In this document: positions 1 to 64,000 of the stretch, piece after piece
Numbering within the stretch: position 1 is the stretch's first letter
How the letters are laid out: each line of letters opens with the position of its first letter
Virus record (IMG/VR): IMGVR_UViG_3300042286_000208
Coordinates: 6,287 to 70,286 of that record
Strand: one strand, 5' to 3'
Length of the DNA stretch: 64,000 nucleotides
Source: a virus
Taxonomy: Duplodnaviria > Heunggongvirae > Uroviricota > Caudoviricetes
Made by a program: the position numbers and the translations under genes
Notes under the pieces: generated by a model
What the model was told of the DNA's origin: nothing
Databases searched by the model: none
The model's input: only the letters and a program-made list of their open reading frames with translations

Positions 1-198
1 TACAGGATCACTTAACCATAAGTTATAGTTTTCCTCTGTTGTAACACTGATGAGAGCATTTAAGTTTTCATCAGCCAAAGTCGTTTGATCGATCTCTAGA
101 AATTCCATACTCCCGGATCCCGAACCAACTCTTATAATTAATTCTTTACTTGATATAGTATTATACCACAGGTATAAACGTCCATTTTTAACTATCAT
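1..198 (-). CDS. Partial hypothetical protein (runs off left edge), probably virion/baseplate operon
   Basis: GGAGGT SD then ATG at 198; open frame MIVKNGRLYLWYNT... to position 1; not in ORF track. Confidence 0.6.
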   Translation of the reverse strand, partial: MIVKNGRLYLWYNTISSKELIIRVGSGSGSMEFLEIDQTTLADENLNALISVTTEENYNLWLSDPV

Positions 199-209
199 AT
201 CTATACCTC

Positions 210-785
210 CTAATAAAGATAAATAGTATATACTATTTTTTTTGTAGTTTGTGATTCAAAATAAATTGGGTCGAAGAACAGATGAGTTAGCATTGTGTTT
301 CCACTAAACACTCCTAGCTCACCTAATACATAAGTCACTGAATCATTATTTATCAACTCCGAAGTAAATGTAATTCTCATATTATCATAATCAAAGAGAA
401 TATTTAAATCCCTTGTGATATTTGCATTGATATATAAGTCTGTGTTTCCTTCGCTTGTTACGTTTGGTATTGGAGATACGAGTGTAGTATCATCTTTAGA
501 AGCCTTAGCCCCTAAAGATGAACTCGAACCTCTACCAAATTTAATGTCACTGATATAACCAACATTGCTTACTTCAGTACCTATAGCATCTACTGTATTT
601 AAACCGGCATTCGCTGCGTTACCGACAATATCGTTATATAGTTTATACATTAACATTTTTCTAAAAGTGTTGGTGATAGCATTATCTTTATCGAGAATAA
701 GCTTATCGCCATCATAAATTTTTACATTACCTCTAATGACGAATAGTCCATCACCGAAGTTCATATTTTCATTAAGGTTTAACAT
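210..785 (-). CDS. Baseplate/tail-fibre attachment-type virion protein (191 aa)
   Basis: C-terminal LGELGVFSG...LTHLFFDPIYFES..KKIVYTIY pattern resembles tail-collar/fibre proteins; GGAGG SD. Confidence 0.5.
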   Translation of the reverse strand: MLNLNENMNFGDGLFVIRGNVKIYDGDKLILDKDNAITNTFRKMLMYKLYNDIVGNAANAGLNTVDAIGTEVSNVGYISDIKFGRGSSSSLGAKASKDDTTLVSPIPNVTSEGNTDLYINANITRDLNILFDYDNMRITFTSELINNDSVTYVLGELGVFSGNTMLTHLFFDPIYFESQTTKKIVYTIYLY

Positions 786-786
786 A

Positions 787-3700
787 TTATTCCTCCATTT
801 CTATTATTTCTTCATCGAAGAACCAGTCGTCTTCTAATTTTAATTCTGATCAAATAACTAAATCTTCAGCAAATATCAATGTTTCTCTTGCATTACTTAA
901 ATCTAACTGATGACTTTCTTCATATAGAGTTACTTTATAGCTCATAAAGAAAGAAAGTAGAGAGATTAGGAAGTTCAGGTATTCTTCGTCAGAAAAGTTT
1001 TTGCTTATTGTATTGACAGTGTTTAATAGAGAATATTCTTCAGCACCTGTCATGAACGACAGAATTGTATTTAAACTATTCAATATCGAATTATATTTAG
1101 GCAAGTTCTCTATCTTTTCTGTCTCTGTTATTGTTTCTTGTCTCAACAAATCAACAAAATCTTGCATGAAGTCAGGTAAATCACTATAATTTGTTCCATG
1201 GGTGACTTCTGTCAATATTGTTTCCATCGTCTCATCGTTATAAACACTATCTGATCTTTCAAAGAAAGTTTCAATAACTAAATTAAGTATTCTAACAAAA
1301 GTATTGTTAATAGCTAAGGTATTTGTTACTGATGAATCTTTTAACGTATAATCTTCTTTAAATATTCTATTTTGTGTATAATCCAATAACATTTGTAATA
1401 AAGATCTTAGATTTACTGAATATAAATTACCTATATTAATTGTTTGAGATGAAATACCGTCTATAGCCATTAATTTTAAATATTTTGCCTTAGTTGCTAT
1501 ATAATCGGCTGTAGGTATCTCTATAATTGATATTAAGTTTGTAGATTCTAAAAGATCCAGAATAAATGTTGCTGAGTTTTGATAATCTATCGAGGAATAA
1601 CCAAAACCTAATAATAGTTTTCTTAGTTTATCACTAAAACTATTTTCAACTTTTCCGCTTTGTAATGTTCCATCTAATCTAGAAGTTAAATATGCTTTAC
1701 TTCCTGGAACTGCTTTCACATTATTGATATCTGTTTCATATGCATATCTATTCATAGAGAAAATTGTGCCTTCGATTGAATCATTACTAAGTAAATCGTT
1801 ATCAACTTTGTCTTTTAAGAATTCTTCAATTTCCTCCGGAGTTATATTTCCTATTATTTCTTTAATTTCAGTCTCGAAGTTAGCTAGTTTAGTACTCAAA
1901 TCTGTTAACTTAGGTAAACCATAAAATTTATCGTAAACTTCTCCAGACGTATCTTGTGGTTCTCAAGGCGATAGTACTTCCCCTAGATGTGCATTTATAA
2001 ATTTAATATATTTCACTATATCCGTGTATTTTATATTGGTTAATGAAATATAATCATCCGAATAGCTTTCAATTGTAAGATCGTATTTCATATTATCTAA
2101 CAAGTTATCTAAAATAGACATAATATACATATTCATTATCTTAGCTGTTTCCATATTGATGGATGCAGATATAGAAAGATATTTTGTTTTGGATATATTT
2201 AGGTTTAAACCGTCAGATCCATTTATAAATTCTTGGGTGATATCTTTACTTCAATAACCATCATCCTTTACAAATTCTTCATATCCCACTGTTGTATTTG
2301 AATCAACTCTGTTTTTAATACTCGTAATAGGTCTTGGTGTTCCTTCTGGTAAATTTATAAATACAGTCTCATCTTTAGTTGGGTCATATTTAACTATATT
2401 AATGATTTCTGGTGATGATGAAGGTATTGATTCATAAGGATTTATTATTTCTTGAGTTGTAAACACTGTGTTAGAGGGTGTTAATACCGATACATATTTT
2501 ATTTTTTCAGTAGTGTCATACCATGTGTATCCCACGGTATCGACAGATATGCCATCTTCATCAGTGTAATTATATGTTTCTGGTTCTGATGTAGGAAGAA
2601 CTATATTTTCTTCTACTCAAATAGTGCCGTTATGTGTGTATAAAATATGATTAACTGTATCATACCACATGTCTCCTTCGACTGGTTCGTTTATTACGGT
2701 TGAAGGAACACTCTCTCCCAAGTCCCAAGCACCATCTACATAGGTGTAAAGAGTTGTAGTTGCATTATTATATCATCTATAAGGGATAGGTTTCTCAACT
2801 GTATTTATTGGTGTTGGTTCTCATGAACCCACTTCTCCAACAACTGTTCAAGTATATACATTACCGTTATAATATCATTTATCTACATAATTAATTGAAT
2901 TTTTAGTAGATTTAGCTATGTAGTATTCATTGATAGCTATTTCATATTCATTACTAGATTCGTTAAGCATGTCTTCAATTAATTTCTTAACTCTTCTGGT
3001 TCCTTTGTTTTTAATTAAATTATTGTAATTTCTAATAACTGACATTTTATAGTCAAATGATCCATAGAAATTGTCATATCTATTAAGATCACTCAAACCA
3101 AAACTATTTAAGAAGTTATCAATATCTTCTGAACTATAGCTATCAAGATGTTTATGTTTCGATACTTTTTGATTAAAATATCTATCTAATGCCATTGTTA
3201 TTAAAAGAATAAACTCATATAGAGGGTACTCGTCATCATTAACTAATGATTTAAGTAGTAAATTTCTAAAATAATATTCTCTGACATCTTGATAGCTTCT
3301 AAGGAATAGTGCTATTTCTTGTTTATGCTCTGAATTAATACCATAGTAATATGTTTTGTGGCTATCAAGGTGGTAACCAACTATATCCATGTATTCTTTT
3401 TCTCTAAAGTTAATAACGTTACCCGTTAAAGATTTGACACTAGGGTAATAATGGTTGTTATCTACATCTAGTAATGTATAAGATGTTATATCTAGAGCGG
3501 TAGCTAATTCTCATGCGGATTCATTGAAGTTATTAATATAAATATTATTGAATAAAGAATTTATACTACCAGTTCTTGTTAGCCAGTTAGCTATATATGT
3601 CTCTACCTGATCTTGCATAAATAAATCATACACATCTTTGTTGAGTTCTTTATATTGGAAAGTAAGAGACAACATTCTTTCCCCTGTTATATCTAAGTCC

Positions 3701-5253
3701 TCTCCATTTATTTTTATTTTAAGAATATCGATCATATTTTGAAGTTTTGTTTTGATATCATTATTTACTTTATGTACAACATTAATATAATTAATTGGTC
3801 TGCTTTCAGATATTTGATTTATTTCATATGTATTAACAGCCTTATCTTTTTCTGCAGATATAGTCCCACTCAATGTTTTTATATCCATCAAAATAAAGAA
3901 TTTATACAGATAAATGTAGAGGTGACTTCTAATTACCTCTGACAAGCTATTTTTATAAGTTTCAAAACTGGTTGAATCATCAATAGCATCTGGTGAATCA
4001 CTTATGAAGAAATAGTTTGATACATCAACTTTAAAATCAACTAGTATATCTGGGTCTGTAATCGGATCTGTTCCGTTATATCATCTGAACATATCATTAA
4101 GAAAGCCTTCGAAAGTTGTTTCGTATGAGTCAGGAAAGTCACCTGCCACATAACTGTTTACTGAGTTTTTAAATATGATATGTAACTCATCAGTCTCAAT
4201 ACCTGTAAATTTAATTTGATCATTTACATGTTTTATAGCATCTCTAGCTAATTTTGATACATTGATATTTAGATTAGTAACGCTGTTGAAATAATTTACT
4301 GTGTTGTTTTGAGCATACTCAGTAAGATTTTTTAATATTATACCATTCAGTATGCCATTTGTTTTTATTTCCTCAAGTAAGTTTCTTAGATAACTTTTTT
4401 TAACAGAAAGAACTAGCTCTGTGTTCTCATCTATTTCTTCCTGATCATTTCCTGTTATCATACCCTTGTCGATTAATTTAGTCTTCGTCTCTTCCGATAT
4501 ATACATATTATCAATAAATCTATACATATCTCTTTCAAAGTTACTGATTATATTCGCAGAATATCCTTCAACGATATATTCTCTAGATTTATTATCCTCT
4601 GTCTCCACTAAATCAAGTTTTATTTTTGCTACGACTTGTCCATTATTTATCAGGTTATATTCTATAGGATTTGAACCATCATGTATAAGTAATTCAAAGT
4701 CCATGTTTAACACCATTGTGTTTCCGTTCAGACCTAGATTTAATATTTTACCATCCACGCTGAATTGATTACTCTTTAGTCTGAAAGATTTTACAAAATT
4801 TTCTCTATAGACATTATTAACATAAGGGATAGAAAAAGAATATGTTCTACTACTATCTTGATTTATGTTGTTAGGTGTATCAATAAGTGTTACAGTATAA
4901 GTAAACTTTTCTGATATATTAAAAATATTATATATAGCATTATCACCGATGTTAAAAACCATATATTTATTATATAGGATCATCATCTCAATAAGATCGA
5001 CAGTCGCTATAGGGTTAACAAACTGAGTGAAATATCTATAGGCATATTTATACATCATATTAGATAGATCGTTTTCTGTATAATCTTGTCTTTTTTTGAA
5101 TAAGATATTATGAGATATAAACTCAGTGAGGTTGTTTAAAGCAACCGCGTCAGAACCACTAACTTTGTAAGGCGATGTATAATTGCTCAGCGCCATTCTT
5201 ATTAAGTCTATTTTTTCATTTCTAGTTGCTTTTAAATTGTCAAAATTTGTCAT
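787..5253 (-). CDS. Large virion structural protein, probable baseplate wedge (~1488 aa, 10 TGA=Trp)
   Basis: Six track ORFs (850-5262) are in one frame and joined only by TGA; GAGGTG SD before ATG 5253; first TAA at 787-789; upstream of baseplate-type gene. Confidence 0.75.
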
Positions 5254-5274
5254 AATGCTCACCTCATTTATTTT

Positions 5275-5392
5275 TCTCTATAGTTATTAGTACTATATAT
5301 AGTTATTAGTATATATAGATATTATTAATTAATAAGTAATAAATATAATTATAACTATTATATAGATATTAATTAATAAATTAAATAATAAA
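5275..5392. repeat. Extremely AT-rich tract with short direct repeats
   Basis: TATAGTTATTAGTA x2 and TATATAGATATTA x2; almost no G/C. Confidence 0.7.
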
Positions 5393-5960
5393 AAACTTTA
5401 CCCTGTGCTGTTTCCAGGGTTATCCCTCTTTGAACAGTGAGTGACGGCAGCATTTATCCGGACATATCTGTATAGTGTTAAGTCTTCCACTAAAGCAGGA
5501 ACTCTCTTTGTAAACAATTCTGTAAACTAAAACTTTAAAACATCGTAAACCATTTTGTAAACTAAAGGTGAAGATTTTTTGATAGCACTTTTACATAAGA
5601 ACTAGATATAATCTAATCAGATCTGGTTTTGTGTCGAACCCGCTAGTGTTAGTAGCTTCATCCTCTCTCCGAATTCGAGGACTTCTTAGGAGATCTTGTA
5701 TCACAAACGTGATACACTTACTTTCAAGGATTCTCACCCTGATCTACTATATGACTTTAATCTTCTTCATATAGCTAGTTACTTCAAAGAGCAATAACTA
5801 TATGTATTCTTTCCACTGTGAATGATTACCAATTTCAGTGAGTTATATCGGGAACTCATTAACGGGATTTCTTCGAGAAATGTCCAAAGGCTAGTTAGGT
5901 TTGATATAGTTAGCACTTTTGATTTCAAAGTCACAAATAAATCATAGTTTGCTCGACTAT
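5393..5960 (-). ncRNA. Candidate large structured non-coding RNA (~565 nt)
   Basis: No ORF; many stems (GTATCAC/GTGATAC, ATTTCT/AGAAAT, TGAGTT/AACTCA, CTATATGA/TCATATAG); late motif at 5' end; ACCCTG/CAGGGT hairpin plus T run at 3' end. Confidence 0.5.
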
Positions 5961-5973
5961 AATTAATTATTCA
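5958..5973 (-). promoter_or_regulatory. Putative late promoter motif TGAATAATTAATTATA
   Basis: Exact copy of 16-mer found 17 times in intergenic positions. Confidence 0.75.
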
Positions 5974-6153
5974 AGGGGTTCAAAACAAAAAAATAAACTC
6001 AAGTATAAATCCATTTGATCAAAATAAATATATTATAAAAATAGTTTAAATTAAAACAAGGTTATTAAAAGCTTTGTTTTTTTCTTAACACCAGAGGTAA
6101 TTAATTACTAGTTGGAAAGATTTTTTCCAACTTTTTTTTTACTTAAAACCTAC

Positions 6154-6169
6154 TGAATAATTAATTATA
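6154..6169 (+). promoter_or_regulatory. Putative late promoter motif
   Basis: Exact 16-mer, heads the trigger-factor operon. Confidence 0.75.
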
Positions 6170-6176
6170 AAACATA

Positions 6177-6260
6177 AGTCATCATATTGAACGAAGAGTC
6201 TACTCAGTTTCCTCCTCCTTGATTGGGTGGATTCTTCGTTGAGTATGATGATTATAGACT
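6177..6260 (+). promoter_or_regulatory. Long leader hairpin with anti-SD loop TCCTCCTCCTT
   Basis: 20-bp stem 6190-6209/6221-6240 (with G-U pairs), loop 6210-6220, lower stem TCATCATA/TATGATGA. Confidence 0.7.
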
Positions 6261-6281
6261 AAAAAGGAGGATAAATATCAA

Positions 6282-6485
6282 ATGACTCAAATCAAAATTA
6301 TTAAAAACATCGATATTAATAAAATGGAAAACGATGTCAACTGATGATTGAAACAAAACGACTCAAAGATCAAAGTAAAGAGTGTCGAGGTTAGCTCAGT
6401 TAACAGTCAGCCACCTGCAGTAAAAGGGTTATTCATAACAACGATTACTTATGAAGAAGCATCTACGGTGATTTTACATGATTAG
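6282..6485 (+). CDS. Hypothetical protein (67 aa, 2 TGA=Trp)
   Basis: AAGGAGG SD, ATG 6282, tandem TGATGA in frame, TAG stop; missing from ORF track. Confidence 0.65.
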
Positions 6486-6497
6486 AAAAATTAAAAT

Positions 6498-7070
6498 ATG
6501 AAAGAAAAATTAGAAAGGGGTAATACCATGCCAAAAGAAAAAGAATTAGAAATGATTAGCAAAGAAACAAAACAAGCAATTGAGCTCTTTGAAAAAAGAG
6601 ATATATTAAACACACAAATGATTGAAGAGTTAGACAAACAATTAGTGTCGTCTAAATACGGTTCAGTAGGACATGTTAATAAAATCACAAGGCTATCTTC
6701 TCTAAGAAATTATAAGCTGAGACTTCAAGAAGTAATTGAGGCTTTCAAACAAATTGTCGACTATAAGTCTCTTGAAACAATTGAAGGTTACATTGTAAAA
6801 GTTCTTGAAGATTCAAAAACTAACTTAAAAACAAGCTCTACTTCTTTAGATTCTGTTGAAATATTCTCAAATGATTATATTAAATATGAAATCCTAGTTA
6901 AGACTTATAAAGAGTTAAGTGATCTATATAGCGAAGTTATTGAAGTCCTTAAAAAAATCAAAGAAACAGTAAGACCTGAGCAAGCACCTAAACAAGAACA
7001 AGAAGTACCACCAACACCCGAGCAAACCTCGGCAGTTGAACAAAAACAAACTAAAAAGGAGACAGCATAA
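6498..7070 (+). CDS. Coiled-coil hypothetical protein (start may be 6528)
   Basis: Helical E/K/L-rich ORF with Pro/Gln-rich tail; stop overlaps tig start. Confidence 0.75.
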   Translation: MKEKLERGNTMPKEKELEMISKETKQAIELFEKRDILNTQMIEELDKQLVSSKYGSVGHVNKITRLSSLRNYKLRLQEVIEAFKQIVDYKSLETIEGYIVKVLEDSKTNLKTSSTSLDSVEIFSNDYIKYEILVKTYKELSDLYSEVIEVLKKIKETVRPEQAPKQEQEVPPTPEQTSAVEQKQTKKETA

Positions 7071-8434
7071 TGAACGGAGAATTACAAGTTTATAAAAAAG
7101 ATGAATTTAATTACGTATATACAAAAACAGCAAGTCGTAAAGAATTCGCTAAAGAATTAGAAGAAATTTATAATAAACATTATAAAACAAATTATGAACA
7201 AGATGGTTTTAGAAAAGGAGAAGTACCTTTTAATCTAGCCATTCTTAATCCAAAGCTATCAGCTAGTATTTTAAAAACTGTAGCTTTAATAGATAGACAA
7301 ATTTTTGTTGAAGAAATTATTAAAGAGGTTTCAGATATTGGAAGTATCTATGATATTAAAGATGGTTCAGATCAAACTGACTTTGAAGGATTTGATCTAT
7401 CATTAGAAGATCCCGTCATTTTTCAATTAAATGTAGAATTGGCTTCGTTTGTTGATAATGTTAATTATGAAGATGCAAAAGTAGATAAAGAACTCATTAA
7501 ATCCAAACCATCAACAGAAAAAGAATTAGTTGCTCTATTTAAAGAATATAAGAAAGTAAAACAACAACAAAATAAAGCTACAAAAACATCTTATGTTGAT
7601 TTAACATTTGACGATGGCAGAGATAAAGAAAATTTAACATTCAATCTAGCTCAAAAATTTGGAGAAGATGATGAAGCTCTAAAAGTTCAAACTCATGCAG
7701 AAGTTACAGAATTAGTAATGGGTAAAAAAATCGGTGATGAATTCTCTTATGCGTTGACAGGTAAAGACGGCTCTAAACTAGATGTAAAAGCAACTATCAC
7801 TGACATTTATAGAATCAAAGAGTTAAAAGATGATGAATTTATTGAAATGTTAAAAGACCAAAGTAATGTTCCTGAAGAACAAAAAGAAGGTCTAGACATT
7901 GATAAAGTAAAGGTTATGTTTAAAGAACATCTTGAGAAGATATATCAAGATAACTACACTGAAGAAGTGCGTTCATTAACTTTTGCTGCACTCAACAATC
8001 TTACTGAAGGAATTCACTATAACGAAAACGAAATCACAAATCTGAAAAACCAGTTTACAGTCCAAGTACAAAAAATGGCAGATCAAGAAAAAACTTCATT
8101 TGCTGATTATGTAATTAAGAACTTTGGAAGTCAAAAACTGATGGAAGATTATGTAGATGCTAGTCAAAGAGCAAGAGTTCTTCAAGCAGCGATCTATAGA
8201 AAAATTGGAAAAGAAATGGGATTAGTTCCTACTTATATGCAATTAGAATCATTCGTTAAAACGTTCTTGTTCAAGTTTGATCCTACACAACTTATGGATG
8301 ATGCATTGGTACAACAAGTCAACCAACAAGTAACACAAGTACTAGCTGAACCACTTAACAGACAAAGAATTATTGAAAGTTGGGCTTCTGTTAAAGCAGA
8401 AGATATGATTAACGATCAAATCGGTTTACTTTAA
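7070..8434 (+). CDS. tig: Trigger factor (ribosome-associated chaperone)
   Basis: GFRKGEVP ribosome-binding signature near N-terminus, FKBP-like middle region, helical C-domain, 454 aa. Confidence 0.8.
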   Translation: MNGELQVYKKDEFNYVYTKTASRKEFAKELEEIYNKHYKTNYEQDGFRKGEVPFNLAILNPKLSASILKTVALIDRQIFVEEIIKEVSDIGSIYDIKDGSDQTDFEGFDLSLEDPVIFQLNVELASFVDNVNYEDAKVDKELIKSKPSTEKELVALFKEYKKVKQQQNKATKTSYVDLTFDDGRDKENLTFNLAQKFGEDDEALKVQTHAEVTELVMGKKIGDEFSYALTGKDGSKLDVKATITDIYRIKELKDDEFIEMLKDQSNVPEEQKEGLDIDKVKVMFKEHLEKIYQDNYTEEVRSLTFAALNNLTEGIHYNENEITNLKNQFTVQVQKMADQEKTSFADYVIKNFGSQKLMEDYVDASQRARVLQAAIYRKIGKEMGLVPTYMQLESFVKTFLFKFDPTQLMDDALVQQVNQQVTQVLAEPLNRQRIIESWASVKAEDMINDQIGLL

Positions 8435-8438
8435 TAAT

Positions 8439-8468
8439 AAAAAAGAAGACACATAGTCTTCTTTTTTT
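8439..8468. terminator. Bidirectional intrinsic terminator
   Basis: AAGAAGAC/GTCTTCTT stem flanked by A and T runs between convergent genes. Confidence 0.8.
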
Positions 8469-8973
8469 ATGGTTTTTCATTTTTTTCAGGTAAACCGCTC
8501 ATTGACATTCCTCGAACACCAGCAGTTAAATTAGATTTTCTATATCTAAATACAAATCTAGTTTGAAAAATGTTTTCTCCACGAACGATGGTTACAAATA
8601 AAACCAAAACAAAGTCATATCTAGTTGTTTCCATAAAATAATCTATAGCTACATTTCTATTATAACTTCTTCCGTTATTATATTTGTCTTGTATGTCTTT
8701 CACATAACTCAGAATATCAGCTTCTCTTAATGTGTCTCCGACCATTGATCTAAAGAACATCAAGTCATCTTTTAAATCCACTTCGTTTAAACAAAACTTA
8801 ACAATATCTAATTGAAGTCTTTGTTTCAATCTACCATACACGATAGAGTGTTCATCTGCATAAGTTACTTGTTTTTTTGATTTATCATCGACGTATATGA
8901 CCATCTCGTTAATAATTTTATTTATTTCATTACTACTTTTGTTTTCTTCTATAATCATTTTCATTAAAATCAC
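8467..8973 (-). CDS. Hypothetical protein, possibly gp25-like baseplate wedge
   Basis: 168-aa ORF downstream of gp53-like gene; weak resemblance only. Confidence 0.35.
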   Translation of the reverse strand: MILMKMIIEENKSSNEINKIINEMVIYVDDKSKKQVTYADEHSIVYGRLKQRLQLDIVKFCLNEVDLKDDLMFFRSMVGDTLREADILSYVKDIQDKYNNGRSYNRNVAIDYFMETTRYDFVLVLFVTIVRGENIFQTRFVFRYRKSNLTAGVRGMSMSGLPEKNEKP

Positions 8974-8979
8974 CGCCCA

Positions 8980-9636
8980 TTAAAATAGACTAGAAATAGA
9001 CTTATCTTTTCCCAGACCAACTCCTGTAGTGTTCCCTTCAATAAATCTATTAGTATTTGGAGTAGGTGTAGGTGATTCAGTTCTAATTATTGTAGAAGTA
9101 TTTGGTAATCTATTTTTTGAAGTTAAAGATAAGAGCTTTTCAGTTAAATTGGATGTATTTTTATATAAGTATCTTTCTTCGATAAAACCAGACTGTCTAC
9201 TAATGTCAATATTCTTACTTGTATATGCATCTGGGTTATTTTTGCTATTTTGGACCTCGCCTTTATACAAAGTTATGAGTTTATTCAAGTCATTTAGTAT
9301 ATTAACAGGTAAAACTTCTATGATAGGTAGGTTAAAGTCGATCGGATGAGAGACACCCGACACAAACAGGACCAACCACTCTAACTCAGAAGATCCATAA
9401 TAGTCAAGAGCAAAAAGATTAGGTTTTTGGTAATATTTTGGATCAAGGGTAATTTTTGTTGCATAGTATTTGAAAAAAGGAAGAAATCTCTGTAGAATTG
9501 TTGGTTTAGATACTAAGAACTTATCTTCATAAACCGTATAAGTTGATAAATTTCCTATATTAAATATATAACCATACAAACTATTTATATAACCATTTAC
9601 TGTTTGATCGAATTTGTTGGATGCAATAGTCTTCAT
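8980..9636 (-). CDS. Baseplate wedge protein, T4 gp53/LysM-like
   Basis: YYQKPNLFALDYYGSSELEWLVL matches the RPDxxAxxxYGxxxxxWxxL pattern; late motif upstream. Confidence 0.6.
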   Translation of the reverse strand: MKTIASNKFDQTVNGYINSLYGYIFNIGNLSTYTVYEDKFLVSKPTILQRFLPFFKYYATKITLDPKYYQKPNLFALDYYGSSELEWLVLFVSGVSHPIDFNLPIIEVLPVNILNDLNKLITLYKGEVQNSKNNPDAYTSKNIDISRQSGFIEERYLYKNTSNLTEKLLSLTSKNRLPNTSTIIRTESPTPTPNTNRFIEGNTTGVGLGKDKSISSLF

Positions 9637-9660
9637 AATATATCACCTTCCTTGCTTAAC

Positions 9661-9676
9661 TATAATTAATTATTCA
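9661..9676 (-). promoter_or_regulatory. Putative late promoter motif
   Basis: Exact 16-mer, divergent partner of 9729. Confidence 0.75.
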
Positions 9677-9728
9677 ATACGAACGGTATCGTTTTAAATT
9701 TAAGGCCGTTTTTTGTTCTAAACTATTT

Positions 9729-9744
9729 TGAATAATTAATTATA
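9729..9744 (+). promoter_or_regulatory. Putative late promoter motif
   Basis: Exact 16-mer just before GAGGTG SD. Confidence 0.75.
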
Positions 9745-9768
9745 TAAATAGAAATAGAGGTGGACGAT

Positions 9769-10833
9769 ATGGCTTACCAAAAATTTAACAGAGATAAAGC
9801 CCTTAATATCAGAATGGGTCAGCACTACGATAATCAAACTTTACTAGAGGAATCTGCTGCTCTAACTCAAGAAGAAAATAAAGATATTGAGATAAATATG
9901 TTAAGAGAGTCTATGACAAGTTATGTTAAGGCTGAAAATGCTGCCAACAATAATGTTATGAGAAGACAAAAATATCTTAATGAATCTAATTGATATGCTT
10001 TAAAAAGCTATATCACTAAACTTTCTATCGATCAAGCTAAGAGCCTTTACGATTTCAAAGCCTTAAAAGAAGAATACGGAATTGATCCAGAGGCTGAAAT
10101 TGAACAAGAAGTTGAAGAAACTCTGATGACAGAAATTCCTTTGACTATAAAAGGCGAAATGGGAACTATTATTCCTATTAAGATTGAAGTAACTCCAGAG
10201 ACAGCTGATGTTGTTCAAGCAGTTATTGGTATAATGGATAAGAATGTCGGGGCAGATAAAGCTCATATGGAAACAGAACAAATAGAAGTTGCTGCAGATG
10301 AAGCAATGTCTCAAGTTCCTGAAGATATGCCTCAAATGACTACAGCTGCTGATAAAATTTCAGACGAAACAATCGGTATCATTTCTAAAGATCAAGAACT
10401 TTTAGCAGATATGAAAGCTAAAATGGATGATTTAGAAGCAAGAGTCTCTGAAAATGAGCAAGTTCTTGGGTTGGCTGGAGAAGAAGAATATATCGAACCA
10501 GATCCAGGTACTACACCAGAAGATGCACCTGAGCTTATACAAGATCCTGAAACTGGTTTATTAGTTGATCCTGAAACTGGAGAAGTATACGATCCAGCAA
10601 CTGGAGAAATTATTAAAGAAGAACTACATAGAGAACATAGAGTTCAAACTATTCTAGAAGCATTAGCAGTTAGAAAAGCCACAAAAACAATAAAAGAAAA
10701 CTATAATGGATATAATAGAGATGTATCTATTGTAGGTGGTATTAACTCTTTAATTATTTTAGAAGCTTTCGACCATGTGTTTGGTAGAACGACTTCTTAT
10801 ACAGCATTAAAGAACAGGTTAAATATTAAATAA
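9769..10833 (+). CDS. Acidic prohead core/inner-head protein (~354 aa, 1 TGA=Trp)
   Basis: Track ORFs 9760-9993 and 10126-10833 join through TGA 9991; many L/I-x-E motifs; DPETG repeats. Confidence 0.6.
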
Positions 10834-10883
10834 CAACTGGGCTGGTCGAACACACCCCGGTCTAGTAGACCCTGGTCCACCAA

Positions 10884-10911
10884 CGACGGGGAATTTCCCC
10901 GTCATTTTTTT
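10884..10911 (+). terminator. Intrinsic terminator
   Basis: GACGGGG-AATTT-CCCCGTC followed by T7. Confidence 0.85.
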
Positions 10912-10938
10912 ATAAAATACTAATAGGAGGTAATCCAA

Positions 10939-12762
10939 ATGAAACTGGAAATACTAGATATAAATAAATTCATCAAAGAAAATGATGTGAAAGAAGTCAA
11001 TAACACTATTTTCTTCATAGGTAACCTCCCTCAACCAGGCGGATTATTTGATCCTGAAATATTTGGTTATTTTACCGAGGAAGAAAAATACAAATATGGA
11101 TATATTGATTTAAAAGATAACTATATTCACCCACTAGTTGTTATAAACCTAATGAGAATGGGTTCTCTTGGATCACTATTACTACAACATGATAGCATCA
11201 AAAAGAAATGAGCAAAAGTTGTAGACGGAAAGATAGTTTATGTCAAAAAGACAGAACCAGGAGCAGAAACGGGAAAAGAATTCTATTGAAACAACTTCGA
11301 TAAAATAGATTGGAATAAATCTCTAGGTTATGTCAGAGAAACAAAAGATGAGTACGAAGAAATAACAGATGAAGCAGCTACAGAAGATGTTGAAGAGCTA
11401 GAAAAATTCATAGATGAAGAAATGGATGATTTTTCAGTATCCAAAGCTGGTCGTATAAATTTTATAAAATCTTTAACAAAACAAGAGTTCTTTGTTAATA
11501 AATGGTTGGTCATTCCTAAAGGATATAGAAATATTTCTAGCGAAAGTAGAACATTGGGCTCAGATATAAACAAAGAGTACAGAAAACTATTAACAAATAT
11601 AAATGCTTTATCTAGATTCTCATCAAGTTCTATTTTTGGACTTACTCAAATCCAAGAATACTTAATTCAAAATGTTATTTTGGTAAACTTATTTAAAGAT
11701 ACGATCGGTTTTATAACAGGAAAAAGAGTAGATTTTGATAAATCAACAAACAAACCAGCCCCAACAACAGGTGTTGCCAAGAACTCTAATTTCCAAAATA
11801 AAATTATCGGCAAATCAATTGATTATAGCTCAAGAAATGTAATCATTGCTCCAACTATGGCAACGAAGAATACTTACAAAGAGGTTGATGCACTTGCTGG
11901 TTATTCGGGAATACCTCTTGCATCAATATGTTCATCATTCCTACCTTTCGTTTTAAAACATTCCTATGATATAATCAGGGATCTCGAAATGAACATCGAG
12001 AGACAAATGTTAAAATGAGATGAGACTTTTATTAGAGTAGAACCTTCTTCTAAATTATTTATAGAAAAGCTATTGAAGAGCTTTATTAAATCAGATAAAG
12101 GAAGGATGGATGGATACAATTTTATTCTTATATTTGAAGATGAGAACAAGAGACAGATAAGAAAAGATCACAAAATGGTAGTAAATGTCGCACACAGTAG
12201 AGAAGAATTTAAAAATAAAACTTATAAAAGAAGACATTTCACTGTAACAGATTTATTTTATCAAGCAGCAGCCAAATCTATTGTTGATAGACATGTGCTT
12301 CTGGTTAGATACCCTGTATTAAACCACTTAAATATATTCCCAACAGGTATTAATCTTCTTTCAACAAAAAAAGAAGACAAAGGAGTTTATTTATTATATA
12401 ATTTTAACGTAAACTGATTAGATTCAAACTTCCCTAACGAAGCAATGTTTTATTTCGATAAATATCCACTTATACCAAACTTTAAAGGCGATAGCATGGA
12501 AGTTTTTGAACCAACAACCGAGAACAACACATTTATAGATGCGTTGATACCTGGAAATAGTTCTCTAAAGAGCCTTAATGGTGACTATGATGGTGATACA
12601 TTATCAGTAATCGGGTTATTTTCAGAAGAAGCTAATAAAGAAGCGAGAGAATATATTAATAGTGCTGGTTATTTTGTTACCAGTACAAATAAAAATATTA
12701 GGTCAATTGACTCTATCGGTAAAGAATATGTTATGGGATTATATATGTTGACGAAGGATTAG
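10939..12762 (+). CDS. Phage multisubunit RNA polymerase beta-prime N-terminal subunit (607 aa, 4 TGA=Trp)
   Basis: Four track ORFs joined by TGA at 11209, 11287, 12016, 12415; catalytic LNGDYDGD (NADFDGD-type), GLFDPEIFG, GKSIDYSSRNVI, RYPV motifs. Confidence 0.9.
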
Positions 12763-12771
12763 GTGAAGGAT

Positions 12772-13296
12772 ATGTTAATTAAAGAAAGTTTTGTTAAAAA
12801 GATTCCTGTGAATCAAGTATTAAAAGAAAACGGGGATGCTATGGAGTATTATATGAATCATCCCGAAGAACATTGAAAAGTCCTAATCGATAAGTTTGAA
12901 GGAAGCAGAGTGAAATTCAAGAACTGATGTGAAAAAGCTTATTTAGGACCCAGAGGATCCAAAGGAGCAGATCAGGCGAAATACGATAAAGCGATGGCAT
13001 ATTTCGATAGTCAACAATCATCTTTAAATGAATCATTTCAATATGAAGATATTTTAAAGATGTCATATGACGATATTCTTACCAAAAACAATGGGAATCT
13101 GATGCAGACGCTAAGAGATTTAAATTCCTTTATGTCATCTATACAGGGAACTGATAATGATGAAGAAAGAAAAGCTTATTTTAAAGCTAAAAACTTTCAC
13201 GTCAGATTAGTCAGAGACACCAACGAAAAAGATCCACAAGAACTAAAAAAGAAAATAGATAAGAAAATTAAAAAAGCAGAGAAAAGAAATAGATAA
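12772..13296 (+). CDS. Hypothetical, probable head protein (174 aa, 2 TGA=Trp)
   Basis: ATG 12772 in frame with track ORF 12994 via two TGA; IKES/LKEN/LNES motifs. Confidence 0.6.
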
Positions 13297-13321
13297 CACT
13301 ATTTCTTTTTAACCGATAAAT

Positions 13322-13333
13322 TATATATTATTA
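13322..13333 (+). promoter_or_regulatory. Putative early promoter motif TATATATTATWA
   Basis: Recurs before clusters of small genes; heads the 13375-23839 cluster. Confidence 0.5.
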
Positions 13334-13374
13334 ATATGAAAATGTAGTGAAATATATTTGAGGAGGAAAAGCAA

Positions 13375-13656
13375 ATGAGAAAAAGAGAATTACAAAGAAT
13401 AGAACATGAAAAATATTTATTGAGATCAGCATGGTCTAGTTTAAGTTTGAGTGGGTTAAGTCAAGACCTTGATGATGATTTTAAAATTATAGAGAATTAT
13501 TTCATACATAATTCAGGTTCAATCGAAGATGCAAAAAGATCCCTTTATAATGTAAGAGATTATCTTGGTGGCATGGATATATACGTGTCCGAAGGATATG
13601 ATGAATGTTTTGATTATTTTATAAACACTATAAAGACTAAAGAAAGAGGTAACTAA
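13375..13656 (+). CDS. Hypothetical protein
   Basis: GAGGAGG SD, 93-aa ORF. Confidence 0.75.
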   Translation: MRKRELQRIEHEKYLLRSAWSSLSLSGLSQDLDDDFKIIENYFIHNSGSIEDAKRSLYNVRDYLGGMDIYVSEGYDECFDYFINTIKTKERGN

Positions 13657-14295
13657 ATGAAAGTAACTTTATTATCACATACACCAGAAGCTATTAAAGT
13701 GGCATTCACTGCAATAAGAACATGTTATTCAGCAAACGATCAAGATTATATTTGGAATGAAGAATTTGACAAATATAAGGAAAAGAATGATGATCACATT
13801 AGACTTATTAAACAAATTTTAAATCATGGACACACTTCCACACTAGAACATATAACTTTTAATTTTGCAGTCAATGGTGTTAGTAGATCGCTACTGGCAC
13901 AATTAACAAGACATAGAATTGGATTCAGCTATAGTGTTCAAAGTCAGAGATATGTAAAAATGTCTACCGATAGTAAACATGGAACATTTGAATTCGTTAC
14001 ACCTCCTGGTATTATGAGTGTAGATTCATTGTTGGTTTATGATCAAATAATGGAAGAAATACAAAAAGCTTATGATAAATTGGTAGACATGGGTATTCGA
14101 GCAGAGGATGCTAGATACGTTCTACCCAATGCAGCCACAACCAACATAACAATCTCTTTCAATCTCAGAGCATTCCTTGATTTTTACAGTAAAAGAAATC
14201 CAGAGACACACGCACAATGGGAGATTCAAGAACTGGCAGAGAGTTTTAGAAAAGAGATTGAAAAAGCGGAATCGTGGACTAAAGAACTGTTTTAG
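13657..14295 (+). CDS. thyX: Flavin-dependent thymidylate synthase
   Basis: RHRIGFSYSVQSQRY ThyX motif; GHTSTLEH; ARYVLPNA. Confidence 0.95.
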   Translation: MKVTLLSHTPEAIKVAFTAIRTCYSANDQDYIWNEEFDKYKEKNDDHIRLIKQILNHGHTSTLEHITFNFAVNGVSRSLLAQLTRHRIGFSYSVQSQRYVKMSTDSKHGTFEFVTPPGIMSVDSLLVYDQIMEEIQKAYDKLVDMGIRAEDARYVLPNAATTNITISFNLRAFLDFYSKRNPETHAQWEIQELAESFRKEIEKAESWTKELF

Positions 14296-14323
14296 AAAAT
14301 GAAAAAGAGGACGGTGTAAAGTA

Positions 14324-14563
14324 ATGCCAGATCTACATTATCATTATTATTTTAGCGTGAATAAACTATGCGAAACACCAGAGGGTAAATCAAAGTATAT
14401 AAAAAACAAAGCATATTTTGATAGTTTGAATTTAAAAACATGTTATCCAACAAGCTCCAAAGAAAACTGTTACTACTATTGTTTTATTACACCAGCAGGC
14501 CCAAATAGATTTAAACGAGTTACAAAATTGGGAGTTGTGTCACAAATTTATGGATACAACTAA
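14324..14563 (+). CDS. Hypothetical protein, paralog of next gene
   Basis: Shares YYFSVxKLCET...SSKENxYYYC with 14580-14810. Confidence 0.7.
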   Translation: MPDLHYHYYFSVNKLCETPEGKSKYIKNKAYFDSLNLKTCYPTSSKENCYYYCFITPAGPNRFKRVTKLGVVSQIYGYN

Positions 14564-14579
14564 TAATTAAAAAAAGGAG

Positions 14580-14810
14580 ATGTTTGTAATGCCAACACCA
14601 ATTTATTATTTTAGCGTAAAAAAATTATGTGAAACATTATATGGTACTTCAATGTATAAGAAGAATAAAGTATATTTTGATAGACTAGACGGCAGAAGAT
14701 GTTACAAACCAAGTTCAAAAGAAAATGGATACTACTATTGTTCTTTAAAAGCATGGTCAAGAGCAAAAAGAGTTACAAAATTAGCTATAAGAGTAGAATA
14801 TAACTACTAA
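14580..14810 (+). CDS. Hypothetical protein, paralog of previous gene
   Basis: Tandem duplicate; AAAGGAG SD. Confidence 0.7.
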   Translation: MFVMPTPIYYFSVKKLCETLYGTSMYKKNKVYFDRLDGRRCYKPSSKENGYYYCSLKAWSRAKRVTKLAIRVEYNY

Positions 14811-14894
14811 TAAGGAGAGATATAAAATATGAGAACAGTAGAACAAATAGAAATTATACATGAGTGTAAAAAACTCTTAAATGGGGGACAATAA

Positions 14895-16139
14895 ATGAGA
14901 AATTTAGCACATATTGAAAAAGTAAACGATATCAAACCGATTTTTCTAAAAGAAAATAACGTAGAGGCAGATGCAATTTGTCTTTATAGAGTTTTAGGAT
15001 GGTGGGTTGTTGGCAAGAAAGGAGAATACAGTATTGGTGATAACGTAGTGTACATTGAAATTGATTCAAAAGTACCTGCTACAGAAGATCCAAACGATTA
15101 TTTCTATTTCTTGGAGAAAAGAAACTTCAAAGTTAAAACAATGAAATTAAACAAGTTTTATTCCTCTGTGATGCCCGAAGCTGTTATCAGCCAGGGATTG
15201 CTTGTACCTATGGATGTAGTTATGCAAAAAGTAAGATGGGTTAAAGAACCTTCTGAAGGAACTGATGTTACCGATATTCTTAAAATTGAAAAAATTGAAG
15301 ACGAAACGAAAGAAATTCGTATAGTTGATCATTCAAAACAATTCTATAAAAAACATAGTAAATTCTTTAAAACAAAACTCGGAAAATGGTTGATGAAAAA
15401 AGAGTGGTTTAGAAATTTTATTAAAAAAATCACTACAAAAAAAGCACCAATAAAAAAATTCCCATCATATATTACTAAAACAGACGAAACACGTGTTCAA
15501 GCACTACCTAAGTTGTTTGAGCAATTAAGAGACAATAAGACAGTTTTACAAGTAGCAGAAAAACTTGATGGGACTTCATCCACATATGGATTAAGAAAAA
15601 ATGGAAGAAAATTTGATTTTGTTGTATCTTCTAGAAATATTATCCAGGCAGACGAAAGACAAAAAACTTGGTATTCTGATGCTAGCGTAAACTATTATTG
15701 GGAAATGGCAATCAAATATAACATCGAGGAATTATTAAAGAATTTATTCGTCCTTCTCGGTGCAAAAGATTTTGTCTATTTACAAGGAGAAACAATCGGA
15801 CCAGATATTCAGAGCAACAAGTATCATTTGAAAGAAAGAAAGTTATACGCTTTTAACCTTGTAGTGGACGGGAAGAAAATAAACTCCCTTGAAGCTAGAA
15901 TGGATTTACTGGCAGCACAAAAACAGATGAACATCTCTGATGAACAAGCAATGAGCTGGGTTCCTATTCTGGAGGAGAGTTATCTACTTCCAGATACAAT
16001 TGAAGAACTTATGACATATTCAACTGGTAAATCAGTATTATATGACACATTACGTGAAGGTATAGTATTAAGAGATGCAGAAAATACTGTATCTTTTAAA
16101 GCAGTATCTCCAGAATTTTTATTGAAACACAAATTATAG
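14895..16139 (+). CDS. RNA ligase, Rnl2/DRB0094-like
   Basis: EKLDGTS motif I, LQGETIG, REGIVLR, FKAVSPEFLLK; N-terminal OB-like module. Confidence 0.9.
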   Translation: MRNLAHIEKVNDIKPIFLKENNVEADAICLYRVLGWWVVGKKGEYSIGDNVVYIEIDSKVPATEDPNDYFYFLEKRNFKVKTMKLNKFYSSVMPEAVISQGLLVPMDVVMQKVRWVKEPSEGTDVTDILKIEKIEDETKEIRIVDHSKQFYKKHSKFFKTKLGKWLMKKEWFRNFIKKITTKKAPIKKFPSYITKTDETRVQALPKLFEQLRDNKTVLQVAEKLDGTSSTYGLRKNGRKFDFVVSSRNIIQADERQKTWYSDASVNYYWEMAIKYNIEELLKNLFVLLGAKDFVYLQGETIGPDIQSNKYHLKERKLYAFNLVVDGKKINSLEARMDLLAAQKQMNISDEQAMSWVPILEESYLLPDTIEELMTYSTGKSVLYDTLREGIVLRDAENTVSFKAVSPEFLLKHKL

Positions 16140-16160
16140 TTAAGAAAGGAAGTGTCGGTT

Positions 16161-16400
16161 ATGGATTTTAAAGAAGTATTAGAGGCACTTAAAGCAGGTC
16201 TTCCTGTTAAAAGAAAAGAATGGGATGGATATTGGATTCTCGAGAGTAAAAATAAAATTGTTATACATTTGAAAGAAGGAAACGATTTAAATTTACTTGA
16301 CACTGACGACATAATGTTCACTCTTTCACACACCACTAAAAATGATTGGGAGATTGCAACCCCAGAAAATTGCAAAAGATTGAGAGAGGATAAAGAATAG
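16161..16400 (+). CDS. DUF2829/Tad2-like protein (candidate anti-defence sponge)
   Basis: MDFKEVLEALKAGLPVKRKEW...NDWEI matches DUF2829 pattern. Confidence 0.65.
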   Translation: MDFKEVLEALKAGLPVKRKEWDGYWILESKNKIVIHLKEGNDLNLLDTDDIMFTLSHTTKNDWEIATPENCKRLREDKE

Positions 16401-16429
16401 GATAAAACCTATTCTTTATTATATCAATT

Positions 16430-17122
16430 ATGGAAAGAAAAAAATTTGAAGAAACTCAAAAACTAATATCTAGATACGTTATGGTTATAGCCGATGTCAA
16501 AAACTCAAAGGTTATTTTAAAAACACGAGATGGCAGAAAAGCTTTCCAACATTTATTAAATGACACAAGAGAAATATTAGAAAAACCTGAAGTTATTCAA
16601 TTTGAAGATTCTGGTGTTAAATTTAGATTAATAAGAAAAGGTGACTGTATAGGATTTGTTTTTGATAAAAACACAGACTATGACAACATATCTTCTATAC
16701 TAAACGAATGGGACGATTTACTTAAAAAGAGCGGACTAAAATTCCATAGAAATCAATGTGCCATACCTTCTTTAGATAACTATATGGAGCACTTCATTTA
16801 TCTAGAGAAAGATTCTAAGGAAGCAGATATTGAAAACACAGATACTACAAAAAACAAAACAATCAATATATCATTAGAAGTAGATGTAGAGGATTTCATT
16901 GAAGAAGACTACGTTAGAACGGAGATTGAGCATGCTATAAACAGTTATGATTGGCATGTGAATTCTATCAGTGTCAAGACTAATAAACAAAATATAACAA
17001 AAGAAGAAGTACATGAAGCAAGAGAAATTTTGTTTAAATTTGCAACAATAAGCGAGAAGCTTGATTTAATAGAAGGTCGTAAACTAAATAAAAAATTAGG
17101 TAAATTTATTGACGATAAATAA
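16430..17122 (+). CDS. Hypothetical protein with SatD/class III cyclase-like N-terminus
   Basis: VMVIADVKNS ... RKGDCI two-Asp spacing; weak. Confidence 0.35.
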   Translation: MERKKFEETQKLISRYVMVIADVKNSKVILKTRDGRKAFQHLLNDTREILEKPEVIQFEDSGVKFRLIRKGDCIGFVFDKNTDYDNISSILNEWDDLLKKSGLKFHRNQCAIPSLDNYMEHFIYLEKDSKEADIENTDTTKNKTINISLEVDVEDFIEEDYVRTEIEHAINSYDWHVNSISVKTNKQNITKEEVHEAREILFKFATISEKLDLIEGRKLNKKLGKFIDDK

Positions 17123-17133
17123 GGAGATCAATA

Positions 17134-17391
17134 ATGGAAAACAAAATTGAAGTAATAAATTATCAATATTATAACAGAAGTGAATCAGGGAGAACAGATG
17201 ATCAAAAGCTAGAGGTTGTCAAGATCGCTGAAACAAATGAAAAATCTTGTCTGAAGTGCGCACACTTTACAAGAGTAAGTCAAATTGATAACGGCAAATG
17301 CCATGTTCATTATAATAGACATGACGTACACGATGTATGCCCAAGATTCGAAACACCTGAACAATGGGCTAAAAGATTGTTTGGTAAATAA
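17134..17391 (+). CDS. Hypothetical Cys/His-rich protein
   Basis: AAGGAG SD; CLKCAHF...C...C..F. Confidence 0.7.
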   Translation: MENKIEVINYQYYNRSESGRTDDQKLEVVKIAETNEKSCLKCAHFTRVSQIDNGKCHVHYNRHDVHDVCPRFETPEQWAKRLFGK

Positions 17392-17392
17392 T

Positions 17393-18310
17393 ATGTTAAA
17401 AAGAACGCATAATTTCCCAGATAAAGTAACCATCGTATTAAAAACAAAAACAAACCAAGGTTTTATAGCTCTTGATAAAAAATCTATAGAATCCGGGATT
17501 TCTTGGGCTGGATATTATTATGGAAAAGGTGAAAAACCTTATGAAATAATAGAATATGATAATGGTAAATTTACACTGAAATTATCAAAAGCAGCAAGTG
17601 ATTCAAACCAAGGTAGTAAACTATCATTCTGGACACTAGAGGTGACAGCTCCTGACGGCAGAGTATTTGAAGTCGGAATTAACAGCGAGAGTTTAATAGA
17701 AACAATGATTCAAACAACAGTGGCAAACGGTGATATAGAAGGAGAATACTATCTCGGCCGAACAAATGGACAACAGTCTATAGCTAGAAAAGGGTCCACA
17801 TATTATAACGAATATCTTGAAGTCATAGAGACCAAAAAACAACCACTTACTAAAAATTATAAAGTAGGTAATATAATCATTAATAAGAGAGAGGAATATA
17901 TGTTTATAGGTGAATTCCCTTCACATATAAAAGCAACAGTTCCAGATAGCGGTAGTTATTTCAGTAGAGAAGTACTCATCTCTTTATCAAAAAATAAAAA
18001 ACCCACCATGAGATACTTTTATTTAAGAAAAGGATACAGGAAAGAAACATTTGAAGATGGATACATTGTATCCTATGACAATAAAATAGGTGGTAGAATT
18101 TCTGATGATACGGTTATTAGAGAAAAAAATCCCCATATGTTGAAGTATTTTCAATATTTAAAAGAAAAACTTTTAACATGGGAAAATCGCAATTTCTATT
18201 ATACTCAAGATTATTTAAGAGATTATTTTGCTGTAAGAGGAATTACTGAGATTGAGGATGCTGTCAAAGAAATGACTAAACTCAACATACAACATATGTT
18301 AAAAAAATAA
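17393..18310 (+). CDS. Hypothetical protein
   Basis: Long ORF abutting neighbours; ATG 17393 preferred over track start. Confidence 0.75.
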   Translation: MLKRTHNFPDKVTIVLKTKTNQGFIALDKKSIESGISWAGYYYGKGEKPYEIIEYDNGKFTLKLSKAASDSNQGSKLSFWTLEVTAPDGRVFEVGINSESLIETMIQTTVANGDIEGEYYLGRTNGQQSIARKGSTYYNEYLEVIETKKQPLTKNYKVGNIIINKREEYMFIGEFPSHIKATVPDSGSYFSREVLISLSKNKKPTMRYFYLRKGYRKETFEDGYIVSYDNKIGGRISDDTVIREKNPHMLKYFQYLKEKLLTWENRNFYYTQDYLRDYFAVRGITEIEDAVKEMTKLNIQHMLKK

Positions 18311-18331
18311 ATAGTGAAAAGAGGGAATACA

Positions 18332-19078
18332 ATGGACGTATTAGAAAAAATAATCAAACAAAAAAAATATCTAGAAAATTTAGGTTATAATGTTTTATAT
18401 ATGGGTCTATTTGGATCCCAAAACTATGGACTAGATAGTGAAGATAGCGATATTGATCTACGTGCCATTGTATTACCCACATTGGAACAGTTGATCAAAA
18501 AAGAAAGAATTAGCAAACAAATCGAGAATGATCTTGGTTTGATAGATGTTAAAGACATAATTGATTTCTATGAAGTGATAAATAAAGGAAATTTTGCTTA
18601 TATAGAGTCGATACAAACAAAATGGTTTATCGGAGATGAGTATATTAGGAATTTATTTGGTAAAATCAAAGTAAACCTGAGAAGTCTAAAAGGAGATATG
18701 TACACAAAAGCTAGAGTATTTAGATCTCCTTATTCTACGAAAGAGATGAAAAACGGATATGAATCCAAAGAACTTTATCATCTTTTTAGAATGCTATATC
18801 TGATCCAAAGTAGAGATGATAGTATATCATTTATTAATTATAGTGAAGACAAAAAAACAAAACAATATCTTTTAGACATTAAAAATAATAAAGATATGAT
18901 TATAGATTCTCTGGATTTTATTGATATTTCTTCGTTTGAAACAATAAAACCATGGATAGAGGAACAGACAGAAGAGTATATTCCAAGAGAATATAAATAT
19001 GAGCCTGAAGATATAATGGAAGAAGTTGTGGAATATACCAAACAAAAAATAATAAATTTATATATATTATCATCATAA
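18332..19078 (+). CDS. Pol beta-family nucleotidyltransferase
   Basis: GSQNYGLDSEDSDIDLR (GS...DxD) motif. Confidence 0.8.
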   Translation: MDVLEKIIKQKKYLENLGYNVLYMGLFGSQNYGLDSEDSDIDLRAIVLPTLEQLIKKERISKQIENDLGLIDVKDIIDFYEVINKGNFAYIESIQTKWFIGDEYIRNLFGKIKVNLRSLKGDMYTKARVFRSPYSTKEMKNGYESKELYHLFRMLYLIQSRDDSISFINYSEDKKTKQYLLDIKNNKDMIIDSLDFIDISSFETIKPWIEEQTEEYIPREYKYEPEDIMEEVVEYTKQKIINLYILSS

Positions 19079-19088
19079 GGAGAAAATT

Positions 19089-19646
19089 ATGAAACTAAAA
19101 AAAACGTATAAACATCCAGAAGCTGGTGATTATTTTACTTTTGAGACTGATGAAAAAATAGTTGTTCTTATTGGACCAAACGGTGCAGGAAAGACGACTA
19201 TGTTAGATAGTTTCAAGCAACAAATGGAAGAAAATTATAATATAATATATGACAATCCTCAAGAAATCGATGGAAATGTAAGTCACGACGCAATGTTTGA
19301 TCCGAAACATGTTAGTCATAGATGGACATCTGAAGGAGAGCGTATGAGCTACACTCTGGGGAACACTCTTAGAAGAGTAGGTGAATCAGTTCGAAACAAC
19401 AAACCCACAGTGGTTCTGTTTGATAGACTGGATAGTGGTCTTTCCTATGATAGGATAAAAGAAATGGCTGATGTTGTTATCGAATACGTATCAAAAGATG
19501 TTGATTTTATTGCTATAGCAGCAAACTCTTATGAGTTATGTTATGCATTAAAAGATGTCGCAAAATTTTATTGGGTTCCGACGAATGAATGGATAGATTT
19601 ACCTAATTTCGAAGATTTTATCGAAATGTATAAACTTCCTGAATAA
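19089..19646 (+). CDS. ABC-type/P-loop ATPase
   Basis: GPNGAGKT Walker A; VVLFDRLDSGL Walker B-like. Confidence 0.75.
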   Translation: MKLKKTYKHPEAGDYFTFETDEKIVVLIGPNGAGKTTMLDSFKQQMEENYNIIYDNPQEIDGNVSHDAMFDPKHVSHRWTSEGERMSYTLGNTLRRVGESVRNNKPTVVLFDRLDSGLSYDRIKEMADVVIEYVSKDVDFIAIAANSYELCYALKDVAKFYWVPTNEWIDLPNFEDFIEMYKLPE

Positions 19647-19668
19647 GATTGGAACAGAGAGGAGTTTT

Positions 19669-19869
19669 ATGGCTAGAAGATTTGTAATATTAAGTACAGG
19701 TAATGGTAATTTGCTCATCCCTGAAACAAAATATAATAAAAAAGAAGAATTACAAATACATCATGTAATTGGCTATGGAACAAAGAGACGCCTTAGAAAA
19801 GAAGGCTGGGACTTAAGAAAAAAAAACAAAGGAGAAATAAGATGGACGCAGAAAAATATATTGTTGTAA
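19669..19869 (+). CDS. Hypothetical basic protein
   Basis: GAGGAG SD, 66 aa. Confidence 0.6.
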   Translation: MARRFVILSTGNGNLLIPETKYNKKEELQIHHVIGYGTKRRLRKEGWDLRKKNKGEIRWTQKNILL

Positions 19870-20078
19870 AACAAGATGTAATAAAAACAGAATCAGGTGA
19901 AATTCTAACAGTGGTTGAACCATCAGATATCATGATTGTGGAATTTCATGATGGCTTCTTTAATGTTCAAAAACCTATATTTGCTTCTGAACTTGAAGAA
20001 TATCACACTCCTTTAGAGCTACTAAAAAGAAACCCTGATGGATTTTATGAAAGCTTTAAAGTTGAGAGAATGGTCTAA
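19842..20078 (+). CDS. Hypothetical protein
   Basis: AAAGGAG SD, 78 aa. Confidence 0.7.
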   Translation: MDAEKYIVVKQDVIKTESGEILTVVEPSDIMIVEFHDGFFNVQKPIFASELEEYHTPLELLKRNPDGFYESFKVERMV

Positions 20079-20081
20079 ATC

Positions 20082-20648
20082 ATGATTGAAATAAAAATAA
20101 AATATGGATCAGAAGGCTTAAACGGACTACAAACCATACAAGAATTTCTTGTTACTGGTCATGCTATGAATAATGAAGGAGCATCTAGAGAATTGTGTGC
20201 ATCAATATCAATAGCCACAACAATTACAGCAAACGCCATTGTTTTCTTAGCGCTTGAAGGAAATGTTGATGTAGAAAGAGCGTCTGGTTATTTTAGAATT
20301 AATGTTAAAAAAGAGAATCACGCAATTACAGCTTTATTGGAAAACCTTAGATTTACACTAGAGAGTTTAAAAGAACAATATCCTTCTCATGTCGAAGAAA
20401 TTGTTACGGAAGGCTTAATAGAATTGGACATTACAAGCGAACTAAACATGGAAGATCAACTTGATATGATACCAGAGATGGCATTATTAACTATAGGCAA
20501 CATTCCTTTAGAAATACCAAGTCATCCACATTTATCAATGTCAAAAGAGGATATACTAAAAATTCAAAAAGCATATAAGGTAGTTCAAAAAGCATTATCT
20601 GAGTTAAAGACGTTAAAAAAACAAATTGCAGAAAAAGAGGAAAAATAA
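20082..20648 (+). CDS. prp: Prp-like ribosomal-processing cysteine protease with C-terminal extension
   Basis: FLVTGHA...ELCASIS...LKEQYPSHV matches the Prp (DUF464/YsxB) His-Cys dyad pattern. Confidence 0.75.
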   Translation: MIEIKIKYGSEGLNGLQTIQEFLVTGHAMNNEGASRELCASISIATTITANAIVFLALEGNVDVERASGYFRINVKKENHAITALLENLRFTLESLKEQYPSHVEEIVTEGLIELDITSELNMEDQLDMIPEMALLTIGNIPLEIPSHPHLSMSKEDILKIQKAYKVVQKALSELKTLKKQIAEKEEK

Positions 20649-20649
20649 C

Positions 20650-20868
20650 ATGGAGTTTATTTTAACCAAAGAAGAAAAAAGAGTTTGTAAGTTCCTTTAT
20701 AATGCCATGAATGGTAGAAATGGTATTTGTGATTTAACAGATATAGGCGAGGAAGAAGATAAGATTCTTCGCGATCTGGAAGAAAAGGGATATCTTAAAA
20801 ACGATGTTAACTGTATTACGATTTCAAAAGATTTCAAAGATTTCTTAAATCAGACATTCGGAGAATAA
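20650..20868 (+). CDS. Hypothetical protein (possible winged helix)
   Basis: Short ORF, GAGGA SD. Confidence 0.65.
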   Translation: MEFILTKEEKRVCKFLYNAMNGRNGICDLTDIGEEEDKILRDLEEKGYLKNDVNCITISKDFKDFLNQTFGE

Positions 20869-20870
20869 CA

Positions 20871-21122
20871 ATGACAGATGTTCAAATATTTATATTATTG
20901 TTTTGGACATTGATGTCGATGATATTGTCTCTGTATATCTATGAAAAGAGAATTTTAGAAAAACTAAGTGTCTTTGGAAATGCTATGTTTTATCTAGTAT
21001 TTCTGCCAGTAACAATTTTATTTATAGTTGTTGTAATTATTTTTCATATTGGGTTTATTGGTCAATATATTATATTAAACAAAGATAATCGGTTAAGTTA
21101 CAGAAGATTTTTTAAAGAATAG
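20871..21122 (+). CDS. Hypothetical membrane protein (2 TM)
   Basis: Two hydrophobic segments. Confidence 0.7.
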   Translation: MTDVQIFILLFWTLMSMILSLYIYEKRILEKLSVFGNAMFYLVFLPVTILFIVVVIIFHIGFIGQYIILNKDNRLSYRRFFKE

Positions 21123-21129
21123 GAGAAAA

Positions 21130-21570
21130 ATGATGGATTGGGAAAATATGAGCGACATCAAAAAAAGACTAGTCGCAGCAATGATGATTGGTAAGATGTA
21201 CGAAGAAAATATGGGAATATTAGTGAAAAGAGACACTAAATTAATGCTTGAAGATAAAGAATTTCACTATGAAGGCACTGAATTTAGAGCTAAAAAAGGT
21301 GATATACTAGAGCTTGGTGCAACAGAAGAAGACAAAGAAGCATACGAAGTACTAGAGACATCAAACGATGATAACTCAGTTGTTTTGAAAAAGGTTATTT
21401 TCTTTAAAGCAAGGATAACCACATCTTATAATAGTATGGAAGAATTGTGTGTAGCAGGTTCTGATAGAACTGAAGCTATGAAAGCATTAAAGAATTATAT
21501 GAAAAACGGTGATTACACAAGAATCATATCGCTAAATCCTTCTAAGTTCTTTAAACCTTTAGTAAAATAA
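21130..21570 (+). CDS. Hypothetical protein
   Basis: AGGAG SD, 146 aa. Confidence 0.75.
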   Translation: MMDWENMSDIKKRLVAAMMIGKMYEENMGILVKRDTKLMLEDKEFHYEGTEFRAKKGDILELGATEEDKEAYEVLETSNDDNSVVLKKVIFFKARITTSYNSMEELCVAGSDRTEAMKALKNYMKNGDYTRIISLNPSKFFKPLVK

Positions 21571-21747
21571 ATGTCTAAAAAATATAAAATATTTCATGAG
21601 GGAAACTTTGTTAAAGAAGAAGACTACGAGTATTTGATAAGTTGTTCTGAAGAGAATGCGACACTATTCAATGAAAAAGTAGCTGAATCAGTCATGGAGT
21701 TTCTAGGTGGAGATGCTAAAAAAATAAAAGAGGAGGAAAATAAATAA
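21571..21747 (+). CDS. Hypothetical protein (58 aa)
   Basis: Fills gap exactly, ATG to TAA; below track cutoff. Confidence 0.55.
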   Translation: MSKKYKIFHEGNFVKEEDYEYLISCSEENATLFNEKVAESVMEFLGGDAKKIKEEENK

Positions 21748-21823
21748 TGAGAGAATGGTTTTGGATCATTGTGCATTTAGTTGCATTGCTATTATTAATT
21801 GGATTAAGGAGAGAGAATAAATT

Positions 21824-22378
21824 ATGGAAAACTTTCTAGTTGTTTACGAAGATCTTTGGGGGAATAAATTTTCATTTAATACTAATAAAATCGGTGATAC
21901 GATACTAAGTATAATGAATGACTACGAACTCAATCTAGGTCAAGGTGTAGAAATAACAAAAGAAGATATCGAGATGCTTAATAACGATTTCCCATATCAT
22001 TTGTATAAAACAAATAAGATTGGTGATACTATATTGAGTATACTAAAAAGATTTAATTTAAAACTAGAGGAAGATCAAGAATTAGATATTGAAAGACTAA
22101 ACAGTGATTATCCTTTTGAAGCAGGAACATTTGGCCCAGGTTTCTACGACATGTATCTTTACGATAATGACGAGGATGGGGAACCAAATGGAAAAATTAT
22201 GATTTTCTATATTGGTGAAAAAGACTTAGAAGTTGACCTCGCTCAAACAAAGAACAAATTAAAAAAAGCTATTCGGTTGATGCTAGATATCGAAACACTT
22301 CCATACACGAAAAAATATATTATGGATAGTCTAGAACTATCGGAAGAGGAATATAATTCTATTGTTGGGGAAGAATAA
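21824..22378 (+). CDS. Hypothetical protein with internal tandem duplication
   Basis: TNKIGDTILSI...LNxDxP repeated twice. Confidence 0.75.
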   Translation: MENFLVVYEDLWGNKFSFNTNKIGDTILSIMNDYELNLGQGVEITKEDIEMLNNDFPYHLYKTNKIGDTILSILKRFNLKLEEDQELDIERLNSDYPFEAGTFGPGFYDMYLYDNDEDGEPNGKIMIFYIGEKDLEVDLAQTKNKLKKAIRLMLDIETLPYTKKYIMDSLELSEEEYNSIVGEE

Positions 22379-22380
22379 GT

Positions 22381-22710
22381 ATGAAACTAAAAGTTGATAT
22401 CAATGTAGGAGGAAAACCTAAGCATATTGTAGAGATAGTTAAAAATGTTAACATGAGAGAGAACATTCTATCGATCAGAAAAAGAGGAAAAGAAAAAACC
22501 TATGTTTTGATTGAAATTGAAGTCGATGGATGTGAGCCGGAGACAAACTATGCTTTCATATGTGACGATGATGACTTCATCTATGCTTGTTCTGAGAAAA
22601 AACTAGCTGGAGCAATAGTCGAATTAAACTGGCTACATGAAGATGAGTATAGAGTCATAAATAAGAAAAACACAACTCTAACAATTAAGGAGAATACAGA
22701 TGGCGAATAA
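22381..22710 (+). CDS. Hypothetical protein
   Basis: 109-aa ORF in tight operon. Confidence 0.7.
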   Translation: MKLKVDINVGGKPKHIVEIVKNVNMRENILSIRKRGKEKTYVLIEIEVDGCEPETNYAFICDDDDFIYACSEKKLAGAIVELNWLHEDEYRVINKKNTTLTIKENTDGE

Positions 22711-23095
22711 GGATATTGTGATAAAAAGATTTAGTGAGGAATCAGTGAATCTGATTAAAAATGAGAAAAATATAAGCATCTATGTATGGAAAGAAGCTAT
22801 TATGCCATGGCATGAGGTCGAAGAGTTTATTGAACTAATAAAACTAAATAATATCGATGTAATCTATTTCGATGATAAAGAAAATTATCTCAATAAACCT
22901 CAGTGGGTCATAGTTGATAAAGACAATAATTATTGGACAGGAAGTTATGCCCAACATCCATTTGGTGGTAGGGCTAGACTATTTCTTCAATTCAAAAGTT
23001 ATGCAAAAAAATACTTTTCTAAAGAGATTGCTGAGAGATCCGCAAAAAAAATGGCCAATGGCAGAGAAGGAAAATACTTTGTCATATCCGCATAA
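22700..23095 (+). CDS. Hypothetical protein
   Basis: AAGGAG SD, 131 aa. Confidence 0.7.
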   Translation: MANKDIVIKRFSEESVNLIKNEKNISIYVWKEAIMPWHEVEEFIELIKLNNIDVIYFDDKENYLNKPQWVIVDKDNNYWTGSYAQHPFGGRARLFLQFKSYAKKYFSKEIAERSAKKMANGREGKYFVISA

Positions 23096-23096
23096 C

Positions 23097-23282
23097 ATGA
23101 AGAAAACAGACTGTAAACACTATCAAGAAGTAGTTGAAGGGTATCGTCGCCAAACAGGTGACGATACTTTCACTATCGAGCCTGAATTAATAGATGAGGT
23201 TTGTCATCTGGATCCAAATAACCCAAAACATCATAATGAATATGAATGTGAGGGGTGCCCATTTTATGAACAAAGAAAGTAG
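23097..23282 (+). CDS. Hypothetical Cys-rich protein
   Basis: ATG right after previous stop; CKHY...CH...CEGCPFY. Confidence 0.6.
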   Translation: MKKTDCKHYQEVVEGYRRQTGDDTFTIEPELIDEVCHLDPNNPKHHNEYECEGCPFYEQRK

Positions 23283-23290
23283 GTGTTCCG

Positions 23291-23839
23291 ATGAAAGAAC
23301 ATAATAAAAAAAGACTAAAATTTATAATTTTATGGTCAGTGATATTTGCGTTAGTGGTGGGGCTCTTGCCATGGTTAATTACCAGAGAGACTTCACTGTT
23401 TTACATAATACCTTTCGGTTTTATTTTTATACTTATTCTTCTTTTGTCGACATTAATGTATGAAACTCCAACCTATCCCGAAAGAAAGAGAAAAGAAAGC
23501 GAGTTCTATGTTCCTCATTTAGATAACATGGGAACACATATAAGAGAAAGAGCAGAAGAGATGTTAAAAAGGATCCATCCACTGATAAAATTAACAGACG
23601 AATGGGTATATGGTGATGTAGTTATAGAGATGCCTGCACATATCACCGGCAGTGGATTAACACAAGTTCATCACAGAAGATATAGGATTACTTTTGATAC
23701 ATATTATAAAAAAGTCAAATTTGATCTTTATAATGGAGACATGGATCCAAGACTTATATTATGTTTATCGTATATAATGGTAGGTTTAGGATGGATCACT
23801 AATATAGACAGTGAAGACTTCAATAATATAATAAAATAA
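23291..23839 (+). CDS. Hypothetical membrane protein (2 N-terminal TM)
   Basis: Hydrophobic N-terminus, 182 aa. Confidence 0.75.
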   Translation: MKEHNKKRLKFIILWSVIFALVVGLLPWLITRETSLFYIIPFGFIFILILLLSTLMYETPTYPERKRKESEFYVPHLDNMGTHIRERAEEMLKRIHPLIKLTDEWVYGDVVIEMPAHITGSGLTQVHHRRYRITFDTYYKKVKFDLYNGDMDPRLILCLSYIMVGLGWITNIDSEDFNNIIK

Positions 23840-23862
23840 AATCCATTTTTATTTAAATAAAA

Positions 23863-23874
23863 TATATATTATAA
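23863..23874 (+). promoter_or_regulatory. Putative early promoter motif
   Basis: TATATATTATAA. Confidence 0.45.
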
Positions 23875-24022
23875 TAGTGTAGTGAAAGTAGAGGTGATTC
23901 CATGAACGAAGCTCCTGTAACACCATCTAAAGGAGATGGAACTAAGACTTGATAAGTCACAAGTTGATCAGTTTTACAAAAAGGAACATATTTAACAGTT
24001 CCTTTTTTTTGGTTAAACCCTT

Positions 24023-24038
24023 TGAATAATTAATTATA
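24023..24038 (+). promoter_or_regulatory. Putative late/middle promoter motif
   Basis: Exact 16-mer, heads nrdJ operon. Confidence 0.75.
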
Positions 24039-24105
24039 TGGAACATATTATTTTGACATAATATGTTTATTATAAATCTAAAAATAAAAACACGGAGGTT
24101 TTGAG

Positions 24106-24681
24106 ATGAATTACAACATAAAACAGAGCTTTAAGCACACTGATTTACAGGTTGGAGATTTAATGTATGATGCATTAAATGATGTTATGGTTAGAGTTGC
24201 TTATATAGGTAGCGTTGTTAGACAAAAAGTAAAAGAATTAAAGATATCAGGGATGTTAGATATCTCATCAAAAACAACTGAAGTTGAAATAAGACAATAT
24301 GTTTTTGAAGATATGGAAGATAAAATTATTTTTATGATTAATGTTATCGGTAAAGACGGTTTGTTACCACAATTAGAAAATGGAAAACCTAGATTTAGAC
24401 ACTTGATGAGATCAATCGAACCAACGATAATTTGGCCTTCGAATCCACTTCCACTACAACCACAGCCAAATCCTATTTATCCAGCATACCCATCGACACC
24501 TACATATCCAGATCCTAACTATCCTTATTGGACTTGGTGTTCAGATAAATCAGACTCAAGTGATTTAACCGGAACGGTAACGACACAAGGCATGGTGCAA
24601 ATGGATATTTTTGGTGGTGGATTAGATCTAAATACAAATATAAGCATTGATAATTTATCACAACTTGATGCAAAAAACTAA
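24106..24681 (+). CDS. Hypothetical protein with Pro/Tyr-rich segment
   Basis: GGAGG SD; PIYPAYPSTPTYPDPNYP. Confidence 0.75.
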   Translation: MNYNIKQSFKHTDLQVGDLMYDALNDVMVRVAYIGSVVRQKVKELKISGMLDISSKTTEVEIRQYVFEDMEDKIIFMINVIGKDGLLPQLENGKPRFRHLMRSIEPTIIWPSNPLPLQPQPNPIYPAYPSTPTYPDPNYPYWTWCSDKSDSSDLTGTVTTQGMVQMDIFGGGLDLNTNISIDNLSQLDAKN

Positions 24682-24700
24682 GAAAGAGAGAAAATAATAG

Positions 24701-25744
24701 ATGAAGGTAATCAAAAGAAACGGAAAAGTAGAAGCATTTGACATCAGAAAGATTGCTGATGCACTATACAGAGTGTATCGTGAAACAGGGGATAGAACCA
24801 AAACAAAAAAAGTATGTAAAGAACAAGCAAAAGAAATATCTGTAAAATATTTAGAGAATAATGTAGATATTGATATAGAATCTATTCAAGACGATGTAGA
24901 AAATTACTTGATGGAAAATAAAGAATTTACTGCGGCTAGAGCATATATTAAATACCGTGAAAAACAAAAAGCCGATAGAGAAAATCCATGGTCTGACAAC
25001 GATGAAAGACAGGATTTAATCTTAGGTAAGTATTTAATCAAGGGAGAAACAAAGAGAGATTTCTTAAAAAGAATTTCTTTTGGTAATTCAAAATTAGAAA
25101 AGATATTCAGACATAGAGAAGGTATTTGGGGAGGTCGTAACCTTTATGCGATTGGCAGAGAAGGCAACATCACAGGATCTAATTGTTATGTTGCAACAGA
25201 TCCACAAGATTCTCTAGAAGATATTTATAGAGCAGATTTTGAAATTGCTCGTACCTACTCCTATGGTGGTGGACAAGGTATGAACTTGTCTAATATTCGA
25301 CCTAAAGGAGCTAAAGTAAATAATAGTTCAAACACAACACCGGGTGTTATGGTGTTTGCTGAGAAATACTCACACACAACACTTAATACTCAACAAGAAA
25401 GTAGACGTGGTGCATTGATGTTGGTTATGAACATTGATCACCCTGATGTTATTGACTTTATTACATCTAAGTTGGATCTTAATAAGATTAATGGTGCTAA
25501 TATTAGTTTAGCGATCACAGATGATTTTATGAAGGCATATAATGCTGATGAATTATGGACAATGACATTTGAAACAAAATACGAAACTATTAAGAAAACT
25601 ATGAAAGCTAGGGACTTAATGTCACTTGTTTCATATGCCGCTCATACAATGGGAGACCCTGGTGTGATATTTATAGATAGAATGAACGATTATCATCTAT
25701 TATCAGAATATGAAGATGTCGTATTCAGTGCAACAAATCCATGT
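24701..25744 (+). CDS. nrdJ: Class II ribonucleotide reductase, exon 1 (with ATP cone)
   Basis: MKVIKRNG ATP cone, GGGQGMNLS, RRGALM; ends at TNPC. Confidence 0.9.
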
Positions 25745-26669
25745 AAACAAACCCGCTGCATGGCATAAAAGAAATTTTATGAAATAATCGTTAGTGAATT
25801 GCTGGAAAACTCTTATATTAAATAAGAACAATCAGCAGCCAAGCTCTTCAAATAAGAGAAGGTTCAGAGATTAAAACGTAATAAAAATAAAAATATGAAA
25901 TTAGAAAGGATCTAATAATATGAAAAGTTCAGAGTTAAAAGGATATTTAACAGGACTAATACTTGGTGATGGTACTATCGATAAAGGTACAACAAAAAGA
26001 GCATTCAGAATAAAATCTATAAATTTTGATTTTATAGATAAAATAGAAAAGGATTTAAAAGATACAACAAATTGAGATATATTTGTAAAAGAATTTCAAG
26101 CCACAAATAAAGATGGGGTAAATAGAAAAGCATACAAGGAACTTGTTATTAAAGCAAATCCTTATTTTGCAAAAATATATCATTTCTTTTATGATGATTA
26201 TAAAAGAAGAGTGATATCTGAAAAGGCATTAAATTGGTTAAATCCAGAAGGGTTAGCTAATTGGTTTATGTCAGATGGATATATTACTCTAGTTGGAAAA
26301 ACAAAAGGTATTATAAAAGATAGAAGAGTTGAAATTAGTACAGATCGATATAAAAAAGAAGATCTATTAAAAATACAAAATTATTTTAAAACTAATTATG
26401 GATGAGATACTAGTATAATTGATAGAAAAAGAGGAAATCAATACAGAATTAGAATTTCACTATTATCAGCTCAACATTTTTTAACAATGATAGAACCTTA
26501 TGTTACAGAATCTTTTAAACATAAATTAAACTTGGCTTATGAAAATAAACCATACTGAATGACAGAAGAGTATTACCAAGTTATGTTACGAAGCGCTAAC
26601 CCCTTAACGGAATCTAATTAAGATAGACGAAGGTGAAGATATAATCCGATTGTGTTATAATAAACACAG
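25745..26669 (+). mobile_element. Group I intron 1 in nrdJ (925 nt) with homing endonuclease
   Basis: P1 CCATGT/GCATGG with U.G splice pair; GAATTGCTGGAAA, AATCAGCAGCCAAG, GTTCAGAGATTA and AAGATATAATCC core elements; terminal G. Confidence 0.9.
25920..26621 (+). CDS. Intron-encoded LAGLIDADG homing endonuclease (233 aa, 3 TGA=Trp)
   Basis: YLTGLILGDG and GLANWFMSDG motifs; open only if TGA=Trp. Confidence 0.85.
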
Positions 26670-26690
26670 GGCGAACAACCATTAATGGCT
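26670..26690 (+). CDS. nrdJ: nrdJ micro-exon 2 (21 nt, GEQPLMA)
   Basis: Restores TNPC-GEQPL-MANGS-CNLGS catalytic loop with canonical spacing. Confidence 0.9.
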
Positions 26691-26951
26691 TAACCAAACA
26701 CTTAAAAAGTGTAGGCCCTTCATGTAGTAATATATGAAGAAAACCCTTTGAATTGCTGGAAAATCTTACCAAGTAATGTTGAAGACAATCAGCAGCCAAG
26801 CCTCAATAAGAGGAAGGTTCAACGACTATCTCGAAAGAGAGTAGGGTCAAGTGACTCGAAGCGGAGGGAATCCTATTAAGGATTATGATATAGTCTGTTC
26901 TATATGGAAACATATAGAGATAAGAATAACGAACTTATCGCAACAATAAAG
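26691..26951 (+). mobile_element. Group I intron 2 in nrdJ (261 nt, no ORF)
   Basis: P1 GGCT/GGCC with U.G; GAATTGCTGGAAA, AATCAGCAGCCAAG, GTTCAACGACTA and GATATAGTC; terminal G. Confidence 0.9.
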
Positions 26952-28079
26952 AATGGAAGTTGTAATTTAGGAAGTATTAATTTTAATGCTTTTGTCAGAG
27001 AACCATTCACTGACAGGGCATATTTTGACTACGATCGATTTGAAAAAGTAGTCATGGAAATGACATGGGGATTAGACGAACTATTAACTATGTTAGGAGA
27101 CAGACATGCTCTTCAAGCACAAGTACAACATGTGCATGATTGGAGAGAAATAGGGCTCGGAATTATGGGCTTGGCCGACCTTGCTTTAAGCATGAAGCTT
27201 GGGTATGGAACACCAGAGTTTATTGCAGAAACACATAAAATTATGTCTTTCATGGCAAACAAAGCTGCTCAAGCGAGTGCTTTAAGAGCAAAAGAACTTG
27301 GTGTATTCCCACGATATAGCTTTGATAAGGTATCTAAATCTAGATTCTATCAAGAGGTATACACAGAAGAAACAAAAGATATGATTGAGAATTTCGGATT
27401 AAGAAACTCAAGATTGTTAAGTGTTGCACCAACTGGTTCTATTAGTAACATTTTAGGAGTTAGTGGGGGTGTTGAACCGTTTTTCATGTTGTCGTATAAT
27501 AGAACAATTAAATCTATGTTCGAAACAGAAAGAACAATTGAAGTTGTTGAAAAAACTCCGGCTAAACTTATGAAGGAAATGGGCGTCGAACATACATCTG
27601 AATTACCAGAATGGGCTAAAGTAACATCTCAAAATATTGACTTCCAAGACAGAGCTATTGTTCAATCAACAATTCAAAAATATGTAGACACAGCAATTAG
27701 TTCAACATTCAACCTTCACAATTCAGCTACAACTAAAGATGTAGAAAACATCTATACAACAGGTTGGGGTCTTGGGTTTAAAGGAGCAACTGTCTTTAGA
27801 GATAACTGTAAAAAGATTGGTATCTTAACAGGCGGTGGAGAATCATTTGATAAAAATCCCGCACCAAAACCAGGTTTTGAAATTCAAGAAGAGTGGTTCA
27901 ATAAGAAAACAAAAGAAATGAAGCGTTATATCACCTACATTACTGTTGATGATACAGATTATGTAGCTGAGAAAATTGAACGCGAAATGTGTCCTGTTTG
28001 TGGTGAACATCTTGTTAAACAAGGTGGTTGTACTAAATGTAGTAGTCCAGAATGTTACTATGAAAAATGTGCTATTTAA
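26952..28079 (+). CDS. nrdJ: Class II ribonucleotide reductase, exon 3
   Basis: NGSCNLGSINF, REIGLGIMGLAD, SVAPTGSIS, KGATVFRD, C-terminal Cys cluster. Confidence 0.9.
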   Translation, partial: NGSCNLGSINFNAFVREPFTDRAYFDYDRFEKVVMEMTWGLDELLTMLGDRHALQAQVQHVHDWREIGLGIMGLADLALSMKLGYGTPEFIAETHKIMSFMANKAAQASALRAKELGVFPRYSFDKVSKSRFYQEVYTEETKDMIENFGLRNSRLLSVAPTGSISNILGVSGGVEPFFMLSYNRTIKSMFETERTIEVVEKTPAKLMKEMGVEHTSELPEWAKVTSQNIDFQDRAIVQSTIQKYVDTAISSTFNLHNSATTKDVENIYTTGWGLGFKGATVFRDNCKKIGILTGGGESFDKNPAPKPGFEIQEEWFNKKTKEMKRYITYITVDDTDYVAEKIEREMCPVCGEHLVKQGGCTKCSSPECYYEKCAI

Positions 28080-28092
28080 TTAAGGTGTAAAC

Positions 28093-28392
28093 ATGGATAA
28101 ACAAAAGATTATAGAATTGAGTAAAGAAAAGACAATAGCCCTTGATTTTTACGCAGATTGATGTTCTTCATGTGTGATTATAAAACCGTGAGTAGAAGAA
28201 GCAGCGCAAGAATCAGGTGTTGAAACGCTATACATCAATATAGATGAATATGACAAAGATCAATTAAAGTCTAATTTTGGTGTTATAGCAATACCTAATA
28301 TTCAATTCTGACGAGATGGTAAAAAAGTAGATTTTTCCGTTGGAAAATTGCCTAAAGAAAAAATATTCGACAAATTTAACAAATATAAATAG
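28093..28392 (+). CDS. trxA: Thioredoxin (99 aa, 3 TGA=Trp)
   Basis: DFYAD(TGA)CSSC = WCxxC; AIPNI cis-Pro loop; next to nrdJ; missing from track. Confidence 0.9.
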
Positions 28393-28401
28393 AAAAGTTA
28401 C

Positions 28402-28434
28402 TAAAAGATGTGGATAATCTTTCACATCTTTTTA
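28402..28434 (+). terminator. Intrinsic terminator
   Basis: AAAAGATGTG/CACATCTTTT stem plus T run. Confidence 0.75.
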
Positions 28435-28458
28435 GTTTAACAAGGAAGGAGGGTCATC

Positions 28459-29175
28459 ATGAATGATCAATTAATAATCCTGTTCGTCTTAGCTTTTATG
28501 ATAATTGTTTCAACACAATTCGGTTACTATAGAAAGGTGTTTAAAATGATATTATTTGAGGATAGGATCGATTTATCTTTGGACAAGCCATTATTAGTCA
28601 GAGATTATAAAAAGCTATTTAAGAGAGAATTTGAGCCTTATTTGATGAACATGACAACAAGAATAAATGAGGATATATTCCTTAAATTTACTAAATTTTG
28701 CAAAGCTTTGGAGATGCTGGATTATAAACAACCTTCCTCATTCCACATTGTTTTTGTAAACAAAGTTGATGGTTACATTCGTGACTCTGAGAGCGAATTG
28801 TATGAGCTTATAGTTAAAAAAGATTTCATACCTTTTACAACCAGAGACTCAGAGAAAATAGAAATTATTGATAGAATAATGGATCTAAAATACAGAAAGA
28901 TTGAAGAATTTAATATTGAAGGAGTTATCAATATAAACAAAAAAAGCTACTTTTTGAGTAATTTAACATCAATATCCAGTTATGAGAATGTTATAAATAA
29001 CAGAACTTATTCGGATTTGGTTTTTAATTTTGGTCTAACAACAGAGACGTTACGATTTAATGACTTTAAAGAATCTTTTGACTATCTATTTAATAGTGAT
29101 AAATCTGATATAAGACTAATACAAAAAATAGCAAACGGCTCATTGATAAACTTTTCAAAAGGAGGAGATAAATAA
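28459..29175 (+). CDS. N-terminally anchored membrane protein
   Basis: Single N-terminal hydrophobic helix, 238 aa. Confidence 0.75.
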   Translation: MNDQLIILFVLAFMIIVSTQFGYYRKVFKMILFEDRIDLSLDKPLLVRDYKKLFKREFEPYLMNMTTRINEDIFLKFTKFCKALEMLDYKQPSSFHIVFVNKVDGYIRDSESELYELIVKKDFIPFTTRDSEKIEIIDRIMDLKYRKIEEFNIEGVININKKSYFLSNLTSISSYENVINNRTYSDLVFNFGLTTETLRFNDFKESFDYLFNSDKSDIRLIQKIANGSLINFSKGGDK

Positions 29176-29975
29176 TGTTGATACTATATATTATATTTTT
29201 TATAATGTTCTTAGACCTACTGTATCTGGCACATAACTTGAACTTAATTAAAAAAGTATACCTATCGCATAAAATGGCTCACATGGAAAAGTACTCTAAC
29301 AATGGAAAGTTTAATGAAGCTTATAATTTAGTGTCAGATCCATCGGATGATAAAACGTTTCATTTAAGACCTATTTTAGATACAGATGATGAAAAAATAA
29401 GAATGGTTTTATTTATGAACAACGTAAATTCCATTACATTAACAGCTGATCAGAGGTTGGCTTTTGACTTAAACTTAACATCAAAAGATCATATCTCTTA
29501 TTATTTTGTAACAGACAACTATAATGTTTCTGGTGGGCAAACCATAACCCAAAATATAATGACTAATAATTTCCCTAAGTTGTATGAAAATGACACAAGT
29601 CGCTATAATACTTTAAATTTAAAAGAATTAGGGTATACGTTAGATGTAAAGATAAAAACTGATGACATAGTCTGTATGATTTTTAATGGATCTATAAGAA
29701 CTTTAATAATAATAACAAATGACAGATATCAATCAGGATACTATATTAAATATAAAAGTAAAAAGGAAATGATATCAACTATAAAGGGAACATCTCTTTA
29801 CGCTCACATGATGCAGTGAGGTATCCCTGGATTTTCAGATGCTATGTTAACCTATATTGAGAATAGTAATACTGATTCAAATTCTGAAGACTCCTATAAG
29901 AGTATAGCAAAAGATATTATGAGCAGATTTCCTCAGGGAACGAGTACATATGTTGAAGAAAGGATATTAGAATAA
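29175..29975 (+). CDS. N-terminally anchored membrane protein (266 aa, 1 TGA=Trp)
   Basis: Read-through of TGA 29817 reaches TAA that overlaps next ATG. Confidence 0.75.
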
Positions 29976-30652
29976 TGGAAAAAATTAAAGAAATTATAAA
30001 CGAATTCATTTCTATCGATAACAACCTAATACTTCCTTTCACGATAGTAATTGCTCTTGTGTTTTTGCTTATTATATTTAATTATACGTGGACGTATAAA
30101 ACAAGACTCATGACAAAAATACTACAGTCACATGGTTTTGTAAATGAAAATGAAGAAGATTTCAACTCCCCACATTTTCACAACGTTGATTCATTAAGCG
30201 GGTCTTATGATATATCAAGAGATATACCGATAATACCGACAGAATGAGATAAAAAACATTTCCTTTTTATACCAACAAGCAAGATCAATACATTAGAGAA
30301 AAAAGGTCGTAAATTAACTCTATATTATAATGGTTACAGCTCCAGTGGAATTGTATTTAAAGTAAAAAAAATAAATAAAGGTTGAAAGAAGAGAGTAGTA
30401 TCCAAAGAGAAGATAACTAATTATAATGGAACCTTTATAATGTCAAATATGCTAGTTAAAACTATCAACCTCACATCGCTAGATATAAACCTAAAAGACA
30501 AAAAAGAAGCTGAATTAAAGTATCTTTTTGATAATGGTTCTATTAGAACACTAAGAATATCTAAAGAAGATTTCTTCACTGATATACTATACAAGGACAT
30601 CCCATATAACATTGCTTTTCTAAAACAATGTGAGGTTATCGAGCTATATTAG
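29975..30652 (+). CDS. N-terminally anchored membrane protein (225 aa, 2 TGA=Trp)
   Basis: Track ORFs 29975 and 30440 in frame via TGAs. Confidence 0.75.
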
Positions 30653-30725
30653 TTTATATATTATAAGAATAACAATCAGGTTATAATCAAATGGTATAAT
30701 TTTCGTTTTTTTACTTAAAACGCAC

Positions 30726-30741
30726 CGAATAATTAATTATA
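30726..30741 (+). promoter_or_regulatory. Putative late/middle promoter motif (CGAATAATTAATTATA variant)
   Basis: 15/16 match; heads recA operon. Confidence 0.7.
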
Positions 30742-30771
30742 ACATAAGAAAGGCATCGAAAGGTGAATAAC

Positions 30772-31065
30772 ATGTCAAACGAAACAATGCAAGATCAATG
30801 GGTAGTTATGGAAAACTTTAAAATATATGATAATGGACTGTGGGAAGTTAAAGACCCAACTAATCCGTTGTCGGAATTGGTTGAAGTTTCTAAATTAAAG
30901 TATCTTGGATTAGAAAAGGATGTCCATATATATTTATGTGAAGAACCTCCTGTTGAAGCAACTAGGTTAAGAGCAGAGATGCCTGAACTAGAAGATGATA
31001 ACCACTTATACATGGGTGTAGGGGTTGATGATGTTAATAAAAATGCTATGGTATGGCCATATTAA
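30772..31065 (+). CDS. Hypothetical protein
   Basis: AAGGTG SD, ATG 30772. Confidence 0.7.
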   Translation: MSNETMQDQWVVMENFKIYDNGLWEVKDPTNPLSELVEVSKLKYLGLEKDVHIYLCEEPPVEATRLRAEMPELEDDNHLYMGVGVDDVNKNAMVWPY

Positions 31066-31077
31066 GGAGAAAATCAA

Positions 31078-31323
31078 ATGGAAAAAGATTTATTCGAAAA
31101 ATTAAAAGAAATCCATGAGGTTAGTGAGTACACTAATATAAAGAGATGAGATAAAAAAACTTTAGACGCTGTTCAATCTAAAATATTAACATGAGCGGTG
31201 CTAAACATAGGCGGTCAAGAAGCCGCTAAAATTCTATTGGCTATTGATAAAATAGTAGAAGAAATGAAAAATGAACGTCTAAGGTCTGATGAAATCAAAT
31301 CGACCTATAATGAAGAAAAATAA
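31078..31323 (+). CDS. Hypothetical protein (81 aa, 2 TGA=Trp)
   Basis: AAGGAG SD; fills gap to recA only with TGA read-through. Confidence 0.65.
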
Positions 31324-31340
31324 AAAGGAGGAATTTCATA

Positions 31341-32546
31341 ATGGCAAATCTATTTAAAAAAGAAAAAGAAAAATTACCACAGTTGAGTACAGGTGCTGTT
31401 ATTTTCGACACACTTAATGGTAAAAAAGAAAAATACTCAACAGGTGAAATGAAAACACTATTAGGTGTTACAGCTTCAAGAATTTACAACTTTGCTGGTC
31501 CTACTTCAACAGGTAAAACATCTATGGCTATTGATTTAGCTTATAGAATTGTAAAACCATATGAAAACGGGCATATTTATCTAATGGACTACGAACATGC
31601 ATTTGAGCCTGTTCGTGTTCAACAATTAACAGGGTTATATATTGATGAGATCGAAGATAAGTTCACACTAACAGAAGATGTTGGTGCTAAAGGCTTATTC
31701 GATGAAAAACGTGAACCAATTACAGTAACATCTATTGGTAAACTAGTAGATCAAATTTATGAGTTCAAAATGGCTCACAAAGATGAACTTATGACAATCA
31801 TCGACGGTATCCCTACTTTCGAACCAACTGTTATTATTATTGATAGTATCGCTGCAACAATTACTGACAAACAACAAGAAGAAAGCGGTTCTAACAACAT
31901 GACAGGAGCAACTCGAGCAAAAGATTTAGGTGAAACGTTTAATATTTTAAATCCAAAATTGGCACCCGCTAATATCACTATGTTCTTGATTAATCACATT
32001 CATGATGCAGTTTCAACAGGAACTCCTCAAGCAGCAATGTTGAGAGATATGAAACAAGGTGAAACGATGCCAGGTGGTAAAGCATTGAATTATTTAATTG
32101 GTACAACAGTAGTTTTACGTAGAGGATCAAAACATATGGCAGAGAAATCACCTTATGGAATTGACGGTATGGAAGTTACAATGGTACTAGCTAAATCCAG
32201 AGGTGCTGCTACAGGTAAGATGAGAACACTAATCTTTATTCCTGAAAGAGGATTCTTATGGGATCTGAGTTTATTTGATTACCTGTCATCTAACGGAAAA
32301 CTAGAAGGCGGAACCAAGTTCACGATTCCAGGTTATGATAAACAAAAGGTTTCTCGTAAAATGGCTATGGAATTATGTGATACAGACCCTGAGTTTGTAG
32401 AGGCACTGAGAGCATATGGTACTGAAGTTTTATCAGAACTAATTCCAGAAGCATCAACTAGACCTATGAGTGCCGAAGAAGCCGCAGCCGAAGAAGCTAG
32501 AATCTTGGCTGAGTTTAAGGATGAAGTCGTAGAAGACGAAGAATAA
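31341..32546 (+). CDS. recA: RecA/UvsX-family recombinase
   Basis: AGPTSTGKT Walker A, MDYEHA, IIIDSIAA, PGGKALNY. Confidence 0.9.
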   Translation: MANLFKKEKEKLPQLSTGAVIFDTLNGKKEKYSTGEMKTLLGVTASRIYNFAGPTSTGKTSMAIDLAYRIVKPYENGHIYLMDYEHAFEPVRVQQLTGLYIDEIEDKFTLTEDVGAKGLFDEKREPITVTSIGKLVDQIYEFKMAHKDELMTIIDGIPTFEPTVIIIDSIAATITDKQQEESGSNNMTGATRAKDLGETFNILNPKLAPANITMFLINHIHDAVSTGTPQAAMLRDMKQGETMPGGKALNYLIGTTVVLRRGSKHMAEKSPYGIDGMEVTMVLAKSRGAATGKMRTLIFIPERGFLWDLSLFDYLSSNGKLEGGTKFTIPGYDKQKVSRKMAMELCDTDPEFVEALRAYGTEVLSELIPEASTRPMSAEEAAAEEARILAEFKDEVVEDEE

Positions 32547-32553
32547 GACAAAT

Positions 32554-32590
32554 AAAAAGAAGTAGTGTAATTTGCTCTACTTCTTTTTTT
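32554..32590 (+). terminator. Intrinsic terminator
   Basis: AAGAAGTAG/CTACTTCTT stem plus T run. Confidence 0.8.
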
Positions 32591-32630
32591 TCTTTAACAA
32601 ACAGAATACTTCAGTAAAAAGATAGTATTT

Positions 32631-32646
32631 TGAATAATTAATTATA
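32631..32646 (+). promoter_or_regulatory. Putative late promoter motif
   Basis: Exact 16-mer. Confidence 0.75.
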
Positions 32647-32665
32647 TTATGAATAACATAGTGAG

Positions 32666-33118
32666 GTGAGTGTAATGATGGAAAACCCTGTAAGCATATT
32701 AGATAAATTTATATTATACATCTTGGAGCTTTTAGATACACCGTTGATGTATTTAAAACCAATTGATATCCTTTTAATGGCTGCTTTTATGGTAGGAACA
32801 TATTATTTTGTTAAAGTTTTACTTAAAGCATTCATGAGATATGGATATAGTGGAGTTAAAATAGTCTATAGACCTTTTATCGTTTTATATGGGAAAAATA
32901 AACATCACAGAGAAAATAAAAGAACCTGTCATGTTTGTAAAAACTCTCTTCACAAATGTACATGTCCAAGCAACAGAGGAGTCTCTTATAAAGAAAGATT
33001 AGCTAAGTGGAAAAAAGTAGAGAGTGCAAATAAATTAGCTAGAAAACAAGCAGAACTTAAGAAAAAAGAGCAAAGCAGACCAGTAGAACTAAAAAGAAAG
33101 AAAAATGGAGGTAGATAA
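32666..33118 (+). CDS. Membrane protein with small Cys cluster
   Basis: One TM, CHVC...CTC, basic tail. Confidence 0.7.
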   Translation: MSVMMENPVSILDKFILYILELLDTPLMYLKPIDILLMAAFMVGTYYFVKVLLKAFMRYGYSGVKIVYRPFIVLYGKNKHHRENKRTCHVCKNSLHKCTCPSNRGVSYKERLAKWKKVESANKLARKQAELKKKEQSRPVELKRKKNGGR

Positions 33119-33120
33119 TT

Positions 33121-33792
33121 ATGATGACAAGACTTTATTCAAGAATTAGAAGCATGATCACAGATCTAGCTAATAAGAATATCTCCAAACAATTATTCAT
33201 CTCTACAGTCAGAGAAGAACTAATCGCATATTTCCCTAATAGAATTTTTAAAATTGTCGATACCTCTGATACAAGATATACAGAGCCTGTTCTTCATTTA
33301 CCTATTGTTTTTGTTGAAATAAATCCGAAGTCAGATGCTATCCAAACTGTTGAATATACTATCCTTGTTAACATAGATAGAATCGGAAACACGGATGTAA
33401 TCACACCTGATCTATTTATTGGTGCATTATCTTGGCAATTAGATAATTTAGACACAATTACTAAGTCATTTATGGAAAAACTAGACGGCGGTGTAACAAA
33501 TCACGTACCAGATTTCCAATATGTACTAAAATATTATTTAGAAAATTATTTAGATTTGATTAAATATTTAAGAGAACAACTACCTCATGATTTTGCTTTT
33601 GGGATGGTAAATGGTGTAACAGTATCACCGGCTGAAATTGAAACGTTGATAGATAGAATTGATTTCGATTACTTCTTGGACATTGATGAGGAACTAGTTA
33701 AAGTTTTAGGTTCAAAATATAGATTACCAATGAATTTCTTAAAATTAGTAAATAGGGTATACGATAACCATAAAACTGAAATTAGCGAATAA
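33121..33792 (+). CDS. Hypothetical protein
   Basis: GGAGG SD, 223 aa. Confidence 0.75.
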   Translation: MMTRLYSRIRSMITDLANKNISKQLFISTVREELIAYFPNRIFKIVDTSDTRYTEPVLHLPIVFVEINPKSDAIQTVEYTILVNIDRIGNTDVITPDLFIGALSWQLDNLDTITKSFMEKLDGGVTNHVPDFQYVLKYYLENYLDLIKYLREQLPHDFAFGMVNGVTVSPAEIETLIDRIDFDYFLDIDEELVKVLGSKYRLPMNFLKLVNRVYDNHKTEISE

Positions 33793-33872
33793 GTAAAAAA
33801 ATAAGAAGTAGATAAATGTCTCTACTTCTTTTTTCAGTCATTAAACATATAAAATAGAAAGAAGGTGGCAAA

Positions 33873-34772
33873 ATGGCCAAATTAAGCAGAACACACCTAA
33901 TTGGTGCAGAATATTTAGATGAACTAGAAGTGACTCAAGAATATGATGGTCTAGAGGATAATAATGAAAACTCTGTTACTAAGCATATTTTTGAATTAAA
34001 AGACCTTTTGTCTTACGATATATTAAAACAAGAATTAATCGATACTTTGGATATAGATGGAAAACCCCTATTTTTGGAAATGAACTCAAGAAATATCGTC
34101 AGAATATTTTCTGATAATATAAATAATCTACAACTAGAAAATTCTGAAGATAAGTTTTACCTAGATACTTTTAAAGAGGAAATAAGACAAATCGTATTAG
34201 CTCATCTAGAACAAAACTATCAAATAACATACAACATAAACGAAGCAGAGGAGTTCATAGATTTAGAGCCAATTGCTGACCTATATGAGTTTTTTGTTTT
34301 AAGAAAATTAAACAACATATTTAAATACTACTATTCTATTATAAATATGTCGTTCTTTGATAAAGTCATAACAGAAGAAAAACAAAGAATAGAAGCAGTG
34401 AAAGAATTAAAAGAATATTTGATCAGTATCAATGAAAAACTAAGCATAGCCGAAGAAGATATATCAAATAATGAAATCACTATGGAGATCTTAAGTGATT
34501 TCTTTAATAATAGATTTAAAATCGTAAACTCAGAAATAATGAATGTGATCGGAATGTCATCCTTCCTTAACTTTATTGTAAATCATGACGACGGTGAGTT
34601 GGTTTCTGATAGAATCAGAGAAATGTTTTATAATTTCGGTGGATTTGGTGGTATTGAATTTGATGATACCGAATCATTTAGAAATTACTTTGAGTGTTTG
34701 GTTGAACTTGAGAATGCTAATGAACTTTTAGTTATATTGGCCTCAAAAGTATTCGAATCACAAAATCAGTAA
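33873..34772 (+). CDS. Hypothetical acidic protein
   Basis: AAGGTGG SD, 299 aa. Confidence 0.75.
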   Translation: MAKLSRTHLIGAEYLDELEVTQEYDGLEDNNENSVTKHIFELKDLLSYDILKQELIDTLDIDGKPLFLEMNSRNIVRIFSDNINNLQLENSEDKFYLDTFKEEIRQIVLAHLEQNYQITYNINEAEEFIDLEPIADLYEFFVLRKLNNIFKYYYSIINMSFFDKVITEEKQRIEAVKELKEYLISINEKLSIAEEDISNNEITMEILSDFFNNRFKIVNSEIMNVIGMSSFLNFIVNHDDGELVSDRIREMFYNFGGFGGIEFDDTESFRNYFECLVELENANELLVILASKVFESQNQ

Positions 34773-34783
34773 CAGGTGATAAG

Positions 34784-35794
34784 ATGAGTAAGCCATTTAA
34801 AATAAACGATGAACTCTCTATATATATTGTTAAAGATGTTGGTGATTCACTTCTACATAAAGGTTTCTTCACTGATTTATACAATAATGTATTTAGTGAT
34901 GAAGAAAACAACATAAAAGCCGGAATTAAAGGTATGAACACTCTCGAGGATGTAATATCAAGAATTAAGACATGGTTAGGTGCAGAGACGTCACCGTACA
35001 TGTTCTTTCTTTTTAAGGGAAATGATGTAATAGGGACTACACAGGCGTTTAGGTCAAGAATGTTTGATCCTAACACATTAAGTCTTGGTTATATAGTTTC
35101 ACCATCACATCAAGGCAAAGGGTATGGAACGATAATGTTAAAGTTTGTTTCAGAGTATTTACATAGTGATAAACTATGATTTGACCTTGTTTTAGGGTTT
35201 AGGGATGGGAATTTTGCGTCTGAAAAAATAGCTGCAAAAAATAATTACAAATATCACATGAGAACAAACGTTCCTGATTCAGATGGTTTCAACAGACCAA
35301 TGACGTATTATAAATATGAAGGAAGACCGTCACTCAACGAAAATTACAGTGTGATACCACAAAAAAAAGTACTCACTACAAATCAATGAATTGAGGATTC
35401 GGATAGAGTTATATCTAGAGTGAATCCAAAAATGTTGAGTTTTGAAGAGTATATATACATGACCACTTCTGCAAATAAGCCTGTAGTTCTAGATGAGACT
35501 TATTTTGTATTCTCATCAGCACATTATGATCTTATGGATAAACTTAGAAAAGAAAAAATAAAAACAATTAGTTTTGGTATGAGCGATAGATCAGCAAAAA
35601 GAATGTTCGATCCCTCTAAAAAAGGCGATATTGTACTAAAAGAGTTTTACAGCTTGGTTGAGGGAAATCTTAAAATATTAGATATTAACAAGGAAAAAAC
35701 TTCTATGATACTGGGAAATGACATTGGTGAAATTAAGATTAAGATTGCAAAAAACGTCATGTTAGTAGAAGATTTCATATTAAATAAAAAATAA
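34784..35794 (+). CDS. GNAT (RimJ/RimL-like) acetyltransferase fusion (336 aa, 2 TGA=Trp)
   Basis: LGYIVSPSHQGKGYGT acetyl-CoA motif, NFASEKIA; joins 35420 ORF via TGAs. Confidence 0.75.
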
Positions 35795-35834
35795 TATTTA
35801 CTCTACTGTACCGGAGATAAATATAATCCTCATT

Positions 35835-35861
35835 AAAAAAGAACCTTTCGGGGTTCTTTTT
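35835..35861 (+). terminator. Intrinsic terminator
   Basis: AAAAGAACC-TTTC-GGGGTTCTTTT. Confidence 0.8.
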
Positions 35862-35865
35862 ACTT

Positions 35866-35881
35866 TGAATAATTAATTATA
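35866..35881 (+). promoter_or_regulatory. Putative late promoter motif
   Basis: Exact 16-mer. Confidence 0.75.
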
Positions 35882-35912
35882 AAAGAATAAGTAAAAAAAC
35901 GGAGGTGTGGAC

Positions 35913-37577
35913 ATGGCAAAAGGTACATACGAAAGAAAAGTATTGAATACTCATATAGAAAACTTTCAAGAGCAACTTGAGAGAAGCTATAGTCAATACC
36001 AAGAAGGCAGTTATATACCAGTAATATATTATCAAATAGATAGCGGTAGATCCAGAGTTGATGGATCTTTAGACGCTGCTCAAAATATCATCGGTTCATC
36101 AACATCTAAGAAATATAAAAAGATAGTAGGAGTACCTATGTATGGTGTTTCTAATGGTATCAACTATGAATTAGAGATGACAGATACATCATTTAGAAAC
36201 ATGTCTTCAGGACAAGGTTATTTGGCTCCAGGTACAATCAAACCTAACGCTGATGACTTCTTTGTTATAGATAGACAGGGTCTCTCAAATCATTTATTTA
36301 AGGTAACTAACATTGATTTCAATACAGCAAATCCTAACAAATACTACCAAGTTAGTTTTGAACTTTATCAAAATTCAGCATCAGAAATAACAGGAAATGT
36401 TTCTAGTGAATATAAATTCTTAATAGAGAATATGGGATCAAATCAAAATACTATTATCAAAACCGCGGATGACTATTTAATGCAAAAAGCTAAAGATGTT
36501 GTCGACACACTAATTGATAAATATGTTTTTTCATTTTATGATTATGCGTATGACACATTCACTCTAAGAACTAAATATTCGGCCGTGGTTGATGGAGCAA
36601 AAGTATGAAACCCTTATCTGATTAGATTTCTCCATGACAAAGATATCATAACTAAATATGATTACGATTTAATGACAGAGATATATGTACCTCAGTATTT
36701 TGAGGGTGGTTACAGTATATGATTTAAAGATGATATATGAATGGATTCTTTATACAATAAAATTATAACTAAGCAACCAATAACACCTATTGATCTTTTC
36801 ACTACAGTAGATGTTACGAATAGTCTAGATAGATGAATTAAACTACCTTTTTATCAAACAGCAGAGACAATATTTTTAGACTCATTTGCTAACGAATATA
36901 CTAAAAATTATCTGTCTTTACCTGCTAGTGCAATATCTATTTTGCCTGATTCTCAGAAACAATATTATATGAACCTAAAAACTATATTTGATAAAGAAGT
37001 ATATTTACCTGGTCAACAAACGATGATGTCATATCTAGATTCAAAATATCTAATGGAATTGGAATACTTTAGCACAAACGCAAAAGCCATCTGGGATTCA
37101 AGCAAAACTGGCGATATGTACTACGTATATAACCTAAACTCAGGAAACATAGATAATGTTTACCAAGTGGTTGGAACACCAGGAGAAGTACAAATTGGAG
37201 ACGATGAAGATATATTCGAATCTAACAGATATTTTAATCTTTTAGATACATTCGCACAAACAACACCTATAGGAAAAACTTTCTGCTTCTTTGATAGTGA
37301 AATGAACCTACACTCATCATGATCAATAATATCTGATGGCACAAATAGATTCTTTGGTAGAAAAGATGGATTGATGTTTATGGATACCAATGTTCAAATA
37401 ACAAGTGACGTTGTTGATTTGATTAGAAATTATCATAGCGGCAACAAAACAGTAACGGAGACGCTATTGGATCAGCTAAACGTATTGAATATAAGAAGAG
37501 ACTCAACAGAATCTTACTATTTGATACCATTGGTTATATTCATATTAAAAGAATATATAGATTGAATTCAAAGATAA
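35913..37577 (+). CDS. Virion structural protein, possibly neck (554 aa, 6 TGA=Trp)
   Basis: Track ORFs 35907, 36942, 37371 are in one frame joined by TGA; late motif; IKPNADDFF...LFKVT pattern. Confidence 0.65.
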
Positions 37578-37603
37578 AAAAAGAAGCACAATGCTTCTTT
37601 TTA
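37576..37603. terminator. Bidirectional terminator
   Basis: AAAAGAAGCA/TGCTTCTTTT between convergent genes. Confidence 0.8.
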
Positions 37604-37606
37604 TTG

Positions 37607-38389
37607 TTAAAATTTGTTGGGTCTGAAGGCTCTAGCGGGTTTTTTAACCACGGCTTCAGCAACATCTTGCTCTGGGACATTATTAGTGATCACTGGAGCT
37701 ATTTCTGATTCACTCAAAGTTTCAACTGTATCGTCATCTTCAACGGGCGGTTTTCAAGCGTTCTCATCTATAGCTTTCTTTAAGGTCTCTCTATCAACAT
37801 TAATAATTGTAGAAAGTTCATTGAACGTTTCATATATTTCGTATATTAGATTATCAGGATCACCACTTTTTTCCATAGGAGTTTCCCCAATGAGACTATC
37901 TCCATCCAGATCGATACCTATTCTCTTTTCTATACTAACTATTCTACCTTTACTATTCATAGATAAATTTGATTTTTGTAAAATTGTCTTCAGTATTACA
38001 TTCTTATCTATCATATAGTAAGAAACCCTCTTCATTTTACTAGAGGCATAACCAATACTCCATAATAAAGTGAATATACCTGTTATAGAACCAAACATGG
38101 TATAGAAATCACTGTCTCCTATTTCTAAAAACTCTTGCAGGCTATCTTTAACAGCATAAGAGAAGGTCCCGAGAATCGGTAAAGTAGGAGGTATAAGACC
38201 TGTCACGGTAAATGCCATCAATATTACAATAGACATTACAACAATAGTGAAAGCATTTTTCATAAACCACACGCGTATTAATAAAAATCTTAATCTTATT
38301 ATTGCTCTATCTTCAGCTCTTTTTTCTTTTCTTTGTTTCTTTAGTGTTTCTTTATCAACTATATTAGTGTTAATGTTTGTATCTTCCAT
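37607..38389 (-). CDS. Late membrane protein (2 TM, DxDxD motif, 1 TGA=Trp); holin candidate
   Basis: Hydrophobic helices, IGIDLDGDSLIG; continues through TGA 37754 to TAA 37607; GGAGGTG SD. Confidence 0.6.
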
Positions 38390-38408
38390 TATAAACACCT
38401 CCCGCATA

Positions 38409-38424
38409 TATAATTAATTATTCA
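38409..38424 (-). promoter_or_regulatory. Putative late promoter motif
   Basis: Exact 16-mer. Confidence 0.75.
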
Positions 38425-38440
38425 ATTTCAAAAAAAGAAG

Positions 38441-38842
38441 CTATTTAAAGACTTCTTTATTTTTAACTAGAGCGTCAATACCTGGTATATACTCACTATT
38501 CATTTCTTCCAAAACAGATACTAATTCTTTTTTGTTCATCTCTCTGTCATGCATTCTACGGAAGACTTCTTTTAATGTCTTTTGATCCCACTTTTTAACA
38601 GCTCTATCGACGTCATTGACAGAATTATCTAGTAAGAATGATTCCTTATTATTTTCTTTTGAGAGAAAGAGGATATCTTCTCCACCATATAAAGTTCTTC
38701 TGTATAATTCTGCTCTTTTATATAGAACTAAGTTGTTGTAGAAATCAACCGCTTTCATATATTTCACAAAACTTTTTGAGAATGTTTTTAAATTCCCGTT
38801 GACATCCTGTTCAGTCCAATTAACTATAAATCTAAAATACAT
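38441..38842 (-). CDS. Hypothetical protein
   Basis: AAGGAGG SD; early motif upstream. Confidence 0.75.
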   Translation of the reverse strand: MYFRFIVNWTEQDVNGNLKTFSKSFVKYMKAVDFYNNLVLYKRAELYRRTLYGGEDILFLSKENNKESFLLDNSVNDVDRAVKKWDQKTLKEVFRRMHDREMNKKELVSVLEEMNSEYIPGIDALVKNKEVFK

Positions 38843-38871
38843 ATGCTTCCTCCTTGTATATCATTATATTT

Positions 38872-38883
38872 TAATAATATATA
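38872..38883 (-). promoter_or_regulatory. Putative early promoter motif
   Basis: TATATATTATTA on minus strand. Confidence 0.45.
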
Positions 38884-38893
38884 ATTATAAGAT

Positions 38894-38923
38894 AAAAAAG
38901 AGAACTATGTTAGTTCTCTTTTA
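38894..38923. terminator. Terminator after major capsid gene
   Basis: AAAAGAGAACTA/TAGTTCTCTTTT. Confidence 0.8.
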
Positions 38924-38942
38924 ATTGTTAGTTTATCAAATC

Positions 38943-40655
38943 TTAGTAGTTAAATCCTTGATATACTGGTGAACCAGCGTTATTTCTAACGATTACTGCA
39001 CCGATAGCAGGGATGTTTCTTTCAAATGTATGACGTCTGATGAACGTAACACTTGGAACGTTTGAGTGTTCAGCATCACGATATCCGTTACCAGTTTCAA
39101 GACCGAAGTAGTAAGGATAGTATCTTAAAGTCATAACATCTGCTTCACTTGGAGTTAATAAAACCCAAATAATTTGTTCTTGAATACGTTGTGAAGAGAT
39201 TAGTTTGTAAGATTTACCAGCAGAACGGAATGTACCCATACCGTAGTCAGCAACGATGTCGCCTTCGCCAGCTTCACCTTGTTCAAACACCCAATCAACA
39301 CCATGTAGTAAATCAGCAGATAATGGATTAGCAAATAATGTAACTTTACCGTATTTAATATACCATTCTTTTTCAAGAGTAGTAGTAACTAAACGGATCA
39401 TGTCTTTAAGCATGTTTGCTCTCCATTGTACTAAGTCACCCATGTAACCAACTTGTGGCATAGTATTAAAGACTTTGATTGGAGTTACAGTATCAGTGTC
39501 ATCTTGGAATGCGTCCCCTGCAAGAGCAGCATCTAATGCACCAGGATAAGCAGCATCTAAAGTAGATTTGAAGAAATTGACACCTTGAATATCGAAAGCA
39601 TCAGCAAATAGCATTCTCATACCATTACCGAATTCGCTAGCAGCGTCTAATTGGTATAAAGCTTTAATATCTTGAACTAATTCCACAGGAAGTGGAGCAC
39701 TAACTCTTTTACCATCTGGGATAGTAATTGAGAAGTTTTCAGTTTGATATTCAAATGACCATTGATTTTCATTCCATTTTTCAGTAACTGAACCAGCGAC
39801 TGTAGCAACAAGATTGTCAGCCACTAAAGCGATACCTTGACCTGCAGTAGCAGTTCCATGAAGAACTTCTCTAACAGAACCTGTTAAGATAGCTTGAACA
39901 GTACCAGCTTCTAGATCAGGAATTAAAATAATGTTACCAGTCAAGAATAAGTCAGCAGTACCTGTACCAGCAGTTACGTCTCCAGCGATTTGTTGATCAG
40001 CAAATGTCATAACGATATTCTTACCTGTGTTCCAACCATGTTTAGGAATTGCAAGAGCAAAGTCTCCTAAAGTAAGTGAAGTAACTTGGATATCAGTAGT
40101 TAAACCTTTAACAGGTTGTCCACCAATCATAAATGATGTTGGAACAGCGAATGCAGATAAAACACCAGCATTATTAGTGATTGCAGCGCTTAAACTTGCA
40201 GAAGCTAATTCACCATTAGGTTGGTCAGCAATAACTGCAGAGTTCTTTGGTAATTCAAGTCTTACTTTTTCACCACCAACAGTTTTTACTAAATAGTAAT
40301 GTTTGCTAGTGATAAGGAAAGTAGGAGCAGTAGCAACGATAGTTTGGATACCGTCTTTTAATGAGTTATAAGGCCATAATACTCTTAGTAATGGAAGAGA
40401 TAGAGCTTGGAATGGACTTAAAGTATCATAAGATTCTTGGATAACTGCTTGTTTTACAGTTTGTTCCATAAGTGCAGATAATGTTTCTCTGTGGTCTGCG
40501 TTGAAGCCTTCAGTTAACTTTTGAATGTACTCTCTAGTTAATAGAGGGTCTGCGATAATATTTTTGAACCCTTGTTTAGTAAGGATGTTTTTATCACCAG
40601 TAACGCCAGATACGTAAGAAGCAGATTCTGTCAAAACTTTTGTTAAATTTTTCAT
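38943..40655 (-). CDS. Major capsid protein (jumbo phage, 570 aa)
   Basis: Highly biased codon usage, follows scaffold-like genes under late motif, cleavable-looking N-terminus (VLTES, KLTEG, VIQES), LRYYPY...RRH..E C-terminus. Confidence 0.8.
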   Translation of the reverse strand: MKNLTKVLTESASYVSGVTGDKNILTKQGFKNIIADPLLTREYIQKLTEGFNADHRETLSALMEQTVKQAVIQESYDTLSPFQALSLPLLRVLWPYNSLKDGIQTIVATAPTFLITSKHYYLVKTVGGEKVRLELPKNSAVIADQPNGELASASLSAAITNNAGVLSAFAVPTSFMIGGQPVKGLTTDIQVTSLTLGDFALAIPKHGWNTGKNIVMTFADQQIAGDVTAGTGTADLFLTGNIILIPDLEAGTVQAILTGSVREVLHGTATAGQGIALVADNLVATVAGSVTEKWNENQWSFEYQTENFSITIPDGKRVSAPLPVELVQDIKALYQLDAASEFGNGMRMLFADAFDIQGVNFFKSTLDAAYPGALDAALAGDAFQDDTDTVTPIKVFNTMPQVGYMGDLVQWRANMLKDMIRLVTTTLEKEWYIKYGKVTLFANPLSADLLHGVDWVFEQGEAGEGDIVADYGMGTFRSAGKSYKLISSQRIQEQIIWVLLTPSEADVMTLRYYPYYFGLETGNGYRDAEHSNVPSVTFIRRHTFERNIPAIGAVIVRNNAGSPVYQGFNY

Positions 40656-40687
40656 ATTAAAATCACCTCTCGTAAATTTTTTATTTT

Positions 40688-41224
40688 TTATAATTTTTTT
40701 GCTTGTTTTTGAAGAAGTTTTACGATTAATTTAAGCTCTTCCATAAAACTTAAATAAACGTACAACGCTCTTTCGTACTTATCAGACTCATATTGGTCTT
40801 CAATGTACTTAGATATTTTACTCTTTAACTCTTCAAGGTTAAATTGTAATTGTGACGCGCCAATAACCATATTACTAGATACAACCGAATCGAAAGAAAG
40901 TGAATCAATATGATCTATAACGATTGTTACTTTATTGAGTAACTTATCAAAATAATCTACTAACATTATTTTCTTCTGTTCAATGCTATTCGATTCAAAA
41001 TTAAGAGCCGGATCTAACATTAAATTTGGGTCATCTACGACCATTTCACCACCGTCGATCAGTTCTTCGTCTTCAGATGGCATTGCCGGTTCATTGATCA
41101 AGTCAGTTTCTTGAGCATAGTTATCGCTTGACACAGGTTGAAGTTCTTCGCTTAAATATACTTTATCTTTAAGCTCTTTATCTTCCTTTAATAAGCGGAA
41201 GACTTCCTTCATAGTACTATTCAT
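40688..41224 (-). CDS. Acidic prohead core-like protein
   Basis: Between scaffold-like gene and capsid gene; LxE motifs. Confidence 0.55.
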   Translation of the reverse strand: MNSTMKEVFRLLKEDKELKDKVYLSEELQPVSSDNYAQETDLINEPAMPSEDEELIDGGEMVVDDPNLMLDPALNFESNSIEQKKIMLVDYFDKLLNKVTIVIDHIDSLSFDSVVSSNMVIGASQLQFNLEELKSKISKYIEDQYESDKYERALYVYLSFMEELKLIVKLLQKQAKKL

Positions 41225-41263
41225 GATCTACTACCCCCAGACCAACATTATTGGAAATTAATT

Positions 41264-41785
41264 TTACTTTTTTCCCTCAGTTAAAGTTTTTTTACTTGCA
41301 ATGATTTTTGCAGCTTCTGTAAGAATACGTGCATTAACTTTATTGATGACGCTTTCAGTAAACACCATTCTTGCTTGAAGCTTAGCTTTTAGAGCAGTTG
41401 CTTCTTCGATGACTTTATCAAGTTCTTCTACTTCTTTAGCATCTTCTTCTTTTACTTCTTCTAATGCTTCAACTTCGCCTTCAAGTTCTTCAGCTGGTAA
41501 TTCTTCTACCATTTGATCAACTTGTTCAGGTGTAATTGGATCTTCAGCAGTTAAATCATCAACAATCGAGTGACCTTCGCCAGCTACTACTTCATTATCA
41601 ATAGGATCAACTGCAGGTGCTTCAGGAACAACTTCACCATCATTAGTTCCAGCAGGAACTTCTGGCAATGTTAAATCTGTAGTTTCAACAGCTTCAGCAG
41701 CTACTTCTAATTCTTCTTTAAGTAGTTTTGCTAATTCTTTAGCTAGAGAAGGGTTTGCGTTTAAGATTTTTTGGATATCTTTCAT
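41264..41785 (-). CDS. Prohead core/scaffolding protein
   Basis: E/A/V/P-rich, ends ILTEAAK...TLTEGKK; GAGAGGTGA SD before ATG 41785. Confidence 0.65.
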   Translation of the reverse strand: MKDIQKILNANPSLAKELAKLLKEELEVAAEAVETTDLTLPEVPAGTNDGEVVPEAPAVDPIDNEVVAGEGHSIVDDLTAEDPITPEQVDQMVEELPAEELEGEVEALEEVKEEDAKEVEELDKVIEEATALKAKLQARMVFTESVINKVNARILTEAAKIIASKKTLTEGKK

Positions 41786-41898
41786 AATATATTCACCTCT
41801 CGTAAATTTGAATTTTTTCATAAATTAGGTGACCCCTTTTGCTAAATGAAAATTTGTGGGTAGTCGGTTATTCATTTAGTTCCGGTAAATCGCCCATT

Positions 41899-41914
41899 TA
41901 TAATTAATTATTCA
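41899..41914 (-). promoter_or_regulatory. Putative late promoter motif (capsid operon)
   Basis: Exact 16-mer. Confidence 0.8.
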
Positions 41915-42124
41915 AATGTAAGCATTATGAAAATGTAACAATGGCTATATTAAGCCATTTCTTTAATAATAAATTATAATTTTTATACATTTTTAATTTA
42001 AAAAATCTTCTGAATAGAATTTTTTTGAATTCAAGGACCCGTTTATCTAGCGATTTACTGCTCACTTTTATATATAAAAAGTTAAAATTATCCATCTTTT
42101 TTTCGTTTGACATCGATAACTTTT

Positions 42125-42140
42125 TGAATAATTAATTATA
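42125..42140 (+). promoter_or_regulatory. Putative late promoter motif
   Basis: Exact 16-mer. Confidence 0.75.
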
Positions 42141-42151
42141 AATATAGGTAG

Positions 42152-42829
42152 GTGATGAACATGGATGAGAAAAAAATGATAGAAAATGTTGAACAAGATA
42201 TATTTTCTGCAGATGAAAGACCAGAGGACGATCCAATGGATATTATTAGAAATGGAATATCTTTCGGTGAAACAGTGGAGTCTGTTCAAAGAGTTGAGAA
42301 CAAATCTATGGAAAAAGAAAACCCACCAAAACAGAATCCCACAGTTCCGACACATAAACCAATTAAGATCGGGGAAGATGTACAGAGAGATATTAACCAA
42401 GAAGATACATCGGTAGTTCAAAAAATGGCAGATAGTTTTAAAGAAGCTAACTCAAATCTAGTCAAAAAGAAAATTGAAAATATTCAGATAGGTCATCTCG
42501 TAACGGCGATATACGGGGATTTTAGCAATCAAAAAGTCATAAATGGTAAAGTTGTTAGTGTTATAGACAAAGGTATTACCATACTGTCTATTGATAAAGA
42601 GATGGTTGATCCTGTTGTTGTTCCGTTTGATACAATAATAGATATTTTTGAAGTAAAAAAATTCAAAAAGAAAAAGAATGATATTTCTATGTTTAAGATC
42701 AACAAAGCCATTAGAGAATTCTTTAGTGGAAACGAAGAAGAGCTCAAACATGCTTACGAACAAAAGATTTCTGTCAAGAAGTTAAGACAAGAACTCAAAA
42801 GAAAAGAGAATGAAAAAAATAAAGATTAG
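42152..42829 (+). CDS. Hypothetical protein
   Basis: 225-aa ORF under late motif. Confidence 0.75.
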   Translation: MMNMDEKKMIENVEQDIFSADERPEDDPMDIIRNGISFGETVESVQRVENKSMEKENPPKQNPTVPTHKPIKIGEDVQRDINQEDTSVVQKMADSFKEANSNLVKKKIENIQIGHLVTAIYGDFSNQKVINGKVVSVIDKGITILSIDKEMVDPVVVPFDTIIDIFEVKKFKKKKNDISMFKINKAIREFFSGNEEELKHAYEQKISVKKLRQELKRKENEKNKD

Positions 42830-42850
42830 AATAATTTCTAATCTTTTTAT

Positions 42851-42862
42851 TATATATTATAA
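42851..42862 (+). promoter_or_regulatory. Putative early promoter motif
   Basis: TATATATTATAA. Confidence 0.5.
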
Positions 42863-42901
42863 TACTGATGATATAAGAATATTTTAAAAGAGGAGAAAAA
42901 T

Positions 42902-43198
42902 ATGAAAAGATTATTTTTAGTATTATTACTTTTAGTTTTGGTTTTTTCAATATCAGGATGTGAAGACAATCCACATATGATACCAGAAGACGAAAGAAGA
43001 TTTGAGATCGTATATGATACGTTTGATTTAAGCAATTCCGGAAGCTATGCTTTATACACAACAATTTTTGTTGATAAAGAAACTGGTATTGCTTATATTT
43101 TTGTCAGAGGGGATTCTCCTTCTGGTAGCAGTGGTCTAACTGTTATGTTGGATGAAGATGGAAATCCATTAATTTGGGACACCCATAAAGGTAGATAA
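42902..43198 (+). CDS. Small lipoprotein
   Basis: MKR + hydrophobic core + ISGC lipobox; FVDKETGIAY...GLTVMLDEDGNP. Confidence 0.75.
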   Translation: MKRLFLVLLLLVLVFSISGCEDNPHMIPEDERRFEIVYDTFDLSNSGSYALYTTIFVDKETGIAYIFVRGDSPSGSSGLTVMLDEDGNPLIWDTHKGR

Positions 43199-43212
43199 AG
43201 GAGAAATTTATC

Positions 43213-43590
43213 ATGAGTAAAATATTTGGTGTATGGGAAGCAATTATGAAGACTACTATGTCTGATTCAATGATGAGAGCTTTTGAAGAAATGCAAATGC
43301 CTATTGATGAAAGAATATCAAAAAGAAAAAAAGAGCTTGAAGAAAACAAAACACTCTATGAGAGTCTAGATACATTTTTAAATACAGAAGACAAGAGCGT
43401 GTTTGATTTAGAAGGCATGGAAGAGATAGCAGATGATATTTTATCAGCTGATAATTTCGAGAATGTCAAAAAGCCTGATAATCTCATCGGGAAAATAGAA
43501 GTAATAAAAGATAGAGTCAACCATATAGTTCAACTGAATGAACTTCTTCTATCGATGGAAGAAAGAGAAAAAGAATTGAAGCAGTCTTAA
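43213..43590 (+). CDS. Hypothetical protein
   Basis: AAGGAG SD, 125 aa. Confidence 0.75.
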   Translation: MSKIFGVWEAIMKTTMSDSMMRAFEEMQMPIDERISKRKKELEENKTLYESLDTFLNTEDKSVFDLEGMEEIADDILSADNFENVKKPDNLIGKIEVIKDRVNHIVQLNELLLSMEEREKELKQS

Positions 43591-43630
43591 GATTGTTTCT
43601 TTTTCAAACAAAAATAAAAGGAGGGTAATA

Positions 43631-44389
43631 ATGCAATTCACAACATGGTCACAAACAACTTCTTCTGATACAAGATACAGAAATAATGATGAAGACTACA
43701 TTGACTTTCCAGATCTAGGCACTTACCAGTCCAGAGATCTGACAAGAATAAGAAATAAATTCCTAGAATATATAAATGAAGAAAGAGAAGACATAGATAC
43801 TTACAAAAGATATCTAATGATAAGCGTATCAGGAGATGAGATACATAAGATATCAAACGGTATACAAGAGTCTTTGTTAAGAAAAAATTTACCTAGTTGG
43901 GTAATGGATGATTTAAAGGAAGGTAAAAAGGTTGAAGCCCTAGCATATGTTCGCTGGGAAGGACCTACATATTTCAAATACGGATCAGATGGACAAACAG
44001 TATTGACCACAAGAAAAAATACGCGCATACCCAGATTTGACGGAGTAAATGATATAGTTGTTTTAAACAATAGTTTATGTGGTATATTAGAAATAACGAA
44101 TGTAATTGAGACAAGAGTGGATAGACAAGGTGTTTATGATAAAAACATAAATGAAATTTCAGAAAAATTGAACAAACCGGTTAATGAAATTGATAAATAT
44201 GGAAAAATAAAACCTATATATTTGATTAAGACAAAAGATCTAACCCTTTTTCCTGAGTGGTTTGATATGAGAATCTTTATGACTTCATTTACTGTGGAGA
44301 AAAAGGAAACCGGAAATGGAACTGAATACAAACCCGTGCCATCAAAGATATGTAGACAATGTAAAAATATGGTAACGGTTTGGATTTAA
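43631..44389 (+). CDS. Hypothetical protein
   Basis: AAGGAGG SD, 252 aa. Confidence 0.75.
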   Translation: MQFTTWSQTTSSDTRYRNNDEDYIDFPDLGTYQSRDLTRIRNKFLEYINEEREDIDTYKRYLMISVSGDEIHKISNGIQESLLRKNLPSWVMDDLKEGKKVEALAYVRWEGPTYFKYGSDGQTVLTTRKNTRIPRFDGVNDIVVLNNSLCGILEITNVIETRVDRQGVYDKNINEISEKLNKPVNEIDKYGKIKPIYLIKTKDLTLFPEWFDMRIFMTSFTVEKKETGNGTEYKPVPSKICRQCKNMVTVWI

Positions 44390-44415
44390 TAAATAAAAAT
44401 AAAGAGGTGTTAAGT

Positions 44416-44742
44416 ATGTTAAATGTTATTGATGTTAAAGATATACAAGAGTATAATGAGATAGTCTCTAAAGGGAAAGTGATTGTTATTGTCTATGCCA
44501 CTTGGTGTGGACCATGCAGATTTACTATGCCTATTTTAGAGGAAGTAAGTCAAGAAGAGGATGTAAAACATATAAGCTTTTACAAAATGGACTCTGATAA
44601 ACATAAAGACATAACAAAAGAATTAAGAAACAGAGGCATTCCTATGATGATTTTCTATGAAGATGGTATAGAATTGAGAAGAATTGTTGGAATGAGAACA
44701 AAAGAAGAAATTAAAAAATGGATAGAAGATCCATTGTATTAA
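44416..44742 (+). CDS. trxA: Thioredoxin (second copy, TGG-encoded)
   Basis: YATWCGPC, GIPMM. Confidence 0.9.
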   Translation: MLNVIDVKDIQEYNEIVSKGKVIVIVYATWCGPCRFTMPILEEVSQEEDVKHISFYKMDSDKHKDITKELRNRGIPMMIFYEDGIELRRIVGMRTKEEIKKWIEDPLY

Positions 44743-44789
44743 AATAGACGTGCTATAATGCATGTCTTTTTTTAAAATAGTCTATAATT

Positions 44790-44805
44790 TGAATAATTAA
44801 TTATA
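44790..44805 (+). promoter_or_regulatory. Putative late promoter motif
   Basis: Exact 16-mer 4 nt before GGAGGTGA. Confidence 0.75.
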
Positions 44806-44813
44806 AACCGGAG

Positions 44814-45098
44814 GTGATCACCATGTCTTTAATGAAGAAAAAGTATACCAATAGCAGTGGAACTATATCTAAAACTTTTAAAATAGGTAAAAATAGATTA
44901 ACTATAGACAATGAAGTCGATGGTTCACTAAGGTTTTCTCTGTATGACTCCCAAGGGGTTTTGACTGAATGGAAATTAAATAGCGATGATAAGTCCATAG
45001 AATTTCCAACAGGAGATAAGATTATAGCTTCACAATTACTAGAAAGACTCGATCTTATTGAGCAGAGATTGACAGCTATTGAAAATATTGAAGAATAA
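44814..45098 (+). CDS. Small late protein (possible tail-fibre/chaperone-type)
   Basis: C-terminal coiled coil LERLDLIEQRLTAIE. Confidence 0.65.
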   Translation: MITMSLMKKKYTNSSGTISKTFKIGKNRLTIDNEVDGSLRFSLYDSQGVLTEWKLNSDDKSIEFPTGDKIIASQLLERLDLIEQRLTAIENIEE

Positions 45099-45143
45099 AG
45101 TAGGTTTATCCTACTTTTTTAACCATCTAAACTTGATAATTAT

Positions 45144-45155
45144 TATATATTATAA
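45144..45155 (+). promoter_or_regulatory. Putative early promoter motif
   Basis: TATATATTATAA. Confidence 0.35.
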
Positions 45156-45205
45156 CTTAAAAGTGGGAATCAAAACAAATATTCGTTTTTTTGTTTGATG
45201 TCCAT

Positions 45206-45221
45206 TGAATAATTAATTATA
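45206..45221 (+). promoter_or_regulatory. Putative late promoter motif
   Basis: Exact 16-mer. Confidence 0.75.
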
Positions 45222-45261
45222 GAATGTTGATTCTTAAAAAGAAGGAAAGAGGTGACCTATT

Positions 45262-46575
45262 ATGATAATTAATGAGGGAAAACTATCAGAATTAAATGAA
45301 AAATATAAAGAATTAATAGAACAGAATCCAGAGTGGATAAAAGCAGCAGACAGAAGAAACAGACAACATATAATAGGCGTGCAGACTTTTGCCAAAAAAA
45401 TAGGTTATGCTTTTGAAGATCATGACGCTGATAAATTTGAATCACTATATGTTCCTTATGTTTTGATATCTATCGGTTATAATAGAGATTTTAATAAAGA
45501 TTTAACAATAGATGAAGAAATGGATAGCTTCATGAGATGGGCCACTTATAGTCATGTTACAAATAATTCACATCATCCTGAACATTGAGATTTGGAATCA
45601 GCAAGAATTAACAGTGCTATATCCTATAAAAACCGTGACGGAGCCAGAAATAGTATTATTGATGCTTCAAAAATGGATGAAAAATCAATTATAGAAATGT
45701 GCTGTGACTGGGCATCAGTGGGAGCTGAACGTGGAAATTCCCCGCAATCTTGGTTTGAGATAGGATTGAAGGATAAGTGGAAATTCACAGAAGAACAACA
45801 AGATCTTATCTGGAAAACTCTAGAAAAATTATGGCCAGGTGGTCGAAAAGAAACTGCAAAAGTAGAACATGAAGAAAGATACTTCAATGATAGAATATGG
45901 GAAATGTTAAATAAAGCATGGGATGAGTATAACAGCTCTAAAAAAAACAGTTTAGAAGAATCTTATAATTTTAGTGATTTTGAAAATGCTATAAATATAT
46001 TTTCTCAGGAAAAAGATAAGTTCTCTGATGTTATGGGGACCTTAAAGCAAAGAGGATATGAACCGGTGGTTACACTTCCAGGAGTAGGATCTCTTCAAGC
46101 TATATCTTTTCTCTTCTCTCCAGCAGTTACTAATTATGTTTTAAATCTTTTAGATTCAATTATAAACAAGAGTTACACGGTAACAGGCAGTGATAGCATA
46201 GTTAAATCAATGAATTTAGATAAAATTGAGCTAGGTGGTCAATACGGAACAAAATCTAAAATTTCAAGCAACTTTGCTAATGGAATCATGAGATCTCTAG
46301 AGAAAATAAATCAAAGTAAATTAAAAAATAAAGTTCTATTGGTCACTAAGTTTGTGAAAGATCTAAAAAGACATGCAAAAACAATAAGTGATAAAGTAGA
46401 AAAAGAAGAATATTTGGAAGATGTTAAAGCATTCATGAAGGTTATTGGTATTGTCAAAAACATAATCAACAATAGAAATCATTTTGCAAACGTTTTACAA
46501 AAAACACTTTTATTACAAGAAAGTGGAGAAGAAATAATAAGTGAATCGTTCCTAAATATATACGAGGGAATATAA
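45262..46575 (+). CDS. DUF5662/HD-like metal-binding protein with LxE motifs (437 aa, 1 TGA=Trp)
   Basis: HVTNNSHHPEH(TGA) and IIEMCCDW; two track ORFs join in frame. Confidence 0.65.
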
Positions 46576-46632
46576 TGAATATACTAGATAGGAACACCAT
46601 CTAGTTTATTATTTTAGAAAAGGAGAACACTG

Positions 46633-47589
46633 ATGGCTAAAACAATTAAAGAAATAAGAGATAGAGATCAATTCTTTACCAAAGAAGAAGTCAGTTTGAA
46701 CTGTATAGAAATAACCAATAGATATGTTAATTTAATAAAGCCTTCATTGGGATTCACTTTCTATGTGGAACCATCTGCGGGTAACGGAGATTTCTATAGA
46801 AACCTACCATCTGAGAGAACAATAGCCTTCGACATAGAGAAGCCAACACATGTTGATGATTTATATACAAGTTATGTAGAAACTGATTTTCTTGGCGTTG
46901 GACCTCTGATAGAAAACGGGATATACATAGGGAATCCGCCGTTTGGTAAACGAGGTAAAAAGGCTTTTGATTTTATTTTAAAATGTATTGATCTGGATGC
47001 AGCAATTATTGCTTTTATACTTCCTCCAAATATAAATACAAAGTTGAGATTAACCACCATAAGAGAAAAAGGATATGAAATTGTTCATATTGATGCTTTA
47101 AAACCAAATAGTTTTTATTTCTACAACGGAGAAGAAATATCCGATGTATCTGCAGAGTCAAATTTTCAAATATATATGAGAAAAGATCTAGTAGAAAAGA
47201 CTAACAACGATATAATAGTAGATGTAAATCTTAAAAATAATAATTTTGTTCAGGTATATACAATAAATGATAATGAAATTTTCAATACAGGCAGAGATAC
47301 AAAAGATAAAAAATTTGTTCAAAAAGGCATTGGTACGAAATGAATAGGGAAGTGCGACTTCTATATTCCCCTCAGAGTGTTTAACTCAGCCGGGAAGCCA
47401 ACATATAAAGATTCATTTATGGATAATTTTTTCTCTAACATAGGATTTGGGGTAATATGTCAGGATAAAGACATAAAAAATAAAATAAACATTGAAAACT
47501 GTTATACAGTTGGAATAAATAAAGTAAGAATAGCCAAAAAACAACTTATTTTAAAGGAAATAATGAGAGTTAAAGGGCTTGAAAGGTAG
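46633..47589 (+). CDS. DNA adenine methyltransferase (318 aa, 1 TGA=Trp)
   Basis: VEPSAGNG SAM motif I and IGNPPFG motif IV; read-through at 47341. Confidence 0.8.
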
Positions 47590-47598
47590 TGATTAAAA

Positions 47599-48795
47599 AT
47601 GAATAAATATAAGTGAAATAAATATGGGTTGCCAGCAATTGCGGCATTAGCAATACTGGCAGCTATATATATGATACAGCTAAACTTCGGTGACTATTTG
47701 GCACAAATATGAGATGCCTTTAAATCAGTAGCCATTCCGGCTGCTTTAGCGGTATTTATATCTTATCTAATACGACCTATGTATCGAAAAATGGTGGATA
47801 GGGGATTAAATAAATCTTTATCCGCACTATTATCAATGTTAGTGTTCATTCTGATATTTGGTGGCTTCATGACACTTGTTGTTGTGATGGTAACTATACA
47901 AATAAAAGAGCTAACACAGAGTGGATTATCAATAGTAAATGTAGATTTGAGCTGGGTATTTGGATTGATGCCAGAAGAAGTAGTTGTGGCAATAACAAAT
48001 ACATCAGGCCAACTGGATTTAATGAAGACATTTAATTATCTTGTCGAAACTGGAAAAATTAATCTATCAACAAATATATTTACAACCACAGTCAATAGTG
48101 TGGTGGGTATTATTTATTGGTTAATTGTTATTATTATGATGCCAGTATTTCTATTCTTCTTTTTAAAAGAAGGAGATACTATTGCAAAATCTATAATATC
48201 TTTCATACCAAAGAAATTTCACAGGGAAGACTTTGATGTAATGTTTCAGCTTGCGCATGTATCTACTGAAAAATATATGAGAGGAAAAATAATTTCAATA
48301 GGCTTTTTGGCCGGTTTCTTCTCAGTATCGTTTACTATTGCACTATTATTTTTTACACCAATAAGTATAATATCTGCGATTCTTTATGGATTACTATTTG
48401 GATCTATTATAGCTATACTCGATCTAGTGCCATATATTGGCCCGGGTATAGGTATAATCCTTCCATTATTATTTATTTTAATTTCATCAGCAAATTTCAC
48501 ACAGTTTCTAATATTTGGGCTAGTTTTCATCGCTATTGATATAATCGGTCAAAACTTGCAGAAAATGTTAATAGAGCCTATGGTCATGAGCAAGGAGATT
48601 GAAATACATCCATTAGCAATATTCTCTGGGCTGCTGTTTTTCGGAGCTCTATTTGGACTAGTCGGTTTAATAGTGGCTACACCTATTGTTGCGACACTTA
48701 GAAGTATATATAGATATCTAAATGGTAAATATAACGATGAGGCTATAGAGACAATAATAAATAAAGATTTAGATAAAGATGGAGAAATAGGTTAA
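47599..48795 (+). CDS. AI-2E family (PerM/TqsA-like) transporter (398 aa, 2 TGA=Trp)
   Basis: ISYLIRP, LVPYIGP, IHPLAI...GALFGLVGLIVATP; ATG 47599 in frame via TGAs. Confidence 0.85.
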
Positions 48796-48837
48796 AATAA
48801 CAATTTCTCAAAAATTTAAAGAAAAGGAGAATTAAAA

Positions 48838-49473
48838 ATGCCATATAATATTTTAAATAAAAAAGCATGGCTAGCTGAATTAGATAAACTTTCAGATACA
48901 TACATAGATTTTATAAATCAACTAACCAAAAGCAAAAATGAAACAGAGTTAGATATAAAATTATCTAAAAAGTATAAGTCTAATGACTTAGTGTTTACTG
49001 GGCAGGAGATACTTGATAATATTCAAAAGAAATTATCTGATGATATTAGTTATAAGTATGAGTTCAGAATTACAGATAATAAACCAACTGTTAAGAAAAT
49101 ATATAGAATTGCTTTCGATGATCAACAAAAACAAATAATCGGGAAAAGTAATCTCGAAAATGAAAATGCTATTGTTACCATAGAAGAGCTAAAATCAAAA
49201 CATATTGAAGCTATCATGAAAATAGCCGAATTATCTGAGATAATTGAAAAAAGAGAAGCCGACAATTTTGATATGTTTAAAGATATCATTGATGCACTAG
49301 GCGGACTTTACAATTACGCTTCTAAAAAGAAACTGATACTTATGCTTAGCAAAACATTAAAAGAAAATAATTTCTATGATAGTGAAAAAGGTACTCAATA
49401 CTCTTATGAAGGACTATCAAATAAAAATAAAGACAAGGTAATTATCGATTTATTTAAGAAAATCTATAAATAA
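48838..49473 (+). CDS. Hypothetical protein
   Basis: AAGGAG SD, 211 aa. Confidence 0.75.
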   Translation: MPYNILNKKAWLAELDKLSDTYIDFINQLTKSKNETELDIKLSKKYKSNDLVFTGQEILDNIQKKLSDDISYKYEFRITDNKPTVKKIYRIAFDDQQKQIIGKSNLENENAIVTIEELKSKHIEAIMKIAELSEIIEKREADNFDMFKDIIDALGGLYNYASKKKLILMLSKTLKENNFYDSEKGTQYSYEGLSNKNKDKVIIDLFKKIYK

Positions 49474-49493
49474 CAAATAACGGGAGGTTTTGA

Positions 49494-50930
49494 ATGAGAC
49501 TATACAAATACAATTCTTACTATGAGATAACAGATATACAGCAAAACTCCCCTTTATTTAACAAAATAGACTGGACGTTTAGTTGTTTTAACTTCAAGAC
49601 AAAGGAAAGATATGGTAGACTATATCTAAATATAGGTTCTACAGTCCGTATTCCAAGTAGTGTGTCTGAAGAATTTATGAAAGAAACATTTCAGTTATCT
49701 CCTATAAATAAAGAGATAGAAATGCCAGTGCAAGAAGATTTTTATACGATGAAAAACTTTCCTAGAGACGGCCTTCAAGAGAGAGCAATAGCATACCTAT
49801 GTGAAAGCGGAAATCATAAAGTTCTATCTTTAAACACAAATGCGGGCAAAACATATATATCTATAAACGCAATATCAAGATTAAAATCTAATGTTATTAT
49901 TCTAGTCGATACAATAGCTTTAGGAGAACAATGGCAGGAAGAATTTAAAAAACACACCAATATAAGTAATGTGCAATTAATAGACGCTACAGATATCGAG
50001 AACGATTTGGTCGAGGATGGAAATGCATTCATTATTACTGAGCAAAGTATAGGATCTCTCATGCTAAGAGACTATCATAAATTAGAAGAATTCATACGAG
50101 AAAAACAAATAGGAATTAAGATATTTGATGAAAGCCATACGCGCTTCCATGATTTAACAAGAATCAATAATATATTCAATACCGCTAGGACAATATACCT
50201 AACAGCGACATTCGATAGAACATATACGGAAGTCAAACAATGGAAAGAAATATTCAGTGGTGTAAAGAAAATGATTGAAAAAACTGAAGAACGCTATAGA
50301 GAGGTTCATTTAGTTAGATTTAAAACCGGATCAAGTGCATCTGAATATGAATTTAATCATGTTGTGGGTCTTAGAGGACCTTCATCAATTCTATGGGGAA
50401 AATATGTGATATCTAAAGAAGATAAACTTAGAAGACCTTTATTATCTCCGGTTATAGATAATATAATAGATTATTATAAAATTAAACCAAGAAATAACAA
50501 GACTATGTGTATTATAGTTCCCATGAATGAGATGATTGAGAGACTTAAAGATCACTTTGTAGAAAAAGGATATTCTGTCGGTGTATATACATCATCAGAG
50601 TCAAAGAAATACACAACCAAAGATATTTTTAATAATCAAATAGTTTTAACAAACAGCTCTATGTTTTCTAAGGGTATAGACATTCCAAATCTTAAATGGT
50701 TAGTTAATTTTACTTCTGTCAGCAGCTTGATATCACTTGAACAAGTTGTCGGTAGATTAAGAGGAAAAGAATCTGATAAAGAAAATGGTGTTTATATTGA
50801 TTGTGTTGATGTGTCTTTTGGAGATGCCTTTATCAAGCAACAAAAAACTAGAAAAAGATATTATAAGACAATAACAACAGATTTAGAATTATTAAAGGAA
50901 AAAAATGTAGTAAATCTATACGAAGAATAA
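49494..50930 (+). CDS. SF2 DNA helicase (UvsW-like)
   Basis: NTNAGKT, IFDESH, LTAT, SKGIDIP, QVVGRLR. Confidence 0.85.
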   Translation: MRLYKYNSYYEITDIQQNSPLFNKIDWTFSCFNFKTKERYGRLYLNIGSTVRIPSSVSEEFMKETFQLSPINKEIEMPVQEDFYTMKNFPRDGLQERAIAYLCESGNHKVLSLNTNAGKTYISINAISRLKSNVIILVDTIALGEQWQEEFKKHTNISNVQLIDATDIENDLVEDGNAFIITEQSIGSLMLRDYHKLEEFIREKQIGIKIFDESHTRFHDLTRINNIFNTARTIYLTATFDRTYTEVKQWKEIFSGVKKMIEKTEERYREVHLVRFKTGSSASEYEFNHVVGLRGPSSILWGKYVISKEDKLRRPLLSPVIDNIIDYYKIKPRNNKTMCIIVPMNEMIERLKDHFVEKGYSVGVYTSSESKKYTTKDIFNNQIVLTNSSMFSKGIDIPNLKWLVNFTSVSSLISLEQVVGRLRGKESDKENGVYIDCVDVSFGDAFIKQQKTRKRYYKTITTDLELLKEKNVVNLYEE

Positions 50931-50955
50931 TTAACAGAAAGGCGATGATTTATTA

Positions 50956-51240
50956 ATGCGTAATAATTTTAAACGCAAAAATAACGGTAATAAAAAAATA
51001 GAAGAAATTAAAGAGTTTGTAAGAAAAGAACAGTATACTATTCACGAACATTTCAAAAAAAGATTCGATGAAAGAGAGTTTACACACAGGGATGTCAGAA
51101 GAATTATATTTGATGGCAATCCGGTTTTTGATTTTCATAGTAGAGTGAGATTCGAATGGAAAAAACATTCTGTTGTTATAGAATTTAAAGACAAAGAGAA
51201 TGGAAAAGTTACCGACATAACCCTTGTAACTATATTTTAA
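50956..51240 (+). CDS. Hypothetical protein, DUF4258-like
   Basis: HEHFKKRFDERE...DVRRII..G pattern. Confidence 0.45.
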   Translation: MRNNFKRKNNGNKKIEEIKEFVRKEQYTIHEHFKKRFDEREFTHRDVRRIIFDGNPVFDFHSRVRFEWKKHSVVIEFKDKENGKVTDITLVTIF

Positions 51241-51253
51241 AAAGAGGTGTAAA

Positions 51254-51628
51254 ATGTATGAAAAATTCGCACTAGTAAGTGCATATAAATCTGATACAAC
51301 TAGAAATAGAAGAATTGAAGTATCTGATGATGACCATATGGTTGTCGTTGTGGCCATTAAAGTCGAATATAAATTAATCGAAGATAATTTTGATCACGTA
51401 CACTACAGCAGCGATAATGACAAAGTGGTTCTGAAAACTCTTTATAGAGATAAGGATAAAAAAATTTACTATAAAGGTGCTGGAAAGTATAGCAATTATA
51501 AAACAAAAGAAGCTAATAGTGATAAAACCTATTTGAATGAAGAACAAATGAAAGAATTAAGAGATTATTTGTCTCGATATTATCAACAAAAGTATCAAAA
51601 AATTATAGACAGAGATGCCATTATCTAA
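51254..51628 (+). CDS. Hypothetical protein
   Basis: GAGGTG SD, 124 aa. Confidence 0.75.
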   Translation: MYEKFALVSAYKSDTTRNRRIEVSDDDHMVVVVAIKVEYKLIEDNFDHVHYSSDNDKVVLKTLYRDKDKKIYYKGAGKYSNYKTKEANSDKTYLNEEQMKELRDYLSRYYQQKYQKIIDRDAII

Positions 51629-51641
51629 AGTTTAAAACAAT

Positions 51642-51653
51642 TATATATTATAA
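51642..51653 (+). promoter_or_regulatory. Putative early promoter motif
   Basis: TATATATTATAA. Confidence 0.45.
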
Positions 51654-51686
51654 TATTGTATAGGCTAAAGAAACGAGGAAAAAAGT

Positions 51687-51926
51687 ATGGCTCATATGAA
51701 AAGACTTCAAGGAAGAGAATGGCAAAATGTCAAAGAAAATGTTAGAACAATAGGTTATTTTGAAAACAAAAATAACGGACGCATAAAAATATTTACAAAA
51801 GTAAATGTTAAAGGTGGGATGATCATCTATCATTGACTAAACGATGCAGAAAAAGTTGAATTTGAGAAGATTAAACACGAATATCCTGTTATGGATGATA
51901 GAGCACGTATCGTAAAAGAAACTTAG
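51687..51926 (+). CDS. Hypothetical protein (79 aa, 1 TGA=Trp)
   Basis: GAGGA SD; open to TAG 51926 with one TGA. Confidence 0.6.
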
Positions 51927-51939
51927 GAGGATACTAGAA

Positions 51940-52389
51940 ATGAGAACAAGAGTATTAAATAGACTATTGATCATTGGTGGAATAGTTTTAATGATTTTAT
52001 TATCATTAATGTTGGGAATGTATGTTGATGTTGATGAATGGTATATCAAAGTTTTATTATACTTATCAATACCGATATTATTTGTGATTTGGTTCATCGG
52101 ACTTCAAATCATTGATATTGTTGTTTTGGGAATCATAAACCTTAAAGGTTTAGTTGATAAACAAGATGAGGAAAATAATTCATATATTAAACATTTATCA
52201 AATACAGATGATGATTTAGAATTTGTGTCTAAGCATAATGCTGCTAAATACACTCTTTTGGAAGAAAAAAGATTGAAAAATATTGAGGAACTTGAGCAAA
52301 ATATTACTTTGACTCAAAGCACAATCGATAAATTCACAAAACAATTATTTGAATTAGAGAGTCTAAAAAAACAATACGAAGAAAAATAA
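51940..52389 (+). CDS. Membrane protein (2 TM plus coiled coil)
   Basis: AGGAGG SD; hydrophobic N-half. Confidence 0.75.
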   Translation: MRTRVLNRLLIIGGIVLMILLSLMLGMYVDVDEWYIKVLLYLSIPILFVIWFIGLQIIDIVVLGIINLKGLVDKQDEENNSYIKHLSNTDDDLEFVSKHNAAKYTLLEEKRLKNIEELEQNITLTQSTIDKFTKQLFELESLKKQYEEK

Positions 52390-52404
52390 TCTCCTATTTT
52401 TGCA

Positions 52405-52510
52405 GTAATAAGAGATAGCAATTGAGCTATCTCTTATACTAGGAGGATCATGGAAAGGAGTAACCATGACAGCAAATGTTGATATAGTAGGAAAGGAGTA
52501 AACCTACTAT
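52405..52510 (-). ncRNA. Candidate small RNA with anti-SD loops
   Basis: Hairpins ATAGTAGG-TTTACTCCTTT-CCTACTAT and TCATGG-TTACTCCTTT-CCATGA, linker TCCTCCT, 12-bp terminal hairpin; late motif at 5' end and no minus-strand gene. Confidence 0.6.
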
Positions 52511-52523
52511 AATTAATTATTCA
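52508..52523 (-). promoter_or_regulatory. Putative late promoter motif, antisense to local genes
   Basis: Exact 16-mer on minus strand. Confidence 0.75.
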
Positions 52524-52554
52524 AAATTTATTTTATAAAAGGAGATGTTATTCA

Positions 52555-53493
52555 GTGGGTAAAAAGATTCCAATCACCCCAAATTTTAATATACTAATTG
52601 ATTCACAAAACTTACTGAGATTAGACGATGAATTAAAAAAAATAAACACATATGTCGAGGAAAAACCTTTGGGTGATAGAATGAAAGAATACGAATCACT
52701 TACTCGATTTAAACTATCCAAAGAATATCCGATGATCATACGTCTTGACGGTAACGCATTCCATACCTTTACAAGAGGATTTGAGAAACCATTTGATAAA
52801 ATACTGAGAGAAGCAATGGAAGAAACAGCAAAGTTTCTATTAGAAAACATCCCAGGATCTCAATGTGCTTATCATCAATCAGATGAAATATCAATATTAG
52901 TAACAAACTATCAACTTAGCAATAGAGAACCTTGGTTTGATAACAATATTAATAAAATTGTTTCCATAACTTCATCCATGGCAACTTTAGCCTTCAATAG
53001 ATCTTTTCTAAAGAAGATTAAGGAAAGAATCGGTATTGTTGATTACAACGAAGCAAGAATATATGCCGAAGACAGTTTTGTAGCAAAAATGGATGCGATC
53101 GAGAATGGAGCTCTATTTGACTCAAGAGTGTTTATTTTACCAAAAGACGAAGTGGTTAATTACTTCATTTGGAGACAACAGGACGCGATCAAAAATTCAA
53201 TCTCTATGGTGGCTCAATCACTATTTAGTCACAAATCACTTCAGGGCTTAAATGGTCCACAAATGATTAAAAGAATGAAAGATGAAAAAGGTATCGACTA
53301 TGATAAAAAATATACCGTCATCGAAAGAAGAGGCAGTATTACTCATAGATTAAAACCGATGGAACAGACCAAAGTTATAAGAATGAAAAACGGTATAGAA
53401 AAAGAAATAAGATTTACAAGATCTAATTGGGGTATAGATGATAATATTCCAGTGTTTAAGGACGAAAGAGACTATATCGAAAAATTTATTTAA
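52555..53493 (+). CDS. thg1: tRNA(His) guanylyltransferase / Thg1-like 3'-5' polymerase
   Basis: RLDGNAFHTFT, QSDEIS, FDSRV, YFIWRQQDAIKNSISM. Confidence 0.92.
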   Translation: MGKKIPITPNFNILIDSQNLLRLDDELKKINTYVEEKPLGDRMKEYESLTRFKLSKEYPMIIRLDGNAFHTFTRGFEKPFDKILREAMEETAKFLLENIPGSQCAYHQSDEISILVTNYQLSNREPWFDNNINKIVSITSSMATLAFNRSFLKKIKERIGIVDYNEARIYAEDSFVAKMDAIENGALFDSRVFILPKDEVVNYFIWRQQDAIKNSISMVAQSLFSHKSLQGLNGPQMIKRMKDEKGIDYDKKYTVIERRGSITHRLKPMEQTKVIRMKNGIEKEIRFTRSNWGIDDNIPVFKDERDYIEKFI

Positions 53494-53520
53494 AAGATTT
53501 TAAAAGATTATATTAAAAAT

Positions 53521-53660
53521 CTCTTGATTAATTCAAGAAATGTTATGAAATATAACATTTAAAATAGGGCGAAGATATGCGGCGTCCTTGAATCGAGGAC
53601 GCCCAGCTCCGATGTTATAATAATGTGCCGCGCCGGTCGCGATCATTATTATAACATTAA
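53521..53660. repeat. Cluster of four inverted repeats with GC-rich cores
   Basis: TCTTGA/TCAAGA, AAATGTTAT/ATAACATTT, GGCGTCCT/AGGACGCC, ATGTTATAATAATG/CATTATTATAACAT. Confidence 0.8.
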
Positions 53661-53741
53661 ATAATTATTTACAATAATTATCATTTTAATATAAATATTA
53701 TAATTTTTACGAATCACCTAATAAAATAAAAACAATAGTTT

Positions 53742-53757
53742 TGAATAATTAATTATA
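53742..53757 (+). promoter_or_regulatory. Putative late promoter motif
   Basis: Exact 16-mer. Confidence 0.75.
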
Positions 53758-53784
53758 AACTATTAAGTAAAATAGGTGATTACT

Positions 53785-54669
53785 ATGAGAAAACTGACTA
53801 CTGATGAATTTGTGTTAAGAGCAAAAGATGTACACAATGATCTTTATACATACACCAAAACAACATATATAAATACATCTACTAAGTGTATTATTACATG
53901 CAAAAAACATGGTGACTTTATACAAACACCCAGAAATCATCTTCAGGGACAGGGATGTCCTGTGTGTGAAAAAAAAAGAAGGAAGAGCTGAAATAAAGAT
54001 AAGATCATTGAAAAAAATGTTTACATTGATAGAGTTAAAGATTCATGTGAGATTAATAACCTTAAATTTATTGAACTATCTAAAAAAAATAAATGGGGAG
54101 CCATAGTTCAGTGTAATAAGTGTGGTTATAAATATGACGTTTATTCATATGATATAGATAGATTTGGATGCCCTAAGTGTGCAAACAAAAGAAGATCTGA
54201 ATTTCAAAAAAGAACGGGATTATGAAAGAAAAATTTGAAAACAAATGGTGAATTCAAACACTTACTGGCATCGAGGACACAATATGAGGGATTGGAATAT
54301 AAAAGGTCTTCGTATGAAGATGATATATATAATTATGTTTCTTTATTTGTTGGTGAAGAGATTATATTGATCAATGACAGAAGTGTTTTATATCCATATG
54401 AGTTAGATATTTATTTACCTAATTTAAAAATTGCTTTAGAGTTCAACGGAACCTATTGACACAATAAGGATGTTTGAGAAGAATATAAATCTAAAGAAAA
54501 TTGCGAATATGACCAATGTAGAGAACAATACAAGTATTTAGAATGCAAAAAAAGAGACATAAAATTAATACATGTATGAGAAGATGATTGGTTGAAGGAT
54601 AGTGACAGTATTCTTAAAAATATAAAAAAGGAGATAATTTATGCCAGAGAAAAAAACATCAGAGGCTAG
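53785..54669 (+). CDS. Free-standing Zn-ribbon + DUF559/PD-(D/E)xK-like endonuclease (5 TGA=Trp)
   Basis: CKKHGDF, CPVC, CNKC, CPKC; YELDIY...ALEFNGTY(TGA)H and LIHV(TGA)EDDW. Confidence 0.8.
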
Positions 54670-56879
54670 AACTGTTAAGAAAACCTCTAGTAATACTAAG
54701 ACAGTAACAAAAAAAACACAAGTAAAACCTTCTAGTGTTAAAAAAAGTATCACTCCCAAAACAAAAGGTTCAGTCTCATCGTCAAAAAAAACAAAGACAC
54801 AAACTGGAAATAAGAATGGAGGTTTAAGATCCTCAGCTATGAAAACAGGCAAAGACCTAATCATAGTTGAGTCTCCCTAACAAGGTTAAAACTATTTCAA
54901 AAATATTAGGTAATAAATTTAATGTTATGGCATCTGCCGGACATGTTATGAGAATTGCAGACAAAGGTTATAAAAACTTAGGTATTAATGTTCAAGATGG
55001 AACTTTTGATATTTCTTATGATAAAATCACTGGAAAGTCAGATATCATCAGAAATCTTAAGCTATCAGTTCAGGATGCAAATGTTGTATATCTTGCAAGT
55101 GACTTAGACCGCGAGGGAGAGTTAATAGCTAAGACATTAAAAGATACATTAAAACTAAAAGAAGGAAAATACAGACGTATAACCTTTAACGAAATCACAG
55201 AAAAAGCAATATTAGAAGCCATAGAAAATCCAAGAGGCATCGACTACCAATTGGTTGATGCGGCTGAGTCAAGAGGTATTGAAGACAAAGTTATTGGTTA
55301 TCTTCTCTCTGGTATAGCAAGAAGAAATGTCGGTGCTCCTTCTGTAGGTAGAGTTCAATCAGCAAGTTTAATCATTGTATGCGAAAGAGAAAATGAAATA
55401 AATAACTTCATACCCAAGAAGTATTATGAAATATTTATACAAATAATTAAAGATGGGAAACCATTCTTAGCAAAATATGTCGGTACTATTGACAAGAAAA
55501 ATAAAGAACTAAATGACGAAGATTTAGTAAAATCTATTATTGAAGCTTGTAGACTTAGTAACGAATATGTTGTAATGGAAAAATCAACAAAACCTAAGAA
55601 AATTGCTCCACCTAAACCTTTAATCACTACATCAATGCAAACAGAAGCAAGTTCTAAACTAGGATTGAATCCAAGTGAAACTATGTCATTAGCTCAACAA
55701 CTATTTGAGGGGCCTAACGTGACTGGTATCACACACGGTTTAATTACTTATATTAGAACTGATAAAGCTGAATATAGTGAAGAATTTGGTAAAGAAGCAG
55801 AATCTTTTATCATTCATAGCTTCGGTCGAGAATTCCTCGGTAACTCAAAAGATATAAAGGCTAAAAAGGTAGAGGGTGCTCAAGAAGCTCATGAGGGGAT
55901 ACATCCGACTGATCTATCGATAACACCTGATTTCTTGAAAGGTAAAGTCCCTAATGATTTATATAGACTTTATAAAATGATTTATGATCGATCTATTGCT
56001 TCATATATGAAAGAGAAAGAACTGGCTTCTACCACAATGCTGATCAATAATTTATCTCATGTGTTTAAATACAATTACTCAGAGTTAGTTTTTGAAGGCT
56101 TCTCTAAAATGTATGAATCTGCTAAAGATGATGACGACGATGAAGAAGAAGTTATTGACAGACTAGATTTAAATGAAGGTGATAAAGTCGATGTTAAAGA
56201 CATATATTCTGTATTGAAAGAGACTAAACCACCAAAAAGATTTACAGAAGCCGGTCTAATTAAGAAACTTGAGTCATCAGGTATTGGTAGACCTTCCACC
56301 TATTCATCAACAATGAAAACATTAAAGGATAGAAACTATACAGAGATCAATCAAAGAACAATAAGACCTACTGTTCTAGGGATGAAGTTATATGATTTCC
56401 TTAATAAAAACTTCAGTGAAATCATAAACGTAGAATATACTTCCAATATGGAATCTGACCTCGATGCTATAGCCAAGGGTGAAGTTAAAAAACTAGATGT
56501 ATTGAAACCATTCTACGAAAACATAACTAATAACATTTCATCTTTTAATAAAGAAAATAAAGACAATAAACCAGCTGATGAACCAGTTGGAAGAAAATGT
56601 CCTGATTGTGGAGAAGAGCTAATATATAAAGTTAGTGCAAAAGGTACTAGATTTATTGGTTGTTCGGGATATCCTAAATGTAAACATGTTGAGTGGATAA
56701 ACAATGTGGACAAATCAGTTAAATGTCCGGAGTGTGATAATGGATACATAGTCCCAAAAACATATACAGACAAAACAACAAAAAAGAAAAAAACTATGTA
56801 TGCTTGTTCAGCATATCCAAACTGCACACATATCATGGAAGAAAAAACATACAAAGAACTAAAATCGAAGTCTGAATAA
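54641..56879 (+). CDS. topA: DNA topoisomerase IA with basic N-terminal extension; +1 frameshift at CCC-TAA 54875-54880
   Basis: LIIVESP|NKVKTI TOPRIM motif split across frames; DLDREGE, SVGRVQS, ITYIRTD, QEAHEGIHP, GIGRPSTY, C-terminal Zn ribbons. Confidence 0.9.
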
Positions 56880-56909
56880 GACTTCTTTTTTTGTTTTGAG
56901 TGTAACCAT

Positions 56910-56925
56910 TGAATAATTAATTATA
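56910..56925 (+). promoter_or_regulatory. Putative late promoter motif
   Basis: Exact 16-mer. Confidence 0.75.
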
Positions 56926-56945
56926 ATTGAAATGAGGTGACTACT

Positions 56946-57386
56946 ATGAGATTTGTAGCAGGCGACGTGGTATTTACAGATAACGCTAAACAACTATTAC
57001 CGGATATCAGTATATTCGATAGAATAATAAAAAGTGAACCAACTATATTAGAAAATAAGATGTGAAGAAAACAAATAGGTCTCACTACTAGCGGCATAAG
57101 TTCTGGTTCAATAGGATCTACAATAGATAATATATTCTATAGAAGTTGTTACCTAATATACAAAAGTGGAAGCAATATACAGAGCAGTAATGTAAGTTTT
57201 ACTGTCACAAATATTGTTTCTGGGGAGGCTATACCTTCTGAAGAGTTTAAGAATTGAGGTTTGGTCCAAATAGATGAAGGATTATACTTATTGTTTATAT
57301 GAATAGATATAGAACAAAGGTATACATTCAATTTAAATACCAATGTTTTTAATTCAGAAGATTGGTTTATTCAGGTGGTGATATAA
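56946..57386 (+). CDS. Hypothetical late protein (146 aa, 3 TGA=Trp)
   Basis: GAGGTGA SD; TAA overlaps next ATG; missing from track. Confidence 0.7.
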
Positions 57387-58288
57387 TGGAAAAGAGACAT
57401 TATTTAGAAGTATCTAATGCAGATATATCATCTATAAACTCTATAAATAGAGTTGTTTCTGTTGGTGGTCAAGTGACTGGTTATTTGATAAATAACAATA
57501 ACTACAATTTACAATTAGATGAACAATATGAACTATTGGTAACTTTACCAGCAAATCAACCATATAGTGGTGTCATAGCACATTCAGATACAACAGAGAC
57601 ATGGACAAAAGATGGCCTATATCTGCATAATAGTGGTCTAGAAGGATCAGTTGGTTTCAAAAAGGTATATATTAAAGACTTTTTGGAATCAATACCTGAG
57701 AGCTATCAATCTAAAATGATAAATGATTTATTGAATGATCCCTCAGTTTTAGATGGAATGGCTTCAAGTTTAATAAATAACACGATATATCCTAAAGAAT
57801 TTAGCATAATATATATAAATGATAACCAATGAGGAATACAAGACCAAATAGTTGCCTATGTGAGTAATATTTATTATATAAACAGTATGAATGACTATGT
57901 CCCTTATCAAAATACAAGTAATTTATATAATTCAGCTTGGGCCGTGCCTGATACTATATATGATCCAGATGCAAAAACTGCAGGTCTATTAAGTAATGGG
58001 ATAAGAAAAGACATGGTTATAAAATCAAAAAAATTGATTTATGTTGTTAGATACGAGGGAATGTTGATTACGGATACCACTAATTATTTTGGAGATACAG
58101 GTTTAGTATATCTAAACACAACAGAAATAGGTGGATTAGCATATCAGATGTATCTTAATCCTAAGTTTCTATACGATGTAAATGGTGAAATGATCGATCC
58201 ATTGGTTCAATCGGCGTGTCAAACTATATATATAGAAGATGCATTTAAACACGAAAATCTTAAAGGAAAGATTTTAAAGGTGTGGTAA
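57386..58288 (+). CDS. Hypothetical late protein (300 aa, 1 TGA=Trp)
   Basis: Track ORFs 57362 and 57860 in frame via TGA 57830. Confidence 0.7.
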
Positions 58289-58289
58289 T

Positions 58290-58571
58290 ATGAAAAAATT
58301 TATTAAAGACGAAATGAACATAAAAGACATTATTAATTCGGTAGACCTTAATAAGGTCCTGTATACAACAGATGCGACAGCTCTGGATATAGGAGTTCCC
58401 TTAGGCAATGTTATTGTTGTTGAATACGATGAAAGCACGGTATTAGATTTAGCAGAGCTTAATGGGCTAAATTATTTTGATAACGAATATGTTGTTCTGT
58501 CAATAACAGAAGTTATAGACAACAAGAGATATATTTATTTAAAAGAAATTCCTATGATACAAGCAACTTAA
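58290..58571 (+). CDS. Hypothetical protein
   Basis: 93-aa ORF closing the operon. Confidence 0.7.
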   Translation: MKKFIKDEMNIKDIINSVDLNKVLYTTDATALDIGVPLGNVIVVEYDESTVLDLAELNGLNYFDNEYVVLSITEVIDNKRYIYLKEIPMIQAT

Positions 58572-58574
58572 CTT

Positions 58575-58590
58575 TGAATAATTAATTATA
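58575..58590 (+). promoter_or_regulatory. Putative late promoter motif
   Basis: Exact 16-mer. Confidence 0.75.
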
Positions 58591-58623
58591 AAATAAAAAG
58601 AATAAAACAGGTAGGTGGTTAAT

Positions 58624-59790
58624 ATGACAGACTATAAAAATAGAGAAGAATTACAAAAAGCTATTAACGAAGGCTATTTTAATGTAAATAGTTATGAAAA
58701 AATTAGTAGCAAAGGTCTTTTACTTGAAAAAATACTAAACATGGCTAAAAATGATAAAGACGAGATATTTAAACAATTAGAGATCCTTGTCGAAGAAGTT
58801 ATCGAAGATGAAGCCGAGTTATCTCAGTCTGTTGATGTTGACTCTTTTATCGATAAAGCCAAAACAGAAGAAAACCTAAAATCTGCGGTTTTGGACAAAC
58901 TACCGATAACTACCTTAGCTATTAAGAAATTAGATGGAGAAAACGTAGAATCTCTAAAATGGCTTTTAGTTAAAAAACTAGAAGGTGTTTTCGATAAGAG
59001 AAAAATCTTTGAGCTTAATGACAGTGAGTTTAAGAAAATGTTGTGTTCTTTACTGAAAGGTGAAGAATCTGAAGAACTAAAAGACAACGAAGAAGACTTC
59101 ACAGACAAAGCAATAGAGGATAATACGGTTGAACCTTTAGTTGAAAGCTTTATTAAATATGCAGGAAAATCAATCAGAGAAGAACTTGAAGAATTAGCTA
59201 ATGATGACGATGAAAATAACTATTATTATTTAATCAAAAAACAAATTGACACGCTTGGTGATGTAAAACTTAAAGAAAAGATCGAAAAAGCATATGAAAC
59301 TATTTCTTTAGATTCATTAGAAAAAGATCCTATTGATATGATCGATGAGGTACCAGCTGTAATCAAAGATAAAGTTCAATTAGCTTATGTAAAAGATGCA
59401 ATAAAAAGAGGCAGCGACGACGAAGATGAAGAAGATGACGACGATCTAGATACAGATGAAGATCAAGAATTTTCTGAGATTGCAGATGAAGATGAAAAAT
59501 TAGATTCAGAAATGTTGAGTGCTGAAGAGCAGATCGAAAGACAAGAGAAACTAACCGAAGAGCTAAAACAATTATATATTATTAAAGGGACTAAAGATCG
59601 AATTATGTTAGAAAGTAGTTCCGTTTTAAAAGATATTAACTACAAAAAAACATTATTGACAAGAACATTATTATATGAAGAAGCTATGGGTAATAGAGAA
59701 AATAAAAAATATTGTGAAAAATTAATGAAAGTCAATACTCTCGTAGAATGTTTAGTTAGAAAATATTTACCAGTAATTCTATCAGAATAA
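58624..59790 (+). CDS. Acidic prohead core/inner-head-like protein
   Basis: D/E-rich; INEG, LVES, LESS, ILSE motifs; late motif. Confidence 0.55.
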   Translation: MTDYKNREELQKAINEGYFNVNSYEKISSKGLLLEKILNMAKNDKDEIFKQLEILVEEVIEDEAELSQSVDVDSFIDKAKTEENLKSAVLDKLPITTLAIKKLDGENVESLKWLLVKKLEGVFDKRKIFELNDSEFKKMLCSLLKGEESEELKDNEEDFTDKAIEDNTVEPLVESFIKYAGKSIREELEELANDDDENNYYYLIKKQIDTLGDVKLKEKIEKAYETISLDSLEKDPIDMIDEVPAVIKDKVQLAYVKDAIKRGSDDEDEEDDDDLDTDEDQEFSEIADEDEKLDSEMLSAEEQIERQEKLTEELKQLYIIKGTKDRIMLESSSVLKDINYKKTLLTRTLLYEEAMGNRENKKYCEKLMKVNTLVECLVRKYLPVILSE

Positions 59791-59882
59791 CAGAATTAAA
59801 TTTATAAAGAAATGGTGTTCCATTTCTTTATTTATCTGAAAAACAAAAATATCAAAAAAAGAAAACAATTGGAGGTTAATTA

Positions 59883-60197
59883 ATGAAAGCATATGTATTA
59901 GTAAAAGATACCATACCACTAGGAAAAGCTATAAATTCCTGTGTTCATGCAGGAGCCTTGATAAATGTTCATTTCCCAAGAGATAATGACCCCATCATGG
60001 AAGAATGATGGAATGATAGCTTTAGAAAAGTAACTTGTAAAGTATCAGAACAAATGTTTGAGAAAGCAAAAGAATTTAAAGACTGGTTCGCAGTTACAGA
60101 ATTAACTTTAAATAAAAAAGAAACAATATTGGTTTTTAAACCAAGACCAGATGAAGAATGGCCCACATTTTTTAAATATTTAACATTATATAAATAA
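59883..60197 (+). CDS. Peptidyl-tRNA hydrolase 2 (Pth2)-like protein (104 aa, 1 TGA=Trp)
   Basis: KAYVLVKDTIPLGKAINSCVHA...EE(TGA)WNDSFRKVTCKV...TILVFKP...LTLYK follows the Pth2 pattern; missing from track. Confidence 0.6.
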
Positions 60198-60213
60198 AAA
60201 AGGAGAAAAGACT

Positions 60214-60591
60214 ATGAAATGATTTAAAAAACCTATTGAAGTAAGATTTGAAATTTATGATAAATCTGGTGTAGAGAACACTAGAGAAGGAGAAGCACCT
60301 TACGAAGCAGGAGACTATAAAATGACTGGCGTCGAGGGTGAAATCTGGCCTATGAAGCCAGAAGTCTTTAACAAAAACTACGAAGTAATAGACGAAGAAG
60401 AAGGAATTGCTAAAAAGAGAAAAGTGCTTGTGGATGTTAAGTTTGCTTCCGAAGATACAAAAGTAACAACAGCTTGGGGCGCTTTGTTAACGGCAAAAAA
60501 AGGAGATGCTATTGTATCTGCTAGTGCCGAAGATAGATGGGTTGTTTCAAGAAGTATATTTGACGAAACATATTTACCAGAGGAGGATTAG
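60214..60591 (+). CDS. Duplicated PGDYG-like domain protein (125 aa, TGA at codon 3)
   Basis: TREG...AGDYKMTGVEGEIWP...FNKNY and TAWG...KGDAIV...RWVV...FDETY. Confidence 0.6.
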
Positions 60592-60592
60592 C

Positions 60593-60853
60593 ATGTATAA
60601 ATTAGTATACACTTCCAACCCTAAAATGGAACACCATCTTCAAGAAGAATTTGATGTTTATATAAATTCAAGTCTACTGGCGGTAAATAAAGAGGGAAAG
60701 GGTTTTTCAACAAGTAAAGTAATAGACACTTCCGCAATGATGGAAGCGGGTATTATAGTGAAAACAAAAAACTCAGTTTATATATTTGCCTATATAAACA
60801 ATAAAGTCGTATCAGAATTCTCTGGGTTCGGGTTTCTGAAAAGAGAGAATTAA
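60593..60853 (+). CDS. Hypothetical protein
   Basis: GAGGAGG SD, 86 aa. Confidence 0.7.
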   Translation: MYKLVYTSNPKMEHHLQEEFDVYINSSLLAVNKEGKGFSTSKVIDTSAMMEAGIIVKTKNSVYIFAYINNKVVSEFSGFGFLKREN

Positions 60854-60857
60854 AAAT

Positions 60858-61292
60858 ATGACACCGAATAAATATAATGTTGATCTAGAAACAATTACAT
60901 CTGTGGATGAAATGTTTCTAGCTCATAAAATAAAAGGAATTAAATGCAACCGCAGCATTCAACCAAACGAATGATCTTGTGATGAATGGAATAGACTTGG
61001 CTATGAGAGCAAGAATGAGTGTTTGATAAAACAAGAAGTTGATTTAACATTTTATTGAACAGGTCATGATGAAAACGGAGATTACTTCTCAACTTGAGTT
61101 TGTTTTGATTTTGATAAAAAAACATGGTTTGGGAATACAATAGATAAACACACTATGGAGTGAATGAGATTGGATGAAGACAGTATTGAGCATTATGTAA
61201 ATTATCATTGTAATACGGGTAGTGTTTTTGATATGGATATATCAAAACTAATATTTCTGAAATTGCAAGAATTAGGATGGTTAAAAATATAA
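60858..61292 (+). CDS. Hypothetical protein (144 aa, 4 TGA=Trp)
   Basis: Fills gap exactly; stop overlaps next ATG. Confidence 0.7.
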
Positions 61293-61762
61293 TGATTATA
61301 TCAGGATTTGCTGGAATAGGAAAAACAACTTTGGCATCTAAAGAAGAGGGTGTTGTTGATTTAGAGTCAGGTAATTTTAAATGACTGATAACAGAAGAAC
61401 AATCAAATCTTTCTGCTGAAGAAAGAAAAGGCTTGACAAAAGAACAGAATCCAGAATGACCAGAAAACTATATTTCTGAAATGGTAAGATTAAATAAAGA
61501 AGGAAAAATGGTATTAATATCTATGGACCCTCAAGTTAGACAAATTTTACAAGACAGAGGGATAGATTTCATATTAGCCTATCCTAAAAAATCATCTAAA
61601 GAAATATTTGTGCAGAGGATGAAAAATAGAGGTAATAATGAAAAATTTATTGAATTAATAGAAGGTCATTTTGAAGAGTGAATTGATGATTTGGACAAGC
61701 AAACACAATTTAAAATAATATTGGATGGAAATGAATATTTATCTGATAGATTTCAAAAATAA
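61292..61762 (+). CDS. P-loop nucleotide kinase-like protein (156 aa, 3 TGA=Trp)
   Basis: IISGFAGIGKTT; DLESGNFK(TGA); NPE(TGA)PENYI. Confidence 0.75.
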
Positions 61763-61772
61763 GGAGATAATT

Positions 61773-62252
61773 ATGAGCAAAAAAAGAATATTTATTGACA
61801 TGGACGGAGTCTTAGCTGACTGGTATAAAGGAGTCCAAGATCTACCAAAGGACATATATGATGAATATGCTTATAGACATGACGAAGTTCCTGGCTTATA
61901 TCTCAATTTGCCGATTATAGAGGGATCAGTAGAAGCTGTTCTAGAATTAAATAAACATTTTGATTTATTTATATTATCCACAGCATCGTGGGGAAGCTCT
62001 AGTAGTTTAACGGAAAAAGTGGAATGGATCAAGAAACTATACGGTAGTGAACAAGATTCCCCTTTTTATAAAAAGGTTATATTAACACACAGAAAGGACC
62101 TTCTTATCGGAGACTACTTGATTGATGATAGAGAGGTCAATGGAGCTAAAGAGTTCACAGGAGAATTGATACAATTTGGTACTTCTGGGTTCGAAACTTG
62201 GGCGGATGTTGTAAAATATATTTTATCTAAAGAAGGAATTGAGTCATCGTAA
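61773..62252 (+). CDS. 5'(3')-deoxyribonucleotidase (HAD, NT5C-like)
   Basis: IFIDMDGVLAD; HRKDLLIGDYLIDDR. Confidence 0.9.
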   Translation: MSKKRIFIDMDGVLADWYKGVQDLPKDIYDEYAYRHDEVPGLYLNLPIIEGSVEAVLELNKHFDLFILSTASWGSSSSLTEKVEWIKKLYGSEQDSPFYKKVILTHRKDLLIGDYLIDDREVNGAKEFTGELIQFGTSGFETWADVVKYILSKEGIESS

Positions 62253-62272
62253 ACATTTCATAATAAGAATAT

Positions 62273-62284
62273 TATATATTATTA
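62273..62284 (+). promoter_or_regulatory. Putative early promoter motif
   Basis: TATATATTATTA. Confidence 0.5.
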
Positions 62285-62305
62285 AATGAGAAGGTGGTGC
62301 TAAGT

Positions 62306-62785
62306 ATGAAAATAGCAGTTATAGGAACAAGAAGTTTGAGAAATCAAAAAGATGTACTTACTAATATTGTAGAGTATCTCAAAGAAAATGGACTAAATGT
62401 CCATGTGGTTCGATCTGGTAATGCTTTGGGCACGGATCAGGTGTCGAATAGTTTTGCAAAAATCGATAGAATAAATGTTATTCATTATCTACCATGGGAA
62501 AGTTACAATAAGGATTTACAAATAAAAAAAGATAATGTATACTATATATGCAAGTCGACACATAAGTTTGACAAGGACATACTTGACATGTTTCCTCATA
62601 TGAATAATATGAAACCTGGAATATGGTCTCTTATTAGAAGAAACTTTCAGATCATATTGGGCACTGAAGGAAATGATCCTGTTGATATTGTATTTTGGCA
62701 TACGATAGATGGAAAATTAACAGGAGGCACCCGATATGGTGTCATGCTTGCAAGAAAATTAGGAATAAAAGATATAAGTGTATAA
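62306..62785 (+). CDS. SLOG-superfamily (DprA/YspA-like) nucleotide-binding protein
   Basis: KIAVIGTRS, RSGNALGTD, RRNFQIILG, GGTRY. Confidence 0.7.
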   Translation: MKIAVIGTRSLRNQKDVLTNIVEYLKENGLNVHVVRSGNALGTDQVSNSFAKIDRINVIHYLPWESYNKDLQIKKDNVYYICKSTHKFDKDILDMFPHMNNMKPGIWSLIRRNFQIILGTEGNDPVDIVFWHTIDGKLTGGTRYGVMLARKLGIKDISV

Positions 62786-62808
62786 ACTAGTTAAAAGGAG
62801 ATGAGTAG

Positions 62809-64000
62809 ATGGAAAAATTAACTATAGATAATAACGAATTAATATTTAATAGACTTAAAAATGAAATAGTAAAAGACATATCTTCTAGAAAAGAATTGAT
62901 AACTTTCAATTTTAACGGAGAGGATATCACATTACAGAAAATATTTTGGATATATAATACTTTGCTCCTAACCATGGTAAAGGATTTTGAGAAGGTAAAC
63001 ACAAGGGATTTGATCACTGACACTTTCAATAGCAAGATATTTGAAAAATTTGTAAATAAGTTTCTTGATGTAGACAACAAACATCAAGTCGCAAAAATAT
63101 TGACTGAGTTTTCAAAATTATCGGTAATCGGTAATAATAAACTAGACACAGGTCTTTCTCTGAAGAATATTATTGATGGGTATCTTAAATATGAAGATTT
63201 TAGGAATATTATTGACAATATAGATTCAGATGGTAATCCTATATTAAATGGTGATGAAGATATATATGAAGTTGAACGCAAGTTCGCAGAAGGTATCGTC
63301 AATATGAGAAAAGTTTTGTCAAACAAACCGGATTTATGGTTCTACGACTTCGTTAAAAATGGAGAAGGATTAAACTTTAAGCAGTTATTTCAAACAATAG
63401 GGTTTGTTGGATCAAAACCTGTTGTTAACTTTGATTTTAGAAATAACGGAGTTAACTCTGATTTTATAAAAAGCAACTTTATAAGAGGGACTGAGACAGA
63501 ACAAGAATATTATATCAACTGTATGTCTGCAAGAAAAGCACAAACTGTTAACCGCATGTTAATTCAGCCTTCAGGTTATTTTATGAGACGTTTATCGCTA
63601 TTAACAATTGATACAACACATAATAATAAAGAAGAGGATTGTGGTACAGATAAGGGAGTTATAGTTCATGTCAACTCGAGTAAAGAGTTATCCATGATTG
63701 ATGGTAGACACTACATAACTGAAAAAGGAATCGAAACAATTGATGCTGAAAAAGACATACATCTCATCGGTGAAACTTTAACAGTTAGGTCACCTATAAC
63801 ATGTAAACATTCTCATACGACTGGTGTTTGTAGAACATGCTTTGGTAAAGATCTGGCTAGTAAATTACAAGATTTCAATAGTGGTATGTTGGCTGTGTTA
63901 AACTTTACAGAACAACTAACACAGAATATGTTAAATGCTAAACACTTCAGTTCTACAAGTGCTGAAAAAGTTGACTTTAGTAAAGAGTTCTATAGCATAT
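62809..64000 (+). CDS. Phage multisubunit RNA polymerase beta-prime middle subunit (partial, runs off right edge)
   Basis: SGYFMRRL bridge helix, EEDCGT, RSPITC...C..CFG Zn site, EQLTQNMLNAKH trigger-loop-like; no TGA in ~397 codons; missing from track. Confidence 0.88.
   Translation, partial: MEKLTIDNNELIFNRLKNEIVKDISSRKELITFNFNGEDITLQKIFWIYNTLLLTMVKDFEKVNTRDLITDTFNSKIFEKFVNKFLDVDNKHQVAKILTEFSKLSVIGNNKLDTGLSLKNIIDGYLKYEDFRNIIDNIDSDGNPILNGDEDIYEVERKFAEGIVNMRKVLSNKPDLWFYDFVKNGEGLNFKQLFQTIGFVGSKPVVNFDFRNNGVNSDFIKSNFIRGTETEQEYYINCMSARKAQTVNRMLIQPSGYFMRRLSLLTIDTTHNNKEEDCGTDKGVIVHVNSSKELSMIDGRHYITEKGIETIDAEKDIHLIGETLTVRSPITCKHSHTTGVCRTCFGKDLASKLQDFNSGMLAVLNFTEQLTQNMLNAKHFSSTSAEKVDFSKEFYSI

Follow-up and report, generated by a model that had tools for sequence, protein, structure and literature searches.

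Tryptophan TGA codons are nearly confined to late-promoter genes in a probable AR9-type jumbo phage

The window analysed here is a 64,000-nucleotide stretch of a viral record (IMGVR_UViG_3300042286_000208, positions 6287-70286), which we joined to a companion contig overlapping the record's end to give a genome of about 258 kb. In the overall explanation developed below, its likely source is a jumbo phage of the AR9/PBS1 type, with a genome of roughly 270 kb or more. A scan for contigs bridging the two outer ends of the joined genome found none. Contigs of relatives (L260 and L261) carry about 10 kb of genes and no tRNAs past the companion contig's end and stop short of the tail-fibre gene with which the record opens, so the genome is not closed and at least 10 kb is missing. 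Genes were called under code 4, with starts picked by ribosome-binding site. Long open reading frames make up 0.65 of the window under code 11, 0.80 under code 4 and 0.68 under code 15, and of the codes tested only code 4 restores coding density and gene length.

The gene cluster at 13375-23839 is headed by an early promoter motif (Table 1). Its 19 called genes hold 37 TGG codons and no in-frame TGA, five small ORFs lying between them contribute about 5 more TGG but again no TGA, and all stops are TAA or TAG. These counts bear out the original prediction, which described about 44 Trp codons, all TGG, and no TGA stops. The absence is specific to the reading frame, because TGA is frequent in the two other frames of the same genes (61 and 153 occurrences). 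The TGA-free run of Trp codons reaches from 13432 to 25556 and comprises 43 TGG; when labels were shuffled among the full set of 729 Trp codons in the joined genome, the longest run averaged 15.5, and runs of 37 or more had a probability of 3.5e-4. Heterogeneity among genes was also extreme (chi-square 397 vs a permuted maximum of 269), and the boundary at the operon edge is sharp, with 2 TGA in 12763-13296 and none from 13375 onward. We conclude that the cluster does lack TGA, and to a degree well outside what chance would produce. A megablast search of GenBank phages with the cluster returned no match.

Table 1. Coordinates, Trp codon counts and motifs of the features discussed
Feature	Position	Strand	Details
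Large late protein, 1488 aa	787..5253	-	10 TGA/5 TGG; late motif at 5959 (-)
RNAP beta'-N piece, second (putatively virion-type) polymerase	10939..12762	+	phrog_2986; 4 TGA/2 TGG
Early promoter motif TATATATTAT-6N-G heading TGA-free cluster	13322..13338	+	Fits AR9 early consensus
Early gene cluster	13375..23839	+	ThyX, RNA ligase, nucleotidyltransferase, P-loop ATPase, Prp-like protease, others; 0 TGA, ~40 TGG
Late promoter core GAATAATTAATTAT	24024..24037	+	1 of 17 window copies; 52 in joined genome
nrdJ-type reductase	24701..28079	+	Two TGA-free exons (24701-25768, 26904-28079); PHROGs, codon counts
LAGLIDADG endonuclease ORF in nrdJ intron	25920-26621		3 TGA
Group I intron splitting nrdJ	26682-26917 (Rfam match)		Rfam RF00028; carries the LAGLIDADG endonuclease ORF
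Thioredoxin	28093..28392	+	3 TGA, no TGG; W of W-CxxC active site = TGA
Virion/head-tail joining protein	35913..37577	+	6 TGA/1 TGG; immediately behind late motif
Major head protein	38943..40655	-	phrog_20655, 5e-62; late-motif operon, 0 TGA/8 TGG
Second early-motif cluster, 4 genes	42902..44742	+	Motif at 42851; 0 TGA/9 TGG; RBS-supported starts
Early-class gene, 79 aa	51687..51926	+	W50 = TGA; only early-class window gene with TGA
Endonuclease-like gene	53785..54669	+	Behind late motif; 5 TGA/2 TGG; weak, sub-threshold treble-clef zinc finger match

Two promoter words allowed genes to be assigned to classes. The early word is essentially identical, including the 6N and G(+1), to the mapped early promoter consensus of phage AR9, AAATATATATTAT-(6N)-G+1 (PMC5312081). 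Its core occurs 38 times in the joined genome, in most cases immediately ahead of an operon. The 134-kb record alone has 24 copies where about 6 would be expected; G occupies +7 in 21 of the 32 intergenic copies. The late word is an invariant 16-mer, TTGAATAATTAATTATA, present 52 times in the joined genome. Comparison with the AR9-type late promoter, AACA-(6N)-TA/G, gave at best an AATA-(6N)-TA variant, and the 16-mer is therefore related to that promoter in role but is not the same word. Early and late motifs are both retained at syntenic sites in relatives. They can also occur together, as at 24024, where the late core follows an early motif (at 23863) by 160 nt to form a dual-promoter operon.

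The use of TGA depends strongly on promoter class. Across the joined genome, early genes contain 11 TGA and 184 TGG (5.6% TGA) and late genes 192 TGA and 305 TGG (38.6%), a difference that is significant over codons (Fisher, 6e-21) and over genes (Mann-Whitney, 4e-8) and robust under three promoter rules; codon use independent of expression class, which would have spoken against the original prediction, is thus not what we observe. In the window alone, 1 of 53 early Trp codons is TGA (1 TGA, 52 TGG), compared with 59 of 145 late ones (59 TGA, 86 TGG). Trp content, counting TGA and TGG together, is alike in the two classes (0.98% and 0.91%), as are GC content and other codon use. Indeed, A-ending codons make up 76-93% of the two-codon sets of Lys, Glu, Gln, Leu and Arg in both classes, and beside these sets TGA accounts for 6.6% in early and 40.5% in late genes. 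With such a bias, TGA should reach about 80% in all genes if the host were natively code-4, a figure that supports the earlier expectation that TGA should dominate throughout a natively code-4, AT-rich genome.

At the level of single genes, codon counts agreed that the nrdJ exons, UvsX/RecA, the helicase at 49494-50930, Thg1, topA (54867-56879, downstream of the endonuclease-like gene) and the second early cluster are free of TGA. The TGA counts predicted for the large late protein, the virion protein and the RNAP beta'-N piece were reproduced exactly, and both endonucleases are TGA-rich as claimed. We looked for a family match for the large late protein, termed a baseplate protein in the original prediction, and found none. 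The gene at 51687 had been singled out as an exception that follows an early motif yet uses TGA, and it remains the sole such case in the window. That TGA is common in late genes holds for the class as a whole, but not for the major head protein or for the tail sheath gene (late class, 0 TGA/5 TGG); none of the 13 Trp codons of capsid and sheath is TGA (P about 0.002 at the late-class rate). Thioredoxin and other TGA-bearing genes sit in operons that also hold an early motif. We dropped the idea that the early-class TGAs are true stops; these 11 codons are spread from N- to C-terminus and are too few to test.

Alignments show that TGA encodes Trp in this phage. Helicase TGA codons 28 and 282 correspond to Trp in 6 of 6 and 5 of 5 aligned standard-code phages, which include AR9 and Staphylococcus, Listeria and Sinorhizobium phages. 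In thioredoxin, TGA occupies the invariant Trp of the W-CxxC active site. Likewise, the TGA positions of RNAP beta'-N are W in relatives and swap with TGG in the relative L121. Overall, among Trp codons aligned with L121, TGA and TGG are swapped at 7 of 11 in late genes and at 0 of 8 in early genes. Because these swaps affect core, vertically inherited late genes such as that of the putative virion RNAP, the coding state turns over quickly rather than being a frozen import.

The two RNA polymerases follow the same division. Non-virion RNAP (nvRNAP) pieces match chains d and C of the AR9 nvRNAP structure 7S00 (about 1e-34 to 5e-34, and 3e-62), and their genes are early class and TGA-free. Two further beta/beta' pieces match PHROG RNAP families and not the nvRNAP structures (the beta'-N piece at 10939 had no match to the AR9 nvRNAP chains); this putative virion RNAP set carries 4 and 5 TGA. 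A tryptophanyl-tRNA synthetase (TrpRS; TIGR00233, 232 bits vs a cut-off of 177) contains no TGA and lies behind a conserved early promoter, among an RNA-repair HAD domain and uncharacterised proteins, with no tRNA nearby. It is conserved across the recoded lineage and absent from five IMG/VR relatives without clear sign of recoding. Scanning genome contigs with non-conserved peptide words of TrpRS hit only three CPR genomes (33-34% identity) and says nothing about the host, and a metagenome scan gave distant homologues only.

The original prediction also called for a search of the rest of the genome for a tRNA-Trp(UCA), a release factor or an RF2 inhibitor, and none was found in the roughly 258 kb in hand. 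Among 28 phage tRNAs the sole tRNA-Trp has a CCA anticodon; two tandem late promoters precede it by about 300-400 nt. ARAGORN in default, intron-aware and lowered-threshold modes, Rfam and a structural pattern detected no tRNA(UCA) in this sequence, at least 10 kb of the genome being unseen; none was found in the tRNA arrays of relatives, and no RF1/RF2 domain was present in the same 258 kb. Letting the first anticodon base vary in a metagenome scan for the tRNA-Trp gave no hits. The phage tRNA-Trp has a U11-A24 pair in its D-stem, as does the classical Hirsh suppressor. We do not read this pair as a recoding adaptation: IMG/VR relatives nearest by RNAP beta'-N (34% identity or less) give no clear sign of recoding, and one of them has a tRNA-Trp(CCA) with the same pair.

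From these patterns we infer, with reasonable though not full confidence, a mid-infection code switch in which early genes are kept free of TGA for an unmodified standard-code host and late genes are decoded with TGA as Trp. The host probably belongs to the Bacillota and uses the standard code; among cultured phages, the nearest relatives infect Bacillus, Staphylococcus and Listeria. An injected virion RNAP would transcribe from the TATATATTAT-6N-G promoters, and the early messages would be translated by the unmodified host. Since such a host stops at TGA, selection would purge the triplet from early genes, whether it served there as a sense codon or as a stop. The early products would include the non-virion RNAP, which would then transcribe from the late 16-mer promoter, and the phage TrpRS. 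By the late stage the cell would decode TGA as Trp, allowing many late genes (tail fibre, baseplate-region proteins, terminase, virion RNAP and homing endonucleases) to reach about 40% TGA among their Trp codons. This order fits the gene content, with an early-needed nvRNAP and a TrpRS behind an early promoter that are both TGA-free, and a putative, late-made virion RNAP that bears TGA. Because promoters already set timing, the split may reflect a constraint and not act as a timer itself. Suppression is probably imperfect, since TGA stays well under the roughly 80% set by mutation bias and capsid and sheath avoid it. The prediction of a code-11 host in which late proteins are truncated until suppression agrees with the class split and the codon bias, but the avoidance of TGA by the most abundant late proteins limits truncation to part of the late set.

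How TGA is decoded could be explained by a scheme that we put forward tentatively and think doubtful as it stands: recoding without a UCA suppressor, in which the early TrpRS and the late-promoter tRNA-Trp(CCA) would read UGA after an unnamed phage protein neutralises host RF2. Reading could proceed via C-A wobble, given the Hirsh-type U11-A24 pair of this tRNA, or via modification or editing of C34. Such decoding would be leaky, and the most abundant late proteins would stay TGA-free for that reason.

A host with native code 4, in the manner of the mycoplasma-like Bacilli, would offer another solution, its own tRNA-Trp(UCA) reading TGA throughout infection and some other cause separating early from late genes. 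A host-supplied tRNA would explain the missing phage suppressor and the lack of a phage release factor, and two other traits lean the same way: the closest cellular TrpRS with a named source are those of Acholeplasmatales and Bacilli MAGs (a mollicute-related neighbourhood), and the minimal set of 28 phage tRNAs resembles a mollicute-type set. Acholeplasmatales, however, use the standard genetic code. In Mycoplasmatales, which share TGA as Trp, it is the predominant Trp codon across the genome and RF2 is lacking, whereas here TGA is a minority codon and nearly absent from one expression class, despite the strong preference for A-ending codons. In a phage adapted to such a host one would expect tRNA-Trp(UCA) rather than CCA, a phage genome of more than 258 kb would be unusual for a cell with about 1 Mb, and the nearly total, frame-specific avoidance of TGA in about 100 early genes is left unexplained. 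We therefore consider a code-4 host improbable.

Equally hard to credit is an effect of expression level in place of timing, by which TGA would always be slow or leaky and purged from highly expressed genes, the early ones happening to be among them. It would account for the TGA-free capsid and sheath, for the shortfall of TGA even in late genes and for RNAP beta'-N, where two invariant Trp are TGG and four variable ones TGA. It does not explain why about 90 early genes of every size and function, small accessory ORFs included, should be nearly TGA-free, or why the boundary at operon edges is so sharp, and low-copy and high-copy late genes differ among themselves. Expression level fits better as a second layer over timing. 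Less plausible still, and in our view very improbable, is a mosaic origin, with TGA-rich modules from a phage of a code-4 host set in ancestral code-11 DNA that has not yet equilibrated. The TGA-rich homing endonucleases are mobile, and more distant IMG/VR relatives are without clear sign of recoding, but the free exchange of TGA and TGG between close relatives in core late genes and the equal GC content and codon use of both classes speak against it.

Near-confinement of TGA-Trp to late-promoter genes is an already described signature of a mid-infection code change (Borges et al.), and both the pattern and the model have been published for recoded phages (10.1101/2021.08.26.457843). In that study, Agate and Jade gut phages also read TGA as Trp and gave it up as a stop, with recoding concentrated in structural and late modules that are dispersed through a large genome, and with replication genes compatible with the standard code. 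TAG-recoded crAss-like and Lak phages share the late/structural bias and the switch model, but belong to other phage groups, read TAG as Gln and usually have a suppressor tRNA(CUA). A TGA suppressor tRNA was detectable in only 35% of TGA-recoded genomes, and TrpRS was carried by two Jade genomes (10.1101/2021.08.26.457843). The phage described here differs from Agate and Jade in being AR9-type, with two RNAPs and sharply defined promoter words, and we found neither RF1 nor tRNA(UCA) beside its TrpRS as in the Jade-type code-change operon, its only tRNA-Trp being CCA. Phage-borne TrpRS is also tied to TGA-to-Trp recoding in AP1, whose TrpRS:tRNA-Trp(UCA) pair inserts Trp at UGA with RF2 competition limiting (PMC12636597); here there is no UCA partner in the sequence searched, and a partner tRNA, if any, would be CCA. 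With a TrpRS and a tRNA-Trp(CCA) but no detectable UCA suppressor, this genome is a good candidate in which to learn how TGA is decoded in the many recoded phages without a suppressor tRNA.

AR9 and PBS1 resemble this phage in their split non-virion RNAP and, if the second set here is indeed of virion type, their split virion RNAP, in homologous helicase and nvRNAP, in genomes near 250 kb and in operons that pair an early with a late promoter where gene products are needed continuously. AR9 differs in using the standard code and its own late promoter word (PMC5312081), and searches of AR9 and its cultured relatives found no TrpRS. In most described recoded phages, the assignment to 'early' or 'late' was a guess based on what the gene does. 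In this phage, two promoter words tie the codon split to transcription class gene by gene, and one of them all but matches a promoter that was mapped experimentally in AR9. The phage is therefore a clean quantitative example of the code-switch model, within the limits set by the TGA-avoiding capsid and sheath and by a TGA share below mutational equilibrium. For annotation, code 4 is needed throughout this genome, its early genes being code-neutral.

Reading TGA as tryptophan (code 4) instead of as a stop (code 11) raises the long-ORF share of the window from 0.65 to 0.80. TGA codons 28 and 282 of the Dda-like helicase correspond to tryptophan in 6/6 and 5/5 aligned standard-code phages, which include the Bacillus jumbo phage AR9, two Staphylococcus phages, one Listeria phage and one Sinorhizobium phage. 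The active-site tryptophan of the W-CxxC motif in a thioredoxin (28093-28392) is also encoded by TGA. The RNA polymerase (RNAP) beta'-N protein of a relative from other metagenomes, with 92% identity, likewise requires TGA to be tryptophan, and 7 of 11 aligned Trp codons in the late genes of that relative are swapped between TGA and TGG and are otherwise the same.

The window covers bases 6287-70286 of an IMG/VR record that is linear, 134,286 bp long, with 31% GC and a CheckV completeness of 47%. A search for the late promoter word among viral contigs recovered a companion record, IMGVR_UViG_3300042286_000220 (G006; 124,311 bp, CheckV 48%, ~29 copies of the word). Because the terminal 127 nt of the two records are exact reverse complements (genome 134160-134286 and G006 124185-124311), their GC agrees, both promoter words are common to them and their gene contents are complementary, we conclude that both contigs very probably come from a single phage of ~270 kb or more. 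The contig break very probably lies near a retron/ncRNA repeat region. The merged records, or joined genome, span 258,470 bp. At least 10 kb is missing, as relatives' contigs extend ~10 kb beyond the free end of G006; this extension does not reach the tail-fibre gene found at the start of the window's record. Judged by the helicase, the closest cultured relatives are jumbo phages of Staphylococcus, Bacillus (AR9 and PBS1) and Listeria.

Two words predominate in the intergenic DNA, TATATATTAT (early) and TTGAATAATTAATTATA (late). The early word, mostly followed by six nucleotides and a G, occurs 38 times in the joined genome; the 134-kb record has 24 copies against ~6 expected, and the G is present after 21 of 32 intergenic copies. 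This arrangement equals the AR9 early promoter consensus, AAATATATATTAT-(6N)-G(+1), mapped by dRNA-seq and primer extension (PMC5312081). The late word recurs 52 times without variation, and in almost every case a ribosome-binding site follows 10-70 nt downstream; we call it late because it precedes genes for the capsid, sheath, terminase, tail and virion RNAP. Syntenic sites of both words are kept in relatives whose tryptophan-tRNA ligase (TrpRS) is just 69-76% identical. Ahead of three window operons, an early word lies at most 400 nt upstream of a late word, much as tandem early and late promoters mark continuously expressed genes in AR9. In these operons the nrdJ, UvsX and helicase genes lack TGA; genes that carry it (endonuclease, thioredoxin and small genes) lie among them.

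Each gene was given the class of the closest intergenic motif upstream of it on its own strand, with the early word in its strict form. The original prediction held that TGA-encoded tryptophan is missing from early genes, and testing per-gene TGA/TGG use against promoter class bears this out. Across the joined genome, TGA makes up 5.6% of Trp codons in the early class (11 TGA, 184 TGG) versus 38.6% in the late class (192 and 305; Fisher 6e-21, gene-level Mann-Whitney 4e-8), with the same outcome under looser promoter rules. Within the window the counts are 1 TGA and 52 TGG in 26 early genes and 59 and 86 in 52 late genes; the sole early-class TGA lies in 51687-51926, the gene that had been flagged as an exception. 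TGA and TGG together account for 0.98% of early-class and 0.91% of late-class codons. For Lys, Glu, Gln, Leu (TTR) and Arg (AGR), codons ending in A make up 76-93% of the total, equally in both classes, so mutation bias alone would give ~80% TGA. TGA is selected against everywhere, and in early genes this selection is near-absolute.

A tract that had been described as TGA-free, 13375-23839, contains 19 genes with 37 TGG and no TGA, with genes called under code 4 and starts chosen from the ribosome-binding site alone. Five small gap ORFs add a few TGG and no TGA, all stops are TAA or TAG, and the other two frames of the genes hold 214 TGA; the per-gene counts first reported were correct on recount. 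The run of Trp codons lacking TGA extends over 43 codons (13432-25556) and is one of four such runs of at least 30 in the joined genome. When labels were shuffled, the longest run averaged 15.5 (P(>=37) = 3.5e-4), and TGA heterogeneity among genes exceeded all 5000 permutations.

The expectation that TGA would be frequent in late genes held for the terminase, the tail fibre and the endonucleases, which are TGA-rich, but failed for the capsid, the sheath and others, which are TGA-free. None of the 13 Trp codons of the head protein and sheath, the most abundant late proteins, is TGA. The virion-type RNAP beta'-N gene (window 10939-12762) uses TGG for the two tryptophans that never vary among relatives and TGA for the four at variable positions, where some relatives have Y, H, I or N. 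Together, the TGA-free abundant late genes and the TGG at invariant beta'-N positions suggest that TGA decoding is costly or leaky. The RNAP pieces matching chains d and C of the AR9 non-virion polymerase (7S00; 5e-34 and 3e-62) belong to the early class and contain no TGA, and the remaining beta/beta' pieces carry 4 and 5 TGA. In AR9 and phiKZ, late genes are transcribed by the non-virion RNAP, itself an early product, and the virion RNAP is made late and packaged (cf. PMC5312081).

Coordinates, promoter class and TGA/TGG counts of features in the window, its record (genome) and the companion record G006
Feature	Coordinates	Strand	Class	TGA/TGG	Remark
Tandem early/late words, nrdJ operon	window 23863/24024				early word with G(+1), the only one of the three
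Tandem early/late words, UvsX operon	window 30655/30727				early word without G(+1)
Tandem early/late words, helicase operon	window 45144/45207				early word without G(+1)
tRNA set	G006 83.8-104.2 kb (joined genome 154232-173326) and genome 99932-100008
TrpRS	G006 109724-110719 (contig L242:1363-2358)	-		TGA-free	TIGR00233, 232 bits
Major head protein	window 38943-40655	-	late	0/8
Tail sheath	G006 46547-48145		late	0/5
Further large virion protein			late	0/4
GroEL-like chaperonin	G006 54189-56090		late	0/1	unusual cargo
Terminase			late	7/7
Tail fibre			late	15/5
1409-aa protein			late	17/7
Protein with trigger-factor-like N-domain	window 7070-8434				unusual cargo
Prp-like cysteine protease	window 20082-20648		early		unusual cargo
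AI-2E family transporter	window 47599-48795				unusual cargo
PTH2-like peptidyl-tRNA hydrolase	window 59883-60197			1 TGA	unusual cargo

The joined genome encodes 28 tRNAs for all 20 amino acids, with anticodons chiefly U34 or G34, including tRNA-Trp(CCA), a rare tRNA-Ile(UAU) and four CAU tRNAs. No tRNA with a UCA anticodon was found in it by ARAGORN (default, lowered threshold, introns allowed), Rfam or a T-arm plus anticodon-arm pattern, and a domain search of both records found no RF-1 or PCRF domains. TrpRS is the third gene after a strict early word, adjoins an RNA-repair 'Swiss Army Knife' HAD domain and is kept in the phage's relatives (59-83% identity); five IMG/VR relatives at a greater distance, with no clear sign of recoding, lack it. 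The tRNA-Trp gene opens the tRNA array, and two late words in tandem lie ~300-400 nt upstream of it. In a relative, too, the array includes tRNA-Trp(CCA) but lacks a UCA tRNA. The U11-A24 pair of tRNA-Trp(CCA), as in the Hirsh UGA suppressor, was considered as a recoding mark and rejected as not diagnostic, since a relative without clear recoding has the same pair. At the spot of tRNA-Trp behind a late promoter, a relative's contig (L251:8322-8393, ENA ERZ27315067) has an odd tRNA-like gene, a putative tRNA-Phe(AAA) by ARAGORN, in which two stems contain mismatches and position 37 is a pyrimidine.

A host that natively uses code 4 would explain the missing suppressor, yet it would leave both the class split and the low overall TGA share without explanation, and we consider it unlikely. 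Strong ribosome-binding sites (AGGAGG or GGTGA), TrpRS neighbours among Acholeplasmatales MAGs, Bacilli MAGs and Bacillota clusters, and cultured relatives that infect Bacillus, Staphylococcus and Listeria hint at a host in the Bacillota. The Acholeplasmatales use the standard code.

The same pattern and model have been described for TGA- and TAG-recoded phages (Borges et al., bioRxiv 10.1101/2021.08.26.457843), and the pattern here is exactly the one described there. Late recoded modules are scattered in large recoded genomes, where TGA is given up as a stop; two TGA-recoded genomes carry TrpRS, and a suppressor is detectable in only 35% of code-4 genomes (Borges et al.). A phage TrpRS:tRNA-Trp(UCA) pair, AP1, inserts tryptophan at UGA with RF2 limiting (PMC12636597). 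The present phage is therefore an unusually well-resolved case of an already known recoding pattern. New here are a genome-wide comparison of TGA use with a promoter word that is anchored by experiment, a mutational baseline for TGA share, the contrast in TGA between the two sets of RNAP genes (non-virion and virion), capsid and sheath genes free of TGA, and a companion contig with TrpRS and tRNA-Trp(CCA) and no UCA suppressor.

A group I intron (Rfam RF00028; window 25769-26903) interrupts the nrdJ-type reductase gene; its LAGLIDADG homing endonuclease ORF has 3 TGA, and the exons on both sides have none. Unusual cargo comprises four window loci and the GroEL-like chaperonin. Window 10838-10900, which has a late gene on one side and the RNAP beta'-N gene on the other, matches the DUF3800-XI RNA of Rfam at 54.9 bits, against a gathering score of 37.8.

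Follow-up and report, generated by a model that had tools for sequence, protein, structure and literature searches.

The region at positions 24701–28079 (plus strand) of the window, the whole 64,000-nt stretch of phage DNA analysed here, was identified as a single gene, nrdJ, encoding a class II ribonucleotide reductase (RNR) in three exons. Very probably it is one functional nrdJ from a giant, uncultured phage in which TGA stands for Trp, carrying in its catalytic loop two independent, predicted self-splicing group I introns that could leave in either order, with the intron-encoded endonuclease made late. In the proposed mechanism, the two introns would have invaded the catalytic loop, the most conserved stretch of nrdJ. 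Intron 1, placed between the radical Cys and the Gly-Glu (TNPC|GE), would move by its own LAGLIDADG endonuclease; intron 2, ORF-less and of Twort type, sits 21 nt downstream (MA|NG) and would be carried along by co-conversion when intron 1 homes. Each ribozyme would use its own internal guide, forming a P1 with a U.G pair, to recognise the 5' exon that belongs to it and would then excise itself with the help of guanosine, and exon 1, a seven-codon micro-exon and exon 3 would be ligated to give a normal 730-aa enzyme. The features of the locus were as follows.

24701–25744, plus strand: nrdJ exon 1, 348 codons; ATP-cone and the opening half of the RNR barrel, with TNPC supplying the Asn and the radical Cys
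25745–26669, plus strand: intron 1, predicted group I, 925 nt, subgroup IA-like, terminal G26669
25920–26621, plus strand: predicted LAGLIDADG homing endonuclease gene inside intron 1, 233 aa, Pfam PF03161
26670–26690, plus strand: micro-exon, 21 nt, GGC GAA CAA CCA TTA ATG GCT, encoding GEQPLMA
26691–26951, plus strand: intron 2, predicted group I, 261 nt, ORF-less, Twort orf142 type, terminal G26951
26952–28079, plus strand: nrdJ exon 3, 375 codons and stop; NGSCNLGS (second redox Cys) and the remaining barrel

Under the standard code, the locus contained two long ORFs, 24701–25768 (355 aa) and 26904–28079 (391 aa), both pieces of an RNR large subunit. Exon 1 matched Pfam PF03477 and PF02867, reaching position 213 of the barrel-domain profile, and exon 3 matched PF02867 at profile positions 223–522. 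The best NCBIfam family for both exons was TIGR02504 (adenosylcobalamin-dependent, class II NrdJ), with 172.2 bits for exon 1 (profile 23–282) and 228.5 bits for exon 3 (profile 291–602), against a cut-off of 399.95 that is set for the whole protein. Exon 1 ended in ...ACA AAT CCA TGT at 25744, exon 3 began with AAT GGA AGT TGT at 26952, and the C-terminus of exon 3 was a zinc-finger tail (CxxC...C...C). The joined exons comprised 2193 nt, encoding 730 aa and a stop, with no internal stops.

Alignment of the joined protein with 40 full-length intronless homologues (728–734 aa) showed no gap in the junction region, and the stretch TNPCGEQPLMANGSCNLGS was identical letter for letter in several of them. 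These homologues were named adenosylcobalamin-dependent RNR and were 60–77% identical over exon 3. In alignment with Thermotoga maritima NrdJ (1XJE), exon 1 extended to the radical Cys322 in TNPC and exon 3 started from residue 332, just before the redox Cys333; the stretch absent from both long ORFs was the Gly323-Glu324 region. Ten residues separate Cys322 from Cys333 in 1XJE, the same number as in the joined protein, and the micro-exon includes the catalytic Glu, equivalent to Glu324. On the TIGR02504 profile, exon 1 stopped at position 282 and exon 3 resumed at 291 with its second residue, leaving a gap of seven positions. Three independent comparisons (homologues, 1XJE and TIGR02504) thus required exactly seven residues between exon 1 and exon 3. 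In group I introns, a U precedes the 5' splice site and a G precedes the 3' splice site. This rule leaves neither intron room to shift, so the coordinates of an earlier note on this DNA, made from the sequence alone, are right: all four of its junctions hold, as does its placement of the catalytic Glu in a 21-nt micro-exon, and the intronless relatives agree with it. On these alignments, the gene is assigned to class II nrdJ, with the predicted catalytic Asn, Cys and Glu and the redox Cys pair.

Comparison of intron 1 with Rfam RF00028 (curated cut-off 50 bits) gave two separate matches: 25797–25875 (P3–P7; 40.6 bits, E 1.5e-8) and 26528–26669 (P8–P9 to the terminal G; 21.7 bits, E 0.0066). 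As a whole the intron fell below the cut-off because the model cannot bridge the ORF insertion of about 700 nt between the halves. The ORF lies in what is the P7.1/P7.2 region of subgroup IA introns. The helices of intron 1 were placed by hand and their pairing was verified by script; P5 and P6 were also fully paired. The others were as follows.

25739-44/25758-63, plus strand: P1, CCAUGU/GCAUGG, 6/6 pairs, U25744.G25758 at the splice site
25754-57, plus strand: P10 guide, CGCU with the first four micro-exon bases GGCG, 4/4 pairs, adjoining P1
25764-70/25775-81, plus strand: P2, fully paired, GAAA loop
25790-96/26594-600, plus strand: P3, long-range, 7/7 pairs
25800-05/25832-37, plus strand: P4, fully paired
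25869-73/26642-46, plus strand: P7, 5/5 pairs
26602-05/26630-33, plus strand: P8, fully paired
26651-56/26663-68, plus strand: P9, 6/6 pairs

An intron with the same core was found at the identical TNPC|GE junction of a distant RNR gene in an IMG/VR contig of an unrelated standard-code virus (L094). Its guides covaried with the exons: P1 was CCUUGU/GCAAGG, against CCAUGU/GCAUGG in intron 1, and P10 was CUCU/GGAG, against CGCU/GGCG. The differences in P2, P3 and P7 were also compensating. The L094 coding sequence is continuous after the intron, so an intron of this type exists on its own elsewhere. These comparisons support the assignment of intron 1 to a group I lineage of its own, specific to the TNPC|GE site.

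The ORF inside intron 1 matched Pfam PF03161 (LAGLIDADG_2) with 80.3 bits (cut-off 25; profile 4–166 of 168), and both LAGLIDADG-type motifs, LILGDG and WFMSDG, were present in its translation. A Shine-Dalgarno-like GAAAGGA stood upstream, and the final codons (about 19) overlapped the ribozyme elements P7.2, P3' and P8. The ORF was intact only under code 4 (TGA = Trp), with three in-frame TGA at residues 52, 163 and 213. It was 59% identical to the LAGLIDADG ORF of the L094 intron, in which the residues at these positions are F, Y and W; aromatic residues in a standard-code homologue support the reading of TGA as Trp. Matches among cultured phages numbered two, both weak (27% identity). Intron 2 had no ORF, in agreement with the earlier claim of an endonuclease in intron 1 only.

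Trp was encoded by two TGG and three TGA codons in the endonuclease ORF, as against eight TGG and no TGA in the nrdJ exons (three TGG in exon 1 and five in exon 3). Since the endonuclease has three TGA and nrdJ none, the endonuclease should be translatable only when TGA-to-Trp decoding is on, and would thus be made late in infection. The idea that in-frame TGA codons hold back intron endonucleases in TGA-recoded phages has been published (bioRxiv 10.1101/2021.08.26.457843). The promoter-like word ATAATTAATTAT, a candidate late-promoter word of this phage, had 17 exact copies in the window, and 21 copies with at most one mismatch, against 3.2 expected by chance. No copy lay inside intron 1; the nearest was the exact copy at 24026–24037, upstream of an ORF at 24106–24681 and of nrdJ. 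Late expression of the endonuclease would therefore depend on its TGA codons alone. Directly after the TGA-free nrdJ, a thioredoxin gene (28093–28392 of the window) had three TGA codons for Trp and no TGG, one of these TGA being the Trp codon in the active-site motif WCxxC. The time at which translation is possible would accordingly differ between the reductase and the thioredoxin, its likely reductant. Elsewhere in the window, at 10838–10900, an Rfam match to DUF3800-XI RNA (RF02975; 54.9 bits, cut-off 37.8) lay in a GC-rich patch (62%) of this AT-rich phage.

Intron 2 matched RF00028 over the full model (1–253) at 26682–26917, with 101.2 bits (cut-off 50). The comparison with Rfam group I models that the earlier note proposed as a check thus gave a match over the full model for intron 2 and matches in two halves for intron 1. 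The earlier description of both introns as having a U.G P1 helix and a terminal G was confirmed, with six of six P1 pairs in each and the terminal G at 26669 and 26951. Intron 2 had the following helices.

26687-92/26712-17, plus strand: P1, 6/6 pairs, U26690.G26714; formed by the final four bases of the micro-exon plus two of the intron
26718-25/26732-39, plus strand: P2, fully paired
26744-50/26862-68, plus strand: P3, fully paired
26824-28/26891-95, plus strand: P7, fully paired
26829-32/26837-40, plus strand: P7.1, fully paired
26869-74/26879-84, plus strand: P8, fully paired
26900-06/26911-17, plus strand: P9, fully paired
26919-24/26934-39, plus strand: P9.1, hairpin GAUAAG/CUUAUC around the loop AAUAACGAA

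No convincing P10 was found for intron 2, with three of four pairs, and these weak. A twintron reading was rejected: the introns stand side by side with a 21-nt coding exon between them, and each has a complete P1–P9.

It is very unlikely that one or both introns have decayed and no longer splice, leaving a dead gene or one that gives fragments, as in the split nrdJ-a/nrdJ-b and Aeh1 NrdA. Split RNR genes without splicing are known in phages (PMC3653736), and the missing clear P10 of intron 2 fits such a reading. The core helices are nevertheless all intact in both introns, intron 2 scores twice the Rfam cut-off, and the exons, free of frameshifts and stops, match working homologues over their full length with 60–77% identity. 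Moreover, the micro-exon has neither a start codon nor a ribosome-binding site of its own, and a 7-aa peptide bearing the catalytic Glu could not serve as a separate subunit. A functional gene restored by splicing is the preferred reading.

The earlier note held that so short a micro-exon constrains the formation of P1 and P10 and the order of splicing. This was not borne out. P10 of intron 1 uses micro-exon bases 1–4 (26670–26673) and P1 of intron 2 uses bases 18–21 (26687–26690), with 13 nt between them, and a 23-nt exon is workable in phage Twort. As the two reactions would use opposite ends of the micro-exon and the pairing regions do not overlap, pairing imposes no order and either order should work; this prediction from base pairing leaves aside steric effects of two ribozymes 21 nt apart.

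The internal guides paired with their own 5' exons at 6/6 and 5/6 positions, and crosswise at 3/6 and 1/6; the P10 guide of intron 1 paired with the start of exon 3 at 3/4. Skipping of the micro-exon would give a product that is in frame and lacks the catalytic Glu, as had been pointed out before. Each guide fits only its own 5' exon, so skipping is possible but not favoured on the predicted pairings. A speculative extension, to which little credence is given, is that the introns are more than two parasites: occasional skipping would yield a NrdJ without GEQPLMA that could poison or tune the reductase late in infection, and intron 2 may owe its survival solely to a position within the co-conversion tract of the intron 1 endonuclease, the pair spreading as one cassette.

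Comparison with relatives showed six insertion points within about 40 codons of nrdJ (DP|GV, T|GC, C|G, G|E, A|N and G|S), together with an intein at TNP|C. The closest split relatives were the proteins P0002–P0005. L089, a relative with 87–95% amino acid identity, was interrupted twice: at DP|GV by an intron of Twort type and at NG|SC by an intervening sequence of 273 nt, of a second type. This second type was also present at G|E in L002 and L005, and the L005 copy had a GIY-YIG ORF. In another locus (L008), a Twort-type intron lay within the Cys codon. The intein (CVTGDTLI ... VLTGN|C; L006:3024–3970) interrupted a distant nrdJ exactly at its radical Cys, a single codon away from where intron 1 sits, and tblastn placed an interruption of the same size at the same TNP|C position in L007 and L010. 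The loop was intron-free in alleles (P0243 and P0249) at least 90% identical to exon 1, and intron-free alleles in close relatives are as expected for mobile introns. Judged from these sequences, mobile elements cluster densely in the nrdJ catalytic loop of the present phage group, which is a hot spot.

The second-type intervening sequence was located at L089:352–624 (NG|SC), L002:3647–3982 and L005:~3240–3982 (both G|E). Its boundaries were group-I-like, with a U before it and a G at its end, and a 7-bp P1 with a U.G pair was read by eye in the L089 element; RF00028 gave no match to the type even at E up to 10. Many 374-aa ORFs of the protein collection start with MSCNLGS, the Met being the last AUG of the NG|SC element. 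A segment duplication in L002, L003 and L014, considered on the basis of overlapping tblastn pieces, was rejected in favour of a single intron at G|E. In addition, the gene was interrupted at the GVSGGVEP motif (query residue ~532), over about 920 nt, in L083:728–1650 and the C-terminus of P0243, and further interruptions, near residue ~424 in L072 and ~190 in L008, hint at additional intron sites in the gene family.

A second genome with both introns was found neither in searches of IMG/VR with the exon 1 and exon 3 proteins nor in a scan of metagenome contigs (80 loci). A degenerate pattern for loci lacking intron 1 and carrying intron 2, and an exact 40-mer across the micro-exon, likewise found no second such genome. 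This absence, the clear variation among close relatives in the introns carried, and a micro-exon shorter than most assembly k-mers would all be in keeping with an assembly chimera, in which an intron-1-only allele and an intron-2-only allele were joined through their shared 21-nt exon word. This explanation is very unlikely, given that the ORFs that cross the exon 1/intron 1 and the intron 2/exon 3 boundaries (P0001/P0241) were each recorded on five contigs, the longest being the present one of 134 kb, that with k above 21 a chimeric path would need reads spanning both junctions, and that no single-intron allele of the present phage was found. An allele with two introns is thus retained as the better account.

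The two introns have GAATTGCTGGAAAA and ACAATCAGCAGCCAAG in common, and the earlier statement that their core segments are near-identical is literally true, although the same words occur in other introns of the subgroup. Further shared core words were GAAUUGCUGGAAAA, ACAAUCAGCAGCCAAG, GAAGGUUCA and GAUAUA(A/G)UC. The L089 and L094 introns carried the same words or one-base variants of them, and the Twort introns shared GAUAUA(A/G)UC. In global alignment, intron 1 without its ORF was 57% identical to intron 2, with the identity concentrated in the core words. When intron pairs were scored by one common measure (intron 1 again without the ORF), intron 2 scored 0.78 with the L089 intron (located about 27 codons upstream in a close relative), 0.76 with Twort I2 and 0.69 with intron 1; intron 1 scored 0.68 with Twort I3 and 0.67 with the third intron of the genome.

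The earlier note had also offered local duplication as an origin of the pair. The exact core words and the common subgroup are what such an event would leave, and yet these segments occur throughout the subgroup and intron 2 resembles the Twort orf142 and L089 introns more than it resembles intron 1, so duplication is unsupported. Identity between the two is no higher than to introns of other phages, they differ in peripheral helices, P1 guides and 3' ends, and each has closer relatives elsewhere. Duplication of one intron in place is accordingly judged highly improbable, and on sequence grounds the introns are assigned to different lineages of the same subgroup.

The third group I intron of the genome lies outside the window, at G000:C1:101551–101836 (minus strand; locus L093:1252–1537), and scored 60.4 bits. 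The ORF whose end it occupies is long and, on visual inspection, resembles a beta-type subunit of RNA polymerase. Immediately downstream comes an ORF of 307 aa in which KYDYS/HG-CP-C motifs recur and which may encode an endonuclease.

Intron 2 was 72–78% identical to introns of Twort-group staphylococcal phages, including 72–76% to orf142-I2 and orf142-I3. The Rfam model stops 34 nt short of the intron 2 splice site, and these 34 nt are the P9.1 hairpin and a 12-nt tail, GCAACAAUAAAG, ending in G26951. The same hairpin, with compensating changes, was present in Twort orf142-I2 and orf142-I3, in the Staphylococcus phage 110 intron and in the L089 intron, each followed by a tail of 11–12 nt that ends in G. 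Twort junctions set at the tail G reproduced the annotated 142-aa product exactly, which fixes the 3' splice site of intron 2 at 26951. A site elsewhere is the least probable of the alternatives: the Rfam alignment does end at G26917, and splicing at G26924 with the exon resuming at 26925 would keep the frame open, but use of 26917 would put exon 3 out of frame and lead to a stop, the nine residues added from G26924 (NNELIATIK) occur in none of 40 homologues and would break the Cys-to-Cys spacing, and 26918–26951 is the conserved hairpin and tail that ends at the product-yielding junctions in Twort orf142-I2 and orf142-I3.

The closest known system is orf142 of phage Twort, which has three group I introns (Landthaler & Shub 1999, PNAS 96:7005; AF132670.1) and for which exon skipping is reported. 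Exons of 345, 41, 23 and 20 nt, derived here from record AF132670.1, account for the annotated product of 142 aa; in phage, a 23-nt exon with a group I intron on either side has thus been known since 1999. Both loci have several introns in one phage gene, and the Twort introns are of the same type as intron 2, including P9.1 and the 3' tail. However, the Twort introns are near-copies of each other (0.83), whereas the present ones are of different lineages with different guides; both short Twort exons end in AGCAU, whereas the present exon ends fit only their own guides. The identical exon ends and near-copy introns would explain cross-splicing and exon skipping in Twort. There the host gene belongs to the tail region and skipping shifts the frame, while here an enzyme active site is interrupted and skipping stays in frame.

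Among phage RNR genes, Twort nrdE has two group I introns, Brochothrix phage A9 nrdE has three introns and an intein, and SPbeta bnrdE/bnrdF is a further case (PMC3653736). They resemble the present locus in having several self-splicing elements near catalytic codons of a phage RNR large subunit, one with a homing endonuclease; they differ in being class Ib nrdE with HNH-type or other endonucleases, in contrast to class II nrdJ with a LAGLIDADG type here. In placozoan mitochondrial cox1, a 1-nt micro-exon lies between two group IB introns (PMC5436844). There too, a pair of independent group I introns cuts off a very small exon that provides a residue essential for function, although that case is organellar, of subgroup IB and backed by RNA-seq, and its exon is 1 nt long as against 21 nt here. 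The TGA-recoded Agate phages have a TGA-rich group I intron endonuclease in an early gene (bioRxiv 10.1101/2021.08.26.457843). As here, TGA encodes Trp in the intron endonuclease but not in the gene that the intron interrupts, which should confine the enzyme to late infection; those phages are of another clade with another host gene, and the present intron has no late-promoter word.

The locus opens no new class of mechanism and is a clean new example of a known arrangement, of modest interest in itself. For annotation, its consequence is that gene callers render the reductase as two separate 'hypothetical' ORFs, 355 and 391 aa long, and leave out the catalytic Glu altogether. Many relatives are affected likewise, dozens of ORFs of 304–377 aa in the protein collection being exon fragments. 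As a model locus it is useful: it offers a compact natural case in which two unrelated predicted ribozymes, separated by 21 nt, divide an enzyme active site into three pieces, and it suits the study of homing-site choice, of the co-conversion of an ORF-less intron by the endonuclease of its neighbour, and of cross-talk between adjacent ribozymes.

Follow-up and report, generated by a model that had tools for sequence, protein, structure and literature searches.

Between two genes of an uncultured jumbo phage of ~258 kb lies what is very probably a real minus-strand RNA gene. The predicted transcript folds into three hairpins and exposes three tracts that resemble the anti-Shine-Dalgarno (anti-SD) end of 16S rRNA. 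Judged by its reading frames, the element is non-coding, and even when the alignments are read cautiously it represents a phage RNA family that is new, well conserved and clear in both strand and structure; the covariance model R1 was built for it. The most likely function is that the RNA masks AAAGGAG-type ribosome-binding sites by base pairing, to which we would give about an even chance or slightly less.

All coordinates refer to the window, i.e. the whole stretch of 64,000 nt that was analysed. The RNA module is located at 52404-52524 on the minus strand, where it fills part of the 165-nt gap separating two plus-strand genes. The gene at 51940-52389 encodes a protein of 149 aa with no assigned function, for which a homologue search revealed no relatives outside this phage; it does not overlap the RNA gene. 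On the other side, at 52555-53493, a Thg1-like tRNA(His) guanylyltransferase (PF04446) is encoded, the SD of which (52540-52544) is positioned outside the predicted RNA.

The window sits in a virus contig of 134,286 bp with 31% G+C. A second contig of 124,311 bp was recognised through the abundance of the same 17-mer promoter that precedes the RNA. Its end shares 127 identical bases with the end of the 134,286-bp contig, so that both represent one genome of ~258.5 kb. Four additional contigs derive from this phage and, being 100% identical, carry no information on conservation. The phage helicase is 26-30% identical to the helicases of AR9, PBS1 and staphylococcal jumbo phages (26-27% for AR9 and PBS1), and the phage appears to be of a type distantly related to AR9. 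Reading TGA as sense increases the coding density from 74% to 89% by a crude estimate, and 93 genes then contain in-frame TGA; in the late genes of the phage TGA appears to be a sense codon.

A perfect late motif aimed leftwards had been noticed in the sequence-only reading of the locus. This motif, TTGAATAATTAATTATA, is indeed present as a perfect 17/17 copy at 52508-52524 on the minus strand, and it is identical in all 10 relatives in which it is present. Throughout the joined 258-kb genome 43 perfect copies are found, together with eight copies with one mismatch and three with two; little change is tolerated in the motif. Most copies are followed by a same-strand SD and a start codon 17-45 nt downstream, and often they lie directly 3' of a terminator consisting of a hairpin and a T-run. 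The first genes behind the copies include those for the tail sheath (phrog_19666), virion proteins (phrog_3004, 2926 and 3013) and a head-tail joining protein (PF24214). Because it heads such structural genes, we regard the motif as a late-type promoter, and the label 'late' was justified. The same genes rule out that it is an early promoter of the AR9 virion polymerase type, although the early promoters of AR9 are similarly long and AT-rich. When upstream regions were searched for an early promoter by k-mers, with words of at least two G/C, only SD words and tRNA T-loops came up; as the words were limited in this way, an AT-rich early promoter would escape the search.

The 12-nt core of the motif is palindromic, and direction is given by the flanking TTGA and A, with TTGA being one-sided in every copy. 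Nine divergent gene pairs contain two separate motif copies each, which indicates that a single copy fires in one direction. Bidirectional use of the palindromic core to serve the Thg1 gene was ruled out on these grounds. Of the perfect copies, that at 52508-52524 alone is opposed to the surrounding plus-strand genes without an ORF behind it. In the shortest leaders only 3-4 nt separate the motif from the SD, so transcripts start inside or just past the last bases of the motif; by analogy with these other copies, the 5' end of the RNA would be located at ~52510. The 5' arm of its first hairpin begins at the last bases of the motif, and another late unit without an ORF, at 5393-5974, shows the same for its first hairpin.

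The predicted architecture, two hairpins with near-identical loops, a UCCUCCU linker and a 12-bp terminal hairpin, was found in full on the minus strand. Hairpin A (52484-52510), with which the RNA begins, consists of an 8-bp stem, AUAGUAGG/CCUACUAU, and an 11-nt loop, UUUACUCCUUU. It is followed by a variable single-stranded spacer (52470-52483), in which relatives show substitutions and indels of 1-5 nt, and by hairpin B (52448-52469, or 52447-52470 with the closing G·U), whose stem (G)UCAUGG/CCAUGA(U) of 6 bp plus one G·U closes a 10-nt loop, UUACUCCUUU. The UCCUCCU linker (52441-52447) is single-stranded, is unpaired in the consensus fold and lies inside the invariant segment AUCCUCCUA; it represents the third anti-SD-like motif besides the CUCCUUU sequences of the two loops, which like the linker are unpaired in both the single-sequence and the consensus folds. 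Hairpin C (52408-52437, in a segment reaching to 52404) comprises 12 bp and a 2-bp extension, reaching 15 bp in most relatives, and probably serves as 3' end or stabiliser. It is followed by a short, interrupted AU-rich tail, UUAUUAU, and not by the U7-9 run typical of the ordinary terminators of this phage. The 3' end is hence a predicted one, and the RNA may be longer or need processing.

Fold z-scores are -7.2 for the minus and -5.7 for the plus strand, and none of 200 shuffled sequences folds as well. In the 134-kb contig the 10-mer AAAGGAGTAA is restricted to these two loops. Where it is found in the other half of the genome, it is an ordinary SD. A search with covariance model R1 detected no paralogues in the phage genome; there is one copy per genome.

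Relatives were reached via Thg1 homologues of 62-86% identity and by one pattern scan of metagenomes. Seven distinct metagenomic contigs of related phages carry the complete module (L147, L148 (=L149), L150, L151, L152, L164 (=L165) and L166), and two further versions, L145 and L168, are truncated by contig ends; from the related contigs L146 and L167 the module is missing. The gene upstream of the module differs among the relatives, and in L147, L164 and L166 an extra gene is inserted between the module and Thg1. These differing flanking genes indicate that the module travels on its own.

Alignment A2 contains the eight complete versions, including that of the window's phage. Shape, loops and linker are conserved among them. 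Promoter, stem B, the core CUCCUUU of loop A and the linker within AUCCUCCUA are invariant in all eight versions. Stem A is unchanged in seven of eight, L148 lacking a base, and loop B likewise keeps its CUCCUUU core in seven, L148 reading UCUUCUUU with CUCC lost; altogether, the core is preserved in 15 of the 16 loops. What varies is the 5' half of either loop, the spacer that separates hairpins A and B, hairpin C's own loop and all sequence outside the module. Of the covariation that had been suggested as a check, hairpin C shows one compensatory change; stems A and B show virtually no variation and therefore lend no covariation support. The constancy of these two stems at the sequence level is not accounted for by a masking function.

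The degree of conservation bears on whether the element is functional at all. It might be a relic in which the promoter was orphaned when its gene was deleted or inverted, and which happens to lie beside ordinary hairpins; the lack of an ORF and of a canonical terminator would fit this, as would another embedded reverse copy of the motif, with two mismatches, at G001:70248-70264. Over the eight lineages, however, the RNA is more conserved than the adjoining coding DNA, with a mean pairwise identity of 83% compared to 67% for Thg1. Moreover, ~75 of its ~105 positions are invariant in the alignment of the eight versions, and the substitutions keep the structure on one strand only. We strongly disfavour a non-functional relic, which we consider extremely improbable.

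The functional strand was assessed from the same alignment. On the minus strand the non-Watson-Crick cells amount to 10 G·U and three mismatches, all three in the stem extension of the window's own version, whereas the plus strand gives one G·U and 12 mismatches; this test rests on about seven independent substitutions, all in hairpin C, and the shuffle control of the pair counts was not significant (56/500). Hairpin C of L147 carries one compensatory change from A-U to G-C, and its G·U wobbles in L148, L164, L150 and L152 become A·C mismatches on the plus strand. The closing G·U of hairpin B is possible on the minus strand only, in seven of eight versions. The consensus fold comprises 30 pairs for the minus strand (-34.1 kcal/mol) and 25 for the plus strand (-27.7 kcal/mol). 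The case for the minus strand being the functional one is good but not overwhelming, and it agrees with the direction of the promoter.

Neither strand appears to encode a protein at this position. The sole minus-strand ORF (34 aa, 52363-52467) lacks an SD, and in the relatives its frame is interrupted by indels in the loops. It was rejected as a gene, which upholds the view that there is no minus-strand gene here. On the plus strand, the ORF starting from ATGACA has 3, 5, 6, 6, 11, 11 or 21 codons in seven versions and the ATGAAC variant of L150 has 15, and a second ORF is equally unconserved in frame and length. The indels in the spacer between hairpins A and B shift or truncate these mini-ORFs. 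The alternative that the locus encodes plus-strand mini-ORFs is refuted by these changes of frame and length.

A functional plus strand could take other forms. In an mRNA, the SD-like AAAGGAG loops might act as a ribosome stand-by site or decoy, as a CsrA-type GGA sponge or as a coupling device, with UCUCCU (52390-52395) bound to the SD of Thg1 (52540-52545). The plus strand folds well too, its minimum-energy fold being closed by a UCUCCU/AGGAGA helix, and all neighbouring genes are on this strand. GGA in hairpin loops is the motif recognised by CsrA. However, the substitutions in hairpin C and at the base of hairpin B create A·C mismatches on the plus strand, the UCUCCU segment is unconserved and the downstream gene differs among relatives. 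Neither half of the phage genome encodes CsrA (PF02599), which together with the strand test also disfavours the GGA-loop protein sponge that had been offered as an alternative. As the perfectly conserved leftward promoter would in addition be left unexplained, we regard a plus-strand function as very improbable.

The RNA could not be assigned to a described family. Rfam gave no match at gathering scores or at E values up to 10, and a tRNA search of the locus was likewise without result. No homologues were found in IMG/VR or in the 'phages' collection, where only four chance-level matches to Streptococcus satellite phages appeared (E 0.4), and an 18-mer query of the genome contig collection gave 11 matches, approximately the number expected by chance.

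The 3' part of loop A, CUCCUUU plus the closing C, forms the 8-mer CUCCUUUC, which is present also in the 3' tail of Bacillota 16S rRNA; CUCCUUUC and CCUCCU are literal pieces of this tail. In L150 both loops read CCUCCUUU, which is even closer to it. Carrying the sequence of the 16S 3' tail, the tracts are complementary to AAAGGAG and AGGAGG ribosome-binding sites. On this basis we propose the following mechanism. The RNA of ~105 nt, reaching from ~52510 to ~52404, would be read from a structural-gene promoter and would thus be made late and in quantity, while the 5' hairpin and the long 3' hairpin may shield both ends against exonucleases. The three unpaired tracts, CUCCUUU twice in loops of 10-11 nt and UCCUCCU in the linker, would copy the 16S rRNA 3' tail and, by pairing with such sites, keep 30S subunits off the message. 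Probable targets would be the phage's own non-late messages, whose commonest SD word is AAAAGGAGA, and probably host messages; a further target could be a perfectly complementary plus-strand read-through transcript of the intergenic region. Late leaders, mostly GAGGUGA with a much better pairing to 16S rRNA, would be less affected. We infer transcription, 3' end, targets and translational effect of the RNA from its sequence and setting. Two considerations stand against masking: 7-9 bp in a loop would have to outcompete abundant ribosomes, and the antisense strand of any region with SD-like words shows anti-SD words.

To what extent late genes could escape such an RNA was evaluated from their SD sequences. 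Among the 43 late-promoter-proximal genes, the GGTG register (GAGGUGA) was found in 32 and the AAGGAG register in 7. TGA-containing genes deeper in operons divide into 21 and 26, and TGA-free non-proximal genes into 30 and 87, respectively. When TGA-containing and promoter-proximal genes are pooled as late-like, the ratio of 53/33 against 30/87 corresponds to a Fisher odds ratio of 4.7 (p 3e-7). For late-proximal sites, predicted duplexes with the 16S tail are more stable (-13.7 against -10.4 kcal/mol, p 7e-11) and those with the loops of the RNA slightly less stable (-6.4 against -7.1 kcal/mol, p 0.02). In silico, a loop duplex of -7 kcal/mol or better is formed by 59% of the TGA-free, 46% of the TGA-containing and 28% of the late-proximal genes. 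The proposed escape of the late genes would be a statistical one and only partial, since AAGGAG-type sites still occur in 30 of the 93 TGA-containing genes and the UCCUCCU linker does not discriminate, pairing about equally well across all gene classes. The bias in the late-gene SD register is hence real but partial, and selectivity is weak.

The phage also has a bS21 gene of its own, which stands second in a late unit. This ribosomal protein contacts the helix formed by SD and anti-SD, and it has been suggested to promote late phage messages (PMC9723584). The bS21 gene, the register shift and the apparent sense reading of TGA in late genes are in keeping with the masking function. The bS21 gene and the register shift fit a late reprogramming of initiation, while the part of the RNA in it is not proven thereby. 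In a broader version, which we think is unlikely, a free late copy of the ribosome's anti-SD tail would soak up AAAGGAG-register sites of host and early phage messages and, together with bS21 and the GAGGUGA leaders, form a switch that hands ribosomes to the late messages in which TGA is read as tryptophan. More speculative still, masking the internal SD of the prfB frameshift site could lower RF2 and thereby help TGA recoding.

The literal match to the 16S tail would also suit a protein decoy, in which the three tail copies titrate a factor that recognises the tail, without any pairing to mRNA. Such a factor could be bS21 from host or phage, IF3, an RNase of the maturation or toxin kind, or a sensor belonging to host defence. 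The constancy of stems A and B at the sequence level would suit recognition by a protein, and with its late bS21 the phage possesses a protein that contacts the 16S-tail region (PMC9723584). However, neither helix 45 nor the arrangement of elements at the 3' end of 16S rRNA is mirrored in the RNA, and no gene for an RNA-binding protein is linked to the locus in any relative. We know of no precedent for an RNA that acts as a protein decoy of the 16S tail, and we hold this explanation to be quite improbable.

A different explanation accepts a real and late RNA but confines it to regulation in cis. Its sole target would be the complementary plus-strand polycistronic read-through transcript, and the anti-SD appearance would be a by-product. 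Loop-loop kissing would be followed by duplex extension and RNase III cleavage, by which the helicase, Thg1 and topoisomerase genes would be uncoupled or shut down late. Three stem-loops antisense to a message are the classic design of the RNA I/RNA II and CopA/CopT pairs, and ColE1 RNA I, R1 CopA and lambda OOP are antisense RNAs of ~100 nt with stem-loops and loop-loop recognition. Read-through is likely here, as the plus strand contains no terminator-like site or forward late promoter at 45205-53741, and the single copy per genome would agree with a local target. In AR9, seven late promoters drive ORF-less antisense RNAs within oppositely oriented gene blocks, using the phage's own polymerase (PMC5312081).

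Several observations nevertheless argue against a purely cis-acting antisense RNA. Complementarity needs no fixed sequence, yet loop cores and linker are constant while the other unpaired parts drift. The conserved RNA (~52404-52510) is contained entirely in the interval from the stop codon (52389) to the SD (52540) and hence overlaps no ORF, start codon or SD; this is the same in the relatives, and overlap with a gene would arise only if transcription passes hairpin C. The variation of the neighbouring genes among relatives further argues against gene-specific control. RNA I, CopA and OOP overlap a functional segment of their target, i.e. a primer, a leader or a gene end, whereas the phage RNA overlaps an intergenic spacer only and, unlike them, has loops that are conserved in sequence. 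Also the AR9 antisense RNAs overlap genes, while the RNA described here is intergenic, and the available part of the AR9 report describes no conserved structure or anti-SD motif for them; the AR9 late promoter is given there as the short AACA-(6N)-TA/G, in contrast to the strict 17-mer found here (PMC5312081). Taken together, exclusive cis-antisense control is rather unlikely in our judgement.

For pairing in trans, as proposed by the masking mechanism, small RNAs of Gram-positive hosts offer the nearest comparison. SprX, an sRNA of staphylococcal converting phages, pairs with translation initiation signals through a CU-rich loop (PMC4005690). With SprX (RsaOR), RNAIII and RsaE/RoxS the phage RNA shares the small structured form, its own promoter and unpaired pyrimidine loop motifs complementary to the SD. 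It is, however, unrelated to them in sequence and by Rfam, and therefore an analogue and not a member of this class. While those RNAs are read from a host promoter and expose UCCC or C-runs, the phage RNA is placed behind the late promoter of a virulent jumbo phage and contains three literal copies of the 16S tail, which implies very broad rather than gene-specific targeting. The RNA has no described family, and its closest documented analogues are SprX and the AR9 late antisense RNAs. In our literature searches we found no phage late RNA built of repeated anti-SD motifs.

A sorting of messages by their SD is known from T4, where the endoribonuclease RegB inactivates early messages via the SD (GGAG) and later genes escape by other forms of the SD. 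The logic is the same as that of the proposed masking, but RegB is a protein nuclease that acts early, whereas here a late RNA would act by masking, and the analogy is a functional one only. Phage bS21, like the proposed RNA, is a late factor at the SD/anti-SD step, but it is a ribosomal protein, and a functional link between the two is speculation.

Proteins such as RegB, phage bS21 and ribosome-binding proteins are known means by which phages take over translation. Small RNAs that mask ribosome-binding sites are already known from bacteria and prophages. If the masking mechanism is true, a virulent jumbo phage that produces a stable RNA with the 16S tail in triplicate from its own late promoter would represent a novel mode of sorting messages by their SD register. 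The locus offers a concrete handle on the separation of early and late translation, in a lineage in which TGA apparently is a sense codon in late genes, bS21 is encoded in a late unit and the SD register of the late genes is shifted.

Judged by their sequences, the 134,286-bp contig that holds the window (G000) and a second contig of 124,311 bp (G001) are a single jumbo-phage genome of ~258.5 kb. The IMG/VR completeness rating is about half for each of them, and their ends share 127 identical bases in opposite orientation (G000:134160-134286 and G001:124185-124311). The 17-nt late promoter is common to both contigs and is found throughout the joined genome.

Among the units headed by this promoter, the minus-strand stretch at window 5393-5974 is a candidate large non-coding RNA on sequence grounds. 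A perfect leftward promoter at 5958-5974 is followed by ~560 nt without an ORF, which have a higher G+C content than their flanks and end in an ACCCTG/CAGGGT hairpin with a T-run. The first hairpin (ATAGT/ACTAT) begins inside the last bases of the promoter, a feature shared with the ~105-nt predicted small RNA at window ~52404-52510. No Rfam family matched the unit at gathering scores. Besides the copy that heads this small RNA, a second promoter copy that opposes its surrounding genes lies in the other contig (G001:70190-70264, corresponding to L137:10190-10264); it is weakened by two mismatches, CTGG standing in place of the flanking TTGA. It is followed by UGUCCUCCUG and then by a hairpin with a U-rich tail, and, if active, this copy would produce a putative RNA of ~45 nt with one anti-SD-like motif.

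On the plus strand, a promoter with one mismatch heads a leader and a 20-codon ORF (window 6153-6345, ORF at 6283). The leader contains the stretch UUUCCUCCUCCUU, which is able to pair with the SD sequence of this ORF, AAAAGGAGGA, and may thus be a cis-acting leader that sequesters the SD. Directly after the Thg1-like gene and ahead of the next late promoter (53741), the G+C-rich intergenic stretch at window 53540-53650 is strongly self-complementary and may be a further structured RNA, with no meaningful match to it in Rfam. The plus strand of the window also carries members of two known RNA families: RF00028, a group I intron at 26682-26917 (101 bits), and RF02975, a DUF3800-XI RNA at 10838-10900 (55 bits).

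Reading TGA as a sense codon raised the coding density of the joined genome from 74% to 89% with a simple ORF caller, and under this reading 93 genes contain a total of 241 in-frame TGA codons. In L146, a related contig without the small-RNA module, the Thg1 gene is translatable only if TGA encodes tryptophan. The 64-kb window contains no tRNA genes, but the other genome half, G001, has them at locus L133 (G001:103500-104800) as well as at further positions. Directly upstream of L133:640 lies a tRNA-like sequence, and T-loop words occur nine times in the genome.

Across the joined genome, the first gene after a late promoter mostly uses the SD register GAGGUGA, which pairs with AUCACCUC in 16S rRNA, while the remaining genes mostly use AAAAGGAGA. 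The phage also encodes a 76-aa homologue of ribosomal protein bS21 (G000:115736-115966, corresponding to L172:5736-5966, plus strand; PF01165, 35.4 bits, above the cut-off), whose gene is the second downstream of the late promoter at G000:114763.

Follow-up and report, generated by a model that had tools for sequence, protein, structure and literature searches.

The topA gene of this giant phage raises the question of how a full-length topoisomerase can be made from a coding sequence that is split just past the TOPRIM glutamate. The gene lies in a 134,286 bp virus record that is 47% complete, and positions given here are those of the window, the whole stretch of 64,000 nucleotides that was analysed. 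At 54869-54881 the sequence reads GAG TCT CCC TAA C, preceded by the codons ATC ATA GTT, with CCC at 54875-77 and TAA at 54878-80. The frame 0 ORF (54641..54880, plus strand) has a Shine-Dalgarno sequence, AAGGAG (54628..54633, plus strand), 7 nt ahead of its ATG at 54641. It encodes 79 amino acids, comprising a tail rich in Lys, Ser and Thr (18 K, 13 S and 13 T) and the first TOPRIM strand, ends in DLIIVESP, and includes the codon of the catalytic Glu77 (54869-71). By Pfam matches and motifs, the frame +1 ORF (54879..56879, plus strand) encodes the rest of TOPRIM, the topoisomerase core and two zinc ribbons; it goes on as NKVKTI up to the TAA at 56877-79, with no second lesion.

Reading CCCT as a single proline yields a stop-free TopA of 745 amino acids, and the claim of the preliminary description that topA needs a +1 shift at CCC-TAA within TOPRIM is borne out by this product. 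The shifted protein passes the cut-off of the NCBIfam model topA_bact (TIGR01051; 592 vs 456 bits), matches the Pfam domains Toprim, Topoisom_bac and Zn_ribbon_Top1, and aligns without gaps over IVESPNKVK with 14 relatives. It resembles bacterial TopA in its TOPRIM, core, zinc ribbons and all catalytic motifs (E77, D154 and D156 of the DxD motif, and Y370); the model score, the TOPRIM glutamate, the DxD motif and the catalytic tyrosine come together in the shifted product only. No second topA was found in the 47%-complete record.

Translation without any shift would have the downstream protein start at TTG 54867 or ATG 54927 and act alone or be completed in trans by the 79-aa piece. The +1 frame has the TTG four codons before the stop, gene callers give a 650-aa product, and the arrangement can be likened to genes-in-pieces split by homing nucleases. 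However, no properly spaced Shine-Dalgarno sequence was found before TTG 54867, ATG 54927 or ATG 54948, so that the frame +1 ORF is without a usable start of its own, and the TTG lies within a predicted hairpin. Products begun at any of the three codons would be without the TOPRIM glutamate, loss of which abolishes both cleavage and relaxation (PMC7587558). Both products of this rival lack Glu77 and the first TOPRIM strand, and the break falls inside a folded domain. We consider such a separate start improbable.

The CCC-TAA break in topA is a real feature and did not arise in assembly. Ten public contigs are recorded with the 79-aa product, and all eight that were inspected (JGI 3300042275/77/85 and Logan runs SRR35183610, SRR35175266, SRR35195352, SRR35175284 and SRR35183620) carry the extra base. 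These contigs are 99.95-100% identical to the window and come from two assembly pipelines, JGI and Logan. The preliminary description had held an assembly error to be equally possible. The runs may stem from one study, but an assembly or sequencing error is hardly credible given the same base in separate JGI and Logan assemblies, the lack of a long homopolymer and the error-free neighbours; the ~20 genes neighbouring topA are all whole. Because the carriers are one clone, they prove the extra base and not its conservation.

Protein, pattern and locus searches found no diverged strain that keeps CCC-TAA. The exact split pattern had no matches in viral contigs and three chance matches in GTDB genomes, all outside any topA; the 79-aa peptide used as a query retrieved only itself, and pattern searches with the tail and the hairpin gave either nothing or unrelated matches. 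No frame switch in topA was seen at ~135 more distant loci. The fragmented members P0124 and P0137 were rejected as split alleles, since they belong to an indel-ridden assembly (ERZ1645045) and their site is intact. The collections searched held no strains between ~90% and 99.9% identity to this lineage, IMG/VR gave no close relatives, and the neighbour proteins of topA gave no sister-strain clusters. Our literature search found no report of a frameshifted topA.

The 14 TopA clusters of the relatives, which are 66-90% identical, are all single uninterrupted ORFs. DNA of seven relatives reads CCA, CCT or CCC and then AAY at the site, with the extra base in none of the seven. Retention of CCC-TAA by relatives, raised by the preliminary description as a check, thus holds for the same-clone contigs and fails for the diverged relatives, and since the latter are without the extra base the split is not a conserved signal of the family. 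A Lys/Thr-rich N-terminal tail is fused to KDLIIVESPNKVK or a near variant in 13 of the 14 relative clusters. The 79-aa peptide, which had been taken for a separate histone-like peptide, is therefore the normal TopA tail, carried fused to TopA in most close relatives (P0001-P0013). This tail evolves fast in the clade (window 54641-54860; P0001-P0013), and the TopAs of P0014 and P0016 are without it. A lysine-rich tail is also found in Streptomyces TopA, where C-terminal lysine repeats give processivity (PMC5714199); the tail of the phage clade is N-terminal, and in this phage, unlike Streptomyces, it is the part made without shifting.

The branch leading to this topA is long (dS ~1.5) and has a dN/dS of 0.035, which limits any non-functional period to at most ~1% of the branch. 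Were the extra base instead a private mutation that arose very recently in one clone, with topA dead or leaking only 1-2% and the hairpin either accidental or older and unrelated, it would have to fall within that last 1%, against strong purifying selection on TopA in every relative examined. A recent null would nevertheless leave dN/dS unchanged, the carriers are all 99.95-100% identical, and all 14 relatives are intact. Such a mutation may also be tolerated, as a phage whose host supplies topoisomerase may have no need of its own topA, and its origin could be a one-base scar of repair due to the adjacent nuclease. We regard this explanation as a serious possibility that falls short of probable.

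The shift site (54872..54881, plus strand) places UCU in the E site, CCC in the P site and UAA in the A site, followed by C, with +1 re-pairing on CCU. CCC is a rare proline codon in this phage (7%) and CCT a common one (42%). As in programmed +1 shifting at CCC-stop, a P-site CCC, an A-site stop and a +1 codon for the same amino acid are present, and the whole product is under purifying selection and has no start of its own for its second part; the site is not kept in diverged relatives, all 14 of which are uninterrupted. Of 6,697 possible single-base insertions in topA, 13 give CCC-stop with exact rescue, a weighted chance of 0.3-0.6% of single-base insertions, and any same-tRNA slip at a stop would arise in 1-3%. 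No other CCC-stop junction was found in the record, and the lack of a second such site in the genome speaks for a private mutation. Four other stop/+1 junctions were inspected and rejected as ordinary gene boundaries.

Removal of the extra base at the RNA level, by transcriptional slippage or editing, would give the same 745-aa protein, and the phage has its own RNA polymerases. However, the run is only CCC, transcriptional slippage usually needs long A/T runs, and a stop right after CCC fits a ribosomal shifty stop; we consider RNA-level correction very improbable.

The Listeria phage genes named as a precedent in the preliminary description do show that shifting at CCC-stop is known, but the Listeria tail genes use CCC-UGA, and SPP1 gp17.1 and phage Q54, which have CCC-UAA, are closer (PMC3082878). 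SPP1 gp17.1/gp17.1* shares with topA the rare P-site CCC, the A-site UAA and re-pairing on the common CCU, and its CCC-UAA gives ~25% shifted product (PMC6316719). The SPP1 shift is conserved, lies at the end of the gene and adds an optional domain, whereas the topA site, seen in one clone, lies at codon 79 in the catalytic domain, where a shift would gate the whole enzyme. At a CCC-stop by itself, no more than 2% shifting is usual (PMC3082878), and hence a stimulator would be needed.

A candidate +1 stimulator is a predicted 11-bp RNA hairpin (54832..54871, plus strand) with arms at 54832-42 and 54861-71 and one G-U pair; its stem closes on the very base that precedes the E-site codon. The preliminary description had missed this hairpin, which adds support to its claim of a shift. 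Further pairing, of GGAGG (54818-22) with UCUCC (54872-76), could carry it on into the codons of the E and P sites, and the predicted energy is -15.2 kcal for the core and -20.0 kcal with the extension (z -3.1). The hairpin is the strongest 65-nt window of topA (synonymous-shuffle p 0.0013), and its 11-bp stem is unique in the 11.9 kb of coding DNA scanned. As strong a hairpin closing at the E site is found for 0.05-0.1% of 1,990 background codons. Downstream of the site no 3' stimulator was predicted (z -0.2), and the hairpin is absent from all six intact relatives examined. Hairpins that refold next to the E site promote +1 shifting in yeast, and also on 70S ribosomes in the absence of RF2, in imitation of the prfB Shine-Dalgarno duplex (PMC3639245, PMC6321510), an engineered upstream hairpin reaching ~60% of the Shine-Dalgarno level of stimulation in the latter system; the predicted geometry at topA matches that upstream hairpin (PMC6321510). 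The cases of hairpin-driven +1 shifting that we found in the literature are engineered reporters only.

The private mutation would thus need two coincidences at one codon, a CCC-stop with exact rescue (0.3-0.6%) and the strongest hairpin at the E site (~0.1%, or perhaps 1% if other acceptable stimulators are allowed for). The rarity of the CCC-stop rescue, the hairpin at the E site and the lack of decay together favour a translated shift; the tests of function were chosen after the data had been seen, and when discounted about tenfold they still favour it.

The relative L006 bears on the age of the stem. Its topA switches ancestry at codons 74-75 (recombination break, p 8e-6), and it shares the tail of this phage, with synonymous divergence far lower there than in the remainder of topA. 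The L006 5' arm fully complements the 3' arm of this phage, the single A/G difference still pairing as G-U, which weakly suggests a stem that predates any possible null; the comparison amounts to one G-U change, not covariation, and concerns a hairpin that was found post hoc by prediction. The mosaic patch of L006 (3977-4225, ~250 bp from the Shine-Dalgarno sequence to codon 74) is common with this phage, and the locus is otherwise L001-like. Both L006 and L211 have IICESP in place of IIVESP. An origin of the extra base by template switching at the inverted repeat was rejected, as the flank is not the templated sequence. At window 54818-54841 the predicted hairpin hides a strong internal Shine-Dalgarno sequence (GGAGGT) and, 16 nt further on, the in-frame ATG of M67, at which the tail-less TopAs begin; the hairpin could also repress internal initiation at M67.

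Together these observations make it rather more probable than otherwise that full-length TopA is made by a selected, hairpin-stimulated +1 ribosomal frameshift. After initiation at 54641, ribosomes would open the hairpin on their way to CCC, where UAA occupies the A site. Slow termination would let the hairpin refold behind the ribosome against the E-site codon, perhaps invading it, and the refolded hairpin would act as the Shine-Dalgarno duplex does in prfB while the peptidyl-tRNA-Pro re-pairs on CCU. We infer that a minority of ribosomes would slip in this way and make the 745-aa enzyme, and that the rest would release the 79-aa tail. Like prfB (RF2), topA has a short frame 0 ORF, a shifty codon with a stop, and a duplex whose end lies three bases ahead of the P codon; unlike in prfB, the duplex is a predicted mRNA hairpin and not Shine-Dalgarno:anti-Shine-Dalgarno pairing. 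The hexamer at the Shine-Dalgarno position is GUUGAG, and because the site is CCC-UAA and not CUU-UGA it is not an RF2-specific sensor.

Both RF1 and RF2 recognise UAA. Release-factor levels, invoked by the preliminary description, may possibly influence the shift; no release factor gene was found in the 47%-complete record, in which one tRNA (Met) was found, and some TGA-recoded phages encode RF1 (bioRxiv 10.1101/2021.08.26.457843). Use of TGA as Trp raises the coding cover of the record to 82% vs 69%. A Mollicute host, suggested by this usage, was rejected and late code switching preferred, as TGA is absent from the helicase, Thg1 and topA and present behind the repeated word TGAATAATTAATTA; the three genes checked behind that word hold TGA codons. 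Near topA lie a tRNA-His guanylyltransferase (Thg1) and a weak match to peptidyl-tRNA hydrolase 2 (window 52555-53493; L016 6374-6688).

Directly upstream of topA is a gene for a free-standing, homing-endonuclease-like protein of 294 aa (53785..54669, plus strand), which overlaps the start of topA by 29 nt and is intact only if TGA is read as Trp (five in-frame TGA). It matches PHROG 559 (HNH endonuclease, E 1e-33) and PHROG 3339 (homing endonuclease, E 8e-22), and its C-terminal part gives a weak REase_MTES_1575 match. Elsewhere the genome encodes another, distantly related nuclease of this family (26% identity; G000:C1 100465-101379, minus strand). The nuclease gene is preceded by TGAATAATTAATTA (53742..53755, plus strand), a candidate promoter whose late function we infer; the genome has 23 copies with at most one mismatch, the next one after topA at 56910. 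An intrinsic-terminator-like hairpin with a T run (56867..56892, plus strand) closes the nuclease-topA stretch, and the promoter word, nuclease, topA and terminator look like one unit.

Compared with relatives whose DNA is available, this lineage is alone in having the nuclease and the late word directly upstream of topA. The others carry different genes there; in L001, L006, L099, L157 and L158 TGAATAATTAATTA occurs only after topA or far upstream. A nuclease beside topA was not found in any relative, nor at 46 loci of nuclease homologues, all distant. L099 (GCA_900198705.1, a 1.26-Mb contig) has its related phage segment at the contig end beside unrelated genes, possibly through chimeric assembly or integration. 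GC-rich hairpins lie in the Thg1-nuclease gap (window 53575-53660), and L001 and L006 have related ones with stems changed but, by eye, still paired; they are possibly a small structured RNA or a terminator. A second repeated word, TTATATATTATAA, occurs 19 times when up to one mismatch is allowed, for the most part in intergenic positions (window 13321, 30654, 42850, 45143, 51641, 62272, 64743 and others), is also found in relatives, and is a candidate early or middle promoter.

The newly arrived nuclease appears to be the likeliest reason why the extra base was kept. The shift site is ~210 bp from the end of the nuclease gene, at a conserved motif with a recombination break, and free-standing nucleases cut hundreds of bases from their own genes (PMC2988022). 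The extra base might destroy a site in topA that the nuclease would otherwise cut, just as the bypass insert in T4 does with the target of MobA. Alternatively it might serve dosage or timing: with late transcription reading into topA and with translational coupling, more TopA would be made, and the shift would hold its level down.

In T4 relatives the MobA nuclease precedes topoisomerase gene 60, in which a bypass insert that starts with a stop blocks self-nicking (Bonocora et al. 2011, as described in bioRxiv 10.1101/2022.08.31.505936 and PMC5009743). The likeness extends to a free-standing nuclease upstream of and overlapping a topoisomerase gene, an early insertion that brings an in-frame stop to be passed, and RNA structure on the 5' side; in the phage studied here the enzyme is type IA and not type II, and the event is a one-nucleotide insertion with a +1 shift versus a 50-nt hop. 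The nuclease stands beside the split gene and is absent from the intact alleles, as in the mobA/gene 60 type; that type, however, has a coding gap of 50 nt between matching take-off and landing codons, in place of which topA has a one-base insertion. By its homologues the nuclease is DUF723/Vsr-like and not MobA. We tentatively suggest, as an idea that may well prove wrong, that a one-base insertion protects topA from the nuclease and is corrected by a natural hairpin-stimulated +1 shift, a minimal and independent counterpart of T4 mobA/gene 60 whose output may change at the late TGA=Trp switch. In its proposed mechanism the topA split thus resembles SPP1, in its geometry prfB, and in its origin possibly mobA/gene 60; because the site is not conserved in diverged relatives, it is a proven member of none.

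If the break is a recent mutation, topA is an ordinary broken gene. If the shift is true, a type IA topoisomerase joins the enzymes gated by +1 frameshifting, and the locus would let refolding hairpins be studied as mimics of Shine-Dalgarno pairing in a natural setting, on bacterial ribosomes. If the link to the nuclease is also true, the locus would show the birth of recoding signals by the route proposed for T4 gene 60, in which a nuclease selects for a very small insertion in a conserved motif of the active site and the damage is made good in translation.
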